This document shows, one piece after another, positions 1 to 64,000 of a stretch of 64,000 nt of DNA; the stretch's first letter is position 1; the number at the start of each line of letters is the position of its first letter. Source of the stretch: Candidatus Oxydemutatoraceae bacterium. GTDB taxonomy: Bacteria > Pseudomonadota > Gammaproteobacteria > Poriferisulfidales > Oxydemutatoraceae. The stretch covers positions 1,824,001 through 1,888,000 of the forward strand of contig OZ244717.1 in the NCBI GenBank assembly GCA_965218975.1, read 5' to 3'. Below the pieces are notes generated by a model that saw only the letters and a program-made list of their open reading frames with translations, made no database searches and was not told where the DNA came from. A program made the translations under genes and the position numbers.

Positions 1-3000
1 TCTTCAATACAACGGAGAAAGATTGATTCCTTTCATAGACTGCGTCGTCAAGCAGCGGAATCGTAATGGTTTGCTCGGTCTCGCCTGCAGCGAACGTCAG
101 CGCTCCGCTCATGGCAACATAGTCCGACCCCGCAAGCGCGCTGCCGTCTTGAGTCCGGTAGTTCATTGTCCAAGAAAATGGTAATTCTATGCTCAGAGTT
201 AGCGTAAGTTCGGCGGCTGAGGCGCCCTCATCCACAGTCGTCTCGCCGGCGACAAAGCGCACTTCCGCTGCATCCCGATCAATGATGCGTACGATGTGCG
301 AGGCGGAATCAATCGTCGCGTTGTTCGCATTGCTCAGACGAACGGTGAACGTTTCCAAAGACTCAAGGAACGGATCGGCTATCAGCGGAATCACAATTGT
401 TTTCTCTGTCTCGCCCGGCGCGAATATCAGCGTTCCGCTCGCAGCCTCATAGTCCACCCCCGCAAGCGCCGTACCGTCCGCAGTCACATAATCCACTGTG
501 ATTGTCTCCTCGCTCACGATCGTCTTTCCACCTGCTTGATCCTTCAACATCAGTTCAACTTCCACCCTACCTCTTTCTTCGACTATGAAAGTAGTCTCTT
601 CGGCAAAACTGATAACCGGCAGATCGTCGTCGGCGACCTCGACCGAGGCGAACACCGGATCAATCAGCAGATAGCCGTTCCCTGCTTCTATTTGCGCGGT
701 GACGGTGCCGGTCGATTCAAACGTTTCATCTGCAGCCGTCTCGACCATCAGTATCGCCTCGGCCTCGTTCGCGGCGAATATGACACTCGTCGGAGGCCTA
801 TACGAATCCTCGCTCCGGATCACTTCACCTTCTTGGCTCACATTGACATTGACGGTCAACGGCACATGCATCAGCGCTATCCGACTTAATCTGAACATCG
901 CAGGCATGCCTTCCGCCACTTGCGCTTTAACCGCCGTCATCTCGATGAGCGGCAGGCTCTCATCCAAATCCGTTACGACAAAGGTAAGCTCCCGCACCGC
1001 CGTCACCGCCCGATCTGCAGCGGTGTGTCCGATCGCCGTTACCGTGACGACATACTCGTTGTTCATCGCGGCATTGATCGGATCCGTGCCGGCGACGTCC
1101 GTCGGATTCTCAAAATCCGGCGCCGTGAAACTCAACTCACCTGTCGCCGGATCAATTTCAAACAACGCTTGATCCGCACCGCCGGTGATTGCATAGCGCA
1201 GGTCTTCCGAGCCCTCTGTAACGAGGCTCACCGTCGTCGTCTGCCTTTCGCCGATAGTGAATCTCTCAAGGGTATCGTTGTCGGCGAGCGTGATTGTTTG
1301 GATCGTATTGTTGCCTAACAGGACGTTCGGGTCGGTCGTGCTCAAATGTATCTCAATCGTCTCGTCTCCCTCCACCGCCGCATCGTCCGTTATTATCAGG
1401 CGGGCTTCAAGTATTCTTTCTTCAAAGCGATGCGGCGCATTGAATGTAAGCGGCAACGCCAACGGATTGCCCGCTATATCCGTGATGACGTAGTCGGCGC
1501 CGAATGTCGCCGTTCCTCCCAACTCAAGCGTCAGCGGATGCCCGCGGTCAATATGACCTATCGTGCGCTGCATCACAATCGACACGGTACTCGCGCTTTC
1601 ACCGACAGAACTCGGCAATCTTCCCAATCTCCAAACCGGCATCCGGCCACCATCAACGATGGTAACCGTCGCTTCGCCTCGATCAATCACGACCGTATCG
1701 GCAGAATCTGCCGCCGTTACAGCGTCAATAACTACCGAAAAGATCTCATCGTCGGGTTCAAAAATGATGTCAGTGGTAATCTGAACCGTCACCGTTTGCG
1801 ACGATTCGGTCACGCCTGCTTCGGGTGAAAAGACAACTCCTGCCATATTGCCAATGCTAAGGCGGGTGTAATCCGAAAGAGTCGCGCTGCCGTCTCGTGT
1901 CAAGACAGTCACAGTCACATCGTCCTGCAGCAGCACACGCCCGGCGCTGATCAGTTTAAGCGTTAGGGTGACTTGCCTGTCTCTTTCAGTGATCGTATAT
2001 TCGCTCGGGTCAAACGTCAGGATGAATACCGCTTCCGCATCGGCATTCGGCGCCGCTGTGACTTCTGCGGTTGTGCCGTTGCCCACCGCGCTGACTGCGC
2101 GCACTTGGAATATGTATGTCATATCATTGGTTAAATCGGATACGATTTGAGCCCTGACCTGACCCGTCGCATCGCCGGCGATGCTCCATTTCTGATCCTC
2201 AATCGTTGCGGTGTCGGTGCTTGCGCGATATTCGTAACGTTCGATCGGTGAAGTGCCGGGGTCGGCAGGCGTATCCCAACTTAGGACCGCGTACGTATCG
2301 CCTGCCTCGGCGGCTAAGTTCGCCGGCGCACCGGCGACGCTGTCGTTGTCGATAATGATGACTGTTAACGTGTCGTTTTCGATACGTGTGGGTCCACCAA
2401 CTCTCTCGTTATCTATGAGGATGAGTTTTAAGCTGAAATCCTCGTTGTCTTCCACTAATAAATCGTCTTTCGTTGAGAACAGCCCTTCTCCGAGATTATC
2501 TCCCTCAATAAAGGAGAGATGAGTAGAACCAGTAGAAAAAAGCGACTCCCCAGTATTCTCCGATATGGATACAATCATGTTTCCCGTATTCTTGAACGTG
2601 AATCGACCTGCGTATCTATATCTGTTCTCATCAAGAAATCTGAAAAGCCCCCTATTTAAGGCACTCAAATCGAACAGATTAAAGGGGGTGTGCCCGGAAT
2701 TATAATCGTAGTCTGCCGGGTCCCGCGCGGTACCGGCGATTATTTCGATTATTACGCCAAATACACCGCCAATGGGTGGCCGTTCGTCACGGTCGGTCGT
2801 GCAGGAAATAATAGGCATGTAATTCTCGCCCTCGATGACTTCGATACGCGTCGTCACAAAGCCACAAACCGCCTCGGGAAAGTCAACATTCAACACGGTA
2901 GTTTCCGCTCTTGCCGCTGTCGGTGCAATCATATAATCCGCGCTAGGCAACAGCGTCGCAGTCAGCGTCGTATCCGGATTCCATCCGATGATCGGCTCAT

Positions 3001-6000
3001 ACTCTACAAAAACGTCCTTCTCCGACTCGCCGTCGGCAAAAATCACGGTCCGAGGCGTGGAGCCTACCAGCTGCCTGCCGGCCAACTCCACTTTGACTTC
3101 CAATCGTCCGGCGCTGTTTGTGCGGTGTACTCTGAAACTCTCGTGGCTTCCAAGATCCCCACTTGGTTCTTTAATGGATTTCATTCGTGTGAAAATCCCC
3201 ACCGTCGGCACGATGTCAATCGGCAACTCCAACTCAACCACCGCGTTCGGCGTGTCTATGACCGTCGCGGTCAAGGTGCCGGTGGTCGCGTCAATCGCCG
3301 CTTCCACAAAAATCAGCTCTAATGAGTCACCTTGAGTGAACGTCGTCGTTGACGGTTTGATCGTTACGCCCTCGCCCGTATAGGAGAACGCCACCGTCAA
3401 AACCTCGTCTTCGCCCAGCGTCGGAATACCCAACGGCGTCTCGATTGGGCTCAGAGACAAATCGAACGACTCCGAAACGCCGCCGGCGATCAGCGACAAG
3501 CGCTCTTCCGCGGATTCCAGCGCAAATTCGCGCGCAACCGCTTCCACCGGTAAAAACGCATGGCTTGACGTATAGACTTCGCCGTTGTTTTCATTCCCGT
3601 CGCGAAACTCGGGAGCGACCGGTGCGACCAAATAAACAGCGCGCGTCAAAACGCCGTCGCTAAGCAAATCTGCATCCACAAAGGAAACAGCCGCCGGAGC
3701 AACGGCATAAGGCGCACCGATTTCAAGCGTTGCGCTTGGCGTCGCGCCTAACACCGCCGGCGCGAACGTAACTTCTTCTGTGACCGGCACGGGTGACTCA
3801 GACGACGGAACAAGAAAGCGTGCGACTATCAACTCGCCTGCGCGCAGACGCGCCGGGTCTTTCAACATCACCGTCAATTCGGTCGTCGCAGCGCTGGCTA
3901 GCACTTGCGCGCGCTCAAGTATCTCACCGCGCGAATTCGCGAATACCACACCGTAGTCGTCGTCAATGATCACAACCTCCAAATGACCCGGACTCCCGAT
4001 AGCCACGCCGGCGGGTGTATCACGGGGTTGAACCAGATTCAAAAAGAACGTCTCGTCGCCTTCCGCCAAGAAATCATCTAAAATACGGAAATCTCCGCCT
4101 GCTGCGCTTAAATCAATTAAACTGCGGTATCGCTCCTCTCCTGCGGTATCAACCACGCGGAAACTTGCCGGCGCAACCGTGAACGTCAAATCAATATCAA
4201 CCAGGTCAATGCCGACCACCGTTCTTTCTTCACCCGTCGTCACAAGCAACATTCCGAAACTCCCATTCGGCCGTTCATTGCGCGCCGTCTCGGAAAGAAC
4301 TTTGCCGGTAACGTAAGAATCGCCTTCAACGACCCGGATCAGGACACCTTCGTCCGGCGAAAGATTCTCAGGCGGAATCAAGCTGCCGGTTTGCGATGCA
4401 AACCTGACCGTCAAATCGGGAACGTCATTGTCCGTCACGAGCGCCGTCGCTGTCAACGCCGTCGGCACAAGGGTAATGAAACCCACGACGGCCTCCGGCA
4501 TCGCAGCAGTAATGATCGTATCCGCTTCCCAGGCCTCATCGTCCGCCGTGGGAACACGAAACTCGGTCATCATCTCGCCGTCCGCTAAAATTACGCTGAA
4601 TGATAATTCGGCGTTCGGATTAAATACGGAGTTGCTATCCGCCGGCTCCGATACCTCTACAAACAGAATTAAACTTCCGCCGCGGTCCGCGCGCTGCAGC
4701 GTAAAGACGACGTCGTCTCCCTCTTGCACTTCAGGCGTTGCCGTAGAAATCCATAGATAGGATGAGATCCTAACATCCAAACGCGGCTCGATTGTCTCGA
4801 TTGTTATGTTGGACGCAGTGCCGACCAATGTCACCGTAATCTCCCCGGACCTCGCCGCCGTCGTCGCGCTCAAGCGCGACTCGTCGGTCATACGACTCGC
4901 GTCAAACGTTACCGGCGACACCGTAACCCCATCCTCCGTATAGCCCAGATCAACCGCCAAACGCTCGGCCGCATCCAGTATCGGAACGCCCAACGGCGTT
5001 TCCTTCGGCGTCAAAGACAAACCGAACCGTTGCGAGCCGCCCGCAGGCACGATCAAACGCGGCGCGTCACTGAATATTTCTATCCCCGCCGAGCCCTCGG
5101 CAAACGTCAGCGTAAACTCGCGCGCCACGACTTCCACCGCCAACGAGGAGGAAGTAAACGTGATGTCTTCGCGCGTGCCGTCCACTTTCACCAATTCGGC
5201 ATTCAGCGCGACTTCGCCGGACGCAGGTGCATCGTACGGCGCACTAATCGTTAACATCGCGCTCGGCTCCGACTGCGTTAACACAAACTCGCTTTGCAAC
5301 AGCGCAACTTCGGTCGCGGTCAATCCGACCTCGACGCGATCATCGGCCTCGAGTAAATGCGGATTCCACAACCTCACTTGCACATCGGTTGCGCCGTTGG
5401 CAAGCACTTGTGCCGTACGCGGCTGCGCCGTGTCGAGCGGGTTGCTCGACGGCGTGACAAACGTGACTCCGACTTCCAGCGATTCATCGTCGCGCACGGT
5501 AATCGGCAGACTCAGCGGCGGATCAAACCGTACCTGTTCGGTCGCCTCAAAAATGGCGTTTACGGTAACGCTGCGGTCGCCGCTGATGATCGTGTCGTCG
5601 TGAGTCGGCAGATCAATCGAAAACGATCTATCGCAGGGGGCAAGCCGCGCTTCGGCCGGGGGATTACCGGTCAGCACACCGCCTGAATCATCATATTCGA
5701 ACGCAACGATAACCAAGTACGGAATCGTGCAATTCCCGATCGGCAGAACGTTCACGCGAAACATAGCCGTGTCTCCCTCCGTCACATCAATCGAGGTCCT
5801 ATCGAATACCAACATCGCCATGTCGTCGTTTTCTATATCCAAGCTGCCGCGCGCGACTTCCGCACCGTTCAGCAGCGCTTTGATCTCAATGCGCTCGGTG
5901 CCCTCGATCTGAGTGTCGTTGATAACCGTAATCGTGATGTAATCTACCGATTCGCGCTCGCCGCCACGCAACGTCAGAGTATCTTTATTCACACGGAAGT

Positions 6001-9000
6001 CGTCCCGGCGGACGGCGCTACCGCCGCGGAAATCAAACATAATCGTTTGATCCGCGGCAAAAGTTACATTATTGTCGATTCCGACCCTTAAAGTTACAAC
6101 TCTCCCGTCCCCTTCCACGACAGAGTTCGGTTCGATCAGCAACGATAGTTCGGCTTCATTTGTCTCCGAAACGGTAACTTCAGTCGCGCCGCGCGTCGAG
6201 GAGACAGCATAGGAGACGCCCCCAGGCAACAACGCCGCGCGAACGAGACTGTCAAAGTCAATCGTCAGGTCGCTCAGCGTTGCCACTGCCACCATTCGTT
6301 CCTTTTCATCTGCTGCAAAAGGGATTGTTCGCCGCCTTTTGTCAACTGCGGCAATGCGATCGCCGCCTGTTTCGGTAATCTCCATATCCACCGTCAATTC
6401 CGCATCGGGCAAAACGGTACGCGTCAGCATCAACACAATCTCTTCGCCTTCGTTGACTACGGCGGATGCGGCGGAAATCGATATCAGCGGAAGCGTCACA
6501 ATATCAACGGGGACGCGCGTTGACGTTACCGTCGCGTTCGTCGCCTCGGCTGCTGCGGCAATCAACGTGCCGTCGGTCGCGTCAAGCGCTGCGTTCAAGT
6601 GTGCTTCAACCGACATGCTCGCAGCAGTGAATACGACCGGCTCTGCCGCAACGCCCCGCCCCGTATAGAAAAACTCAACCGTCAGCTGCTCGCCCTCGCC
6701 CAGCATCGAATCGCCGAACATTGTCGGCTCGCCGAACAAAATCAACGACACCGGCGTCGAACCGCCGGCGGCGACCGCCTGTTCGAGCATGGCAAATCTC
6801 AGCGTGAATTCACGCTCGATCACTTCCACCGGCAACGGAGTGAGAAATATCACTGCTTCTTCGCCGGACAACTCCGCCGTCGCCGTAATCTCGCCGGTTG
6901 CGGCGGCGTAAGGCACATGAATGGTAAATACCGCGCTCGGCTGCGCCGCTGTCAATACAAGCTCCGTCTTGTCAAGTCCGAACTCTGCCGAATCCAGTGT
7001 GACCAACACTTCTTGTTGCGCCGCAATGCTCTTCGGATCGCGCAACATCACATACACTTGCGTTGAAGCGACAGCAAGCGCTCGTGCCGCATCGCCTGTA
7101 GCGATCGGTTGATCCTGCGATAAGCCGAATACGACTTGATCGTTGTCGATAATCGTGATCGTTACAACGCTGTCTGCCGCCGTCAGCTTGAGCCGCGCAT
7201 CCGCAGGCGAGAGACGGATATCAACTGTAAAAGACTCGCGCGCTTCAATCAGAAAATCATCGATAATTTCAACGCTCGCCGCGACAATCGCTTCATACCT
7301 GCCGTCGGCACTCAGCGTGTAATCTGCCGGCCATACGACAATTTCCTCAATAAAGCCGGAAAAATCCGCTCCGAGAGTCGCTTCCCCGCTTGCCGGCTCG
7401 ACCGATAGTGTCAATGCTCGATGATTGACTTCGCCGGGATTATCCATCGCAATGATGATCGGAATCGCCACGGTGCCGTCAATCTCGCGCGCCGCCTGAG
7501 CGTCATGCTGCGGGCGAACGGTTGTTGCCGCAAAGTCGTTGTCCGATACTTCCACTGTCGTTGAAGACGCCGCCGGCGCAATCAAGTAGTCGCTCTCCAG
7601 CAACAACGTCGCAGTGACCGGCGCGTGCGCTTCCCATACCTCATCGTCTACCGTGGCAATGCGCAACTGCGCCGTCATCGCGCCTTGAGCAAAGCTCACC
7701 GTATGTGCACTCTCACCCGTCGGCGAGTCCGTCGGATCGGACACCAACACACGATTGTCGTCCGCCGGCTCGGTCACTCGCACCATCACTGCCAATTCAT
7801 CGCCGCTATCCGTGCGCTGCAAATCAAACACCAAGTCGTCGCCTTCGTCAATGCGCGGACGCGCGGCAAAAATTCCCACCGCCGGATTGATCGCAACTTC
7901 CAGTTTGCCGCTGCCGGGCGTTGCCGTGATACTACTCGCATCGGCGAACGCTGCCGTTATCACACCGCCCGTTGCGGTCAGTGCTGCGTTCAAGCGCACC
8001 TCTACTGTTGTGCGCTCGGCCGTAAACGTTACCGGCTGCGCCGCAACACCTTCGCCCGTATAGAAAAATTCAGCCGTCAGACGCTCGTCTTCACCGAGCA
8101 TTGAAGTACCCAACGATGTCTCGTTGCCGCTTAAAGACAGCGACACCGTCGCCGCACCGCCTGCGTCCACCGCTTGAAGCTCCGGCTCGAACGTCAATAT
8201 AAATTCGCGATCAAATATCACATCCAATATCAAAAACGCCGGAGTCGAAGCGCGCACTTCGCCGTTTGCGCTATTATTGTCCCTAAACTCAGGTGCGACC
8301 GGCGCGACCAAAGCGACATTATCCGTAAAGTCGCCGTCGGTAAACAAGCGTGCATCCGAAAAGGACACTTTCAGGGTCGACGGAGCGTTGTAAGGCGCAC
8401 CGACTTCAAGCATCGCGCTCGGTGCCTCCTGCGTGAACGTGACTTCTTGCACAACCGGCGCGGACGACTCAGGCGACGGTACCAGAAAACGCGCTACAAT
8501 CGACTCGCCTGAACGTAATTCATTCGGTCCTACCAACATCACACCCAATTCCCTCGTGGCACCGGCGAGCACCTCTCCATGCTCAAACCTTTCGCCCGAA
8601 GGCGACCTGAATATCGCATCCGGCGGCACGGCAAATACCTCTCGCGTGCGCGGGTCCGTAAACACCGCCGCGTAATCGTTGTCGATAATCGTTACCCTGA
8701 CCTTATCCCGCCCAAACATCACGTTTCCACCCTGCCCCGGGGAAAGCTCCAAGATAAATTCGTAGTCCTCGTCGCCCTCCGCCAAGCCGTCGCGTTTGGT
8801 TACGTGGGGCTTTCGGTCGGGAGCAATCGCATTGACCCTACTGCGATACTTTTGTCCGGCGCCGTCGTCAAACGGCATGTAACTTTCGATCGGAAAGGGA
8901 ACAAGATCAGAGAAAATCCCATAGTCCGAAGGAGAACCGGCGCTGCCGGGGAACGCCGAAACCGCCAGAAAAGTCAAGGAATTCGGTTGTTGCCCGGCGT

Positions 9001-12000
9001 TTAACGTTTCTATCAGCACATAGACCGCCGGGGCACTGCCCTCGCGGACGACAATCGCGTCTTCTTCGAGGGCAACTATCGATGCGATATCATCTATATT
9101 CCTTACCAAAGTGCGCGCACTCGCCCGTGTCGGCGAAACGTCATAGTCCGCGCCGGGCAATAGCTCTGCGATGATCGGCGTATGCGGATTCCACTGACCC
9201 TGCATCCGGCCGGTAGTGACGACACGCAGCTCTGTCGTCGCCGCATCGCCGACAAATCGCAGCGTGTACGTGACGAATCCGTCCGCGTCGCCATCCGCCA
9301 GCACGCGATGCTCATCCGCCGGTTCCGACACCCGTACTGTTACGCCGCGCAGATCCGTCGCCGTATCCGCACTGCTGCGGCGCAACGTGAAAACAATAGG
9401 GCGGAGACCGGTGTCTAATTCATTTATCTCAGATCTGGCCGCGGAAATCGATACGACCGGAAAGGCCTCGATCGGCAAGCGCGCCAACGCGGGAGCGTTC
9501 GGCGCAACTAGATTGACTGCGCGCGGCGCGGCGCGGGGGGCAAACAACTGCGCATCGATAAAAGTGATTTCGCCGCTGAATACGTCCGCGGCAAGACCGA
9601 CGGTCAAAGTTCCGCTCGTCGTTGCCGTTAGTGTGACGGTCTGCGTCGTCGGGCGCTGTGATTCCGTCGACGGCATCAGAAAACGCGCTTCAATCGACTC
9701 GCCTTCCTGCAATCGGTTCTCTCCTGCCGGTGCTACCGTGACCTCGGTCGAAGCGCTGCTATGCAACAACACGCGCTCCGGCGTCTCGCCGTTCGGGAGT
9801 TTGAACACCACGCCGAAGTCGTTGTCGATAATGATGACCGTTATCGTTCCGTTCTCGACGCGTACTATGTCATCATGCCGGGCGACATAACTTAGGATGA
9901 AATCTTCGGGCCCCTCTGCTAATAAATCATCTTCCGTTGAAAGAAACCCTTTTTTATTAGGGTTGCCTTCGAAGTCAAGAAAAGAGACTATAGCATTATT
10001 CCGCCTAACCACACTGGGATCTTCCACCGATCTGACCACAACATCGTCCCCTGTGTTCTCAACCGTGAATTCATCTCGATAGCGGAATCCGTCTTCGGTG
10101 TTACCCCGACGACGGGTACCCCGAGTGGGTATGTCTATTGGGGTACCGCCAAAAGAAATTGCCGCGCCGTAATCATAATCGCTCGGTGCCATTGCGCTAC
10201 CGTCGTCGAAATTAATATCTCCAAATATAGCGGTTAACGGTCGTTGATCAAGATCGGTCTCGAGAAAGCCTCGGAGCATATAATTCTCGCCTTCAATGAC
10301 TTCGATGCGCGTCGTCGTAAAACGAATCACCATCGCGGGGGGGTCATCGGAACTATTGAGCACGTGAAACTGCACGCTTGCCGCGGTCGGCGCAATCGTA
10401 TAATCCTCGCTAGGCAACAGCGTCGCAGTCAGCGTCGTGCCAAGATTCCATCCGGAAATTGGCTCAACATCAATACGAATTGCTGTCTCCTGCGTAACAC
10501 CGTCGTCGAAGACTACGGTGCGCGACGTAGCGCCCGTCAGCTGCTCGCCGGCCAATTCCACTATGACTTCCAATTGCCCGGCACTGTCCGTGCGCCGCAG
10601 ATCGAAAAAGGAATCAAGGTCCTCTACACGAAAAAGACCTTCGCCAAAGGGAAAAATCCCGACTGTCGGCACGATGTCAATCGGCAGCGCAAGCGTGACT
10701 GTCGTCTCCGACGAATCAATGGCCCTCGCAGTCAAGGTGCCGGTGTTCGCGTTAATTGCCACGGTCAAAGTCAGCTGCGCCGATCGCTGATCGCGAGTGA
10801 ACGTCGCTGTCGGCGGTTCAATCGTCACGCCCCTGCCGGTGTAGGAAAATTCCACCGTCAGACGCTCGTCTTCGCTCAGCATCGGCATACCCAACGGTGT
10901 CTTGATACCGACCAAAGATACATCAATCGTCGCCGAATCGCCGCTTGCGATCAGCGACAAGCGGTCGAACGTGGATTCCAGCGCAAACTCGCGACCGACA
11001 ATTTCCACCGGCAATGCCGCCGACTCGACTGTTGCGATCGTCTCATCCGGCGGCGCACCTCTAAGCGCCGCAGTCAGCGTGCCGGTGGTGCCGCCGACAT
11101 CAAACGCTGCATCCAAACGCAGCTGCGCCGTCGGTGCGCCGGCGGTAAACGTTAGCTCAGACGGCGTAATCGTGACGCCCTCGCCCGTGTAAGAAAACGC
11201 TACCGTCAAACGCTCGTCTGCGCCTAGCGTCGGCGTGCTCGACGGCGCGACTGCGATCCCGGTCAAAGACACATCAATCGTCGTCGTGCCGCCCGCCATC
11301 ACCGTTTGATCCTCGCCGTCAAAGCTCAAACGGAAGCGGCGCGCGACGGTCTCCACCATCAGCGGAGCTGTGGATCGGGATACGGTGAATCCGTCCGGCG
11401 ACATTACCTCGGCGATCTTGACCTCGCCGGTGCGCAAACCGATATCATGCGGCGCACTGATTGTAAACGTTGCGCGCGGCATCGTGCGGCTGAGCGTCAA
11501 CTCGGACGGGTCCAATTCAAACTCCGACGATTCCAATTGCACCGTAACGACGCCGGCTGTCGTCGGTAACGAAGCCTCGTTTTGCAATATCAGCCGCGCC
11601 TCCACCGAGGCGCCGACGGTGACTTCAGCGGTCGATGCCGCAAATGCGACGCCGATATCGTTATCAATTATAGAACTACTGTCCCCAAACGACTCAAGAA
11701 TCGTGAAATCCGGGCCCGACTTGGTCGTCGGTTTATACGTAAGTATTTCTCCCACTTCGACGATGTCATCATCTATAAACGTTATACGAATCGGCTCGGC
11801 AAATCTTTCGCCGGCCGGTAAACGGAGTACCGGCGGCGGCGTCAAGAGGGCGTCCGTCGTCGCATCTGTCAGTATGTAATCTTCGCCGAACGTCGCCGTC
11901 CCGGATAACTCCAACGTAACCTCTATATCCCGCGGAAGCAAATCGCCTTCTAACTGTATGGCAAACATCCCCGCAACCCCTTCTCTGAAGCTGTTGTCAC

Positions 12001-15000
12001 CGCTAGGGAAAGAGGGGGTAACAAGCACAGAAGGCTTCTCCTCGTCATCAATGATCGTCACTGTCGCTTCGAGGTTAGGGCTAAAGCTAAAAACCATATT
12101 ATCGACTATAACCTCATCATTGGAATGCGGCGCCGATACGTCGGAAATAAACAGCGAAAAACTCTCGTCCCTTTCAAAGAACGCATCTTCGACGGCGGTC
12201 AGCGAGATCAGCATGAAATCATTAACCTCGCTTCCCGCAGGAAAAGTTACCGTTTGCTCGAAAGTATAATCTTCGGCAGTTGCGCTGCCGGCGCGCGCCG
12301 ATACCGCCACGATGATTTCGCCGTTGGTAACAGCAGGACTCTCAGAGTTCAGAATAATCCGAACCTCCGTGTCTTCACCTTCATTCACCGTATAAGCGGG
12401 CGCATCAAACGCCATACGGTAGAGCATCCGGGAGCTGCGCTGTGTCACCGTCGTTCGCGCTGCTGCGCCGGCGCCCGCCGCGCTGACCGCACGCACTTCT
12501 ATGAGGATCTCCTGATCGAAGATGGGAAAATTTAGGCGCCCAAAAAAGCCGGGCACCGTAAACCCAGACCAGCTTAAAAAAGTAATTCCGTCGTCGTCGC
12601 TGATGCGAAATTCGTAATGATCAATCGGCGCAGTGCCCGGATCAGTGGCCGCGTCCCACTCCAGAAATACTCCGGCCGAGTGCCCTACCGCCGTCAGGTT
12701 CTCGGGCGCGCCCGGCACTATGTCGTTGTCCACCACTGTCGACGTCGCTTCGCCGAGGACACCGATCTCGGCATGCGATACGGTCAATGTCGTCTGTTTG
12801 CTTTCCTCAAATACCGGATCGTCCGTGAACGTCAGGAAAAACGTTACCGCGCGGTTCAGCATAGTTCGAACCGAATCGCCCGCCGTAGGCATCGTCGTCC
12901 CACTCGCCGGAAGCGTCAGCCAAAACGGCGGTTGCAGAAGATTGCCGCCTTCATCCGCCACTGTATAGTCGCCCGGAAACTCCGCGTCCTGAGCATCAAT
13001 CGTAAGAGTAAATACTTGATCCTCTTTAAAGCCGTTTTCGCTGCGCACCGTGACCGCTATCACTTCCCCTTCGTCAATCTCCTCCTCGCTGAACTCGAGC
13101 GAAAAAGAAGTTGAGGAAACAGCGGCATCCGCTTCAATGGTTATTTCGGCGCGATCATCAGAGTCCCCGTCAAGTACATCCTGCGGGTCCGAAAACACTA
13201 CCTCGCTGACAACCAACGAAAAAGTCTCCGCATCTTCGATAATGAGGTCATCTCTGATGCGAATTTCAAGATTTTGCGCTTGCGGTGTTTTATCCTGATG
13301 GCCTACCGCTTCGGGCAAAAAAACAAGCGGCACGGCATCCAAGGCAATATAGTCCGCCGGTGCAGTCGCGCTGCCGTCATTCGTCGAGAAAAAGAGCGTA
13401 ATAGCACCGCGCGGCGGGGAGACACCAGGGAGAAAACTCCCTTCCGATAAGGAAACACTAAAAGATATCACTTCGGCGCTTTCATCAACGGTGGTGGGAA
13501 CGTCAAGCGCCACGATAAAAGGCCTCACATTCCTCCAAGACTGAGTGAGTCGCGCGACTGCGCCGGCGCCCTCTGCGCTGACCGCGCGCACTTCGAAAGT
13601 GTTCTCACCTTCGCTCAGATTTATTTCCACCGCCAGCGTGGCACCGACGTCGGTCCAATCCGGACCCCAAGTCGTCCCGCCGTCGCGGCTGACGCGATAC
13701 TCGTAACGGTTGATCGGCGCGGTGCCGGCATCGAAAGGCGCGGTCCAAATCAGTTCCGCTATATCAAAAAGGATTCCCCTCAACCGCAAGCCCGTCGGCG
13801 CGGTCGGCACGGTCGGCGTCTCAACAATCCGCGCACTCGCGCCGTTGCCCGCTGCATTGACTGCACGTACCTCAAAGGTGTACCTCGTGCCGATGTCCAG
13901 ACCCGATAAAAGTTGTAGCGGGGCAGGCCCGAAGAGATCCATGTCAAATGGTAGCTCATCGCTAATGTAGTCCCAATCCGGGTCCCAAGTACTTCCGTCG
14001 TCGTTGCTGTAGCGAAACTGATAAGTTTCCAACGGCGTGCTGCCGAAATAAAGAGGCGCGTCCCATGCCAATAGCCACAGATCAACGCCTTCTTGTTGAG
14101 ACACCTGCGGATCAATGCGAGAGAATCTCAAATTCCGCGGCGCGTCGGGAGGGAAGTCGTTGTCGGCAACCTGCACCGTGGCGCTGCCTTGACCCGGATC
14201 AACGATGTATCTATCTCTGGGGGTAAGGGAAATCGTTATCGAGAACGGCTTGGCGTTAGCGATCGAGTCGTCGAGAATGGGAATGCTGAGCATCATGCTT
14301 GCTTCGGAGGCGAGAAAAGTAAACTCCGGCGCTTCCACAATGTTCGGCAAGCTGCCAGCAACTAATAATCTGCTAAAATCATTATCGGGTACGGACAGGC
14401 TGAGCTCTACGGTCAACTCCGCGCTGACATCCCCCATCCTCGTCACCGTGAACACGGCAGATTCGCCCTCGGTTACAAGCGCTCGGGGCGACACGATTGA
14501 CACAAAGGGACCGCCGTCCACAAAGACATCGGGAAAATCCCGCGCCGAATTGGAAAGGTCAATCGGGGTGTCGTCGGCAGAAACAATGGCAACCCCGGCT
14601 CCGCCGCGGTGCCCCATGTCTATATCGCCGTCTTGCGCCAACGTGTTTTGCGTGACACCGATGCCGTCATCGTCAAAGACGTCCGCTTCAACCGTATAGG
14701 CGAATATCAGCGTATCGCTGCCGCTGCCGCGAACGTAACGCGCCGTTCTCGGGCCGCCGATATTCAGCTCGGTCAGCGGCACGCCGGTTACAGTCACTGT
14801 CTCGTCGAACATCAGCGCCACTTCAATCATCTCGTCGAAAAAGTAGGTGTCCCTCGATGCCGGTTGCGATACGATATTGATGTCAATGATTGCAGGCGCA
14901 GTCTGAGCGTGGGCAGGTTCAGCATAGACCGAAGCAATCAATACGGCCAACAGACACAAACCGAAGGAAAAACTTTGCGCGCGCGACAACGCTCGGGAGC

Positions 15001-15016
15001 AACAAAACTTCAACAT
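1..15016 (-). CDS. Giant secreted surface protein/adhesin (>=5000 aa, C-terminus beyond left edge) with Calx-beta, fibronectin type III and cadherin-like repeats
   Basis: Hand translation from ATG 15016 gives MLKFCCSRALSRAQSFSFGLCLLAVLIASVYAEPAHA|QTAPA (Sec signal-like); in-frame alternative ATGs at 15092 and 15140. The same frame reads PLLDDAVYERNQSFSVVLK at the left edge. FN3 motifs (WDAP..YxFEVRAVNAAG) at about 13540-14150, 12430-12720 and 2050-2340; cadherin-like ALFEIDPATGELSF..PDFENP at about 970-1260; many IIDND/DDxxxEGDE Calx-beta motifs. Its absence from the ORF track is consistent with no stop inside the window, but not every codon was checked. Confidence 0.88.
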   Translation of the reverse strand, partial: MLKFCCSRALSRAQSFSFGLCLLAVLIASVYAEPAHAQTAPAIIDINIVSQPASRDTYFFDEMIEVALMFDETVTVTGVPLTELNIGGPRTARYVRGSGSDTLIFAYTVEADVFDDDGIGVTQNTLAQDGDIDMGHRGGAGVAIVSADDTPIDLSNSARDFPDVFVDGGPFVSIVSPRALVTEGESAVFTVTRMGDVSAELTVELSLSVPDNDFSRLLVAGSLPNIVEAPEFTFLASEASMMLSIPILDDSIANAKPFSITISLTPRDRYIVDPGQGSATVQVADNDFPPDAPRNLRFSRIDPQVSQQEGVDLWLLAWDAPLYFGSTPLETYQFRYSNDDGSTWDPDWDYISDELPFDMDLFGPAPLQLLSGLDIGTRYTFEVRAVNAAGNGASARIVETPTVPTAPTGLRLRGILFDIAELIWTAPFDAGTAPINRYEYRVSRDGGTTWGPDWTDVGATLAVEINLSEGENTFEVRAVSAEGAGAVARLTQSWRNVRPFIVALDVPTTVDESAEVISFSVSLSEGSFLPGVSPPRGAITLFFSTNDGSATAPADYIALDAVPLVFLPEAVGHQDKTPQAQNLEIRIRDDLIIEDAETFSLVVSEVVFSDPQDVLDGDSDDRAEITIEADAAVSSTSFSLEFSEEEIDEGEVIAVTVRSENGFKEDQVFTLTIDAQDAEFPGDYTVADEGGNLLQPPFWLTLPASGTTMPTAGDSVRTMLNRAVTFFLTFTDDPVFEESKQTTLTVSHAEIGVLGEATSTVVDNDIVPGAPENLTAVGHSAGVFLEWDAATDPGTAPIDHYEFRISDDDGITFLSWSGFTVPGFFGRLNFPIFDQEILIEVRAVSAAGAGAAARTTVTQRSSRMLYRMAFDAPAYTVNEGEDTEVRIILNSESPAVTNGEIIVAVSARAGSATAEDYTFEQTVTFPAGSEVNDFMLISLTAVEDAFFERDESFSLFISDVSAPHSNDEVIVDNMVFSFSPNLEATVTIIDDEEKPSVLVTPSFPSGDNSFREGVAGMFAIQLEGDLLPRDIEVTLELSGTATFGEDYILTDATTDALLTPPPVLRLPAGERFAEPIRITFIDDDIVEVGEILTYKPTTKSGPDFTILESFGDSSSIIDNDIGVAFAASTAEVTVGASVEARLILQNEASLPTTAGVVTVQLESSEFELDPSELTLSRTMPRATFTISAPHDIGLRTGEVKIAEVMSPDGFTVSRSTAPLMVETVARRFRLSFDGEDQTVMAGGTTTIDVSLTGIAVAPSSTPTLGADERLTVAFSYTGEGVTITPSELTFTAGAPTAQLRLDAAFDVGGTTGTLTAALRGAPPDETIATVESAALPVEIVGREFALESTFDRLSLIASGDSATIDVSLVGIKTPLGMPMLSEDERLTVEFSYTGRGVTIEPPTATFTRDQRSAQLTLTVAINANTGTLTARAIDSSETTVTLALPIDIVPTVGIFPFGEGLFRVEDLDSFFDLRRTDSAGQLEVIVELAGEQLTGATSRTVVFDDGVTQETAIRIDVEPISGWNLGTTLTATLLPSEDYTIAPTAASVQFHVLNSSDDPPAMVIRFTTTRIEVIEGENYMLRGFLETDLDQRPLTAIFGDINFDDGSAMAPSDYDYGAAISFGGTPIDIPTRGTRRRGNTEDGFRYRDEFTVENTGDDVVVRSVEDPSVVRRNNAIVSFLDFEGNPNKKGFLSTEDDLLAEGPEDFILSYVARHDDIVRVENGTITVIIIDNDFGVVFKLPNGETPERVLLHSSASTEVTVAPAGENRLQEGESIEARFLMPSTESQRPTTQTVTLTATTSGTLTVGLAADVFSGEITFIDAQLFAPRAAPRAVNLVAPNAPALARLPIEAFPVVSISAARSEINELDTGLRPIVFTLRRSSADTATDLRGVTVRVSEPADEHRVLADGDADGFVTYTLRFVGDAATTELRVVTTGRMQGQWNPHTPIIAELLPGADYDVSPTRASARTLVRNIDDIASIVALEEDAIVVREGSAPAVYVLIETLNAGQQPNSLTFLAVSAFPGSAGSPSDYGIFSDLVPFPIESYMPFDDGAGQKYRSRVNAIAPDRKPHVTKRDGLAEGDEDYEFILELSPGQGGNVMFGRDKVRVTIIDNDYAAVFTDPRTREVFAVPPDAIFRSPSGERFEHGEVLAGATRELGVMLVGPNELRSGESIVARFLVPSPESSAPVVQEVTFTQEAPSAMLEVGAPYNAPSTLKVSFSDARLFTDGDFTDNVALVAPVAPEFRDNNSANGEVRASTPAFLILDVIFDREFILTFEPELQAVDAGGAATVSLSLSGNETSLGTSMLGEDERLTAEFFYTGEGVAAQPVTFTAERTTVEVRLNAALTATGGVITAAFADASSITATPGSGKLEVAINPAVGIFAARPRIDEGDDLVFDLQRTDSGDELAVMVRVTEPADDNRVLVSDPTDSPTGESAHTVSFAQGAMTAQLRIATVDDEVWEAHAPVTATLLLESDYLIAPAASSTTVEVSDNDFAATTVRPQHDAQAAREIDGTVAIPIIIAMDNPGEVNHRALTLSVEPASGEATLGADFSGFIEEIVVWPADYTLSADGRYEAIVAASVEIIDDFLIEARESFTVDIRLSPADARLKLTAADSVVTITIIDNDQVVFGLSQDQPIATGDAARALAVASTQVYVMLRDPKSIAAQQEVLVTLDSAEFGLDKTELVLTAAQPSAVFTIHVPYAAATGEITATAELSGEEAVIFLTPLPVEVIEREFTLRFAMLEQAVAAGGSTPVSLILFGEPTMFGDSMLGEGEQLTVEFFYTGRGVAAEPVVFTAASMSVEAHLNAALDATDGTLIAAAAEATNATVTSTRVPVDIVTLPLISISAASAVVNEGEEIVLMLTRTVLPDAELTVDMEITETGGDRIAAVDKRRRTIPFAADEKERMVAVATLSDLTIDFDSLVRAALLPGGVSYAVSSTRGATEVTVSETNEAELSLLIEPNSVVEGDGRVVTLRVGIDNNVTFAADQTIMFDFRGGSAVRRDDFRVNKDTLTLRGGERESVDYITITVINDTQIEGTERIEIKALLNGAEVARGSLDIENDDMAMLVFDRTSIDVTEGDTAMFRVNVLPIGNCTIPYLVIVAFEYDDSGGVLTGNPPAEARLAPCDRSFSIDLPTHDDTIISGDRSVTVNAIFEATEQVRFDPPLSLPITVRDDESLEVGVTFVTPSSNPLDTAQPRTAQVLANGATDVQVRLWNPHLLEADDRVEVGLTATEVALLQSEFVLTQSEPSAMLTISAPYDAPASGEVALNAELVKVDGTREDITFTSSSLAVEVVAREFTLTFAEGSAGIEIFSDAPRLIVPAGGSQRFGLSLTPKETPLGVPILDAAERLAVDLGYTEDGVTVSPVTFDASRMTDESRLSATTAARSGEITVTLVGTASNITIETIEPRLDVRISSYLWISTATPEVQEGDDVVFTLQRADRGGSLILFVEVSEPADSNSVFNPNAELSFSVILADGEMMTEFRVPTADDEAWEADTIITAAMPEAVVGFITLVPTALTATALVTDNDVPDLTVRFASQTGSLIPPENLSPDEGVLIRVVEGDSYVTGKVLSETARNERPNGSFGMLLVTTGEERTVVGIDLVDIDLTFTVAPASFRVVDTAGEERYRSLIDLSAAGGDFRILDDFLAEGDETFFLNLVQPRDTPAGVAIGSPGHLEVVIIDDDYGVVFANSRGEILERAQVLASAATTELTVMLKDPARLRAGELIVARFLVPSSESPVPVTEEVTFAPAVLGATPSATLEIGAPYAVAPAAVSFVDADLLSDGVLTRAVYLVAPVAPEFRDGNENNGEVYTSSHAFLPVEAVAREFALESAEERLSLIAGGVSESFDLSLSPIETPLGIPTLGEDEVLTVAFSYTGEGVTIKPSTTTFTQGDSLELIFVEAAIDATTGTLTATVIDTPNAVVELELPIDIVPTVGIFTRMKSIKEPSGDLGSHESFRVHRTNSAGRLEVKVELAGRQLVGSTPRTVIFADGESEKDVFVEYEPIIGWNPDTTLTATLLPSADYMIAPTAARAETTVLNVDFPEAVCGFVTTRIEVIEGENYMPIISCTTDRDERPPIGGVFGVIIEIIAGTARDPADYDYNSGHTPFNLFDLSALNRGLFRFLDENRYRYAGRFTFKNTGNMIVSISENTGESLFSTGSTHLSFIEGDNLGEGLFSTKDDLLVEDNEDFSLKLILIDNERVGGPTRIENDTLTVIIIDNDSVAGAPANLAAEAGDTYAVLSWDTPADPGTSPIERYEYRASTDTATIEDQKWSIAGDATGQVRAQIVSDLTNDMTYIFQVRAVSAVGNGTTAEVTAAPNADAEAVFILTFDPSEYTITERDRQVTLTLKLISAGRVLLQDDVTVTVLTRDGSATLSDYTRLSIGNMAGVVFSPEAGVTESSQTVTVQITTDIIFEPDDEIFSVVIDAVTAADSADTVVIDRGEATVTIVDGGRMPVWRLGRLPSSVGESASTVSIVMQRTIGHIDRGHPLTLELGGTATFGADYVITDIAGNPLALPLTFNAPHRFEERILEARLIITDDAAVEGDETIEIHLSTTDPNVLLGNNTIQTITLADNDTLERFTIGERQTTTVSLVTEGSEDLRYAITGGADQALFEIDPATGELSFTAPDFENPTDVAGTDPINAAMNNEYVVTVTAIGHTAADRAVTAVRELTFVVTDLDESLPLIEMTAVKAQVAEGMPAMFRLSRIALMHVPLTVNVNVSQEGEVIRSEDSYRPPTSVIFAANEAEAILMVETAADETFESTGTVTAQIEAGNGYLLIDPVFASVEVADDDLPVISFAEETTFIVEERGRVEVELMLKDQAGGKTIVSEETITVDYVTADGTALAGVDYEAASGTLIFAPGETEKTIVIPLIADPFLESLETFTVRLSNANNATIDSASHIVRIIDRDAAEVRFVAGETTVDEGASAAELTLTLSIELPFSWTMNYRTQDGSALAGSDYVAMSGALTFAAGETEQTITIPLLDDAVYERNQSFSVVLK

Positions 15017-15327
15017 CTTGTCAATAAACCGCAATGCCCACCAAGCCGAAAATACGCTCAAGGGCCCGCTTGACGTTTGCGCAGTAAAACATTCGCAGTC
15101 GCTCATTCTGCAAACGACTCTCGGCGCCGCCGACTGCCATTATATACGGCATTATGTTCACGCTTACATTCATGTTGAAAAATCAGCACCGGTATTGAAC
15201 CCAATACTTCGTTCGCAATTTAATTTTGTGTGCGATCGGCCTTGCTTTCGCATGAGTATGAGTAATGTTTATGAATCCGAATTATTTTACAGACTTTAGC
15301 ACATGTGTTTAATGTCAGTCAACAAGA

Positions 15328-15418
15328 TGTACGATACCACCCTAAATGGGATTCTTGAAGAGCTTCCGGGGAAGCATTCGGCAGTAACATTCGGATCGGT
15401 GCTTTCTGTCCGTTGCCG
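15328..15418. repeat. 91-bp dispersed non-coding element, copy 1 (upstream of giant adhesin)
   Basis: About 91% identical (8 mismatches by eye) to 38332..38422. Confidence 0.9.
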
Positions 15419-15614
15419 ACATGAGGACGGTGCATAGCGTGCGGCTTCATAACTTACGAGTACCAACTGTAAACCCCCTAAATGCTCATCGAGTCAATTC
15501 AAATCCGTAAACAATCGTCCCGCATTATCATGCGCAAAACCTTGCCGCGGCGGCGCAGCTGAGACGCTCAGGCCGAACCGGCGGCGGCAAATATAAATTC
15601 CGACAAATAAAAGC

Positions 15615-15860
15615 TTAACTAGTAAATCTTAAGGCTAGAAATAATACAGAATTAAAAATGCCGACAGTAATAATTATCCGCCAAGTCAAACGCATTTCTA
15701 ATTCGGCTATTTTAGCCGCTATTTTAGATTCAAGTTTCGCCAAATCCCCTTTGGTTACGACGTCGTCCGTATGCGCGATGGTGTCGGCGGCGGCGCGCGC
15801 TTCCGCCTCGGTCGCATCCGGAATGCGGCGGAACAAGTTGTATAGGTCTATCGCGCTCAT
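15615..15860 (-). CDS. Small coiled-coil protein with C-terminal TM helix (DUF1640/CCDC90-like), array unit 1, 81 aa
   Basis: MSAIDLYNLFRRIPDATEAEARAAAD...TKGDLAKLESKIAAKIAELEMRLTWRIIITVGIFNSVLFLALRFTS. Start placed at the ATG shared with paralogs rather than the track's 15977. Confidence 0.8.
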   Translation of the reverse strand: MSAIDLYNLFRRIPDATEAEARAAADTIAHTDDVVTKGDLAKLESKIAAKIAELEMRLTWRIIITVGIFNSVLFLALRFTS

Positions 15861-16222
15861 GTCTTCAGTATAACCGATTGCGAAGACATAAACTACCCCA
15901 TGTATAAGTCCATAACATTCGGCACGGAGTTGCCGACTCAAACCGGCACGCGGTCGGTGCATAGCGTGCGGCTTCATAATTTACGAGTACCAACTGTAAA
16001 CCCCCTAAACGCTCATCGAGTCAATTCAAATCCGTAAACAATCGTCCCGCATTATCATGCGCAAAATCTTGCCGCGGCGGCGCAGCTGAGACGCTCAAGC
16101 CGAACGTTCGGCGGCGGACATTTCGGATCGGTCAAGCAAGGCACCAACATGCGCACGGGGGATCAAGACGTCATTGTGCAGGGAAAAAACCGGCGGCAAA
16201 AATAAGTCAGACAAATAAAAGC

Positions 16223-16447
16223 TTAACTAGTAAATCTTAAGGCTAGAAATAATACAGAATTAAAAATGCCGACAGTAATAATTATCCGCCAAGTCAAACG
16301 CATTTCTAATTCGGTTAATTCCATTTTTAAATCCGCTTTGGTTACGACGTCGTCCGCATGCGCGATGGTGTCGGCGGCGACGCGCGCTTCCGCCTCAGTC
16401 GCATTCGGAATGCGGCGGAACAAGTTATATAGGTCTATCGCGCTCAT
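16223..16447 (-). CDS. Small coiled-coil/TM protein, array unit 2, 74 aa
   Basis: Paralog of unit 1; TKADLKMELTELEMRL; RFTS C-terminus. Confidence 0.8.
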   Translation of the reverse strand: MSAIDLYNLFRRIPNATEAEARVAADTIAHADDVVTKADLKMELTELEMRLTWRIIITVGIFNSVLFLALRFTS

Positions 16448-16728
16448 GTTTTCAGTATAACCGATTGCGAAGACATAAACTACCCCATGTATAAGTCCAT
16501 AACATTCGGCACGGCGTCATCAACCCAAACCGGTATACGGTCGGTGCATAGCGTGCGGCTCCATATTTATGAACGTCAACTGTAAACCCCCTAAAACGCT
16601 CATCGAGTTAATTCAAATCCGTAAACAATCGTCCCGCATTATCATGCGCAAAATCTTGCCGCGGCGGCGCAGCTGAGACGCTCAGGCCGAACCGGCGGCG
16701 GCAAATATAAATTCCGACAAATAAAAGC

Positions 16729-16941
16729 TTAACTAGTAAATCTTAAGGCTAGAAATAATACAGAATTAAAAATGCCGACAGTAATAATTATCCGCCAAGT
16801 CAAACGCATTTCTAATTCGGCCAAATCCGTTTTCGTCGCGACGTCGTCCGCATGCGCGATGGTGTCGGCGGCGGCGTGCGCTTCCGCCTCGGTCGCATCC
16901 GGAATGCGGCAGAACAAGTTGTATAGGTCTATCGCGCTCAT
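16729..16941 (-). CDS. Small coiled-coil/TM protein, array unit 3, 70 aa
   Basis: Paralog with the shortest coil (TKTDLAELEMRL); RFTS C-terminus. Confidence 0.8.
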   Translation of the reverse strand: MSAIDLYNLFCRIPDATEAEAHAAADTIAHADDVATKTDLAELEMRLTWRIIITVGIFNSVLFLALRFTS

Positions 16942-17260
16942 GTCTTCAGAATAACCGATTCCGAAGACATAAACTACCCCATGTATAAGTCCATAACATT
17001 CGGCACGGCGTTGTCAACCCAAACCGGTATACGGTCGGTGCATAGCGTGCGGCTCCATAATTTACGAGTACCAACTGTAAACCCCCTAAACGCTCATCGA
17101 GTCGATTCAAATCCGCAAACAATCGTCCCGCATTATCATGATCATCATGCGCAAAACCTTGCCGCAGCGGCACAGCCGAGACACTCAAGTCGAATGTTCG
17201 GCAGCGAATATTTCGGATCGGGCAAGCAAGGCGCCGACATGCGCACGAGGGATCAAGACG

Positions 17261-17512
17261 TCATCGCGCGGAGAAAAAACCGGCGTAGGCAAACATTAAA
17301 CCGACCGCACCGATGACCGTGCCGATAATAACACTGGCAACAATAATCATTCGCCAAGTCAAACGCATTTCTAATTCGGCTAATTCCATTTTTAAATCCG
17401 CTTTGGTTGCGACATTGCCCACATGCGCGATGGTGTCGGCGGCGACGCGCGCTTCCGCCTCGGTCGCATCCGGAATGCGACGGAACAAGTTGTATAGGTC
17501 TATCGCGCTCAT
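17261..17512 (-). CDS. Small coiled-coil/TM protein, array unit 4, 83 aa
   Basis: Paralog with the second C-terminal type (IIVASVIIGTVIGAVGLMFAYAGFFSAR). Start placed at the conserved ATG. Confidence 0.8.
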   Translation of the reverse strand: MSAIDLYNLFRRIPDATEAEARVAADTIAHVGNVATKADLKMELAELEMRLTWRMIIVASVIIGTVIGAVGLMFAYAGFFSAR

Positions 17513-17829
17513 GTCTTCAGAATAACCGATTTCGAAGACCGAAGACATTGTGTACGGGTCCGATATATTGCGGATTCTTTAAGGCGGCTTGGAATCAACA
17601 TCCGGTATGCGATCGGTGCATAGCGTGCGGCTCCATAATTTACGAGTACTAACTGTAAACCCCCTAAACGCTCATCAAGTCAATTCAAATCCGCAAGCAA
17701 TCGTCCCGCATTATCATGCGCAAAATCTTGCCGCGGCGGCGCGAGCGAGACGCTCAAGCCGAACGTTCGGCGGCAGGCATTTCGGATCAGTCTGCCGAAG
17801 CGTTGATATGTGCGCGGGGGATCAAGACA

Positions 17830-18102
17830 TCATTGTCCGGAGAAAAAACCGGCAGAGGCAAACATGAGCCCCATTGCGCCGATGATGATTCCAGCTAGCG
17901 CCACCATCCATTTAATCAATTCGACTTTAAGTTCTGCCATTTTAGATTCAAGTTTCGCCAAATCCACTTTGGTTGCAAATTCGCTCAGGTCGTCTTTAGT
18001 AACGAACTTATCCGTATCAACCAAGTCTTCGACAGCTTTTTCTGCGAGCGCTTCCGCAGCGCCAGCTTGAATCAATGCTTTGTAAAGTGCGGTGGTGCTC
18101 AT
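17830..18102 (-). CDS. Small coiled-coil/TM protein (DUF1640-like), array unit 5, divergent N-terminus, 90 aa
   Basis: MSTTALYKALIQAGAAEALAEKAVE...FATKVDLAKLESKMAELKVELIKWMVALAGIIIG. The ATKxDL..ELK.ELIKW pattern resembles DUF1640 proteins. Confidence 0.82.
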   Translation of the reverse strand: MSTTALYKALIQAGAAEALAEKAVEDLVDTDKFVTKDDLSEFATKVDLAKLESKMAELKVELIKWMVALAGIIIGAMGLMFASAGFFSGQ

Positions 18103-18416
18103 GTTTTCAGTATAACCGATTTCGAAGACATTGTGTATGGGTCCGATATATTGCGGATTCTTTAAGGCGGCTTGGAATCAACATCCGGTATGCGATCGGT
18201 GCATAGCATGCGGCTCCATAATTTACGAGTACTAACTGTAAACCCCCTACCTAAACGCTCATCGAGTCAATTCAAATCCGCAAGCAATCGTCCCGCATTA
18301 TCATACGCAAAACCTTGCCGCGGCGGCGCAGCTGAGACGCTCAAGCCGAACGTTCGGCGGCAGGCATTTCGGATCAGTCTGCCGAAGCGTTGATATGTGC
18401 GCGGGGGATCAAGACA

Positions 18417-18656
18417 TCATTGTCCGGAGAAAAAACCGGCAGAGGCAAACATTAAACCGACCGCACCGATGACCGTGCCGATAATAACACTGGCAACAAT
18501 AATCATTCGCCAAGTCAAACGCATTTCTAATTCGGCCAAATCCGTTTTCGTCGCAACATCGTCCGTATGCGCAACGGTATCCGCGGCAGCGCGCGCTTCC
18601 GCCTCAGTCGCATTCGGAATGCGGCGGAACAAGTTATATAGGTCTATCGCGCTCAT
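18417..18656 (-). CDS. Small coiled-coil/TM protein, array unit 6, 79 aa
   Basis: Paralog; MSAIDLYN N-terminus with FFSGQ C-terminus. Confidence 0.8.
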   Translation of the reverse strand: MSAIDLYNLFRRIPNATEAEARAAADTVAHTDDVATKTDLAELEMRLTWRMIIVASVIIGTVIGAVGLMFASAGFFSGQ

Positions 18657-18988
18657 GTTTTCAGCATAACCGATTCCGAAGACATAAACTACCCCATGTA
18701 TAAGTCCATAACATTCGGCACGGCGTTGTCAACCCAAACCGGTATGCGGTCGGTGCATAGCGTGCGGCTCCATATTTATGAACGTCAACTGTAAACCCCC
18801 TAAACGCTCATCAAGTCAATTCAAATCCGTAAACAATCGTCCCGCATTATCATGCGCAAAATCTTGCCGCGGCGGCGCAGCTGAGACGCTCAAGCCGAAC
18901 GTTCGGCGGCGAATATTTCGGATCAGTTTGCCAAAGCGTTGATATGTGCGCGGGGGATCAAGACGTCATTGTCCGGCGGCGACGGAAC

Positions 18989-19558
18989 CTACTGGTAAAT
19001 AATTTCAACCCGGCGGTTTTTACTAAATGCTGCTTCGTTATTGCCGAATATCGCAGGTTTTTCCTCGCCAAAGCTGATGGTGGACAGCTGATTGGCGGGA
19101 ACTCCGTAAAACAATAAAATCCCTTTCACCGCTTGCGCGCGTCGTTCTCCGAGCGCAAGGTTGTAACCTTCCGACCCACGTTTATCCGCATGTCCTTCCA
19201 GCATCGCGAACACATCCGAATTTTTTTTCAGATATTCGCCGTGCTGACGAATCAACTCATCGCCTTGGGCACTGATATCCGAACGATTGAAATCGAAATA
19301 AATGATGTTGTAACGCAAAGACGGATTTTGCTCGATCGCATCTTGGTACACCTTATTCTCGCCGAGGGCAGCGTCGTTGCCGTACAAATCTTCAACGGTG
19401 CCGGCAACGCCTTCGGGATAAATCGTTGCGTCCGCGGCAGCGGGTGAACCTCCGTTCAAGGTTGCCGGTGTCTCCTCCGTCATCTGTGTAGATGCACATG
19501 CAACGAGCAACATAGCGGCAAAAACGTTAAAGATTGTTTGGGTAAGTCTTGAATTCAT
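18989..19558 (-). CDS. pal: Peptidoglycan-associated lipoprotein Pal (OmpA_C domain)
   Basis: Lipobox LLVAC; IYFDFNRSDI, EGHADKRGSEGYNLALGERRA, SFGEEKP, KNRRVEI. Start at ATG 19558 follows a GAGG SD. Confidence 0.9.
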   Translation of the reverse strand: MNSRLTQTIFNVFAAMLLVACASTQMTEETPATLNGGSPAAADATIYPEGVAGTVEDLYGNDAALGENKVYQDAIEQNPSLRYNIIYFDFNRSDISAQGDELIRQHGEYLKKNSDVFAMLEGHADKRGSEGYNLALGERRAQAVKGILLFYGVPANQLSTISFGEEKPAIFGNNEAAFSKNRRVEIIYQ

Positions 19559-19657
19559 AGCGACCTCGTCTGGTTTGTAAACGATAGAACAACACATTCG
19601 TATAAAACAGTATAGAATAGATTTCAAACAGATTATAGCTGCAGGAGGTCCATACTC

Positions 19658-20110
19658 ATGTCAATCAATATTTTGTGTGCCGCATACAATAAACTGCCCG
19701 CAGTCGGCATGTGGGTATCGTTGCTTGGTCTTCGCTTACTCATCGCTTGGGAGTTCTGGGGAGCGGGTATGAAGAAGTTTCACGGAGACAATTGGTTCGA
19801 GTCAATCGTCAACGACTTTCCTTTCCCTTTTAGCATCATCCCCACCGGCATAAGTTGGTTTATCGCGACTTGGACCGAGATCATCGGCTCGATCGCTTTG
19901 CTCATAGGATTCACCACACGGTTTTGGGTTCTGGCTTTGATTATCCTTGACCTTGTCGCTTGGTCGGCGGTACATGCCAATAATGGGTATAACGTTTGCG
20001 ACAACGGGTTTAAGCTACCGCTCATCTATCTTATCATGATGATTCCCCTGCTATTCAGCGGCCCCGGTAAACTGAGTCTGGATCACTTGATTCAATCGGT
20101 ACGTAAATAA
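19658..20110 (+). CDS. DoxX-family membrane protein (HvfX-like, MNIO-cluster associated)
   Basis: LRLLIAWEFW.AG..K, FPFPF, TEIIG..ALLIG..TR, GYNVCDNGFKLP, GPGKLSLD; AGGAGG SD upstream. Confidence 0.85.
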   Translation: MSINILCAAYNKLPAVGMWVSLLGLRLLIAWEFWGAGMKKFHGDNWFESIVNDFPFPFSIIPTGISWFIATWTEIIGSIALLIGFTTRFWVLALIILDLVAWSAVHANNGYNVCDNGFKLPLIYLIMMIPLLFSGPGKLSLDHLIQSVRK

Positions 20111-20112
20111 TA

Positions 20113-21015
20113 ATGTGCCCGCATTCGGAAACGCCATTATCGACACCCACCGCCGACCAAGCGCCGAATCAATCCGCGCGGCGCTATCCGGTCAGCGGCG
20201 GCGGACTCGGTCTGCGGCGCGATTTGCTGAATGAATTGGAAACCCGTCCGGCAGAAGTATCTTTTGTGGAAGCCGCACCTGAAAACTGGATCAATATCGG
20301 CGGCAAGGTCCGCGAACGCTTTGACCGGCTCGTTGCGCATTATCCGCTCATCTGCCACGGCTTGTCTTTGTCTTTGGGAGGGCCGACTGCACTGGACACA
20401 TCGCTGCTGAAACAGATTAAAATTTTTCTGGATACGCATCAAGCACGTTATTACAGCGAGCATCTCAGTGCTTGCACCGGAACAGGCCATCTTTACGACT
20501 TGATGCCGGTCCCGTTTACCGACGATGCAGTCGATTATGTCGCCGCGCGCATCAGGCAGACGCAGGATATTCTCGAACGTAAAATCGCGATCGAAAATAC
20601 ATCGGCTTATCTTGCGCCCGGCAATGAAATGCCCGAAATTGATTTCCTCAATAAAACGCTTGAATCCGCCGATTGCAAACTGCTTTTAGACGTCAACAAC
20701 GTCTATGTCAATTCGGTGAACTTCAACTTTGATCCGATCGCATATCTGCATTCCTTATCTGCCGACCGTATCGCATACTGCCATATCGCCGGGCATAGCG
20801 ACGAAGCCGAAGATTTAATTGTCGATACGCACGGTAGCGACATCATCCCGCCGGTTTGGGATCTGTTGGATGAAACATATAAACGGTTCGGGGTCATCCC
20901 GACACTGCTGGAACGGGATTTCAATTTCCCGCCTTTTGCCGACTTGCTCAAAGAATTGCGCATGATCAATCGATATCAGCAAAGATATTCAACGGCGCCG
21001 CGGCATGCTTCTTGA
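20113..21015 (+). CDS. DUF692 / multinuclear non-heme iron oxidase (MNIO; HvfB/BufB/MbnB-like)
   Basis: GLGLRR, EAAPENW, HGLSLSLG, SEHLS, IAIEN, LLDVNNVYVNSVN, HIAGH, IVDTHG, TLLERD. Confidence 0.92.
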   Translation: MCPHSETPLSTPTADQAPNQSARRYPVSGGGLGLRRDLLNELETRPAEVSFVEAAPENWINIGGKVRERFDRLVAHYPLICHGLSLSLGGPTALDTSLLKQIKIFLDTHQARYYSEHLSACTGTGHLYDLMPVPFTDDAVDYVAARIRQTQDILERKIAIENTSAYLAPGNEMPEIDFLNKTLESADCKLLLDVNNVYVNSVNFNFDPIAYLHSLSADRIAYCHIAGHSDEAEDLIVDTHGSDIIPPVWDLLDETYKRFGVIPTLLERDFNFPPFADLLKELRMINRYQQRYSTAPRHAS

Positions 21016-21785
21016 TGCCGCGCGATTTTCAAACAATACAACTGCAACTTGCCGAACACCTGCGCGATCCGGAAAACAATCCTCCACCCAAGGGACTGGA
21101 ACCGAGACGGCTGGCAATCTATCGCCGCTTATTTTTTAACAATATCGTAAACTTTATTACAAAAACTTTTCCGGTATTAAACAAACTTTATACTGAAAAA
21201 GAATGGCGGCGTCTCGCGCGGTCGTTCTACGCCGGTTATACCAGTCACTCGCCGTACTTCGCGGATATTCCAAAATCTTTTGTCGAGTATCTGAGCGGGC
21301 ATCATAAAATGGAAGAACATGACCCGCCTTTTCTGGTGGAATTGGCCCACTACGAGTGGGCGGAGTTCGCATTGTCGGTCGCCGATCAAACAGTTGATTG
21401 GCAACGGGTTGACCCGAACGGAGACTTGTTTGATCGCTCGCCGCTCTTATCTCCGCTCGCTTGGCGTTTCACTTACCGTTGGCGCGTACATCAAATCAGC
21501 CCGCAATCTCGTCCGCAAACGCCGAATATAAGGCCTACTCATTTAATTCTATGCCGCAGGCGCGACGGTAAAGTGCATTTTATTTTAATCAACGATACGA
21601 CCGCCGCTTTGTGCGAGGAATTGGGGAAAAAACCGGCGCAAACCGGTCGGCAGTCGATAGAAAATATCAGTAAAAAACTTGGCTTGCCGCGAACGCGAAT
21701 GACACTCGAAAACGGCTTGGACTTGTTGGAAAACATGCGCCGCAAGGAAGTGATACTTGGCACCGCTAAGATTGAAACCGGTTGA
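21015..21785 (+). CDS. DUF2063 / HvfC-BufC-like MNIO partner protein
   Basis: FQ..LAEHLRDP, RRLAIYRRLFFNN, FPVL, HSPYF.DIP.SFV.YL, FL.ELAHYEW.E; TGATG coupling to the DUF692 gene. Confidence 0.88.
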   Translation: MPRDFQTIQLQLAEHLRDPENNPPPKGLEPRRLAIYRRLFFNNIVNFITKTFPVLNKLYTEKEWRRLARSFYAGYTSHSPYFADIPKSFVEYLSGHHKMEEHDPPFLVELAHYEWAEFALSVADQTVDWQRVDPNGDLFDRSPLLSPLAWRFTYRWRVHQISPQSRPQTPNIRPTHLILCRRRDGKVHFILINDTTAALCEELGKKPAQTGRQSIENISKKLGLPRTRMTLENGLDLLENMRRKEVILGTAKIETG

Positions 21786-22096
21786 GCGTTCGGCATCTAA
21801 AAAAGCGCGAACGATATGTCGGAAAGTCGCATGCGCCGATTTCGCAACCGGATTTTCTCCAACGACACAAGCCTCTCTAAGACGACACCGTCAATCCGAA
21901 AATCAGGCGCTTTTGTCGGATTTGACAAGTTATCCTGAACGGATGCCATTCTTATTGCGTTATAATCGAATCATGCGAGCGCTTGAGGCGATTGATGCTC
22001 ATAGCGGTTTACGGGTCGGCGCCTCATGATGTTTGACCCGCAGGGCGGAATTGCCGTCGGCGGCGTTGCTTGCGCTTTAGTTTGCCGAGGATAAAC

Positions 22097-22342
22097 ATGG
22101 AAATTACTTTAGAGACAATCTACCAACAACAACAAGAACTCAAAGCTGAATTTAAATCTGGGATTGGTCGGCTTGAAGACAAAGTTGACTCGGTAGAACA
22201 GCGACTCAACGACAAAATTGATTCGGAAGTGCAGAATATCTACAACCGGATTGATTCGGGAAAGACTTGGTTCGTTACTTTAACGATCTCAACCGTTTTG
22301 GTTGTGACCGCAATCATGACCACGTTTCTGAATATGCGGTAG
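22097..22342 (+). CDS. Small coiled-coil protein with C-terminal TM helix (Bdr/XhlA/DUF1640-like), 81 aa
   Basis: GAGGA SD before ATG 22097; RLEDKVDSVEQRLNDKIDS repeats followed by WFVTLTISTVLVVTAIM. Confidence 0.75.
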   Translation: MEITLETIYQQQQELKAEFKSGIGRLEDKVDSVEQRLNDKIDSEVQNIYNRIDSGKTWFVTLTISTVLVVTAIMTTFLNMR

Positions 22343-22462
22343 CCGGGCTCATTCGTTCCGGCAGGGATAGTGGGGTTTACTCTATAAAAGCGCACGGCAG
22401 GCGGATGCGTTTGTTAGTTTTCAGACATTCAATCAGTCGCACGGTAAGGAGAAACGATAACT

Positions 22463-24376
22463 TCTTGACTTCGTAGGTTTTGACCTTTGGGCAAAAAATA
22501 AATCCTTTATTATCATAGGGTTACCCGAACGCTGCCGAAAAACCCCATTGTAGTGCCCTCAGGCTTGTTTTCACTTGGATTTTAGGTTATCATTCGGGTC
22601 TATGTACTTGCGTGAAAAATATGATCCCGAACGCGGCCGCACTCGCTTGCAGATTGTGCGCTCCGTGCGCACTGCCGATGGTCCCCGTCAGCGTGTGGTG
22701 CGGCATATCGGCACTGCCGACAGTCCCGAGCAGCTTGCATCTTTGCGCAAGCTCGGCGAGGTCACCTTGGAAGAGCTGCGCCAAGCCGGTACAGCACAAC
22801 AGTCGCTGTTCACACCGAAGCAGTACGCGGACCTCGCAGCTGAGGCGCGGCTGGCACCACGTCTGGCGCGCTTCGGGGTAGATCTTGCCGAATGCCGTGA
22901 GGAGATGCGGCTGATGCTTGGGGTGCGCGAGGCGTTCACGCAGATTTATTCGCACCTGGGTTGGAACCAGGTGTTGGGTGCACGGCGTACGGCAGCCAAC
23001 CGCATTCTGCGCGAGCTGGTACTGGCGCGTATCGCGCAGCCGCAGAGCAAGCGCGCTACGGTGTGCGAGCTCGAACGAAGCGGCGTTTCGCTCAATCTCG
23101 ACCGGGTTTACCAGACTATGGACCACCTTGAAGAGGCGGTGATTGCGCGCATCCGGGAACAGTCTCATCAGGCGGCACAGAAGTTGTATGATCAGCCCCT
23201 CAAGGTGTTCTTCTTTGATTGCACGACCCTGTACTTCGAGAGCGAGCAAGAGGACCCGTTGCGCGCGAAAGGTTATAGTAAGGACGGCAAGCCGCACCGC
23301 TGCCAGGTGTTACTGGCACTGATGACGACCTGCGACGGTCTGCCGGTGGACTACGCACTGTTGCCGGGCAACACCTTTGAGGGCAAAACCTTGATGCAGG
23401 CAGTGACAAGTCTGCAACAGAGACATCCGGGTGCTGTATTTACAGTAGTGGCCGATGCGGCGATGCTGAGCCGTGAGAACCAGACATTCCTGCAGGAGCA
23501 GGGCTTGGCCTATGTGCTCGGCTATCGTCTCAAGTCGGCCCCGGCCAAGATCAAGCTGCAGGCGCTCAGTGCAGCAGACGATCAAGGCTGGCTCAAAACG
23601 CAGGACCTGCGTTACCGGATGATTCGCCACGAAGGCCGGCGGATCATAGTCACCTATTCACGCCGGCGCGCGCGCAAGGATCAAGAAGTTCGGGAGCGCA
23701 TATTGTCACAGTTGCGCCGGAAGTATCAACGCAGCGAGCGCCCGGCAGGTTTCGTGGCGCGCGGCTATGCCTGTTACTTAAGCTTCCCCGCAAAGGGCCG
23801 GGTTAAGATTGATGCGGCCAAGGTGACCGATGCGGCGCGTTGGGACGGCCTGCGCGCAATCATCGCACACGGCAACGAGGAGATGGCGCCAAAGGAATTG
23901 CTGTCGCAGTACCGTCGGTTGTGGGAAGTAGAACATTGCTTTCGCACCAACAAGCATGACCTTTGCATCCGCCCGATCTTTCACTGGAAGCCGCGGCGTA
24001 TCCAGGCACACATTGCGATCTGCTACATGGCCTTCTGCTGCTTGCAGCAGCTGCGCCGGCGGCTTAAGGCACTGGGCTTCCCGATGAGCGCGGAACGGAT
24101 CCGGCGCGAGCTCGACACCTTGCAGTTGAGCATCTTGGTATGTACCGACACACAGAAGCGGTATGCGATGCCGAGCCGCGCGAGTGCGGACGCCAATAGG
24201 ATCTACCGTAGTGTCGGCCTGAAATGGAACGAAGCTCCGTTCCCGCTTCCCGACAAGTCACGCCCTGGGGGAAGCTGAGCGCGGAGGGCTACAAACAACA
24301 CCGTAATGTAGTGCCCTTGAGAATCCTGAAGGCCATAATATCAATCACTTACGAGACAAAACCTACGAAGTCAAGA
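22463..24376 (+). mobile_element. IS1634-family insertion sequence, copy 1 (~1914 bp), 27-bp target duplication
   Basis: Terminal IR TCTTGACTTCGTAGGTTTTG / CAAAACCTACGAAGTCAAGA; flanking direct repeat GTCGCACGGTAAGGAGAAACGATAACT at 22436..22462 and 24377..24403. Confidence 0.93.
22575..24278 (+). CDS. IS1634-family DDE transposase
   Basis: FFDCTTLYFES, GYSKDGK..RCQV, PGNTFEG, VVADAAM, YRRLWEVEHCFR..K..L.IRPIFHW...RIQAHIAIC. True start may be ATG 22602. Confidence 0.93.
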   Translation: MDFRLSFGSMYLREKYDPERGRTRLQIVRSVRTADGPRQRVVRHIGTADSPEQLASLRKLGEVTLEELRQAGTAQQSLFTPKQYADLAAEARLAPRLARFGVDLAECREEMRLMLGVREAFTQIYSHLGWNQVLGARRTAANRILRELVLARIAQPQSKRATVCELERSGVSLNLDRVYQTMDHLEEAVIARIREQSHQAAQKLYDQPLKVFFFDCTTLYFESEQEDPLRAKGYSKDGKPHRCQVLLALMTTCDGLPVDYALLPGNTFEGKTLMQAVTSLQQRHPGAVFTVVADAAMLSRENQTFLQEQGLAYVLGYRLKSAPAKIKLQALSAADDQGWLKTQDLRYRMIRHEGRRIIVTYSRRRARKDQEVRERILSQLRRKYQRSERPAGFVARGYACYLSFPAKGRVKIDAAKVTDAARWDGLRAIIAHGNEEMAPKELLSQYRRLWEVEHCFRTNKHDLCIRPIFHWKPRRIQAHIAICYMAFCCLQQLRRRLKALGFPMSAERIRRELDTLQLSILVCTDTQKRYAMPSRASADANRIYRSVGLKWNEAPFPLPDKSRPGGS

Positions 24377-24415
24377 GTCGCACGGTAAGGAGAAACGATA
24401 ACTTCTGTCATTTGT

Positions 24416-25834
24416 TCAATCGTGCCTCACGGACGCACGGCATTCCTTATGCGGCGTAAACCAACTTAATCGTTGGCGACATTTCACTACGTCGCCGATG
24501 ATAAGTAATGTGGGCGGAACGACTCTTCGCATTCCCACTTGCGCCGCAAGTTCGGCAACCGCACTCACGACCACTTGCTGTTGTTGAGTCGTACCTTTGG
24601 CAATCAACGCCGCCGGCGTGTCAGCAGCAAGACCGTGCGCGACTAGTTGAGCGCAAATCTGATCCAAACCTTGCAATCCCATGTAAAAAACAATCGTCTG
24701 TTTATCGGCTATCAGCGCCGACCAATTCAGATCAATGCTGCCGTCGCGTAAATGGCCTGCGGCAAAAATACACGAGTGCGCATAATCACGATGTGTCAGA
24801 GGAATCCCCGCATACGCGGCGCAGCCTGAAGCAGCAGTGATGCCGGGCACAATTTGAAACGTGATGTTCTCCTGCGCCAAACGATTGATTTCTTCACCGC
24901 CGCGGCCGAAAATTAACGGGTCGCCGCCTTTCAAACGCAGCACTCGGAAGCCTTTGCGCGCATATTTCACAAGCAGGCGATTGATGTCTTCTTGCGGAAT
25001 CGTATGCTTGCCGCGTTCTTTGCCTACATAAATTTTTTCCGCATCGCTACGCAATAGTTCAAGAATGGGCGGAGAAACCAAACGGTCGTACAACACCACG
25101 TCGGCTTGTTGCATCAGGCGCAGCGCTTTGAACGTCAGCAAATCGGGGTCGCCGGGGCCGGCGCCGACTAAATACACTTCGCCGACCGCTTCGGGGCGGG
25201 CGATTTTCCGCTCCAGCATCTTTTGCAGCAATGCTTCGGCGGCAGCAACCCGATTTTCAAAAACCAAATCGGCGACCCGACTGCGCAAAACTGTTTCCCA
25301 AAATAATTTACGTTCGGCGGACGCAGCGAACGTTTGCTTCACTCGGTCGCGGTAGTCTCCGACCAAAGCGGCCAGTTTGCTGTAATTATTCGGGGTGCAG
25401 TTTGCCAAATGCTTGGCCAAGGACCGGGCGAGCAGCGGCGATGCGCCGCCGGTGGTCACGGCAATTTGCATCGGCGGGCGGTGGATGGTCGTCGGAAAAA
25501 TAAAATCGCTGTCGTCAACTCCGTCGACATTGTTAAACAGGATGCTGCGCTTGCGGCAATGTTCGCCGATTTCGAGATTCAACCGCGAGTCGTCGGTCGC
25601 CGCAATGACAAAGAAAGCATTATCAATGTCTGTTTCTTGGTAGTCGCGTTCCTGCAAAGTAATCGTCCGATGCTTGCTCAGCAGATATAACGCGTCGGAG
25701 CATCTGCGGGCAACCACTTTAATTCTCATACCGGCACGATTTAACAGACGAATTTTGCGCAAAGCGACGCTGCTGCCGCCGATAACGACCGCAAGCCGGT
25801 TATGACATTTCAGAAATATCGGCAAAAATTCCAT
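24416..25834 (-). CDS. cysG: Siroheme synthase
   Basis: N-terminal dehydrogenase/chelatase region (FLPIFL, VIAATDD, GGASP) plus methyltransferase region VYLVGAGPGDPDLLT, RLKGGDP, PGITAA, THRDYA. Confidence 0.95.
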   Translation of the reverse strand: MEFLPIFLKCHNRLAVVIGGSSVALRKIRLLNRAGMRIKVVARRCSDALYLLSKHRTITLQERDYQETDIDNAFFVIAATDDSRLNLEIGEHCRKRSILFNNVDGVDDSDFIFPTTIHRPPMQIAVTTGGASPLLARSLAKHLANCTPNNYSKLAALVGDYRDRVKQTFAASAERKLFWETVLRSRVADLVFENRVAAAEALLQKMLERKIARPEAVGEVYLVGAGPGDPDLLTFKALRLMQQADVVLYDRLVSPPILELLRSDAEKIYVGKERGKHTIPQEDINRLLVKYARKGFRVLRLKGGDPLIFGRGGEEINRLAQENITFQIVPGITAASGCAAYAGIPLTHRDYAHSCIFAAGHLRDGSIDLNWSALIADKQTIVFYMGLQGLDQICAQLVAHGLAADTPAALIAKGTTQQQQVVVSAVAELAAQVGMRRVVPPTLLIIGDVVKCRQRLSWFTPHKECRASVRHD

Positions 25835-25836
25835 AG

Positions 25837-26379
25837 TTATTTCAGGTAGACGCCGATGACGGCAAGCTCTATATCGGCAAACGATTCTCTTAACCAGCGA
25901 TGCAGCAAATAGCGAACAAAGCTTTCATATCCGTCCGCGACCGGCCTCTTATGTATCTGCGACAACTCCAAGTTCATCTGCAATCGACTCGGTTGATAGT
26001 GCCGCACCAATGCGGTATGCGCATCTTGCGCGGTCGGCCGTACCGCCGGAATATTATAGGCGGTATGGTGCAAAGAGATAATCCGCACTTGCGAAAATGC
26101 CGCTTTTAACTTGTGCATGATCGTATCGGTCGCGGCTTGAGCGACAAACCGGCAAATAGTCTCAAACACATCAATTGACTGTCGGGCCACCGCACCTTCG
26201 GCAAACAAATATTCAAGCGCCGGGTAGTAACCCAAAGATTGTTGCCGCTCGTAACCGATTACCGCATCCGCAATCAAAGAAATCAACCGATGCGGATGAA
26301 ACGGCAAAACTTCGCGGAAAAGATCATCATGCACCTCAAATGACATTGAGACCACAATGTTATAATGATGCAGCGGCAC
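25837..26379 (-). CDS. Hypothetical protein co-transcribed with dsrS-like gene and cysG
   Basis: 180-aa ORF tightly packed in the operon; LGYYPALEY segment; no family recognised. Confidence 0.7.
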   Translation of the reverse strand: MPLHHYNIVVSMSFEVHDDLFREVLPFHPHRLISLIADAVIGYERQQSLGYYPALEYLFAEGAVARQSIDVFETICRFVAQAATDTIMHKLKAAFSQVRIISLHHTAYNIPAVRPTAQDAHTALVRHYQPSRLQMNLELSQIHKRPVADGYESFVRYLLHRWLRESFADIELAVIGVYLK

Positions 26380-26419
26380 TTAAATTTCAAGTTTTAATAG
26401 CGGAATTGAGCGTGGCAAG

Positions 26420-27511
26420 CTAATTGAAAATCGGCTCGGTAATCGGCACGATTTTCTTACGCATCACACTGCCGATCGCATCGGTCAAACCGAATACCGG
26501 GTCAAGTAAAGATACGTTGATCAATGCTAGCGCAATCATCGCTTCGACTTGCTCGCGATACTGCGGCAATAAATCCGCCAAGCCGTCGGGCATTAACGCA
26601 TCGGAGGATAAGGCTCGGCTATCCGCGCGCAACGCTTCAATTTCACGATAATTCGCGCTGTGAATCATCCACTCCGCAAAGTAACGGCGAATCGCCTGAA
26701 GCAAGTAAATCAGCGTGTTTTGGTCGCTTGATCTACGTAAAGCTTCGGCAACGGTATAAAGAAACTTCTGTCCCGATGCCGACAATAATTTTAATAAATA
26801 GCGCGCCGTCGGCTGCCGTTCTGCTACTGAATTCAGGATTGATTTAATCGCGAAAAAATCCGGATGCGGTTGTCCCGCCATCGGCAAACGATCCGGCATC
26901 GCAAGTAAAAAACCAACCAAATATGCGTTGTTGCGCTTGCCTTTGTTCCATAAATCATCGCACACTTCATCCGCAACCGAATGATGAGACAACGCTAAAC
27001 GCAGCGAATCGATCACATCGCAGGAATGCGTTTCGAATGGCAAAAACTCGATCAAAAATTCGGCCAGCGCCGGCCCCATATCGCTGTCGGCAATCGCTTG
27101 CGATTCCAACATCCGTCGAGCATTCTCCGCGCTCGGTTCGACCCACCACGCATAACGCGCCAACTCACTGCTTAAATTCTCGGCGTACACGACCGCTGCC
27201 AACGCCTCAGGTTCTCCCAGCAACAACAATTTTCTCAAGCGATCTTCATTGCGCGCTTGCCCGCTGCGCATCCAGCGTTTTAGATACAGCGGATAAGCGC
27301 CCGACGACCCCAATACGTGTGCGGATAACGCTGCGCGCAAATATTTAAGGTACGCTTCATCCTTGACGGTGGGATTCAGTTGAAATCGGACTTCACCCTC
27401 ATCCAGCAGAGCGAGAACAGCCATTGCGGATTCGTCAATACGGATTGCGCGCAGATTTTTCGCAAGCAACACATTCAAACGCAGAGCGTCTTCCGGACTG
27501 AGGCGGCGCAT
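26420..27511 (-). CDS. Probable DsrS-like protein of sulfur oxidisers
   Basis: N-terminus LSPEDALRLNVLLA..LRAIRIDES and LLLLGEPEA..AVV resemble DsrS as recalled; ~360 aa; upstream of cysG. Confidence 0.6.
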   Translation of the reverse strand: MRRLSPEDALRLNVLLAKNLRAIRIDESAMAVLALLDEGEVRFQLNPTVKDEAYLKYLRAALSAHVLGSSGAYPLYLKRWMRSGQARNEDRLRKLLLLGEPEALAAVVYAENLSSELARYAWWVEPSAENARRMLESQAIADSDMGPALAEFLIEFLPFETHSCDVIDSLRLALSHHSVADEVCDDLWNKGKRNNAYLVGFLLAMPDRLPMAGQPHPDFFAIKSILNSVAERQPTARYLLKLLSASGQKFLYTVAEALRRSSDQNTLIYLLQAIRRYFAEWMIHSANYREIEALRADSRALSSDALMPDGLADLLPQYREQVEAMIALALINVSLLDPVFGLTDAIGSVMRKKIVPITEPIFN

Positions 27512-27515
27512 ACGG

Positions 27516-28682
27516 TCAATTCAAGCGGATACGCTGCCCCCACGGCGCTTCTGCTTTGCCTTTCACCAGCCACAATACCGGATAAGGCGGTGACCTAGGG
27601 GGAAACTTCGCTTGCGCATCAGTTAAATATATAAGTACGTCGGGCAACACATCGCGCGTTTCAACCCAGTCGAATACCGGTTTAAAACTGGTTCCGCCGC
27701 CGCCTCGCACCGCCGCAGGCAGCGTTACTTCCTCCCAAGGTGCATAAATCCACGGTGCGCCGTCGGCAAGGCGATTATCGCATGCCAGCAGAGTGATACG
27801 CGCGCGAATAAACGATTTAATCGCACTAATCTCAGATAAAAATTCTTGCATTTCGCAATCGTGAATCGAACCGCTGACATCCACGGCGGCGGCGACGTCG
27901 CTCTGGTGACTGCGCAGGCTCGGAAAAATCGCCGAACCATCGCGGCGGTTATTCGGTCGCGAGTAGTCGTAATTATCCCGCGCGGTCAAATGCAAATGAT
28001 GCGCAAGCAGCTGTCGCCACGGCAATCTTGGGCGGATGGAAGCGTTGATTAAACGCCCCATTGTCGCGCTAAATCGTCCGGCTTGCTTAGCGTACCGCGC
28101 GGCGCTGGCAAGGCGCTCTTGCCAGCGCAATTCAAGCTCGAAACGAGACTGCGGCGATAACGGCGGCGGCTTATCGGAATCGGGGTCACCGTTATCCCAG
28201 ATGTGTTCATCAAGCAAGGGTGCATCGGTCAACGTATCCAAGCACGTATAAATTTCTTCGGCGCTCATGTCGTCAAACATTTTGGCAAAAAGTATCTCTC
28301 GCGGATGCGGCAATCCTTCTTTGACCAAGATGCCGTTCACCGCATAATCGCAAGCAATATCCCATCGCCGCTCAATGCGGTGACCGTGTCTCGCAAAATG
28401 CCCCAACGCACAGTGCAGCGATTCATGCGCAAATACGAACCGCACTTCTTCATCGCTCAGTCGATCAATATATTCCGAATTGTAATAAAATTTCTCGGCA
28501 TCGGTTGCGGTCGTGCGGCACCAGTTCGCTTCTTGCCAATCGAGGCGCAATACCAACACGCCGAGAAAAGGATAATCCAAAATCAGATGAGCGCGCGCCG
28601 CACTCAAACGCTCGTATATATCTTGCTGTTTTCCGCCGAACGACATTAGCTTAGCATTAAGTCGGAAACCGAATCCGCCCAA
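27516..28682 (-). CDS. DUF2201-type metallopeptidase plus VWA-like domain protein
   Basis: TTATD, AHESLH (HExxH), IACDYAVN, AVDVSGSI (MIDAS), GGGGTSF.PVF, YLTD. Confidence 0.88.
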   Translation of the reverse strand: MGGFGFRLNAKLMSFGGKQQDIYERLSAARAHLILDYPFLGVLVLRLDWQEANWCRTTATDAEKFYYNSEYIDRLSDEEVRFVFAHESLHCALGHFARHGHRIERRWDIACDYAVNGILVKEGLPHPREILFAKMFDDMSAEEIYTCLDTLTDAPLLDEHIWDNGDPDSDKPPPLSPQSRFELELRWQERLASAARYAKQAGRFSATMGRLINASIRPRLPWRQLLAHHLHLTARDNYDYSRPNNRRDGSAIFPSLRSHQSDVAAAVDVSGSIHDCEMQEFLSEISAIKSFIRARITLLACDNRLADGAPWIYAPWEEVTLPAAVRGGGGTSFKPVFDWVETRDVLPDVLIYLTDAQAKFPPRSPPYPVLWLVKGKAEAPWGQRIRLN

Positions 28683-29686
28683 GGAACGAACTGCGGCACC
28701 GCAAACAAATCTTGCCCTAAAATACGATACAAATCAACGACCATCATCACCGCCATTTCTTTATGCGAGAAGCGGTGCGCATAATCCAAAATATGCCCAC
28801 AAGCTTTGATGCCGCACAGCTGCCGCTTGACTCGCATCATCTGTCCGACCAATGCGCTGGCAATCGCATACTGTAAATCTATCTCTTCGGGAACCGCAAC
28901 TTCCGCACCGGGTAAAATTGCCGACAAATCAGGCATCTTATCGGCATTTTCAATAAAAGCAGGCAATTCGATACCGGACGCTTTGCCGACACAGGCTTGG
29001 AGCGCGGACAATAAAAATGCCGGCTGATCGCCAAACTTGCGCAACGCACGGTCGGCAAACTCCCATGAACGCGGGGGCGGAAAGGCGACCGGGTTTTGCT
29101 GCGAGTCGAAATCGAACAAGAGACCGGAACGGAACCTTAGAAAACTGATAATTCGTTCGTCAATTCCATAATCAAACGCCCATACGACCCAATCGTCAAG
29201 ATGCACGTCTATTTCAAAATGCGAAAACCGATTTGCCAAAGGCGACGGCATCGTATAAGTAATCCCGCAATCGCCTTCACGATTTCCCGCGGCAAAAATA
29301 GCCCATCCGTCGGGGACCGCATAACTACCCAAGCGACGATCAAGAATTAGTTGATAAGCGGCAGTGGAAACGTTCGCCGCCGCCGAAGTGATTTCATCCA
29401 AAAATAAAATGCCTGCCGCACCGTGTCGTTCGGCATTAGGCAGCATCGCAGGCGGCGCCCACTCAACCACGTCGCCGCAACGAAACGGGATGCCGCGTAA
29501 ATCGCTCGGTTCCATTTGCGATAAACGAACATCCGATACCGGACAATGATACCGCACCCCGACTTGCATGACAATTTGCGATTTGCCGACACCTGGGGGA
29601 CCCCAAATCATCACCGGCGTATGCTGCCGTTCGGCAGCCCCGGAAAATTCCTTGCTGAGAATTTCAAAAAGATGGCTCGGACGCAT
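28646..29686 (-). CDS. MoxR-like AAA+ ATPase
   Basis: Walker A GPPGVGKS, DLRGIP, Walker B ILFLDE, AAGNR, LANRF, PRSWE. Confidence 0.9.
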   Translation of the reverse strand: MRPSHLFEILSKEFSGAAERQHTPVMIWGPPGVGKSQIVMQVGVRYHCPVSDVRLSQMEPSDLRGIPFRCGDVVEWAPPAMLPNAERHGAAGILFLDEITSAAANVSTAAYQLILDRRLGSYAVPDGWAIFAAGNREGDCGITYTMPSPLANRFSHFEIDVHLDDWVVWAFDYGIDERIISFLRFRSGLLFDFDSQQNPVAFPPPRSWEFADRALRKFGDQPAFLLSALQACVGKASGIELPAFIENADKMPDLSAILPGAEVAVPEEIDLQYAIASALVGQMMRVKRQLCGIKACGHILDYAHRFSHKEMAVMMVVDLYRILGQDLFAVPQFVPWADSVSDLMLS

Positions 29687-29712
29687 CGGAGTGAACTTCT
29701 TTGTTTCTAGTG

Positions 29713-30153
29713 CTACGAATGTCGTTTTGCCTTACGCATCCAATAGGCTGCCGCCGCCGAATCTTTCTTAACCGACTTGCCTTCCTCATACATCAATGCC
29801 AGCGTCATTTGCGAGCCGACTAAATCTTGCTCGGCGGCGAGCGTAAACCAATGCGCCGCTTGTTCGCCGTCCGGCTCAACGCAATCGCCTTCAAGATACA
29901 TGAAACCAAGCCCATGCTGCGCCCACGGATGCCCTTGTTCGGCGGACTGGCGCATATACGCAAGCGCTTTGGCGGCGTTGACTGTCGTGCCGAGACCATT
30001 CTGATACATAATCGCGCAACGATACAATGCGTCCTTGTCACCCTTTTCCGCCAATGGCGTCAATAAACGCAGCGCCTGAGAAAAATGCTTGCTTTCAAAA
30101 GCGGAAATGCCGCTGGCAAGCGTCATCGCATTGTCGATTTCTCGAAGCGTCAT
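29713..30153 (-). CDS. Sel1/TPR repeat protein
   Basis: AEQGHPWAQHGLGFMYLEG, WFTLAAEQ, LALMYEEG. Confidence 0.88.
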   Translation of the reverse strand: MTLREIDNAMTLASGISAFESKHFSQALRLLTPLAEKGDKDALYRCAIMYQNGLGTTVNAAKALAYMRQSAEQGHPWAQHGLGFMYLEGDCVEPDGEQAAHWFTLAAEQDLVGSQMTLALMYEEGKSVKKDSAAAAYWMRKAKRHS

Positions 30154-31100
30154 ACCCGACCGAATTCCTCACCTTCTTTTTTAACGACGGCCATATCTTT
30201 GCCGCTTAATCCGAACATCAATAATGCCGCGCCGGCGATATAAATCGAAGAATAGGTGCCGATAATAACCCCCGCCATCATCGCAATCGTAAACGGCGCG
30301 ATTCCCTCGCCGCCAAAAACAAGCAATGCGACCAACACCATCAGGGTCGTCAACGAAGTAATCAACGTACGTGCCAATGTGCGATTAATCGATAAATTCA
30401 CGATCTTCTCCGGCAGCGCCTTTTTTTGTTTCAAGAAGTTCTCGCGGATTCTATCGTACACCACAATCGTGTCGTTCAACGAATAACCGATCACGGCAAG
30501 CATCGCCGCCAGCACACTTAAATCAAAATTGATCGCCGTTAATGAGAAGAATCCCAAAGTCAAGACGACATCGTGCACTAAGGCAATGACCGCGCCGAAA
30601 GCAAAGCGATATTCAAAACGAAACGCGACATACACCAGAATCCCGATCAGGGCGTATAATAAAGCTAGTCCTCCGTCTTCACGCAATTCTTCACCCACCT
30701 TCGGTCCGACAAATTCGACCCGCCGCAGCTGCACCGCCGGTTCGTCATGGCGCAATTCCCGCAACATAAAATCGCTTAGATCAGACTGTCGGCGCGTATC
30801 GTCCGGCGCCAAACGCACAACGACGTCTTTGCCGCTGCCGAAATGTTGCGCTTCAAATTCTTCAAATCCGGCAATACTCAAGCGATTGCGAATCTGCTCA
30901 AGTTCGACGGTTTCGGGATAACCGAGCTCAACAACAATACCGCCGGTAAAATCCACTCCGAAATTCAGTCCGCGCAAACTGATCAATGCAATTGAAATAA
31001 TAAACAACGTCAATGAAATTCCGGCGTAAAGCCGACGATACCGCATGAATTGAATTTTCGTGTCGCGAATAAAACGCATCGTTCCTTTCCTTTTGATCAA
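30150..31100 (-). CDS. secF: Protein translocase subunit SecF
   Basis: GLNFGVDFTGG, VEFVGPKVG.EL, GYSLNDTIVVYDRIREN, GTYSSI. Start may be ATG 31079. Confidence 0.96.
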   Translation of the reverse strand: MIKRKGTMRFIRDTKIQFMRYRRLYAGISLTLFIISIALISLRGLNFGVDFTGGIVVELGYPETVELEQIRNRLSIAGFEEFEAQHFGSGKDVVVRLAPDDTRRQSDLSDFMLRELRHDEPAVQLRRVEFVGPKVGEELREDGGLALLYALIGILVYVAFRFEYRFAFGAVIALVHDVVLTLGFFSLTAINFDLSVLAAMLAVIGYSLNDTIVVYDRIRENFLKQKKALPEKIVNLSINRTLARTLITSLTTLMVLVALLVFGGEGIAPFTIAMMAGVIIGTYSSIYIAGAALLMFGLSGKDMAVVKKEGEEFGRV

Positions 31101-32971
31101 ATCGCAAGCGCCGAGTCTTTTTTACGACCGTAAATCAAATTCACGACCGCGCGGGTGCCCATAATTGCGGTAAACATCGAGCTAATAATTCCGATCGATA
31201 ACGTAACAGCGAATCCTTTTATCGGACCGGTGCCAAAAACAAATAATACCAATGCGGCGATTAAAGTGGTTACGTTGGCATCGGCGATGGTTGAAAGCGC
31301 CCGCTGATAGCCCAACGCGATACTCGCACGATGCGTATTGCCGCTATCGACCTCTTCGCGGATCCGTTCAAAAATAAGCACATTGGCATCGACCGCCATA
31401 CCCACCGTCAATACAATTCCGACAATTCCCGGCAGGGTCAAAGTCGCTCCCGGGATCAAAGACATCGCCGCAACAATTAAAAAGATATTTAATACCAATG
31501 CAAGATCGGCGATCAACCCGAATAAGCGATAATAAATTCCGATGAAAACTACCACCAATAAAAAGCCGAGAACAATCGAACGTTGCCCTTGATCGATATT
31601 CGCTTGTCCCAGACTCGGGCCGATGGTGCGTTCTTCAATAATCTCCAGCGGCGCCGCCAAAGCGCCGGCACGCAATAACAATGCCAGCTTGCGCGCTTCG
31701 GTCGAACTGTCCAAACCGGTAATTTGAAAACGCTTGCTTAACCGCTCTTGAATGCGCGCGACACTGATGACTTCCTCAATCGTACGGCGCTTTTTTTGTA
31801 AGACACCCTCTGCGTCGCGAAACGTCTCAATCTTATTTTCAATAAATACCACAGCCATTAGATTTTTGACGTTCCGAGCAGTAACTCGAGAGAAAATCTG
31901 CGCCCCTTTGCCGTCAAGGGTAATAAAAACTGCCGGACTGCCGGTGTTGCCGTCAATCCCGGAAGCGGCGTCGATAATATATTCACCGGTCAACATTACA
32001 TCGCGCTTCAGTACGACCGGTTCACCCTCGCGGGTAAAATACAACTCGGTTTTATAAGGCGCGTGGCCGGTACGTCGGGCGCGCTCAGCATTCGCAGTCT
32101 CATCAACCAGCCGAAATTCAAGCGTCGCAGTCGCTCCGAGAATTTCCTTCGCTTGCGCGGTATCTTGTACGCCGGGCAGCTGCACAACGATCCGTTCGCG
32201 TCCGCGCCGCGTAACGACCGGTTCGGCAACGCCCAGCTCGTTCACACGTTTGCGCAATGTAATGATATTTTGCTGAACCGCAAAATCAAAAGTTTCTTTG
32301 ATTGTCCGCTCGGATAAAACCAACAATAAGCGATCCTGAATTGAAGTTTCCGGTTCAAATTCAAACACACCCGGCAAACGTTTTTGTATAAACCGTAGCG
32401 CCTGTTGTTTATGTTCCGGGTTGATAAATTCTATCGCCAGCATTTTATTTTCCACCTGACTATCGCGATAACGAATTTTTTCTTCGCGGAAGTAAGCCTT
32501 CAATTCGTCTTGGTAGCGATCCAACGCTTTTGCCAGTGCGGCGTCACTGTCAACGGACAGCAAAAAATATACCCCTCCGCGCAAATCCAAACCTAGATTC
32601 ATTGGTTGCGCGCCAAGCCGTTTCAGCCAAGCGGGAGTTTTTGACGCAAGGTTGAACGCGACCACGTAGCGATCGGACAAAGCTTGTTTCAACGCCTCAA
32701 CCGCACGCAACTGAGTCTGCGTATCTTGCAAATGAATCAATAAGCTGCCGGCAGAACTTGCTTCAACGGCAAGGTTTGCGGCATCCACCAAATTCGCTCG
32801 CGTCAGAATATCAATGATCTCCTTATGATCAGCCGAGGTCAGCGCATGTTTCTCGTGCGAGACTTGCACCGCGGGGACTTCGGGATAAACATTCGGTAAA
32901 GCGTAAATAATCGACGCAACAAGCACCGTGCCGATCAGCAGATATTTCCACCAAGGATAATGATTTTGCAT
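31097..32971 (-). CDS. secD: Protein translocase subunit SecD
   Basis: LGLDLRGGV, RVNELGVAEP, VQLPG, IGPSLG, GMAVDANVLIFERIREE. Confidence 0.97.
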   Translation of the reverse strand: MQNHYPWWKYLLIGTVLVASIIYALPNVYPEVPAVQVSHEKHALTSADHKEIIDILTRANLVDAANLAVEASSAGSLLIHLQDTQTQLRAVEALKQALSDRYVVAFNLASKTPAWLKRLGAQPMNLGLDLRGGVYFLLSVDSDAALAKALDRYQDELKAYFREEKIRYRDSQVENKMLAIEFINPEHKQQALRFIQKRLPGVFEFEPETSIQDRLLLVLSERTIKETFDFAVQQNIITLRKRVNELGVAEPVVTRRGRERIVVQLPGVQDTAQAKEILGATATLEFRLVDETANAERARRTGHAPYKTELYFTREGEPVVLKRDVMLTGEYIIDAASGIDGNTGSPAVFITLDGKGAQIFSRVTARNVKNLMAVVFIENKIETFRDAEGVLQKKRRTIEEVISVARIQERLSKRFQITGLDSSTEARKLALLLRAGALAAPLEIIEERTIGPSLGQANIDQGQRSIVLGFLLVVVFIGIYYRLFGLIADLALVLNIFLIVAAMSLIPGATLTLPGIVGIVLTVGMAVDANVLIFERIREEVDSGNTHRASIALGYQRALSTIADANVTTLIAALVLFVFGTGPIKGFAVTLSIGIISSMFTAIMGTRAVVNLIYGRKKDSALAI

Positions 32972-32994
32972 TTGGAAATTAGCGGCTGTCGCCC

Positions 32995-33348
32995 TTAACT
33001 GCTATTGCTTATCGTCCCCTTCGGAATCACCGACGAGATGGATTGTTTTTGCACTTTGACGATCACATCTTTGTGTATCTCAAGATCAATCAAAGACTCA
33101 TGAATTCGAGCAACCTTCCCGAGCAGCCCTCCGTTAGTAATGACCTCATCCCCTTTCGACAAGGATACAAGCAATGCTTTGTGTTCTTTGCTCCGTTTAC
33201 TCTGCGGGCGAATGACCAGAAAGTACATGATTAAAAAAAATATTCCAATCATCACAAGCAGTTCAATGCCCGGCCCCGACGACGACCCCGCGGCCGGCTG
33301 CTGCGCCCATGCGTCTGAAATCAATAAACCCATTGTGTTCCCAATCAA
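32995..33348 (-). CDS. yajC: Preprotein translocase subunit YajC
   Basis: MYFLVIRPQ, L.KGDEVITNGGL.G, PKGT; directly upstream of secD. Confidence 0.95.
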   Translation of the reverse strand: MIGNTMGLLISDAWAQQPAAGSSSGPGIELLVMIGIFFLIMYFLVIRPQSKRSKEHKALLVSLSKGDEVITNGGLLGKVARIHESLIDLEIHKDVIVKVQKQSISSVIPKGTISNSS

Positions 33349-33539
33349 TGCTTATAAAAGCTCTGCATTATCGCATATTTTCAATACGATAAGAAATTTT
33401 CGCACGGTGGACCATCCGGCGGAAAACATAGCGCCGGCAAGGGGGAATGACTGCTACAAAGAATAAGAATATTTTTCATTGGTTAGCAAATGCGCGGATA
33501 AAGTAAAACGCCCACAAAGAACACATCTGTCGGGGTTGG

Positions 33540-34475
33540 TCAATATTCAGCAAAGGCTACGACATTGGCTGACGTTACCTTTACCGCATCAACGCCCATC
33601 TTCTCTTGCTTAAAAAGCAATGAATAATTCTCCGTGTAACTAGCAGCGTACTTGGCATTTTTTTCATCTAGCATATCTACGACTTTCTGCGCATCTTTTT
33701 CACTAGAGCACTGTTTCGCCCATTTCGTATTGGCTATTCTTTCCGAAACGGAGTTTTGTATCGCGCGTTTTTCCGGCGACAAACGCTTGATTTTTTTTTT
33801 GAACTGAATACTGCATCTCATCAGAAGATCGGTATCTTCGTAACCGACCGCTTCCAAACGCTCGTTATAGCCGTTCAATTGTGAAAATTCGTACGCGCCC
33901 AGTCCGATTCTTCCATGCGAACCGTCAGGGTATATTCCGCTCCAACCATGGACGACAGAACTGAATATACACTCCTTGAGCAAAAAATCGACCTCTTTCG
34001 GAGTGATATAGTTGTCCGCATCAAGGTTAAACAAATACAATCCGCTCGCGTTGATGTGCGACGTGTTTTTTGCCGTCGACATGTGGAAGCTGCGCATTTT
34101 GTCGCTGATAAAGTATTTTAAATACCCGCTGTCAATCTCGCTCTTAAAGTTATTTCGTATCCATTCATCCGTTTCCTCGCCTTCGTAACCGATGATGAAA
34201 TTCACTAAAACAAATTCGATATCCGCCGCAAACTTTTTATTCTTTCCCAGATTTTCCGGCAAGGTTCGGACAATATGCGCATGCCGGTTCATAACAGGAA
34301 CGCAGAAGGATATTTTTTTCCGCTTAGTATTTGCTAAAAACAAATACCGATAAACAGAATACAAAATTATTTTGCTGCGCAGCATCCTGCGCAGTAGCGA
34401 AAGATATAAAAAGGATACGGTTTTCTTTATAGTAAATGATCTTAGGCGAATTAATAACTTCGTTATCACAGTCAC
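33540..34475 (-). CDS. GT-A fold glycosyltransferase (GT2 with GT7C-like C-terminus), single unit
   Basis: ISFCVPVMNR, AKNTSH, NLDADNY (DxD), F..LNGYNE...GYEDTDL. GTGA overlap with the upstream gene. Confidence 0.82.
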   Translation of the reverse strand: MTVITKLLIRLRSFTIKKTVSFLYLSLLRRMLRSKIILYSVYRYLFLANTKRKKISFCVPVMNRHAHIVRTLPENLGKNKKFAADIEFVLVNFIIGYEGEETDEWIRNNFKSEIDSGYLKYFISDKMRSFHMSTAKNTSHINASGLYLFNLDADNYITPKEVDFLLKECIFSSVVHGWSGIYPDGSHGRIGLGAYEFSQLNGYNERLEAVGYEDTDLLMRCSIQFKKKIKRLSPEKRAIQNSVSERIANTKWAKQCSSEKDAQKVVDMLDEKNAKYAASYTENYSLLFKQEKMGVDAVKVTSANVVAFAEY

Positions 34476-37400
34476 GTTTGTTCGTTACAAGCCGATATTG
34501 GCTGGTTTACCTTGACCGCATCAACGCCCATTGTCCCCTGCTTAAAAAGCAATAAATAACTCTTTGTGCAACTATAAGCGTACTTGAGATTTTTTTTATC
34601 TAGCATAGCTATGACTTTCTGCGCATCTTTTTCACTAGAGCACTGTTTCGCCCATTTCGTATTGGCTATTCTTTCCGGAACGGAGTTTTGTATCGCGCGT
34701 TTTTCCGGCGCCAAACGCTTGATTTTTTTTCTGAGTTGAATGCGGCACCTATTCAGAATATCGGCATCTTCGTAACCGATCGCTTCCAAGTGCTCGTTAT
34801 AGCCATTCAATTTTAGAAATTCATACACGCCCACTCCGATTCTTCCATGCGAACCGTCATCATGAACCCCGCTCCAACCATGGACGACAGAACCGAATAT
34901 ACATTCCTTGAGCAAAAAATCGACCTCTTTCGGAGTGATATAGTTGTCCGCATCAAGGTTAAACAAATACAATCCGCTCGCGTTGATGTGCGACGTGTTT
35001 TTTGCCGTCGACATGTGAAAGCTGCGCATTTTGTCGCTGACAAAGTATTTCAAATACCCGCTGTCAATCTCGCTCTTAAAGTTATTTCGTATCCATTCAT
35101 CCGTTTCCTCGCCTTCACGACCGATAATAAAATTCACTAGAACAAATTCGATATCCGCCGCAAACTTTTTATTCTTTTCCAGATTTTCCGACAAGGTCCG
35201 AACAATGTGTGCATGCCTGTTCATAACGGTGATGCAAAAGGATATTTTTTTTCGCTTGGTATGCGCTAAGAACAGAGCGCGATAAACGGAATACAAAATT
35301 ATTTTGCTGCGCAACATCTTTTGTAGCAGTGACAGATATAAAAAAGATACGCTTTTTATCACCATTGATCTTAGGAAAATTAATAACTTCGTTATTATGG
35401 TCCTGTTCGCTCGTTGCGAGTTGCTATCGTCTATCGTTACCTTTATCGCATCAACGCCCATCTTCTCTTGCTTAAAAAGCAATAAATAATTCTTCGTGCA
35501 ACTAGCAGTGTGCTTGATATTTTTTGCATTCAGCATATTTCTGACTTTCTGCGCATCTTTTTCACTAGAGCACTGTTTCGCCCATTTTGTATTGGCTAAT
35601 TTTTCCAAAGCAGAGTTTTGTATCGCTTGTTTTTCCGGTGTCATCCGCTTAATCCTTTTTTTGAGTTGAATACTGCACCTCTTCAGAAGGTCGATATCTT
35701 GGAAACTAAAAGCCTCCAGAGACTCGTTATAACCGTTTAATTTTAAAAATTCATACGCGCCCACTCCGATTCTTCCATACGAACCGTCATGATAAACCTC
35801 ACTCCAACCATGGACGACAGAACCGAATACGCACTCCTTGAGCAAAAAATCAACCTCTTTCGGAGTGATATAGTTGTCCGCATCAAGATTAAACAAATAC
35901 AATCCGCTCGCGTTGATGTGCGACGTGTTTTTTGCTATCGACGCGTGAAAGTTGCGCATTTTGTCGCTGACAAAGTATTTTAAATACCCGCTGTTAATCT
36001 CGCTCTTAAAGTTATTTCGTATCCATTCATCCGTTTCCTCGCCTTCACGACCGATAATAAAATTCACTAGAACAAATTCGATATCCGCCGCAAACTTTTT
36101 ATTCCTTTCCAGATTTTCCGGCAAGGTTCGGACAATATGCGCATGTCGATTCATAACAGAAATGCAGAAGGATATTTTTTTCCGCTTAGTATTTGCTAAA
36201 AACAAATACCGATAAACGGAATACAAAATTATTTTGCTGCGCAGCATCTTTTGTAGCAGTGACAGATATAAAAAAGATACGCTTTTTATCACCATTGATC
36301 TTAGGAAAATTAATAACTTCATTATCACAGTCCTGTTCGCTCGTTGCGAGTCGCTATCATCTATCGTTACCTTGACCGCATCAACGCCTATTTTCTTTTG
36401 CTTAAAAAGCAATGAATAATTCTCCGTGCAACTAGCAACGTACTTGATATTTTTTGCAATCAGCATACTTCTGACTTTCTGCGCATCTTTTTCACTAGAA
36501 CACTGTTTCGCCCATTTTGTATTGGCTAATTTTTCCAAAGCAGAGTTTTGTATCGCTTGTTTTTCCGGTGTCATCCGCTTAACCCTTTTTTTGAGTTGAA
36601 TACTGCACCTATTTCGAAGATTGGTATCTTCGTAACCGATCGCTTCCAAACGCTCGTTATAGCCATTCAATTTTAGAAATTCATACGCGCCCAGTCCGAT
36701 TCTTCCATGCGAACCGTCATCATGAACCCCGCTCCAACCATGGACGAGAGAACCGAATATACACTCCTTGAGCAAAAAATCGACCTCTTTCGGAGTGATA
36801 TAGTTGTCCGCATCAAGGTTAAACAAATACAATCCGCTCGCGTTGATGTGCGACGTGTTTTTTGCCGTCGACATGTGAAAGCTGCGCATTTTGTCGCTGA
36901 CAAAGTATTTCAAATACCCGCTGTCAATCTCGCTCTTAAAGTTATTTCGTATCCATTCATCCGTTTCCTCGCCTTCACGACCGATAATAAAATTCACTAG
37001 AACAAATTCGATATCCGCCGCAAACTTTTTATTCTTTTCTAAGTTTTCCGGCAAGGTCCGGACAATATACGCATGCCGATTCATAACAGAAATGCAGAAG
37101 GATATTTTTTTCCGCTTAGTATTTGCTAAAAACAAATACCGATAAACAGAATACAAAATTATTTTGCTGCGCAGCATCCTGCGCGATAGCGAAAGATATA
37201 AAAAGGATACAGTTTTCTTTATAGTAAATGATCTTAGGCGAATTAATAACTTCGTTATTATGGTTCTGTTCGCTCGTTGCGGGTCGCTATCGTCTATCGT
37301 TACCTTTATCGCATCAACGCCCATCTTCTCTTGCTTAAAAAGCAATAAATAATTCTTCGTGCAACTAGCAGTGTGCTTGATATTTTTTGCATTCAGCATA

Positions 37401-38190
37401 TTTCTGACTTTCTGCGCATCTTTTTCACTAGAGCACTGTTTCGCCCATTTTGTATTGGCTAATTTTTCCAAAGCAGAGTTTTGTATCGCTTGTTTTTCCG
37501 GTGTCATCCGCTTAATCCTTTTTTTGAGTTGAATACTGCACCTCTTCAGAAGGTCGATATCTTGGAAACTAAAAGCCTCCAGAGACTCGTTATAACCGTT
37601 TAATTTTAAAAATTCATACGCGCCCACTCCGATTCTTCCATACGAACCGTCATGATAAACCTCACTCCAACCATGGACGACAGAACCGAATACGCACTCC
37701 TTGAGCAAAAAATCAACCTCTTTCGGAGTGATATAGTTGTCCGCATCAAGATTAAACAAATACAATCCGCTCGCGTTGATGTGCGACGTGTTTTTTGCTA
37801 TCGACGCGTGAAAGTTGCGCATTTTGTCGCTGATAAAGTATTTTAAATACCCGCTGTCAATCTCGCTCTTAAAGTTATTTCGTATCCATTCATCCGTTTC
37901 CTCGCCTTCACGACCGATAATAAAATTCACTAGAACAAATTCGATATCCGCCGCAAACTTTTTATTCCTTTCCAGATTTTCCGGCAAGGTTCGGACAATA
38001 TGCGCATGTCGATTCATAACAGAAATGCAGAAGGATATTTTTTTCCGCTTAGTATTTGCTAAAAACAAATACCGATAAACGGAATACAAAATTATTTTGC
38101 TGCGCAGCATCTTTTGTAGCAGTGACAGATATAAAAAGGTTATGGTTTTTATCACCATTGATCTTGGGCGAATTGATAACTTCGTTATCG
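33560..38190 (-). repeat. Five tandem ~930-bp glycosyltransferase units
   Basis: Anchor GCATCAACGCC recurs at about 33586, 34518, 35448, 36378 and 37311. Confidence 0.95.
34472..38158 (-). CDS. Four-fold tandem-fused GT-A glycosyltransferase (4 x ~310 aa)
   Basis: The motifs of 33540..34475 are repeated four times in frame with a 930-933-bp period. Confidence 0.82.
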   Translation of the reverse strand: MVIKTITFLYLSLLQKMLRSKIILYSVYRYLFLANTKRKKISFCISVMNRHAHIVRTLPENLERNKKFAADIEFVLVNFIIGREGEETDEWIRNNFKSEIDSGYLKYFISDKMRNFHASIAKNTSHINASGLYLFNLDADNYITPKEVDFLLKECVFGSVVHGWSEVYHDGSYGRIGVGAYEFLKLNGYNESLEAFSFQDIDLLKRCSIQLKKRIKRMTPEKQAIQNSALEKLANTKWAKQCSSEKDAQKVRNMLNAKNIKHTASCTKNYLLLFKQEKMGVDAIKVTIDDSDPQRANRTIITKLLIRLRSFTIKKTVSFLYLSLSRRMLRSKIILYSVYRYLFLANTKRKKISFCISVMNRHAYIVRTLPENLEKNKKFAADIEFVLVNFIIGREGEETDEWIRNNFKSEIDSGYLKYFVSDKMRSFHMSTAKNTSHINASGLYLFNLDADNYITPKEVDFLLKECIFGSLVHGWSGVHDDGSHGRIGLGAYEFLKLNGYNERLEAIGYEDTNLRNRCSIQLKKRVKRMTPEKQAIQNSALEKLANTKWAKQCSSEKDAQKVRSMLIAKNIKYVASCTENYSLLFKQKKIGVDAVKVTIDDSDSQRANRTVIMKLLIFLRSMVIKSVSFLYLSLLQKMLRSKIILYSVYRYLFLANTKRKKISFCISVMNRHAHIVRTLPENLERNKKFAADIEFVLVNFIIGREGEETDEWIRNNFKSEINSGYLKYFVSDKMRNFHASIAKNTSHINASGLYLFNLDADNYITPKEVDFLLKECVFGSVVHGWSEVYHDGSYGRIGVGAYEFLKLNGYNESLEAFSFQDIDLLKRCSIQLKKRIKRMTPEKQAIQNSALEKLANTKWAKQCSSEKDAQKVRNMLNAKNIKHTASCTKNYLLLFKQEKMGVDAIKVTIDDSNSQRANRTIITKLLIFLRSMVIKSVSFLYLSLLQKMLRSKIILYSVYRALFLAHTKRKKISFCITVMNRHAHIVRTLSENLEKNKKFAADIEFVLVNFIIGREGEETDEWIRNNFKSEIDSGYLKYFVSDKMRSFHMSTAKNTSHINASGLYLFNLDADNYITPKEVDFLLKECIFGSVVHGWSGVHDDGSHGRIGVGVYEFLKLNGYNEHLEAIGYEDADILNRCRIQLRKKIKRLAPEKRAIQNSVPERIANTKWAKQCSSEKDAQKVIAMLDKKNLKYAYSCTKSYLLLFKQGTMGVDAVKVNQPISACNEQT

Positions 38191-38331
38191 CAGCCCGATA
38201 TGTTTGCTCGTTTCGGAGATACTCATAAAGAATTTTCTTGATCTTCGGAGATTATAGCGGACGGTTAACTTAGCGGTGAAATAAACGCTTTATTCGGATT
38301 ATACGCTTCAATCCGCACATTGTAGCAGCTT

Positions 38332-38422
38332 TGTACGATGCCACCCTAAATGGGATTTTTGAAGCGCTTCGGGAGAAGCGTTCGGCAGTAACATTCGGAT
38401 TGATGCTTTCTGTCCGTTGCCG
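38332..38422. repeat. 91-bp dispersed non-coding element, copy 2 (upstream of multi-GT gene)
   Basis: Matches 15328..15418 in the same orientation relative to a minus-strand gene. Confidence 0.9.
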
Positions 38423-38765
38423 GGTGAGACGCGCCGCTGAAAACCGATCGGTTTTCAGCGGCGAACGACCCGACAAGGACGTCGGGGCTGGCGCTCATTG
38501 ACAGAACCAAGTCTCGTCATGGATGACAGGCACTGCGCTAAACATCCGGCACAATCCGCTGACAATCTGCCGACGCCTCTTGCGCGGTGCTTTGGTGCGG
38601 TCATGCAAGGCGCTGAGCCCAGTGCGGCGATAGCGCCAGCGCCAGCGGTACAAAGTACTGCGACCGACCTTGAATGCGTTCGGGAGTTACAACCCTCCCA
38701 AAATGAGGGCATCGTGTTTCTATTGAAGATTAGAGCGCTCATGAGCCTCCATTCTTGAAGCTAAA

Positions 38766-40031
38766 TTGGCTCATATAGAAACCTTTGATGCGGTGGCCGA
38801 TGTGTTGATATTGCATATCGGTCACCTTTTTGAGTTAAGCCGTGAGTCTCATATGTATCTGGCACTATACAGGTGCTTGTACGATACCGAAACAAACTGC
38901 GGTTTATGTTACAATTCGCACGCCAATGCCACATGTTACTCGCCGTTGAATTCGCCTACTTTTCATTATTATTACCTCGCTGATTTTCCGCTTAAAAGGT
39001 TCCTGTTCATCTCGTCCTTATCCAAGCAAAACCACCGATATATCTATGATGATCGTAATCCGGATGTTATTTTCATTCCGGCTGATAGGAATAAACCTTT
39101 TATAAAAATCCTGAAAATGCGCTGGCGCTTCGGCTGGAAGCCGGTTCTAGTGTCCGTATGCGGCGAAGCTTACAAACCCTTTATTAATAGTGGTATGGAT
39201 TTCTCTTTTTCCTACTTTCCCAATCGCGGCAAAAATTGTTTATCCCCCTCATATTCTTTTCAATACTTGCTGGAAGGGAAACAGAACGGCAATATTCGAA
39301 AGTGGCTTAAAACTCCCAAGACACGCTTTTGTAATTTTGTCTATAGCAATACCACAAAGAAGGCTACCTATGTGCGAAGAAATTTTTGCCGGCTGCTGGC
39401 GAAAAATAAAAAAGTTGATTGCATCGGAAAATCCCTTTTCAACATGCCGGAATATAAGCCGGACTACAGCACGTGCGAAGCAACCTCGTCTTTTCTAAAA
39501 CCCCACAAACCCCACCTCGAAAAATTAAACTTTCTTGCGCACTATAAATTTACCATCGCTTTTGAAAACAAGTCGCAGGAAAATTATATTACAGAAAAGA
39601 TTTATCATGCTTTTATGGCGGGAAGCATTCCCATTTACTGGGGCAGCCCCAATATCGCAGAATATTTCAATCCGGCGGCATTTATCAATTGCCATCACTA
39701 TAGAACGTTTGACGACGTCGTCGCAAGAGTTAAGGAGATAGATAATAACCCTACACTATACAAAGAGCACCTTACCGCGCCGGTTCTTCTACCCGACTCG
39801 CGATTGCACACTATCATGCGTGACAATGTTCGTCATTATGATAGGATAATCAAAGAAATTTTGACCCGGCGGGGTAAGAGAGGATACCTGTTGTTGCATA
39901 AGTTACGCACGATTTTATTTGCTATCCGGCACTTTAGACAAACTGCTGCACATTTGCACATTCCCGCAAATAAGCTGATGAAATTATTTAGGCTAGCGCA
40001 AATTAAATTACGGAAAGCGGCCACTCGATAA
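38766..40031 (+). CDS. GT10 alpha-1,3-fucosyltransferase-like protein (true start probably downstream)
   Basis: KTRFCNFVYSN, and the GT10 signature YKFTIAFEN..QENYITEKI.HAF.AGSIPIYWG, FNPAAFINCH. Confidence 0.88.
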   Translation: MAHIETFDAVADVLILHIGHLFELSRESHMYLALYRCLYDTETNCGLCYNSHANATCYSPLNSPTFHYYYLADFPLKRFLFISSLSKQNHRYIYDDRNPDVIFIPADRNKPFIKILKMRWRFGWKPVLVSVCGEAYKPFINSGMDFSFSYFPNRGKNCLSPSYSFQYLLEGKQNGNIRKWLKTPKTRFCNFVYSNTTKKATYVRRNFCRLLAKNKKVDCIGKSLFNMPEYKPDYSTCEATSSFLKPHKPHLEKLNFLAHYKFTIAFENKSQENYITEKIYHAFMAGSIPIYWGSPNIAEYFNPAAFINCHHYRTFDDVVARVKEIDNNPTLYKEHLTAPVLLPDSRLHTIMRDNVRHYDRIIKEILTRRGKRGYLLLHKLRTILFAIRHFRQTAAHLHIPANKLMKLFRLAQIKLRKAATR

Positions 40032-40036
40032 TAAGC

Positions 40037-40129
40037 TGGCGGAGAGAGAGGGATTCGAACCCTCGATGAAGCTATAAACCCCATACTCCCTTAGCAGGGG
40101 AGCGCCTTCAACCGCTCGGCCATCTCTCC
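40037..40129 (-). tRNA. tRNA-Ser(GCT)
   Basis: GGAGAGATGGCCGAGCGGTTGAAGGCGCTCCCCTGCTAAGGGAG...long variable arm...GGGTTCGAATCCCTCTCTCTCCGCCA; follows csrA as is typical. Confidence 0.96.
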
Positions 40130-40146
40130 GTGCATCAACCGATTCA

Positions 40147-40317
40147 TCACTTGGTGTCGCTTTTTATCTTTTCATAAACTTCTTCGCGGTAGACCAAAAC
40201 ATTCTTAGGTGCGTTGATGCCGATTCTTACTTGGTTGCCTTTTATCCCAAGAATCGTTACTGTAATTTCATCGCCGACCATCAAAGTCTCTCCGGCTTTG
40301 CGTGTTAAGATCAGCAT
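40147..40317 (-). CDS. csrA: Carbon storage regulator CsrA (56 aa, absent from ORF track)
   Basis: [56 protein letters not shown]; GGAG SD upstream. Confidence 0.96.
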
Positions 40318-40399
40318 GCCTGTCCTCCATATGACAAGTCTTTATTATAGCGAACGATGCCGCCTGTCAAAAATAACCGCGTAACGGATCTTCGGTCAG

Positions 40400-41644
40400 T
40401 TATAATCCCGCCGGATAATCATTCCCGGCTTTATCCAATTCAAAAGCCCGATGCATCGCGCGTACTGCACTTGCCATTTTATTTTCATCCAATACCACTG
40501 AAATTTTTATCTCGGATGTGGAAATCATGCGAATATTCACTTCCGCATCGGCAAGCGCACGAAACATGGTTGCGGCAATTCCTGCATGCGAACGCATTCC
40601 GACTCCGACCAATGAGACTTTAACAATCGCATCGTTGCCAAACACTTTTCTCGCATTCAGGTCCGTCGCGACTTGCTTGAGCACATCCGACGCCGATTTA
40701 TAATCTCTGCGGTGCACTGTAAAAGTAAAATCGGCATTGCCGTCATGCGCACTGACATTTTGCACGATCATGTCCACTTCGATATTCGCATCCGCAATCG
40801 GCCCGAGAATTTTTGCCGCAATACCCGGCTTGTCCACTACTCCGATGATCGTCAATTGCGCCTCATCCTGATTAACGGCGATACCTGAAACTTTTACTTG
40901 CTCCAACGGATGATCCTTATAAGTAATCAATGTCCCATCGCCTTCGCGGAAAGTTGATAAAACACGCAAAGGCACATTATACTTGCCGGCGAACTCAACC
41001 GCGCGAATTTGTAAAACCTTAGATCCGAGACTCGCCATCTCCAGCATCTCCTCAAAAGTAATATGGCTTAATCGGTGCGCGTGCGGTTCAATTCGCGGAT
41101 CTGTCGTATATACGCCATCGACATCGGTATAGATCCGACATTCTTGCGCTTTTAATTTTGCTGCAATCGCAACCGCGCTTATGTCCGAACCGCCGCGCCC
41201 GAACGTCGTAATATTCCCATCGCGATCAATTCCTTGAAACCCTGCGACGATCACCACCTTGCCGGCACGCAAATACTTCAGCATCGCCTTATCGTCAATC
41301 GCCTTGATGCGCGCTTTATTAAAATTAGCGTCGGTATAAATATTCGCCTGACCGCCGGTTAGAGAAATTGCCGACACGCCCGCATGCTCCAATGCCATCG
41401 CAAGTATCGCGCTGCTCGCTTGCTCGCCGACGGCAAGCAAAGCATCTAATTCGCGTCCTTTATAATCCGGCGCAATTTCTGTCGCAAGTCCGATTAGGCG
41501 ATCGGTTTCTCCGCTCATCGCCGACACGACAACAAGAACCGCTACGCCTTCTTTACGGACGGCGACAATTTTAGATGCGACATTGCGAATCCGCTCAATA
41601 TCGCCGACGGAGGTGCCGCCGTATTTGTGCACGACTAAATTCAC
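40400..41644 (-). CDS. lysC: Aspartate kinase
   Basis: VHKYGGTSVG, VVSAM, GRGGSD, YTDVDGVYTTDPR, two ACT domains, ISTSEIKIS. Confidence 0.95.
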   Translation of the reverse strand: MNLVVHKYGGTSVGDIERIRNVASKIVAVRKEGVAVLVVVSAMSGETDRLIGLATEIAPDYKGRELDALLAVGEQASSAILAMALEHAGVSAISLTGGQANIYTDANFNKARIKAIDDKAMLKYLRAGKVVIVAGFQGIDRDGNITTFGRGGSDISAVAIAAKLKAQECRIYTDVDGVYTTDPRIEPHAHRLSHITFEEMLEMASLGSKVLQIRAVEFAGKYNVPLRVLSTFREGDGTLITYKDHPLEQVKVSGIAVNQDEAQLTIIGVVDKPGIAAKILGPIADANIEVDMIVQNVSAHDGNADFTFTVHRRDYKSASDVLKQVATDLNARKVFGNDAIVKVSLVGVGMRSHAGIAATMFRALADAEVNIRMISTSEIKISVVLDENKMASAVRAMHRAFELDKAGNDYPAGL

Positions 41645-41706
41645 TTTAATAATGGGAACTCGGTTTTTTTATTGTAGCGTATTAAAACGCCGAACTCGCA
41701 AAGAAA

Positions 41707-44334
41707 CTATCGTACCTGATCACGCACCCAATCCGGAACACTTGCCAGCGCAGTATCCAATGCGGCGGGATTCGTCCCGCCCGCTTCGGCCATATCGGGA
41801 CGTTTCCCGCCCCCTCTGCCGCCGACTTGCCGCGCCACCATATTGACCAAACTGCCGGCATGCAGTTTGTCGGTGCAGTTTTTGGTGACTCCGGCAACCA
41901 AATCGACGCGGCTATTATTCTCCGCCGCCAGTACTATCGCGGCGCTACCGAGTTTGATCTTCATTCGATCTAAAATGTTGCGCAGCACGCGGCGGTCGGC
42001 ATCGGTCAAACGCACCGCCAACACTTTCAAATCTCCGATTTCCACTGCCCGCGCCGCCAAATCATGATCAGCGCCTGAAGCGAGGCGCGTTTGATAAACG
42101 TTCACCTGCTTCTCAAGTTTACGATTCTTTTTTAGCAATTGCCGAACTCGCTCGGCAATATCGGCTTCGTCGGATTTCAGCATATCGCAAACTTGCTTGA
42201 GATATTGTTCTTGCCGACTGACAATCTGCCATGCTTTTTTGCCGGTTACCGCTTCAATCCGACGAATGCCAGCGGCGACCCCCGACTCAGATATGATTTT
42301 GAATAAACCGATATCGCCGGTGCGATCAACATGAGTGCCGCCGCAAAGCTCCATCGAAAAATCCCCCATCGTCATTGTGCGCACTTCATCTGCGTACTTC
42401 TCGCCAAGCAGCGCTATCGCTCCTTTATCAAGCGCTTGCTCTTTCGACATTATTTCGGCTTTCGCCGCGTGATTATTCCGCACTTGTTCATTGACCATCG
42501 CTTCGATTTCAATCAAATGCTGTCCTGTCAACGGTCGATCGTAAGAAAAATCAAATCGCAAGCGCTCTTCATCCACTAAAGAACCTTTCTGGCAAACGCT
42601 CTCGCCCAAGCATCTACGCAACGCTGCATGGAGTAAATGCGTTGCGGAATGATTGAGAACGATGCGGGCGCGGCGCAGCGCGTCAATTTCCGCCCGCACC
42701 GTATCCCCTAACGAAAAATAGCCGCTTTGCAATCGACCGATATGTTGATGCGCCGACCCTTGCTTCTGTGTATCCGCCACGACAAATACTGCTTCGGTAT
42801 TGCTTAACTTCCCGGTATCTCCGACTTGTCCGCCCGATTCTGCATAAAAAGGCGTGTGGTTCAATATTACTATTCCGGCCTCGCCGGCATTCATCCGCTT
42901 CACTTCTTCGCGGCCGATAAATAATCGCTTCACTGCGGCACAATCTTCCGTTTTGTCATAACCGATAAATTCACTGCTGTCCGTTGCCGCAACGTTCATA
43001 TTTTCATCGGCGAAAAATTGCTTTGACGCGCGCGCGCGCGCTTTCTGCCGCGCCATCAAGCGGTCAAAGCCTGCCATACCCAGCTTTAATCCTTTTTCAC
43101 GCGCTATATCGCCGGTCAGATCAACCGGGAATCCATAGGTGTCGTACAGTTTGAAAATGACTTCGCCCGGTATGGTCTTACCGCTTAACCGTTCCAACGC
43201 TGCGTCCAAAATACTCAGCCCTAGTTCCAGAGTTTCGGCAAAACGCTCTTCCTCTTTTTGCAAAACATTGACGATAAAAGATTGCCTTTCAATCAATTCG
43301 GGATATGCGCCGCCCATGATTGCGGATACGCTGCGAACAAGTTTATGAAAAAACGGAGCGCGTACGCCAAGTTTATGTCCATGGCGCGCCGCGCGGCGAA
43401 TAATCCGGCGCAGAACATAACCACGTCCTTCGTTTGACGGGAGCACGCCGTCCGAAACCAAGAAACTGCAAGCGCGAATATGATCGGAAATCACCCGCAA
43501 AGAAGGTAGCGAGCGGTCTCGCGCATCGGTGATGTCGGCAGCTGCCTCAATCAAACCGCGAAATAGATCCGTGGCGTAATTACTGTGCACTCCTTGCAAA
43601 ACCGCCGCGACCCGCTCAAGCCCCATGCCGGTATCCACCGAGGGCGCCGCCAAAGCTGTCATTGCGCCGTCCTTTGCACGCTCGTACTGCATGAATACCA
43701 AATTCCAGATTTCAACAAAGCGATCGCCCTCTTGTTCGGATGTCCCCGGCGGGCCTCCCGATATCGATTCGCCGTGGTCATAAAAAACTTCGGTGCAGGG
43801 TCCGCAGGGACCGATATCGCCCATCGTCCAAAAATTATCTTTCTCCCCGACACGCGCGAAACGCTTCGGATCGACGCCTATTTCCTTCAGCCAAATCTTT
43901 TCAGAATCGGCATCGGCTTCAAACACGGTTACCCATAGCTTTTCAGGCGGCAATTGTAGCGTTTGCGTCAAAAATTCCCAAGCGTAAGCGATAGCCGACT
44001 GCTTAAAATAGTCGCCGAAACTAAAATTACCCAGCATTTCAAAAAAAGTGTGATGGCGCGCGGTATAACCGACACTTTCAAGATCATTATGCTTACCGCC
44101 CGCGCGAATGCAGCGCTGGCTGCTTGTCGCGCGCGGATAATCAATGCCCTCCTTGCCGAGAAAAACATCCTTGAACTGCACCATCCCCGCGTTGGTGAAT
44201 AGCAATGTCGGATCGTTCGCCGGCGCCAATGAGCTTGATGCGACACGAGTATGATCTTTGCCCTCAAAAAATTGCAAGAAACTCTCGCGAATCTCAGCCG
44301 TTTTCATTCCAAAAATCCCCGTTGTTTCGTGCAA
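41707..44334 (-). CDS. alaS: Alanine--tRNA ligase
   Basis: [49 protein letters not shown]. Start probably ATG 44307. Confidence 0.98.
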
Positions 44335-44402
44335 TCCATTGTACCACTAATTTGAAACGGCCTCTCTTTGAGAACGTCATTATCAAATTCTTGCAAAATA
44401 CA

Positions 44403-44915
44403 TCACTCAATGATTTCGCGAATGATTTCCCACGGATACCCTTGCCGGTGCAGATATTGTTTGCGCTTCATGCATTCTTTGATGTCTTGGGACGCAATGG
44501 TGCGGTATTTCTTGGCATAGCAACGACGCGCGTTTTCCAGCCAATCCACATCCGCCGCAAACACTGCTCGCGCGATTTCTTCTTTATCCAATCCCTTGCT
44601 TTCAAGATCCATGCGGATTCGGTTCGGACCGTAAAATCGACGTATACGGCTAGCGATATAGTCCTCAATGTAACGAGTGGAAGAAAGAAGCTTTTCTTTT
44701 ATTAATACTTGCAGCAAGCGATCAATGCTGTCTCGCGAAAAGCCCCGGCGTTCAAGCTTCAATCTCAATTCATCGCGAGTATGTTCGCGACGCGCCAATA
44801 ACTCAATTGCCTTGCGACGAATATCAGGCTTTGTCACTAGCGTCTTTTCCGCGCACCCTTGTAGTTTTCGCCGCACTTTTTTCAACGGCTCCCATTCTAC
44901 CCTCAGACGTTCCAT
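44403..44915 (-). CDS. recX: Recombination regulator RecX (true start probably near 44837)
   Basis: [35 protein letters not shown]; lies between recA and alaS. Confidence 0.9.
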
Positions 44916-45927
44916 TCGCCTTATCTGACTTTATCGACGGCAACAACATTTGGCGCAACCGACTTTCCAATGCATCAACGACATCAGGCCTTTCCAAGAA
45001 ATAAGCGCGAATATTCTCCTTGCCTTGGGCAATTTTTTCGCCGTTATAAGAATACCATGCACCGGCTTTTTCCAAGAGACCATGTTCCACTCCCAAACTA
45101 ATAATCTCCGAAAGCTTGCTGATCCCCTCATCATAGCGAATTTCAAACTCGGCTTTTTTAAACGGCGGCGCCATTTTATTTTTTACCACTTTGACACGCG
45201 TTTCATTCCCGATCACGTCCTCGCCTTTCTTGATTGCACTAACTCGCCGAATATCCAAACGGACCGACGAATAAAACTTTAACGCATTGCCGCCGGTCGT
45301 CGTTTCAGGGTTGCCGAACATCACGCCGATTTTCATGCGGATTTGATTGATGAAAATAACCAGCGTTTGCGAACGCGCAATATTCGCGGTAATTTTGCGC
45401 AACGCTTTCGACATTAAGCGCGCTTGCAAGCCGATTTGAGTGTCGCCCATCTCTCCTTCAATCTCCACGCGCGGAGTCAATGCGGCAACCGAATCAACCA
45501 CAATCAAATCAACCGAGCCCGAACGTATCAGCATATCGACAATCTCCAAACCCTGCTCTCCGGTATCCGGTTGCGAAATAAGCAACTCCTGAATATTCAC
45601 TCCGATCTTTTCCGAGTACGCCGGGTCCAAAGCATGCTCAGCATCGACAAAAACTGCCACACCGCCTTGTTTCTGACATTCTGCCACTACTTGCAACGTC
45701 AAAGTCGTTTTACCCGAAGATTCCGGACCATACACTTCGACAATCCGTCCTTTAGGTAAACCGCCGACACCCAATGCGGCATCTAAGGCAAGCGATCCTG
45801 TCGGGATTACTTCAATATCGGGGATGGCCGTACCATTCTCCCCCATACGCATAATCGCACCCTTGCCGAACTGCCTTTGAATTTGCGCCAACGACGCAGA
45901 TAATGCTTGTTTCCTATTTTCGTCCAC
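44824..45927 (-). CDS. recA: Recombinase RecA
   Basis: [52 protein letters not shown]. Confidence 0.99.
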
Positions 45928-46279
45928 GATACTTGCTCTCCTATAAGTTTGGCAAACGATTCATCAACTTAATGCCGTTACTATCCGGCGCAAGCTTAAC
46001 ATACAACCGTACCCTTGCGAGACGAACGGGATTTCAGCATCGCTGTAGCATACGGATGAATTTTTTCCGCCGCATTCCAATCTCCTTCCGTCAGACCTTG
46101 CTGATAGACTATCGCCGCTATTTTACCTGAATTTGCGACCGTATCCGTCCGACGATTGCACATTTTTATCTAGAAGTCGGCGAACTCATGCGGATGAACA
46201 CAGCTTACATACTCTCTGCCGCAGCGGCAATCTAGCATTCGATAAACGGCGTCAAAGCCCGAATAAGCGGTCAAAGGCG

Positions 46280-46786
46280 TTAACTTTTCAATAATTCCAG
46301 CGTTCCGACAACCATATTCCGCACCGCCTGCTTGCGCAGTGCCTCGCGATCACCCGCATATCGGACTTGCTGCGTTCGCACCGTTCGATCGCGCATCTGC
46401 CAAGCAAACCACACCAAACCGACCGGCTTGTCCGCCGTACCGCCGTCCGGTCCGGCAATTCCGCTTACCGCAACCGCCAACGATGCCGCCGGTAAGCGCC
46501 ACAATGCGCCGCGCGCCATCGCCGACACAACCTGCTCACTCACTGCACCGTAACGATTCAATATGTCCGCCGGTACCCCTAGCATTGCTTGCTTTGCCGC
46601 ATCGCTGTACGTAACCAAACTTGCTTCAAACCATTGCGAACTCCCGGGCAAATCGGTGCAAGCTTTCGCGAACCAACCGCCGCTACATGATTCTGCGGCG
46701 CACAAGCGCAAATGGCGCGCGCGCAACGCCTGCGCAAGGCACATGAAATCCGCGTGTAATGCTTTATCCGACAAAACGAATCTCAA
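46280..46786 (-). CDS. pncC: CinA/PncC nicotinamide-mononucleotide amidohydrolase
   Basis: AESCSGG, PGSSQWF, YGAVSE, SGIAGPDGG..DKPVG; upstream of recA. Confidence 0.88.
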   Translation of the reverse strand: MRFVLSDKALHADFMCLAQALRARHLRLCAAESCSGGWFAKACTDLPGSSQWFEASLVTYSDAAKQAMLGVPADILNRYGAVSEQVVSAMARGALWRLPAASLAVAVSGIAGPDGGTADKPVGLVWFAWQMRDRTVRTQQVRYAGDREALRKQAVRNMVVGTLELLKS

Positions 46787-46821
46787 TATTCATATAATGG
46801 GGCATAAAAAGAAAAACATAA

Positions 46822-49416
46822 ATGGCAAAATCGACACTTTCTCCCGGCATACAACAGTATCTCAAAATTAAATCGGATTATCCCGATACGCTATTGTTTT
46901 ATCAAATAGGCGACTTTTATGAACTATTCTTCGAGGATGCTAAAAAAGTATCCAAGCTGCTGGACATTACGCTCACCAAACGCGGCGCTACCATCGGAGA
47001 TCCGATACCGATGGCAGGCGTTCCGGTCCATGCCGCGGATAATTATATCGCCAAACTGGTACGCCACGGTGAATCCATCGCCATCTGTAATCAAACCGGC
47101 GATCCTAAAGCCTCTATGGGTCCGGTCAGTCGAGAAGTCGTTCGCGTCATCACGCCCGGCACTTTGGTCGAGGACAGCTTACTTGAGGAACACCGGGATA
47201 ATTTGATCGTAGCGATTGTCGCGGATAATGAATCCGAACCCGCCGCTTACGGTTTGGCGATACTCAACTTAAGCGGCGGTCGATTCATTCTGAAAACGCT
47301 GGCCGGCGATGAGGCACTGATCAGTGAACTGACACGTTTGTCGCCCGCCGAATGTATTATCAGCGAAGACTGGGAGCCACCCTGCCCGATCAACGGATTG
47401 CAAAAACGTCCGCTATGGACGTTTGATCACGATACTTGCACTGAGCGGTTATGCGAGCAACTGAATGTCATCAACCTCAATGGTTTCGGATGCGTCGATA
47501 TGCCTGCCGCTGTCAGCGCCGCCGGCGTATTATTGCAGTATGTGAAAGAAATGCAAAAATCCGCTCTGCCGCATATTCAAAGTCTTCAGGTAGAACGCGC
47601 CGACGATTATTTGTTTTTAGACGCAAGCAGCCGAGCCTGCCTTGAAATAGAAACGACGCTCTCCAGCGATACTACGCATACGCTGATGGGCATCCATAAC
47701 CACACCGTAACCGCGATGGGAACGCGTTGCTTGCGGCGATGGTTCGGACAACCTCTGCGGCATTGCCCGACTTTGTTGCAACGTCAGGAAATGGTCGGCG
47801 CATTGCGCGACCATCCGGATTTAGACAGCTTGCGCGACGAACTCAAGCATATTGCCGATATCGAGCGCATTCTGTCGCGGCTCGCGCTGGAAAATGCCCG
47901 CCCGCGCGACTTGATCGGGATTCGCGACACCCTGCGTTTGTTACCGGCGATTAAATCCCGACTCGCAGCGTTGGATAGCGCAATGGCAAAAATGTTGGAT
48001 ACGGCAATTCAAACGCAACCCAAAGTCATCGCATTGCTTGAACGCGCTATCATAGACAGCCCGCCTGCGACGGTCCGCAACGGCGGCGTGATCAAAAGCG
48101 GTTATGACACCGCGCTTGACACATTACGCGACAGCGGACAAGGTGCGGATAAGTTTTTGCTCGAGCTTGAAGCGCGCGAGAAAAAAAACGCACGTGCATC
48201 TCACTTAAAAATCGCATACAACCGAATCTTAAATTACTACATTGAAATTCCACGCGCGCAAACCGCTCGTATTCCGCCGGAATACCAGCGCGTGCAAACT
48301 TTAAAACATGCCGAACGCTATACGCTGCCCGAACTGAAAGCGCTCGGCCAAAAAATCGTCAGTGCTCACGAACAAGCGCTGGCAAAAGAAAAACAACTTT
48401 ATCAAGCGCTGCAGAGATTCTTTCACCCGCACTTGAATACGTTACAGACCATCGCGCAAGCATTGGCGCAAACCGATGTGTTGGTTACGTTGGCATGGTG
48501 CGCCAAACGTTATCATTATGCGGAACCGACATTCAGCGCAGAATCCGGCATACGAATCGCCGCGGGACGGCACCCGGTAGTGGAGCGTTTCATCAATCAT
48601 GACTTTGTGCCCAACGATATACAGCTGGACGCGCAGCGTAGAATGCTAGTGATCACCGGCCCGAACATGGGCGGAAAATCAACTTACATGCGTCAAGTCG
48701 CGCAGATTGTTTTGCTGGCACATATCGGCGGATATGTACCGGCGCAAACCGCACAGATCGGACCAATCGACCAAATCTTTACTCGCATCGGCGCATCGGA
48801 CGACATCGCATCCGGTCATTCGACCTTTATGGTCGAAATGATCGAAGCGGCGAATATTCTAAATAACGCCGCGGAAAACAGCTTAGTCATCATGGACGAA
48901 ATCGGACGCGGCACTAGCACTTTTGACGGATTAAGCTTGGCATGGGCATGCGCCGAACGTCTCGCCGCGCAAAATCAATCTTTCACTTTGTTCGCCACAC
49001 ATTACTTTGAACTGACCGCATTGGCGAACGAACTGAGTATGGTGCACAATGTGCACATTGACGCGATGGAACACAATGATCGGATCATTTTTCTACATCA
49101 AGTCAAAAACGGCGCGGCAAACCAAAGCTATGGTATCCATGTCGCTCAGCTTGCCGGCATTCCCGAAGACGTGATAAGCATCGCACGCGCCAAACTTGCC
49201 GAACTTGAATCGCAACAATTAACTGCTATTCAAAAAATTGACCACACGCAATTGCCGTTGACTCTAACATCGCAAGCTGTGCAAAAGCCGACCGAATCCG
49301 AACCCTCGGCGTTGAAAAAATTGAAACAACTGGAACCTGATGAGATGAGTCCCAAGGAAGCGTTGCAAATGCTATATCAGCTAAAAGAGCTGGGGGAACA
49401 GGGCCGCAAAGCATGA
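46822..49416 (+). CDS. mutS: DNA mismatch repair protein MutS
   Basis: [56 protein letters not shown]. Confidence 0.98.
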
Positions 49417-50762
49417 CGATACGAAAAACACTTTCCGAAGCAATCGCGCCGCTCATTGCTCGCGATAAAAACAAACGCATACGCGTGCAAGAGCGCATCA
49501 ACGCAATCAATACATTGCTTGAAATCGCCGATAGAGAACCGGCACATCGCGTGCAAATCATGCAAGCGCTGGTTGCTTACATTTGCCGCAACGCAAAATC
49601 CGCTGCTATCAATCGCCCGGCACCCGATGCCCCTTTATCTTTGAGCGAGGACATTGCTGCCGCATGGAATACTCTAAAACAACTATATGACCGATATGCG
49701 GCAGAACTAATCTCAAGCAATCAATTGCGCCGTGATACTCGACACGATGACTTGAGTTTTGCCGGCGCAGACTTTTCGTATTTGCAGCTGGATTCGGTCC
49801 GATGGATTGAACGACCGACGTTAACCGGCGCCAATTTAAACCACGCCTGCCTCGTCGGAACGCAACTCAATCATGCCAAGCTTGCCAATGCCGAATTAAA
49901 TCATGCGAATATGTCCGCCGTTCAATTAAACCATGCGAATTTATCCCACGCGCAACTCAATCATGCGAACGCGTCGGGAACACAGATCAATGCCGCCGAT
50001 TTCACCGCCGCGCAACTCAACGGCGCGGTTTTGTTTTACTCTCAACTGAACTGCACGACATTTAACAACGCCGAACTCAACGGCGCAAATCTGTTCAAGG
50101 CGCAGCTGATCGGCGCGGACTTATCCGACGCGCAACTCAACGGCGCGAATTTATTCAATGCCGTGCTGTTCGGCGCAAATTTATCCGATACGCAACTCAA
50201 CGGCACGAACCTGCTCGGTGCGCAGCTGAGCGGTGCGACTCTACGCGCACTGCATCTACGCAAAACGGAGTTCCGCCAAGCGCGTTATGCGCAGTTAGCC
50301 GAGGAGGAGAACACGATACTCAATATCGCATTGGATAAAGCGGAGGCATCAAATGAAATCAAAGCATTGATTCATAAGCGAATTAAAGACAATACCGCTA
50401 AATACGGCGCGACTTGCATACCGACCTCTGCACAAATCTGGTGTTCGGACTCCATGCAAAAGGTATTTTCACAGATACCCGTGTTGGCGCCCGACGCCGA
50501 TTGGAGCGATTTGGCAGACTTGTTGGAATTGACTACCGGCGAAAACAACTTGTCCAAACGCGCCGCCTTATTAGTCGGCATCTTGCGCAATTTCGTCTAT
50601 GAATATCACAAAGTGCATTCAATGCCCAAACGCATCGCGCAACTGAAACAAGCCGCTATCGCTTTGTTTACCGACGGCAAAAATCAGGTTCTGTTCGTGC
50701 AATTACCGAAGAAAACGCAGCGGGATATCAAGAGGTGGAAAAAAGGCGAAAAAACTTCGTAG
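49413..50762 (+). CDS. Pentapeptide-repeat protein
   Basis: Long tract of A(N/Q/D)Lxx repeats (about aa 140-285); ATGA overlap with mutS. Confidence 0.88.
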
Positions 50763-50913
50763 CGGACTATTCGCTATCGGCTTTTATTTCTCTCGCGCAT
50801 CTCGTTCCTCAGCTTCTATAAAACGAGCGGCATCCTCGCTTCGGCTCGACGAGAAATTTCTTGCGCGAGCAAAACGACCGTCAAATATATCCCACCGAAA
50901 TAATCTTGCAGGT

Positions 50914-52826
50914 TCTTGACTTCGTAGGTTTTGTCTCGTAAGTGATTGATATTATTGCCTTCAGGATTCTCAAGGGCACTACATTACGGTGTTGTTTGTA
51001 GCCCTCCGCGCTCAGCTTCCCCCAGGGCGTGACTTGTCGGGAAGCGGGAACGGAGCTTCGTTCCATTTCAGGCCGACACTACGGTAGATCCTGTTGGCGT
51101 CCGCACTCGCGCGGCTCGGCATCGCATACCGCTTCTGTGTGTCGGTACATACCAAGATGCTCAACTGCAAGGTGTCGAGCTCGCGCCGGATCCGTTCCGC
51201 GCTCATCGGGAAGCCCAGTGCCTTAAGCCGCCGGCGCAGCTGCTGCAAGCAGCAGAAGGCCATGTAGCAGATCGCAATGTGTGCCTGGATACGCCGCGGC
51301 TTCCAGTGAAAGATCGGGCGGATGCAAAGGTCATGCTTGTTGGTGCGAAAGCAATGTTCTACTTCCCACAACCGACGGTACTGCGACAGCAATTCCTTTG
51401 GCGCCATCTCCTCGTTGCCGTGTGCGATGATTGCGCGCAGGCCGTCCCAACGCGCCGCATCGGCCACCTTGGCCGCATCAATCTTAACCCGGCCCTTTGC
51501 GGGGAAGCTTAAGTAACAGGCATAGCCGCGCGCCACGAAACCTGCCGGGCGCTCGCTGCGTTGATACTTCCGGCGCAACTGTGACAATATGCGCTCCCGA
51601 ACTTCTTGATCCTTGCGCGCGCGCCGGCGTGAATAGGTGACTATGATCCGCCGGCCTTCGTGGCGAATCATCCGGTAACGCAGGTCCTGCGTTTTGAGCC
51701 AGCCTTGATCGTCTGCTGCACTGAGGGCCTGCAGCTTGATCTTGGCCGGGGCCGACTTGAGACGATAGCCGAGCACATAGGCCAAGCCCTGCTCCTGCAG
51801 GAATGTCTGGTTCTCACGGCTCAGCATCGCCGCATCGGCCACTACTGTAAATACAGCACCCGGATGTCTCTGTTGCAGACTTGTCACTGCCTGCATCAAG
51901 GTTTTGCCCTCAAAGGTGTTGCCCGGCAACAGTGCGTAGTCCACCGGCAGACCGTCGCAGGTCGTCATCAGTGCCAGTAACACCTGGCAGCGGTGCGGCT
52001 TGCCGTCCTTACTATAACCTTTCGCGCGCAACGGGTCCTCTTGCTCGCTCTCGAAGTACAGGGTCGTGCAATCAAAGAAGAACACCTTGAGGGGCTGATC
52101 ATACAACTTCTGTGCCGCCTGATGAGACTGTTCCCGGATGCGTGCAATCACCGCCTCCTCAAGGTGATCCATAGTCTGGTAAACCCGGTCGAGATTGAGC
52201 GAAACGCCGCTTCGTTCGAGCTCGCACACCGTGGCACGCTTGCTCTGCGGCTGCGCGATACGCGCCAGCACCAGCTCGCGCAGAATGCGGTTGGCTGCCG
52301 TACGCCGTGCACCCAACACCTGGTTCCAACCCAGGTGCGAATAAATCTGCGTGAACGCCTCGCGCACCCCAAGCATCAGCCGCATCTCCTCACGGCATTC
52401 GGCAAGATCTACCCCGAAGCGCGCCAGACGTGGTGCCAGCCGCGCCTCAGCTGCGAGATCCGCGTACTGCTTCGGTGTGAACAGCGATTGCTGTGCTGTA
52501 CCGGCTTGGCGCAGCTCTTCCAAGGTGACCTCGCCGAGCTTGCGCAAAGATGCAAGCTGCTCGGGACTGTCGGCAGTGCCGATATGCCGCACCACACGCT
52601 GACGGGGACCATCGGCAGTGCGCACGGAACGTACAATCTGCAAGCGAGTGCGGCCACGTTCGGGGTCATATTTTTCACGCAAGTACATAGACCCGAATGA
52701 TAACCCAAAATCCAAGTGAAAACAAGCCTGGGGGCACTACAATGGATTTTTCGGCGGCGCCCGGATAACCCTATGATAATAAAAGATTTATTTTTTGCCC
52801 AAAGGTCAAAACCTACGAAGTCAAGA
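50914..52826 (-). mobile_element. IS1634-family insertion sequence, copy 2 (inverted relative to copy 1), 30-bp target duplication
   Basis: Same 20-bp IRs as copy 1; direct repeat AATATATCCCACCGAAATAATCTTGCAGGT at 50884..50913 and 52827..52856. Confidence 0.93.
51012..52715 (-). CDS. IS1634-family DDE transposase
   Basis: Near-identical to 22575..24278 (two amino-acid differences seen). Confidence 0.93.
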   Translation of the reverse strand: MDFGLSFGSMYLREKYDPERGRTRLQIVRSVRTADGPRQRVVRHIGTADSPEQLASLRKLGEVTLEELRQAGTAQQSLFTPKQYADLAAEARLAPRLARFGVDLAECREEMRLMLGVREAFTQIYSHLGWNQVLGARRTAANRILRELVLARIAQPQSKRATVCELERSGVSLNLDRVYQTMDHLEEAVIARIREQSHQAAQKLYDQPLKVFFFDCTTLYFESEQEDPLRAKGYSKDGKPHRCQVLLALMTTCDGLPVDYALLPGNTFEGKTLMQAVTSLQQRHPGAVFTVVADAAMLSRENQTFLQEQGLAYVLGYRLKSAPAKIKLQALSAADDQGWLKTQDLRYRMIRHEGRRIIVTYSRRRARKDQEVRERILSQLRRKYQRSERPAGFVARGYACYLSFPAKGRVKIDAAKVADAARWDGLRAIIAHGNEEMAPKELLSQYRRLWEVEHCFRTNKHDLCIRPIFHWKPRRIQAHIAICYMAFCCLQQLRRRLKALGFPMSAERIRRELDTLQLSILVCTDTQKRYAMPSRASADANRIYRSVGLKWNEAPFPLPDKSRPGGS

Positions 52827-53300
52827 AATATATCCCACCGAAATAATCTTGCAGGTTCTTTCCCCGCGAGGCGCTTGAATCGTCGAATCGTCTCCGACAT
52901 GCTTGCCGATCAAAGCGCGAGCGAGGGGCGAAGCGTACGAAAGCAAGCTTCGTTCGATATCCGCTTCATCCTCACCGACAATCCGATAAGTGATCTCCTC
53001 TCCGGTATCGTTATAAACAATAGTGACCGTTGCACCGAATACGATTTTATCACTGATACCTAACTGAGAAGTATCAATCACTTCGGCGATGGAAAGCTTC
53101 GCTTCAATATCCTTAATTCTTCCTTCAATAAAACCTTGTTGCTCGCGCGCGGCATGATACTCGGCGTTCTCACGCAAGTCGCCGTGCTCGCGCGCTGTGG
53201 AAATCGCTTGAATCACGCGCGGACGATCTTCATTCTTCAGCTTTTCCAACTCGGAGCGCAATGCTTTGGCTCCGGCTTTGGTCATCGGCGCTTTACTCAT
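52821..53300 (-). CDS. greA: Transcription elongation factor GreA
   Basis: [47 protein letters not shown]. Stop codon now lies in the IS end. Confidence 0.96.
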
Positions 53301-53323
53301 TATTTCCTTATCGAGACAAACAA

Positions 53324-56300
53324 TCAGTTAGATATTCTAGCGTTTTCATGCAGTTCTTTCAAAGAATAAACTTCGTGTTCGCGGCATTGCAACGCCGCAA
53401 CAATCGCTTTTGCGCCGGCAATCGTCGTGGTGTAACAGACTTTGCGTTGCACCGCCTCGCGACGAATCATATACGAATCAATCACCGCTTGCCGCCCTTC
53501 GGTAGTGTTCACGATTAACGCAACTTGCCCGTCTTTAATTTTGTCGACAACATGCGGGCGTTGCTCGTCCTTGACTTTATGTACAACATCGCAGGTAATT
53601 CCGGCATCGCGCAAAATTGCAGCGGTGCCCGGTGTCGCAAGCAACTGAAAACCAAGCATCGATAGTTCTCGCGCAATCGTTACCCCGGCAGCTTTGTCGG
53701 CGTCACGGATGCTCAGCAGTGCAAAACCTTCGCTCGGAAGACGATTCCCTGCGGAATCCTGCGATTTGGCAAAAGCTTCACCGAAACTGTGCCCGACTCC
53801 CATTACTTCGCCGGTGGACTTCATCTCAGGACCCAATACCGGGTCAACGTCGGGAAACTTAACAAACGGAAAAACCGCTTCTTTGACAGTGTAATAATCG
53901 CGCGGACAACAAACGGGGATGTTTTGCCGCGCAAGACTGATTCCGATCATGCACCGTGCGGCAATCTTAGCCAACGGCAAGCCGATGGTCTTCGAAACAT
54001 AGGGAATAGTGCGCGATGCGCGCGGATTAACCTCCAGTACGTAAATATCGTCTCCTTGAATCGCCATTTGCGCATTCATCAAACCGACGACTTTTAGCCG
54101 GCGGGCAAGTTGTGTAATCTGCTCTTTTAGCTTATCTTGCACTGCATTGCCCAAAGAATATGGCGGTATGGAACATGCCGAATCACCCGAATGAATACCG
54201 GCTTGTTCGATGTGCTGCATAATTCCGCCGATTAAAACTTGCTCGCCGTCGCTTACCGCATCAATATCGATCTCAATCGCATCGCGTAGAAAATAATCGA
54301 TCAATACCGGCGAATCGCCGGCAGCGCTCATCGCCGCGCGCATATATGTCCTTAATTCGTCGCGGTTGTAAACGATCTCCATCGCCCGTCCGCCAAGCAC
54401 ATAAGAAGGACGCACAACCAACGGGTAGCCGATCCCTTCCGCTAAGCTCAGTGCCTCGTCAAGATTTTTAGCTGTCACATTCGGCGGCTGCTTCAAATCA
54501 AGCCGCTTGATCAGTTGTCGAAATTGCTCACGGTCTTCGGCGAGATTGATTGAATCGGGCGAGGTGCCGATAATCGGCACACCCGCATCCGCCAAACGGT
54601 TCGCCAACTTCAACGGGGTCTGCCCGCCGTATTGCACGACAACGCCCGTCGGCTTCTCAAGCAAAGCAATTTCCAGCACGTCCTCAAACGTCAATGCTTC
54701 AAAATACAAACGATCGGAAATATCATAATCGGTAGAAACCGTCTCCGGATTGCAATTCACCATAATGGTTTCATATCCTTCTTCACGCAATGCCAGCGCG
54801 GCATGCACACAACAGTAGTCAAACTCTATCCCTTGACCGATGCGATTCGGGCCTCCGCCCAACACCATAATCTTGTTTCTCTGCGTCGGTTTGGCCTCAC
54901 ATGCATCGTCGTAGCACGAGTAAAGGTAGGCGGTATTCGTATTAAATTCGGCGGCGCAAGTATCCACTCGCTTATACACCGGACGCACTCGCAGCGCATG
55001 GCGTCTTTCTCGAACGGCATCCTCGCTAACGCCCAACAAATATGCGATGCGGCTATCCGCAAAACCGCAACGTTTGCAATCGCGCATATTCGCCCGATCC
55101 ATCGCCTCCAATGTCGTCGCCCGTAACGCTTGTTCCATATTCAGCAGCTCGCGAATTTGCGCCAGAAACCACGGGTCGATTGCTGTCAAACGATACAGTT
55201 CTTCCACGGACCAACCCAAACGAAAACCATCGGCAACATACCACAACCTCTCTGAGTGTGTTTCGTCGAGACAACGGCGCACAATCTCATCGGCATGCGG
55301 CGCATCCCGCGCGATTTTCTCGTTCAGCCCGTCCATGCCGGTCTCTAAACCGCGGATAGCTTTTTGCAAAGATTCCTTAAAAGTGCGGCCGATCGCCATG
55401 ACTTCTCCAACCGATTTCATCTGCGTACCCAAGCTATTTTTAGTATTCGGGAATTTCTCAAATGTAAACCGCGGAATCTTCGTCACGACATAATCAATCG
55501 TCGGTTCAAACGATGCCGGCGTCTTGCCGCAAGTAATTTCGTTCGCCAGCTCATTCAAGGTATAACCGACTGCAAGCTTGGCGGCAATTTTTGCGATCGG
55601 AAACCCGGTCGCCTTGGATGCAAGCGCCGATGAACGCGATACCCGCGGGTTCATTTCGACAATAATGAGTCTGCCGTCGTCGGGATTGACTGCGAATTGC
55701 ACATTCGAACCGCCGGTATCAACCCCAATCTTACGCAAAACCTTCAGCGATGCATTGCGCATCATTTGGTATTCCTTATCGGTCAGCGTTTGCGCCGGCG
55801 CCACAGTAATCGAATCGCCGGTATGTACCCCCATCGGATCAAGGTTCTCTATCGAACAAATAATAATGCAGTTGTCTTCTCGATCGCGCACTACTTCCAT
55901 CTCGTATTCTTTCCAGCCGAGTAAGGATTCTTCAAGCAAAATTTCATTCGTCGGCGATAAATCCAAACCGCGCCGCGCAATGTCCTCAAATTCTTCTTGG
56001 TTATAAGCGATCCCGCCGCCGCTGCCGCCTAAAGTGAATGATGGCCGCACTATTAATGGAAAGCCTATATTTTTCTGCAATTCAAGAGCTTGGCTATCGC
56101 TGTGGGCAAGATAAGACTTTGCCGACTCCAAACCGATTTTGTCCATAGCGGTACGAAATCGTTCGCGATCTTCGGCGGTGTCAATCGCGTCTTGACTCGC
56201 GCCGATCATTTCAACATTGAATTCATCCAACACCTTTTCACGCACCAAATCAAGCGCGCAATTCAGCGCGGTTTGCCCGCCCATCGTAGGCAACAGCGCC

Positions 56301-56551
56301 TGCGGGTGTTCTTTCTCAATAACGCGCTTTAAGGTGCGCCACTCGATCGGCTCAATATAAACTACGTCGGCGCTGTCGGAGTCGGTCATAATCGTTGCCG
56401 GATTGGAATTAACCAAAATAACCCGATATCCTTCTTCACGCAGAGCGCGGCATGCTTGCATTCCGGAATAATCAAATTCACATGCTTGACCGATGACTAT
56501 CGGACCTGCGCCGATAATCAAAACACTCTTTATGTCCGTTCTTTTCGGCAT
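53324..56551 (-). CDS. carB: Carbamoyl-phosphate synthase large subunit
   Basis: [28 protein letters not shown]; duplicated ATP-grasp halves; MGS domain. Confidence 0.99.
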
Positions 56552-56553
56552 CG

Positions 56554-57663
56554 TTATTCCATCATCCGAACAAATTGCGCGAACAGACCGTGAATGTCGT
56601 GCGGCCCGGGACTTGCTTCGGGATGTCCTTGAAAACCGAACGCCGGTTTTTCACAATGCGCGATACCCTGCAATGTGCCGTCAAACAAAGACCGATGCGT
56701 TACGCGCAGATTTTCTTTCAGACTGTTTTCGTCAATGCAAAATCCGTGATTTTGACTGGTAATCATCACACGCTTGGTCATCAGATCAATGACCGGATGA
56801 TTGGCGCCATGATGACCGAATTTCATTTTGCTTGTCTTTGCGCCGCAGGCAAGTCCTAACAATTGATGCCCGAGACAAATGCCGAAAATCGGCACTTCGG
56901 CAATCAGCAATTGTCGAATCGCATCAATCGCATACCGGCAAGGTTCGGGATCCCCCGGTCCGTTGGACAAAAAAACCCCGTCGGGCTCATAGCTCAGCAC
57001 TGCGGCAGCGGTTGTTTGCGCCGGAACTACCGTTACTTTGCACCCGGCGCCGACCAAATGACGCAAAATGTTGCGCTTGATTCCAAAGTCATACGCGACA
57101 ACCGAATATTGTGCCGGCGGCTTGCTTGAACGCCATACTTCTCGCTCCCAAACATACGGTTCTTGCACACTAACTTTTGCCGCAAGGTCAAGACCTTTCA
57201 AGCCGGCAAAATCTGCCAATTCACGCTTGGCTTGCGCCATATCGACATCGGATGAGAACAGCACGGCGCTTTGAGCACCGTGGTCGCGCAGGTGGCGTGT
57301 TAGCCAGCGGGTGTCAACATCCGCTATCGCAACGGCATCGTAACGCACCAAATAATCGTTGAGCGAATATTGGCTGCGCCAGTTGCTCGGCTGCGCCGGC
57401 ATATCACGCACCACCAAACCGGACGCATACACTCGCCGTGATTCATTGTCTTCATCATTAGCACCGGTATTGCCGATATGGGGATACGTTAGAGTTACGA
57501 TCTGACAGGCATAAGAGGGATCGGTCAAAATTTCTTGGTATCCGGTCATTGCCGTATTAAAAACCACTTCGCCGACGCTGCAACCATGCGCTCCCATCAA
57601 GTTTCCGCGGAAAACCGTTCCGTCTTCCAAGAGTAACGTAGCAGTTTGCTTCATCTCACTCAA
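56554..57663 (-). CDS. carA: Carbamoyl-phosphate synthase small subunit
   Basis: [47 protein letters not shown]. Confidence 0.98.
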
Positions 57664-57936
57664 ATATATTTCTTGAGAAGCGGCGAGAAACGCCGTTCAG
57701 CCAAACGGCAATCATACCAAAAATACAAAGCTTCCGTTAATAATATCCGCAGCTATCACCGTAATCTTCTCTATCGACGAATCCGTAAGAGGAGAGGCCA
57801 AAAAGCACCTCAGCGCCTGCGGAATCGGCTATACTTATGGCATCATGAGCGCTTTCGCATCCTTTATCCATACTATAATACTTCCAATCCCCTGAAGCGC
57901 TCGGGGTCGGGACAAAAGAAACTTTCGAGCTTGTAA

Positions 57937-58278
57937 TTGTCTGAAACCGTTTTTAGCAAAATTATCCGCCGTGAATTGCCCGCGGATATCGTCTACGAGG
58001 ACCACTTGTGTCTCGCGTTTAGAGATATCAATCCTCGCGCGCCGACGCATATTTTGATTATTCCTAAAAAGCCGATCAGGAAAATGGTCGATGCCGCTAG
58101 CGAAGATAAGGAGCTACTCGGACACCTGTTGCTCAAAGCCGGAGACATCGCCCGTCAGCTCGGTTGCGAAAACGCATTTCGCTTGGTCTGCAACAACGGA
58201 TCGGATGCCGGGCAGGAAGTGTTTCATTTACACTTGCACTTACTTGCCGGCAGAACGTTTACTTGGCCACCGGGCTAA
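57937..58278 (+). CDS. hinT: Histidine triad (HIT/HinT) nucleotide-binding protein
   Basis: AFRDINPRAPTHILIIPK, GQEVFHLHLHLLAGR, WPPG. Confidence 0.9.
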   Translation: MSETVFSKIIRRELPADIVYEDHLCLAFRDINPRAPTHILIIPKKPIRKMVDAASEDKELLGHLLLKAGDIARQLGCENAFRLVCNNGSDAGQEVFHLHLHLLAGRTFTWPPG

Positions 58279-58296
58279 GCGAAACGAAATCATATT

Positions 58297-59340
58297 TCAC
58301 ATACATAATTTATCGCCGAGCATCTCGCCCGCAAGCAATGCCGGGTCTAGCCGCGCATTCAGCCAATTAATCCGCCAATCAAGATGCGCGCCGGTGGAAC
58401 GTCCGGTAGAACCGACTTTTGCGATCGCATCTCCTTGCTTGAAAGCATCTCCCTCAGCAACCAGCATCTCGGACAAATGCAATAATGTCGAAGAAATACC
58501 ATAGCCATGAACCAGTACCATCGTCATCCCGGTAAAATACATGTCGGGGCGCGCAAGCGTCACAACTCCGTCTGCCGGCGCTCGCACGACAGTTCCCGTC
58601 GGGCATGCGATGTCCACTCCAAAATGCGGTTGCCGCGGCGCACCGTTTAAAATACGCCGGCTTCCATAAACGCCGGTAATCGTTCCATGCACCGGCCAAA
58701 TAAACCGCAGCGGTATTCCGTCCGGGAACGAACGCCGCATGCGCGCTTGGCGAATCAACTTTGCTTCTTCACGAATACGTTCCGACACTCCCGCCGGAGG
58801 CGTAACCATTTGCGGCGGCAAACCATCCACTCGTTGCATCGTATATTCGCGCCGACGCACTTCTAAAATACGCCGTGTCGTATCTTGTCCTCTACTCACC
58901 CGCAATATCGCTTGCGCCGGCGCATCGCGACCAAAACCAAAAACGAATCGGCCGTTCCGCGATAGAGTCAATCGTTCGCCATTCAAAAATACCTTTGCAT
59001 CGGGACGAGTCGCGCCATGCGCTAATCCGCCTTGTATCAATTCGCCATATAGCTGCATCTCTATCGCTTGAGCATAAGCGGTAATCGACAGCAATATGTT
59101 GAACATCAAACTTAAAAAAACGCGATGATACATCTTTATATACCGCATACTCCCATTCTTTGCTTGAGAAAAAATTCCATTATAAACATCAATACGACCG
59201 TCACTACAGTGGTCGAGTCGCCGGTAAGATTGCAGTCGACGCAACTTCGATTCCGGCAGATAGGAATGCTTCTGTATAATGGCATATTCATAATGGCGCT
59301 CCCGGCACCGCCCGACAAAATCCGGCGCTAAAGCAAGCAA
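58297..59340 (-). CDS. M23-family metallopeptidase (true start probably ~59130)
   Basis: WPVHG.ITGVYG, HFGVDIA, HGYG, GSTGRSTGAHLDW. Confidence 0.88.
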   Translation of the reverse strand: MLALAPDFVGRCRERHYEYAIIQKHSYLPESKLRRLQSYRRLDHCSDGRIDVYNGIFSQAKNGSMRYIKMYHRVFLSLMFNILLSITAYAQAIEMQLYGELIQGGLAHGATRPDAKVFLNGERLTLSRNGRFVFGFGRDAPAQAILRVSRGQDTTRRILEVRRREYTMQRVDGLPPQMVTPPAGVSERIREEAKLIRQARMRRSFPDGIPLRFIWPVHGTITGVYGSRRILNGAPRQPHFGVDIACPTGTVVRAPADGVVTLARPDMYFTGMTMVLVHGYGISSTLLHLSEMLVAEGDAFKQGDAIAKVGSTGRSTGAHLDWRINWLNARLDPALLAGEMLGDKLCM

Positions 59341-59361
59341 ATATTCAGGGCATATACTTCC

Positions 59362-60246
59362 ATGTCAAAAGCAATTAAACAATCTTTACAAAACTTGTGC
59401 CGAGATTTCAGTATGGAAGTGACACCTGCCGATTTACCTGACTTGTCGGACTTGAAACGCATTGTTGCCGCGACACAATATCCGAAGATTCGCTTGTTTA
59501 TTTCCCATTTAAGCAACGACAGCATTGAACGAACCTTGGCGATTGCCGAGTCTGCCGCTACTGAAAACTTACAGCCCGTCCCCCATATCGTCGCGCGGCG
59601 TTATAAAAATATCGCTCAGATAACCCAGACCCTGTATCAGTTTCATGCCTGCGCCGACATTCGCGAAATACTCATTTTAGGAGGCGATGCGCCGATACCT
59701 GCCGGAAAAATCCATAGCAGTTTGGATTTACTGCGTTCCGACGCTTTCCGATTCACTCTATTTGAGATCGGTATACGACGCTTGTGGTTTGGAATCCATC
59801 CTGAGGGGCACCCTACGATCAACTCTGCCGCATTGCAATCCGCTTTGGAGGAAAAGTGCGCTTATTCGGCAAAAACTAAACTGCCGGTGCGGTTTATCAC
59901 TCAAATGACGTTTACCGCGAAGCCATTACTGCATTGGTTAAACACACTCCCCTCTACGATGCCGCATATCCATCCGAGCGTCTTTGCCGACGGACAATAC
60001 GCTAGCCTCGCACGGCTGGCACGCTTGACGCAAACGCCTTCCGCTCGACAATTTCTGCAAAACACCGTGGGTTCGACTGTTTCTTACCATCCGCAATTGT
60101 ACCGCATCGCCACAGTTGAACGGTCACTCGGTGGTTTGCATTTTCTATCGCTCGGAAAATTTGCCGAGACACTGGAGTTTGCAGTCCGATTGCGACAAGG
60201 AAAATTCCGCATTGACGATCAAAACTTGTATATAATGACCGCCTAA
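59362..60246 (+). CDS. Divergent methylenetetrahydrofolate reductase (MetF-like)
   Basis: SMEVTP, PVPHIVAR, LILGGD, HPEGHP, ITQM.F, GLHF; upstream of metY. Confidence 0.7.
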   Translation: MSKAIKQSLQNLCRDFSMEVTPADLPDLSDLKRIVAATQYPKIRLFISHLSNDSIERTLAIAESAATENLQPVPHIVARRYKNIAQITQTLYQFHACADIREILILGGDAPIPAGKIHSSLDLLRSDAFRFTLFEIGIRRLWFGIHPEGHPTINSAALQSALEEKCAYSAKTKLPVRFITQMTFTAKPLLHWLNTLPSTMPHIHPSVFADGQYASLARLARLTQTPSARQFLQNTVGSTVSYHPQLYRIATVERSLGGLHFLSLGKFAETLEFAVRLRQGKFRIDDQNLYIMTA

Positions 60247-60292
60247 ATACATTTTCAAACAATCCGCAATTCAAACAATCAAAGCGAAATTC

Positions 60293-61594
60293 ATGGGGCA
60301 ATCAAGTCATTCTCAACAAGGATTCGGCACGCGCACGGTGCATGCCGGCGCCGCGCCTGATCCGTCAACCGGCGCGCGCATCACTCCGATATATCAATCA
60401 ACCGCGTATGTTTTCAAGAACATTCAACACGCCGCGGCATTGTTCGATTTGCAAGAAGAAGGCTATATCTATTCGCGCCTCACTAACCCGACGGTTGATG
60501 TGCTGCAAAAACGCATTACCGACTTGGAAGAGGGGCTTGCCGCAGTCTGTAGCGCATCCGGACATTCGGCGCAACTGCTGGCATTATTCGGATTGATGCA
60601 GGCAGGCGATGAATTTATCGCGTCAAAAAAACTGTACGGCGGCTCCATCACGCAATTCGGGCATTCTTTTAAGCGTCTGGGCTGGAACGTAACTTTTGCC
60701 GACCCCGACAATCTAAGTGACTTCAAATCCGCCATCACCGACAAAACGCGTCTGCTGTTTATAGAAAGTATTGCCAACCCGAGCGGAATTATCTGCGACA
60801 TTGAAAAAATTGCGCAGATTGCACACGACGCTTCTCTCCCGCTATTGGTTGACAATACAATGGCAACACCGGCATTAATCCGTCCGATTCAATACGGCGC
60901 CGATATCGTCTTGCACTCAACCACAAAATATTTATCCGGACACGGCAACGCAATGGGCGGCGTCGTTATCGATAGCGGCAAGTTTGATTGGAAAAAAAGC
61001 GGTAAATTTCCGGCGCTGACAGAGCCTTGCACCGCATATCACGGTACGAATTTCTATGAAACTTTCGGCGCGATCGCTTATGCGGTTTACACTCTTGCGG
61101 TTAGCTTGCGCGACTTGGGGCCATCCATGTCGCCACTGAATGCTTATTTAACAATTACCGGCATTGAAACGCTCGCGCTGCGAATGAAAAAGCACTGCGA
61201 GAATGCGCTTGAAGTGGCGCAGTGGTTGGAACGAAACCCATTGGTTGATTGGGTATCTTATGCGGGATTACCGTCCAGCCCTTATTACCGTTCGGCGCAA
61301 AAATATTGCCCGCAAGGCGCGGGATCGGTATTTACTTTTGGCTTAAAAAACGGTTATGAGGCCGGAGTAAAAACCGTAGAGAATTGCAAGCTATTTTCTC
61401 ATCTTGCCAACATTGGAGATACACGTTCGCTGATTACTCATCCGGCGTCAACCACTCACCGGCAACTAAGCGACAAACAAAAAATCGCGGCAAATGCGGG
61501 GCCTGAAGTCGTACGCATTTCGGTCGGTATTGAAGATGCCGCCGATATTATTGCGGACTTGGATCAAGCGCTGCGCGCCGCCACGCAATCATAA
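60293..61594 (+). CDS. metY: O-acetylhomoserine sulfhydrylase (PLP-dependent)
   Basis: TPIYQSTAYVF, IYSRLTNPT, VDNT.ATP, HSTTKYLSGHG, HLANIGDTRSL..HPASTTHRQL. Confidence 0.9.
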   Translation: MGQSSHSQQGFGTRTVHAGAAPDPSTGARITPIYQSTAYVFKNIQHAAALFDLQEEGYIYSRLTNPTVDVLQKRITDLEEGLAAVCSASGHSAQLLALFGLMQAGDEFIASKKLYGGSITQFGHSFKRLGWNVTFADPDNLSDFKSAITDKTRLLFIESIANPSGIICDIEKIAQIAHDASLPLLVDNTMATPALIRPIQYGADIVLHSTTKYLSGHGNAMGGVVIDSGKFDWKKSGKFPALTEPCTAYHGTNFYETFGAIAYAVYTLAVSLRDLGPSMSPLNAYLTITGIETLALRMKKHCENALEVAQWLERNPLVDWVSYAGLPSSPYYRSAQKYCPQGAGSVFTFGLKNGYEAGVKTVENCKLFSHLANIGDTRSLITHPASTTHRQLSDKQKIAANAGPEVVRISVGIEDAADIIADLDQALRAATQS

Positions 61595-62362
61595 CAATAT
61601 ATGATGCCTCCCGGCCGTTGAAATAAAAGTTACTTCGACTTGAAATATTTGACGCAAATTGTCCGCAGTCATCACTTCGGCGGTAGACCCGGAGCAATAA
61701 ACGCTTCCCGACCGCATCAAAACGACACGGTCGGCATGATGCAACGCAATATTGAGATCGTGTGTGACCAAGGCAATGCCCGCACCCTGTCCGACGCTGT
61801 CGTGCATATACCGCAATAGCTGATTCCGGTGAACGATATCCAGAGCGGTCAAAGGTTCGTCCAATAAAACGTAAACCGGATTATCCATCAGTCCCAACAT
61901 TGCCTGCAAAAAAATCCGTGCTAACTGAGTGCGCTGCCGTTCGCCGCCCGACAACGACGCATATCCTCGTTCACGTAAGGCGATCATTTCAAACCGCGCC
62001 AATATTTCACCCGTCATCATCCGTATTTGTTCGGGCAACACCTTAGCTCGATGCGGCACAGCGCCAAGTGCGACAACTTCCTCAACGGAAAAATTAAATG
62101 CTAGCATGTTTGACTGCGTCAGCATACTGCGTCGCCGAGCAATTTCGTCCCACGGCCACTCGCCCAGAGGGCGGTCTTCAAGAAACACTTGCCCGCCATG
62201 CGACTTAGGACAACCCGCTAGAACATTCAGCAATGTTGACTTTCCCGCACCATTCGCTCCCACTAGCGCAACAATTTCACCGGGATTAAGCAGAAAATCC
62301 ACTGCGCTTAACAAGCGGCAATCGCCGATCCGATAAGTTAATGCTTGCGCCGATAGAGACAT
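61589..62362 (-). CDS. Heme/iron ABC transporter ATP-binding protein (HmuV-like)
   Basis: GANGAGKST, LSGGERQR.QLAR, LLDEP..ALD, HDLN.A. Confidence 0.85.
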   Translation of the reverse strand: MSLSAQALTYRIGDCRLLSAVDFLLNPGEIVALVGANGAGKSTLLNVLAGCPKSHGGQVFLEDRPLGEWPWDEIARRRSMLTQSNMLAFNFSVEEVVALGAVPHRAKVLPEQIRMMTGEILARFEMIALRERGYASLSGGERQRTQLARIFLQAMLGLMDNPVYVLLDEPLTALDIVHRNQLLRYMHDSVGQGAGIALVTHDLNIALHHADRVVLMRSGSVYCSGSTAEVMTADNLRQIFQVEVTFISTAGRHHILL

Positions 62363-62630
62363 GGGTTATTTAATGTGACTTAAAAGAGAAATATTGCTTA
62401 TTTCGGAAAGCGTTTATAGCGGTTAAAAGCTGCGTTGAAACTTCATTTTGCCGCGTCTCTTTTCGGATTATTAAAATTTGCCGTTGCAAAACGCTTAGAT
62501 TTACAAGCACACTTCCCCAAGATTAAAACATTGATCACGGCCGCCGCGGTTCCGGTCGGCTTTTATATTTTGTCCCTCTTCCCACAAAAATACACATCGG
62601 TCGGGATAACGAAGGAAATCAATTGTATAG

Positions 62631-63659
62631 TCAAACCCTGCCATAGGAAAAATTCCTTATCAAAAAGAGAAACAACGGCGCCCCAATCAATGCGGTAATG
62701 ACGCTAATCGGCAATTCGACAGGCGACATCGCCGTACGACTGACCAAATCGGCGATAAGCATAATCAACGCTCCGAGCAGCATAGATGCCGGTAATAATA
62801 ATTTATGGTTCGCGCCGACGGTAATACGTACCAAATGCGGTGCGATCAACCCGACAAAAGCGATCATTCCGACTACCGCAACCGACGCGCCGACACACAT
62901 AGAAACGGCAACGATCAACATTAATTTCAAACGCTCGACTCGGACACCGAGATACATTGCGTTGCGCTCACCCAAAGCAAACGTATTTAACGGATACCAC
63001 ACGGCAAAAATAGCGATCAAACTCGGAATAACAAGCACGCTAAGCACTCCGACCTGAATCCAAGAAGCATCGCTTAAACTGCCCAGCATCCAGAAAGTAA
63101 AACTGCGTAACTCCGTGTTATCGGCAATCACGGTGAAGAATCCGATCACCGCTGCGGCAAGTGCGTTGAATGCGATTCCGGCAAGCACTAATGTAATTCT
63201 ATCGGTGTGGCCGCCATAATAAGACAAGAGATAAACCACACTTGCAACCAGCAAACTTCCGATAAATGAAGCGACCGGCAACGACGACAGTTGCGTCGCA
63301 TACAGTCTATCCAGACCAAGCACGATGACAACGATTGCCGCACTCGCAGCACCCGCGGATACACCCGTCAACATCGGGTCTGCTAAGGGATTGCGAAACA
63401 AACCTTGCATTGCCGCACCGCCACCGGCAAGCGATGCCCCAACTAGAATCGCAAGCGTTAGCCTTGACAAGCGCAAGTCCAGCAGAATGATTCGGTTGAC
63501 CGCGTCCGCAGGTTCGCTCACCGTGCGATCAAATACGCCTAAAATAATGTGTAATAATTCTGCTGGCGTATATACGACCGTGCCTAGACATAAAGCGAGC
63601 AAAAAGCAGGCAATAACCAGCAGACCGAGTATTGATAAAGCGCCGCTATGCGAGAACAC
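62631..63659 (-). CDS. FecCD/HmuU-family ABC permease
   Basis: QGLFRNPLADP..GVSAGA, FWMLGSL, LGE..A.YLGV, FVGLIAPHL.R, GAPLF. Confidence 0.9.
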   Translation of the reverse strand: MFSHSGALSILGLLVIACFLLALCLGTVVYTPAELLHIILGVFDRTVSEPADAVNRIILLDLRLSRLTLAILVGASLAGGGAAMQGLFRNPLADPMLTGVSAGAASAAIVVIVLGLDRLYATQLSSLPVASFIGSLLVASVVYLLSYYGGHTDRITLVLAGIAFNALAAAVIGFFTVIADNTELRSFTFWMLGSLSDASWIQVGVLSVLVIPSLIAIFAVWYPLNTFALGERNAMYLGVRVERLKLMLIVAVSMCVGASVAVVGMIAFVGLIAPHLVRITVGANHKLLLPASMLLGALIMLIADLVSRTAMSPVELPISVITALIGAPLFLFLIRNFSYGRV

Positions 63660-63758
63660 GCAAATAAATTAGCGGATGAGACACCGCATCACAGAAAAAT
63701 ACTAAAACTACCGCGCTTTGAAAAGTGCTAACATTTCGGCAGAATGTCGCAACCGCGT

Positions 63759-64000
63759 CTAACGCAAAGCGCCCTGATCAAAATCCACTTTGACGACGAC
63801 ATCGGTTTTTAGGCGCGTCTGACAGGCAAGAATCATTCCGCTTTTTAATTGTTCATTGTCCAGCACATAAGAGAAGTCGCTCAGCGGCTTAATTTTCCCC
63901 TCTTTTAAATAACAACGGCAGGTTCCGCAACTTCCGACACGACAGTCATGCGGCCATTTGATACCGGCATTTAATGCCGCTTGCAGTAAGTTAATGCTGC
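63759..64000 (-). CDS. Plant-type [2Fe-2S] ferredoxin (domain), 5' end beyond right edge
   Basis: Hand translation NLLQAALNAGIKWPHDCRVGSCGTCRC...MILACQTRLKTDVVVKVDFDQGALR*; Cx4Cx2C...C motif. Confidence 0.88.
   Translation of the reverse strand, partial: SINLLQAALNAGIKWPHDCRVGSCGTCRCYLKEGKIKPLSDFSYVLDNEQLKSGMILACQTRLKTDVVVKVDFDQGALR

Follow-up and report, generated by a model that had tools for sequence, protein, structure and literature searches.

In its observed anatomy, family relationships, copy numbers and mosaicism, the six-unit array of small membrane-protein genes in the window (the whole 64,000-nt stretch of DNA analysed here) is an ordinary recombining gene-family array, in which each gene has been duplicated along with its intergenic DNA. 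We consider it probable, at about 0.7, that the locus arose through tandem duplication and concerted evolution, each gene having its own promoter and probably being leaderless. The preliminary description had proposed a repeat-bounded, expandable and diversifying array. The locus is indeed a recombining, length-varying mosaic in which the coding bodies of units 5 and 6 have diverged, but its reading as a novel system of mobile cassettes, with a special element as its hallmark, is not supported.

A repeat search recovered a direct-repeat family of seven copies, with starts at 15416, 15943, 16530, 17033, 17602, 18189 and 18738, and a second family of six copies, one around every start codon of the array genes. 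The spacings of the seven-copy family (527, 587, 503, 569, 587 and 549) agree to within a few bases with those first proposed (527, 587, 494, 578, 583 and 554). MAFFT alignment with column counts delimited a non-coding core of 174–184 nt, typically ~175 nt, in all seven spacers; the original count of seven copies therefore stands, but their length of ~150 bp does not. This core alternates with six co-oriented genes of 70–90 aa, as initially described, and the whole array lies on the minus strand. Tandem Repeats Finder did not report it because the period of the array exceeds the program's 500-nt limit. The array occupies genome positions 1,839,415–1,842,988 and fills, as had been claimed, the interval between the stop codon of an OmpA/Pal-like gene (18989) and the adhesin ORF (start 15106); one of the genome's 98-bp IS481-derived repeats also falls within the adhesin-side ~300 nt of this interval. 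The name "pal" given earlier to the upstream gene needs correction: the ORF at 18989..19627 (minus strand; Pfam OmpA, E=3.8e-18) encodes an OmpA-domain, Pal-like lipoprotein and has no adjoining tol genes, with a divergent DoxX gene upstream. Translation of this gene probably begins at the MNSRLTQ... ATG near 19558, and orthologues at 42–56% identity occur in 11 of 11 same-family relatives searched.

Following the minus strand from this gene, with all protein lengths counted from the conserved MSAIDLY/MSTTALY start, spacer S6 (18657..18988; core 18738–18911) opens immediately past the Pal-like stop with what remains of the 3' end of a type-B gene and carries an IS481-type 25-nt terminal repeat at 18697–18721. 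The unit 6 gene (18417..18656; 79 aa) joins head type 1 (MSAIDLY...) to TM type B (...GLMFASAGFFSGQ) and has the shortest stalk in the array. Spacer S5 (18103..18416; core 18184–18362) has proximal variant Y and no IS repeat, and is followed by the divergent unit 5 (17830..18102; 90 aa), with head type 2 (MSTTALYKAL...) and TM type B. Proximal variant Y recurs, with a 7-nt duplication, in spacer S4 (17513..17829; core 17601–17775). Unit 4 (17261..17512; 83 aa from the conserved ATG, beyond which the ORF stays open to 17548) combines head type 1 with TM type B. Spacer S3 (16942..17260; core 17023–17206) has a 9-nt insertion in its core and an IS481-type 25-mer at 16982–17006. Unit 3 (16729..16941; 70 aa) has head type 1 and TM type A (...FNSVLFLALRFTS), a combination shared by unit 2 (16223..16447; 74 aa) and unit 1 (15615..15860; 81 aa from the conserved ATG, ORF open to 15977), the latter with the longest type-1 stalk. 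Between these lie spacer S2 (16448..16728; core 16529–16703; 25-mer at 16488–16512) and spacer S1 (15861..16222; core 15942–16116; 25-mer at 15901–15925), which holds a type-B 3' end remnant past the type-A stop. Spacer S0 (15107..15614; core 15415–15589) contains the seventh core copy, with no family gene behind it, then the ~98-bp IS481-derived repeat unit (about 15330–15450) and finally the upstream region of the giant adhesin-like gene. That gene (2..15106, minus strand) is an ORF of 5035+ aa that leaves the window; its probable start is MLKF... near 15016, and its first 1670 aa match Calx-beta (E=4.4e-17) and fn3 (E=1.5e-11). The IS481-type 25-nt terminal inverted repeat has 28 copies in the genome at ≤4 mismatches, four of them in S1, S2, S3 and S6, and is thus common to the array spacers and to decayed copies of a putative IS481-type element; the putative link is a transposase C-terminus (FYNTQRP...) that reads into the 25-mer at genome position 1,205,790.

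All six proteins are built alike: a short helical head comes first, then a beta-layer motif and a stalk whose length varies, and a single membrane helix forms the C-terminus. The C-terminal helix expected from the preliminary description is therefore present in every unit, but the "TKxDL heptads" reported with it are the beta-layer motif of an alpha/beta coiled coil, [V/F]-[A/V]-T-K-x-D, found at residue 33/34 in all six and a second time at residue 42 in unit 5. Apart from V replacing A at the second position in four of the six, it agrees with [aliphatic]-A-T-K-[polar]-[DE], the beta-layer consensus with which the DUF1640 stalk starts according to the eLife 2016 study (PMC4786415). By hydropathy calculation, the sole method behind our membrane-helix and signal-peptide calls, each protein has one C-terminal hydrophobic 19-mer (Kyte–Doolittle 1.97–2.56) and neither a signal peptide nor an N-terminal hydrophobic stretch (maximal 10-mer hydropathy within the first 30 aa ≤1.19). 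The helix is preceded by three K+R residues and followed by 0–1. Given a C-terminal anchor alone, no signal peptide and this charge bias, the positive-inside rule predicts that head and stalk face the cytoplasm, which makes antigenic variation, one of the functions suggested earlier, unlikely. The other two functions put forward then, phage exclusion and an accessory role in secretion, are conjectural. Multimer modelling, also proposed at that stage, gave a unit 5 homotrimer with an ipSAE of 0.65 (runs 0.64, 0.67 and 0.65) against 0.00 for the best control. In the calibration of this score, which used two copies rather than three, 20 of 30 solved pairs reached the mark, as did one of 23 single chains. 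Partner pLDDT was at least 77 and contact agreement at least 96%, with contacts in register (43–43, 51–51, 55–55 and 62–62). Trimeric coiled coils are abundant among solved structures, so the model's pass may reflect likeness to them; on this modelling, the array proteins probably form a parallel homotrimer.

Against Pfam, the best match among the six window proteins was that of unit 5 to CCDC90-like (13.7 bits, E=0.056); the other five had no match at E≤1, and none of the six reached the PF07798 gathering cut-off of 33.5 bits. CCDC90-like nevertheless recurred as a sub-threshold match in five of seven close homologues (19.2–25.5 bits), and 12 of 56 scanned family representatives matched it at E≤1e-3, two of them passing the cut-off (P0100, 33.7 bits; P0161, 39.8 bits). 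The family profile (alignment A1), which retrieved 2737 representatives at E≤1e-3, thus reaches proteins that pass the Pfam threshold, linking the array to PF07798 by transitive homology. In the Atlas, eight of the 30 nearest clusters fall in a set in which 22% of members carry PF07798. By these sub-threshold matches and transitive links, the array proteins are miniature DUF1640/CCDC90-like proteins, in agreement with the initial assignment. The best match of the profile in the PDB, a non-significant one (E=0.055), was the alpha/beta coiled coil Tcar0761 (5apz), which likewise has repeated ATKxD beta-layer motifs in a trimeric coiled coil; in Tcar0761, however, 14 nonads follow one another and no membrane anchor has been described, whereas the window proteins have one or two motifs and their relatives more. 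Members of PF07798 (mitochondrial MCUR1 and CCDC90B, and prokaryotic membrane proteins) share the order of head, beta-layer motif, stalk and C-terminal helix (PMC4786415). The window proteins are much shorter, at 70–90 aa against a 175-position profile, and differ further in their high copy number (23 per 2 Mb) and tandem arrangement. To our knowledge, a scaffold function of PF07798 proteins is known for the mitochondrial members only, and a scaffold or spacer role for the array proteins is inferred by analogy with mitochondrial MCUR1/CCDC90B.

The 2.081-Mb genome contains 23 tblastn clusters of the family, or about 23 copies. The array in the window is one of two that they form; the other, at 1,806,113–1,808,845, has different, shorter spacers. 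In a profile search of the source genome and 40 relatives, 23 of the 41 genomes had family members, with up to 37 matches per genome; by taxon, it was present in 13/18 genomes of the same family and in 9/11 and 0/10 of two sister families. Two to seven family genes stand side by side at 11 of 19 loci from five named MAGs. Arrays in related and unrelated MAGs each have a spacer of their own, near-identical inside an array and unrelated between arrays, and the window spacers had no match in 24 related loci.

Among the seven copies, the core shows a pairwise identity of 87–95% (mean 91%), far above chance. For units 1–4, its Jukes–Cantor distance (0.085–0.132) is on a par with dS (0.075–0.165); on these sequence comparisons, core divergence equals synonymous divergence there and appears neutral-like. 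This equality, which the preliminary description had named as pointing to ordinary duplication, breaks down in pairs involving units 5 and 6. The head region of unit 6 has a dS of 0.36–0.49 to units 1–4 while its upstream core is just 0.047–0.105 diverged, and for unit 5 dS is saturated while the core is much less diverged (0.047–0.105 across unit 5/unit 6 pairs); with the core far less diverged than synonymous sites, selection on it is possible. The reported conservation of the spacer around the divergent unit 5 is confirmed: the first 117 nt of the gene have 38–42% nucleotide identity to its neighbours, whereas the flanks are 87–95% identical. In nucleotide sequence, unit 5 is closest to the unit that ends the second array (77.6% over 263 nt), and its homology to the neighbouring units returns before the gene ends, across the final ~56 nt of coding sequence, which fits homologous rather than site-specific exchange. 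In units 1, 2 and 3 the last 90 nt (the TM type-A tails) are 100% identical and the heads 91–95% identical, and the anchor type, a "KMEL" insertion, and variants of the core and of the proximal region follow incompatible patterns from unit to unit. Diverged coding bodies of units 5 and 6 within homogenised flanks point to gene conversion and module shuffling. Values of dN/dS among the heads range from 0.12 to 1.11, on very few sites, and only weakly suggest protein constraint inside the array.

The low divergence of the core beside units 5 and 6 is also what one would expect if it were a functional cis element under purifying selection, be it a regulator binding platform, an UP/activator site or a small-RNA template co-regulating the units and the adhesin gene. 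This reading, which we hold to be doubtful, draws further on the gene-less seventh copy ~400 nt upstream of the adhesin start and on a partial copy with 71% identity that lies ahead of tRNA genes (genome position 1,126,353), both hinting at a function of the core's own. Against it, the core has no Rfam match at E≤1, its spacer is no more stably folded than shuffled sequence (z=+1.42; 94 of 100 shuffles fold at least equally well), and covariation is absent, with an unfavourable term of +1.24. Consensus scanning found no recurrent promoter- or terminator-like site within the core, and small ORFs in the spacer, sense or antisense, do not keep their frame among copies. The neutral-like divergence among units 1–4 argues in the same direction, as do the arrays of other genomes, whose spacers are equally well conserved and unrelated. 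Nor is the core supported as the recombination site of a mobile array, whether integron-like or using another site-specific mechanism, that would gain and lose genes as whole units. Integron cassette arrays do likewise consist of short co-oriented genes parted by a recurring element, the alternation here is regular, and unit 5 resembles different cargo within the same flanks, yet we regard such mobility as very improbable. The genome has six tyrosine-recombinase (PF00589) matches, of which the closest to the array, at 1,592,576–1,593,070, is ~246 kb away, leaving no intI-type recombinase within that distance, as the earlier remark on integrases had it. No attC-like palindrome was found in the core: spacer S1 holds just four inverted repeats of 10–15 nt, and no 60–140-nt imperfect palindrome. 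A search for the core as a flank of other genes, suggested at the outset, yielded none, because outside the array the genome has just the partial copy and short IS-end pieces; a 21-nt invariant core stretch had no match in the metagenome contig collection. All of the "cargo", unit 5 included, belongs to one family, and the return of homology within the unit 5 coding sequence does not suit a site-specific exchange.

Small membrane-protein genes with conserved non-coding DNA are also found in the ~500-bp long direct repeats (LDR) of E. coli, the ldr/rdl type I toxin–antitoxin loci, whose toxic Ldr peptides of ~35 aa are paired with antisense RNA. The ~550-bp direct repeats of the array, each with a small membrane-anchored gene, could by that likeness be toxin-like or phage-related modules, akin to type I toxins, XhlA-type lysis accessories or exclusion proteins, with tandem copies as dosage or specificity variants against phages. 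We judge this improbable, although phrog_17872 (unknown function) matches unit 5 (E=5.2e-5) and relatives in the family (1e-9 to 1e-10), and a table in PMC13516913 places a DUF1640 ORF on small Col plasmids. XhlA (PF10779, from the PBSX prophage lysis module), which is similarly small and pairs an N-terminal coiled coil with a C-terminal anchor, appears below threshold in 2/56 representatives and 2/7 close homologues, but the window proteins do not match it at E≤1, the best relatives score 23.9 (P0061) and 20.5 bits (P0048) against a cut-off of 34.7, and no holin or endolysin genes lie beside the array. The array proteins, which are 70–90 aa long and have ~50 hydrophilic residues of coiled coil ahead of the anchor, are unlike LDR-type toxins of <60 aa that are mostly hydrophobic, and neither an Rfam match to an antitoxin RNA nor, in consensus scans, a recurrent antisense promoter–terminator pair was found. 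PADLOC gave no match for four of five scanned window proteins and E=0.041 for the fifth, the N-terminal pattern had no confirmed relatives in the viral contig collection, and the neighbours of family genes in other genomes are mostly housekeeping genes. That the array is an assembly artefact hiding one or two true units is very improbable. Short-read contigs from four public runs in two studies never span it and break at its edges, so that the number of units rests on the single-contig assembly; the same contigs, however, contain unit-specific segments at 99–100% identity (e.g. 16087–16239, 17074–17316 and 17836–18168), the units differ by 5–13% plus indels and are thus not collapsed copies of one sequence, and equivalent arrays are present in other complete single-contig genomes.

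Under tandem duplication with concerted evolution, unequal crossing-over would have amplified a ~550-bp unit, and its non-coding flanks would then have been held alike through gene conversion. Besides the gene with its 3' flank and ~175 nt of intergenic DNA, this unit contains the remnant of an IS481 end and a short segment close to the promoter. Coding bodies would have been swapped or retained from different subfamilies, so that heads and anchors each come in two types and the stalk repeats vary in number. Unit-wise duplication with homogenised flanks would make the conserved "element" mostly hitch-hiking intergenic DNA. The products would be tail-anchored in the inner membrane, with the ~32-residue helical head and the alpha/beta coiled-coil stalk in the cytoplasm. 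Each gene is probably transcribed singly, as a leaderless mRNA, from a -10-like TAnnnT placed exactly at -12..-7 of the ATG. A -35 box beside this hexamer is absent in most units, and a consensus promoter scan returned nine sites against 5.1 ± 2.6 in shuffles, no excess; promoter-like sites include TACACA-17-TATACT at 18137–18109 in spacer S5 and two in spacer S0 (15322–15293 and 15311–15284). TAnnnT occupies -12..-7 at 16 of 20 paralogue starts, compared with 35 of 1471 long ORFs, a contrast that is no statistical test because the paralogue starts are related.

All array features lie on the minus strand, in the order pal-like gene, six small genes and giant open reading frame (ORF). The pal-like gene (18989–19627, minus strand) encodes an OmpA domain (Pfam OmpA, E = 3.8e-18), and the giant adhesin-type ORF (2–15106, minus strand), which runs off the window, carries Calx-beta and fn3 domains. 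A direct-repeat search recovered a seven-copy family with start-to-start spacings of 527, 587, 503, 569, 587 and 549 nt, as well as a second family of six copies, one around each start codon. Tandem Repeats Finder returned no rows for the array because the array period exceeds its 500-nt limit. By alignment, a core of 174–184 nt is present in every one of the seven intergenic stretches, and the seven copies share 87–95% pairwise identity (mean 91%). The alternation of seven repeat copies with six small genes, including the matching spacings, is therefore as the preliminary description had it. Read from the conserved start, the products of units 1–6 comprise 81, 74, 70, 83, 90 and 79 residues. 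In units 1 and 4 the frame is open 5' of the conserved ATG, extending the ORFs to 120 and 95 aa (15615–15977 and 17261–17548, both minus strand); with such longer upstream-ATG frames in two of the six window ORFs, automatic gene calls may place starts wrongly and make the genes too long.

The stretch is present in six public sequencing runs from two studies. Unit-specific pieces were recovered at 99–100% identity in contigs of four runs, which speaks against the array being an assembly artefact; the run contigs are broken all along the array as well as at its edges, do not reach across it because they are too short, and leave the unit count unconfirmed. A 7-nt insertion at 18122, upstream of unit 5, occurs in two runs (X2 and X5) and is the duplication that the window has upstream of unit 4, while an 18-nt insertion at 16506 was found in X5 only. 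Three low-depth joints in X5 (depth 3.9, sides 35–41 nt) might reflect another unit arrangement and are too weak to use.

Each of the six proteins consists of a helical head of ~32 residues, a motif, a coiled-coil stretch of variable length and one C-terminal hydrophobic helix. Two types of head occur, MSAIDLYNLFRRIP... (five units) and MSTTALYKALIQAG... (unit 5), and two types of C-terminal helix, ...FNSVLFLALRFTS (units 1–3) and ...GLMFASAGFFSGQ (units 4–6). None of the six reached any Pfam cut-off, the best match being CCDC90-like at 13.7 bits versus a required 33.5. The same CCDC90-like match recurred below threshold in five of seven close homologues (19.2–25.5 bits). A family profile search retrieved 2737 cluster representatives at E ≤ 1e-3 and 116 at E ≤ 1e-10; among 56 scanned representatives, 12 had a CCDC90-like match at E ≤ 1e-3 and two passed the cut-off. 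The resemblance to DUF1640/CCDC90-like proteins proposed earlier is upheld by these matches, and the Atlas placed unit 5 among unnamed clusters together with a set bearing PF07798 on 22% of its members. Scans against NCBIfam yielded nothing near any cut-off, PADLOC nothing significant for the window proteins, and the N-terminal pattern 29 matches in a viral contig collection, none of them confirmed as family. MCUR1/CCDC90B reportedly represents a family conserved in prokaryotes, and we know of no function for prokaryotic DUF1640-like proteins. The titles and abstract openings of literature naming DUF1640 contained nothing on symbiont arrays; searches on CCDC90B in prokaryotes and the head domain returned nothing relevant, nor, among the matches listed, did those on sponge symbionts with tandem coiled-coil paralogues.

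At residue 33/34 the window proteins carry the motif [V/F]-[A/V]-T-K-x-D, which is the beta-layer consensus [aliphatic]-A-T-K-[polar]-[DE], described for trimeric alpha/beta coiled coils (Hartmann et al., eLife 2016, PMC4786415). The top PDB sequence match of the family profile was the Tcar0761 alpha/beta coiled coil (5apz), at a non-significant E = 0.055. A three-copy model of unit 5, built with the family alignment A1, formed a parallel, in-register bundle with an ipSAE of 0.65 versus 0.00 for the best of three controls, the ipSAE mark (20 of 30 solved pairs reached it, as did 1 of 23 single chains) having been calibrated on two copies and the model having three. Model pLDDT was at least 77 and contact agreement at least 96%. 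Solved structures include many trimeric coiled coils, and the model supports, rather than shows, trimerisation of unit 5. We predict that the window proteins are tail-anchored with head and stalk in the cytoplasm, because hydropathy reveals no N-terminal hydrophobic segment and K+R number three ahead of the anchor versus 0–1 behind it, in line with the positive-inside rule.

Upstream of the starts, ~25 nt 5' of the ATG are conserved across both arrays of this genome (the second is described below) and several single copies, with the consensus (g/a)aatcgg(c/t)-TAnnnT-gaaaac-ATG; no Shine-Dalgarno sequence stands at the usual distance before family starts. Of 20 paralogue starts, 16 have TAnnnT precisely at -12..-7, versus 35 of 1471 long ORFs genome-wide, a count that is not a statistical test because the 20 paralogues are related. 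Five units of the second array have TATAAT as the hexamer, and those of the window array have TATACT, TATTCT or TATGCT; a good -35 box precedes only unit 5. This arrangement fits the geometry of a -10 box with transcription from the A of the ATG, which would give leaderless mRNAs and one promoter per unit.

We compared dS over the first 117 coding nt with the distance of the upstream core, which bears on the proposal that equal spacer and synonymous divergence, with unit order fixed across strains, would indicate neutral duplication. Among units 1, 2, 3 and 4 this equality was found: dS ranges over 0.075–0.165 and the upstream cores over 0.085–0.132, so that spacer and silent sites have diverged equally, the pattern expected of neutral tandem duplicates. 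It breaks down for units 5 and 6, whose bodies are far more diverged than their cores. Pairs with unit 6 show dS of 0.36–0.49 and a core distance of only 0.047–0.105, a point in favour of the main rival explanation, that selection maintains the core. Over its first 117 nt, unit 5 shares 38–42% identity with its neighbours, whereas its flanking cores are 87–95% identical to the other cores, as the preliminary description had noted of this divergent unit. Homology between unit 5 and its neighbours reaches as far as the first two codons and picks up again ~56 nt ahead of the stop; of all relatives, the final unit in the second array comes closest to its coding body (77.6% over 263 nt). The anchor-A tails of units 1–3 are 100% identical over 90 nt, with heads at 91–95%, and variants of the core, proximal region, four-codon insertion and anchor type are combined in ways incompatible with any single tree. 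Diverged unit 5 and 6 bodies inside similar flanks, identical tails and incompatible variant combinations together bear the mark of unequal exchange and of gene conversion between the repeats, coding bodies being exchanged homologously between subfamilies. The array is variable and recombining, in keeping with the earlier view of it as diversifying. Among heads, dN/dS spans 0.12–1.11 on ~28 silent sites, too few to claim constraint or positive selection.

The conserved spacer also has to be weighed as the boundary element of a cassette system, as initially proposed. Arrays in other genomes have within-array spacers as alike as those here; at locus L022, for example, the gaps are 221–222 nt and near-identical in sequence. 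The window spacers matched none of 24 related loci. Since spacers are alike within each array and unrelated between arrays, the conserved spacer is a property of each local amplification and not of the family. Within this genome, the full core is confined to the array; elsewhere, a search for other cargo beside it recovered one 71%-identical partial copy and short pieces. The partial copy (G000:C1:1126353-1126442, plus strand, on the single contig of the source genome) is joined to proximal variant Y, which lacks the insertion sequence (IS) repeat, and lies upstream of tRNA genes without an intact family gene beside it. No integrase lies near the array, as first noted: the six tyrosine-recombinase matches in the genome are all at least ~246 kb away. 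On these grounds we reject a cassette system bounded by a special element. The locus is instead an array of tandem paralogues from a large family that has been little studied. Concerted evolution in a genome rich in repeats has shaped it, and it offers a clean case of homogenised non-coding flanks around diverged coding bodies that can be mistaken for a cassette system.

Other readings of the spacer were likewise set aside. A structured RNA was rejected, as the spacer folds no better than shuffles (z = +1.42) and the covariation term is unfavourable; Rfam gave no matches across 14800–19800 at E ≤ 1. An upstream ORF (MEPHAMHRP...) and antisense ORFs do not preserve frame between copies, and the spacers were treated as non-coding. 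Inverted repeats in the core measure only 10–15 nt, no promoter- or terminator-like site recurs there in sigma-70 and terminator consensus scans, and a core 21-mer had no match in a metagenome contig collection. The commonest short piece is a 25-mer with 28 genome copies at ≤4 mismatches; spacers S1, S2, S3 and S6 account for four of these. It is the terminal repeat of decayed IS481-type elements, because the C-terminus of a decayed rve-type transposase reads into it at 1,205,790. At about 15330–15450 (minus strand), in the stretch separating the adhesin gene from unit 1, blastn also located a copy of a ~98-bp hairpin repeat unit that is linked to decayed elements of the IS481 type; a search with one decayed IS copy placed this unit at hundreds of sites genome-wide. 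Directly 3' of an IS terminal repeat elsewhere (L014; G000:C1 about 1801150-1801350, minus strand) lies a ~74-aa ORF (MSGIDLDSVGNS...), which may resemble a type III secretion needle subunit.

In the genome, a single contig of 2.081 Mb, tblastn located family sequence in 23 clusters. The second array (G000:C1:1,806,113-1,808,845, plus strand) lies outside the window, 31 kb from the first. By tblastn and start reading, its starts number seven, of which two lead to truncated products of 32 and 28 aa, and a partial copy precedes them; its head and anchor types are mixed and alternating, and its spacers are short (44–376 nt) and unlike those of the first array. A profile search of this genome and 40 relatives detected the family in 23 of 41, with up to 37 matches per genome. 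Positive genomes number 13 of 18 in the same bacterial family; one sister family has 9 of 11, another 0 of 10, and the single genome from a fourth family gave no match. Among species-representative genomes, a pattern and tblastn scan identified 19 loci in five metagenome-assembled genomes (MAGs), namely one Nitrospirales bacterium, two Candidatus Oxydemutatoraceae, one Gammaproteobacteria bacterium and one Candidatus Poriferihabitaceae. Two to seven family genes stand side by side at 11 of these loci, and stalk-repeat number varies greatly. The Nitrospirales MAG holds 15 family matches; of 31 genomes around and including it, 16 have matches, most of these matches being more distant. A sponge link of these lineages is suggested on weak grounds, the name Poriferihabitaceae and a sponge-holobiont paper mentioning 'Oxydemutator'. 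In the Gammaproteobacteria MAG (OZ242192), every stop in the L021 and L029 arrays is followed by a hairpin-forming repeat rich in G+C (ccctctccc...gggagaggg), and rve-type transposases flank these arrays, a further case of arrays in repeat-rich DNA.

The family accounts for ~1% of genes in a 2-Mb genome, and the recombining arrays in which these genes sit vary chiefly in stalk length. The window genes, encoding 70–90 aa, fall under the Pfam cut-off and are easily missed or mis-started in annotation. The array provides a defined set of natural stalk-length variants and hence a handle on expression, topology, trimer state and partners. A broader reading, which we regard as improbable, is that the arrays are adaptive and, driven by recombination, supply a library of stalk lengths and head/anchor combinations as graded, membrane-anchored cytoplasmic 'rulers' or scaffolds, perhaps for adhesins. 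Paralogous chains would then mix into homo- and heterotrimers; the family would have undergone independent amplification, or exchange, in host-associated lineages that live together, among them several gammaproteobacterial families and a Nitrospirales MAG; it often has giant adhesin or autotransporter genes as neighbours and may act in their assembly or in envelope organisation; and the homogenised core would be kept for promoting unequal exchange and coordinated expression.

Large surface proteins adjoin family genes in three places (PKD/autotransporter at L029, cadherin-domain and autotransporter at L020, and the adhesin here), an adjacency from which we draw no conclusion because such genes are frequent in these genomes. 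Neighbours otherwise vary between genomes and include NQR, glycolysis genes, ClpB, lipid A acyltransferase and IS transposases. Orthologues of the pal-like gene in 11 same-family relatives are 42–56% identical, with no family match within 10 kb of them among the matches listed. Near the pal-like gene, window positions 19658–21785 (plus strand) carry a DoxX gene, an MbnB/TglH/ChrH-type RiPP-modification enzyme (E = 6.6e-99) and a DUF2063/NGO1945-type protein, in that order, which looks like a known RiPP-type gene set.
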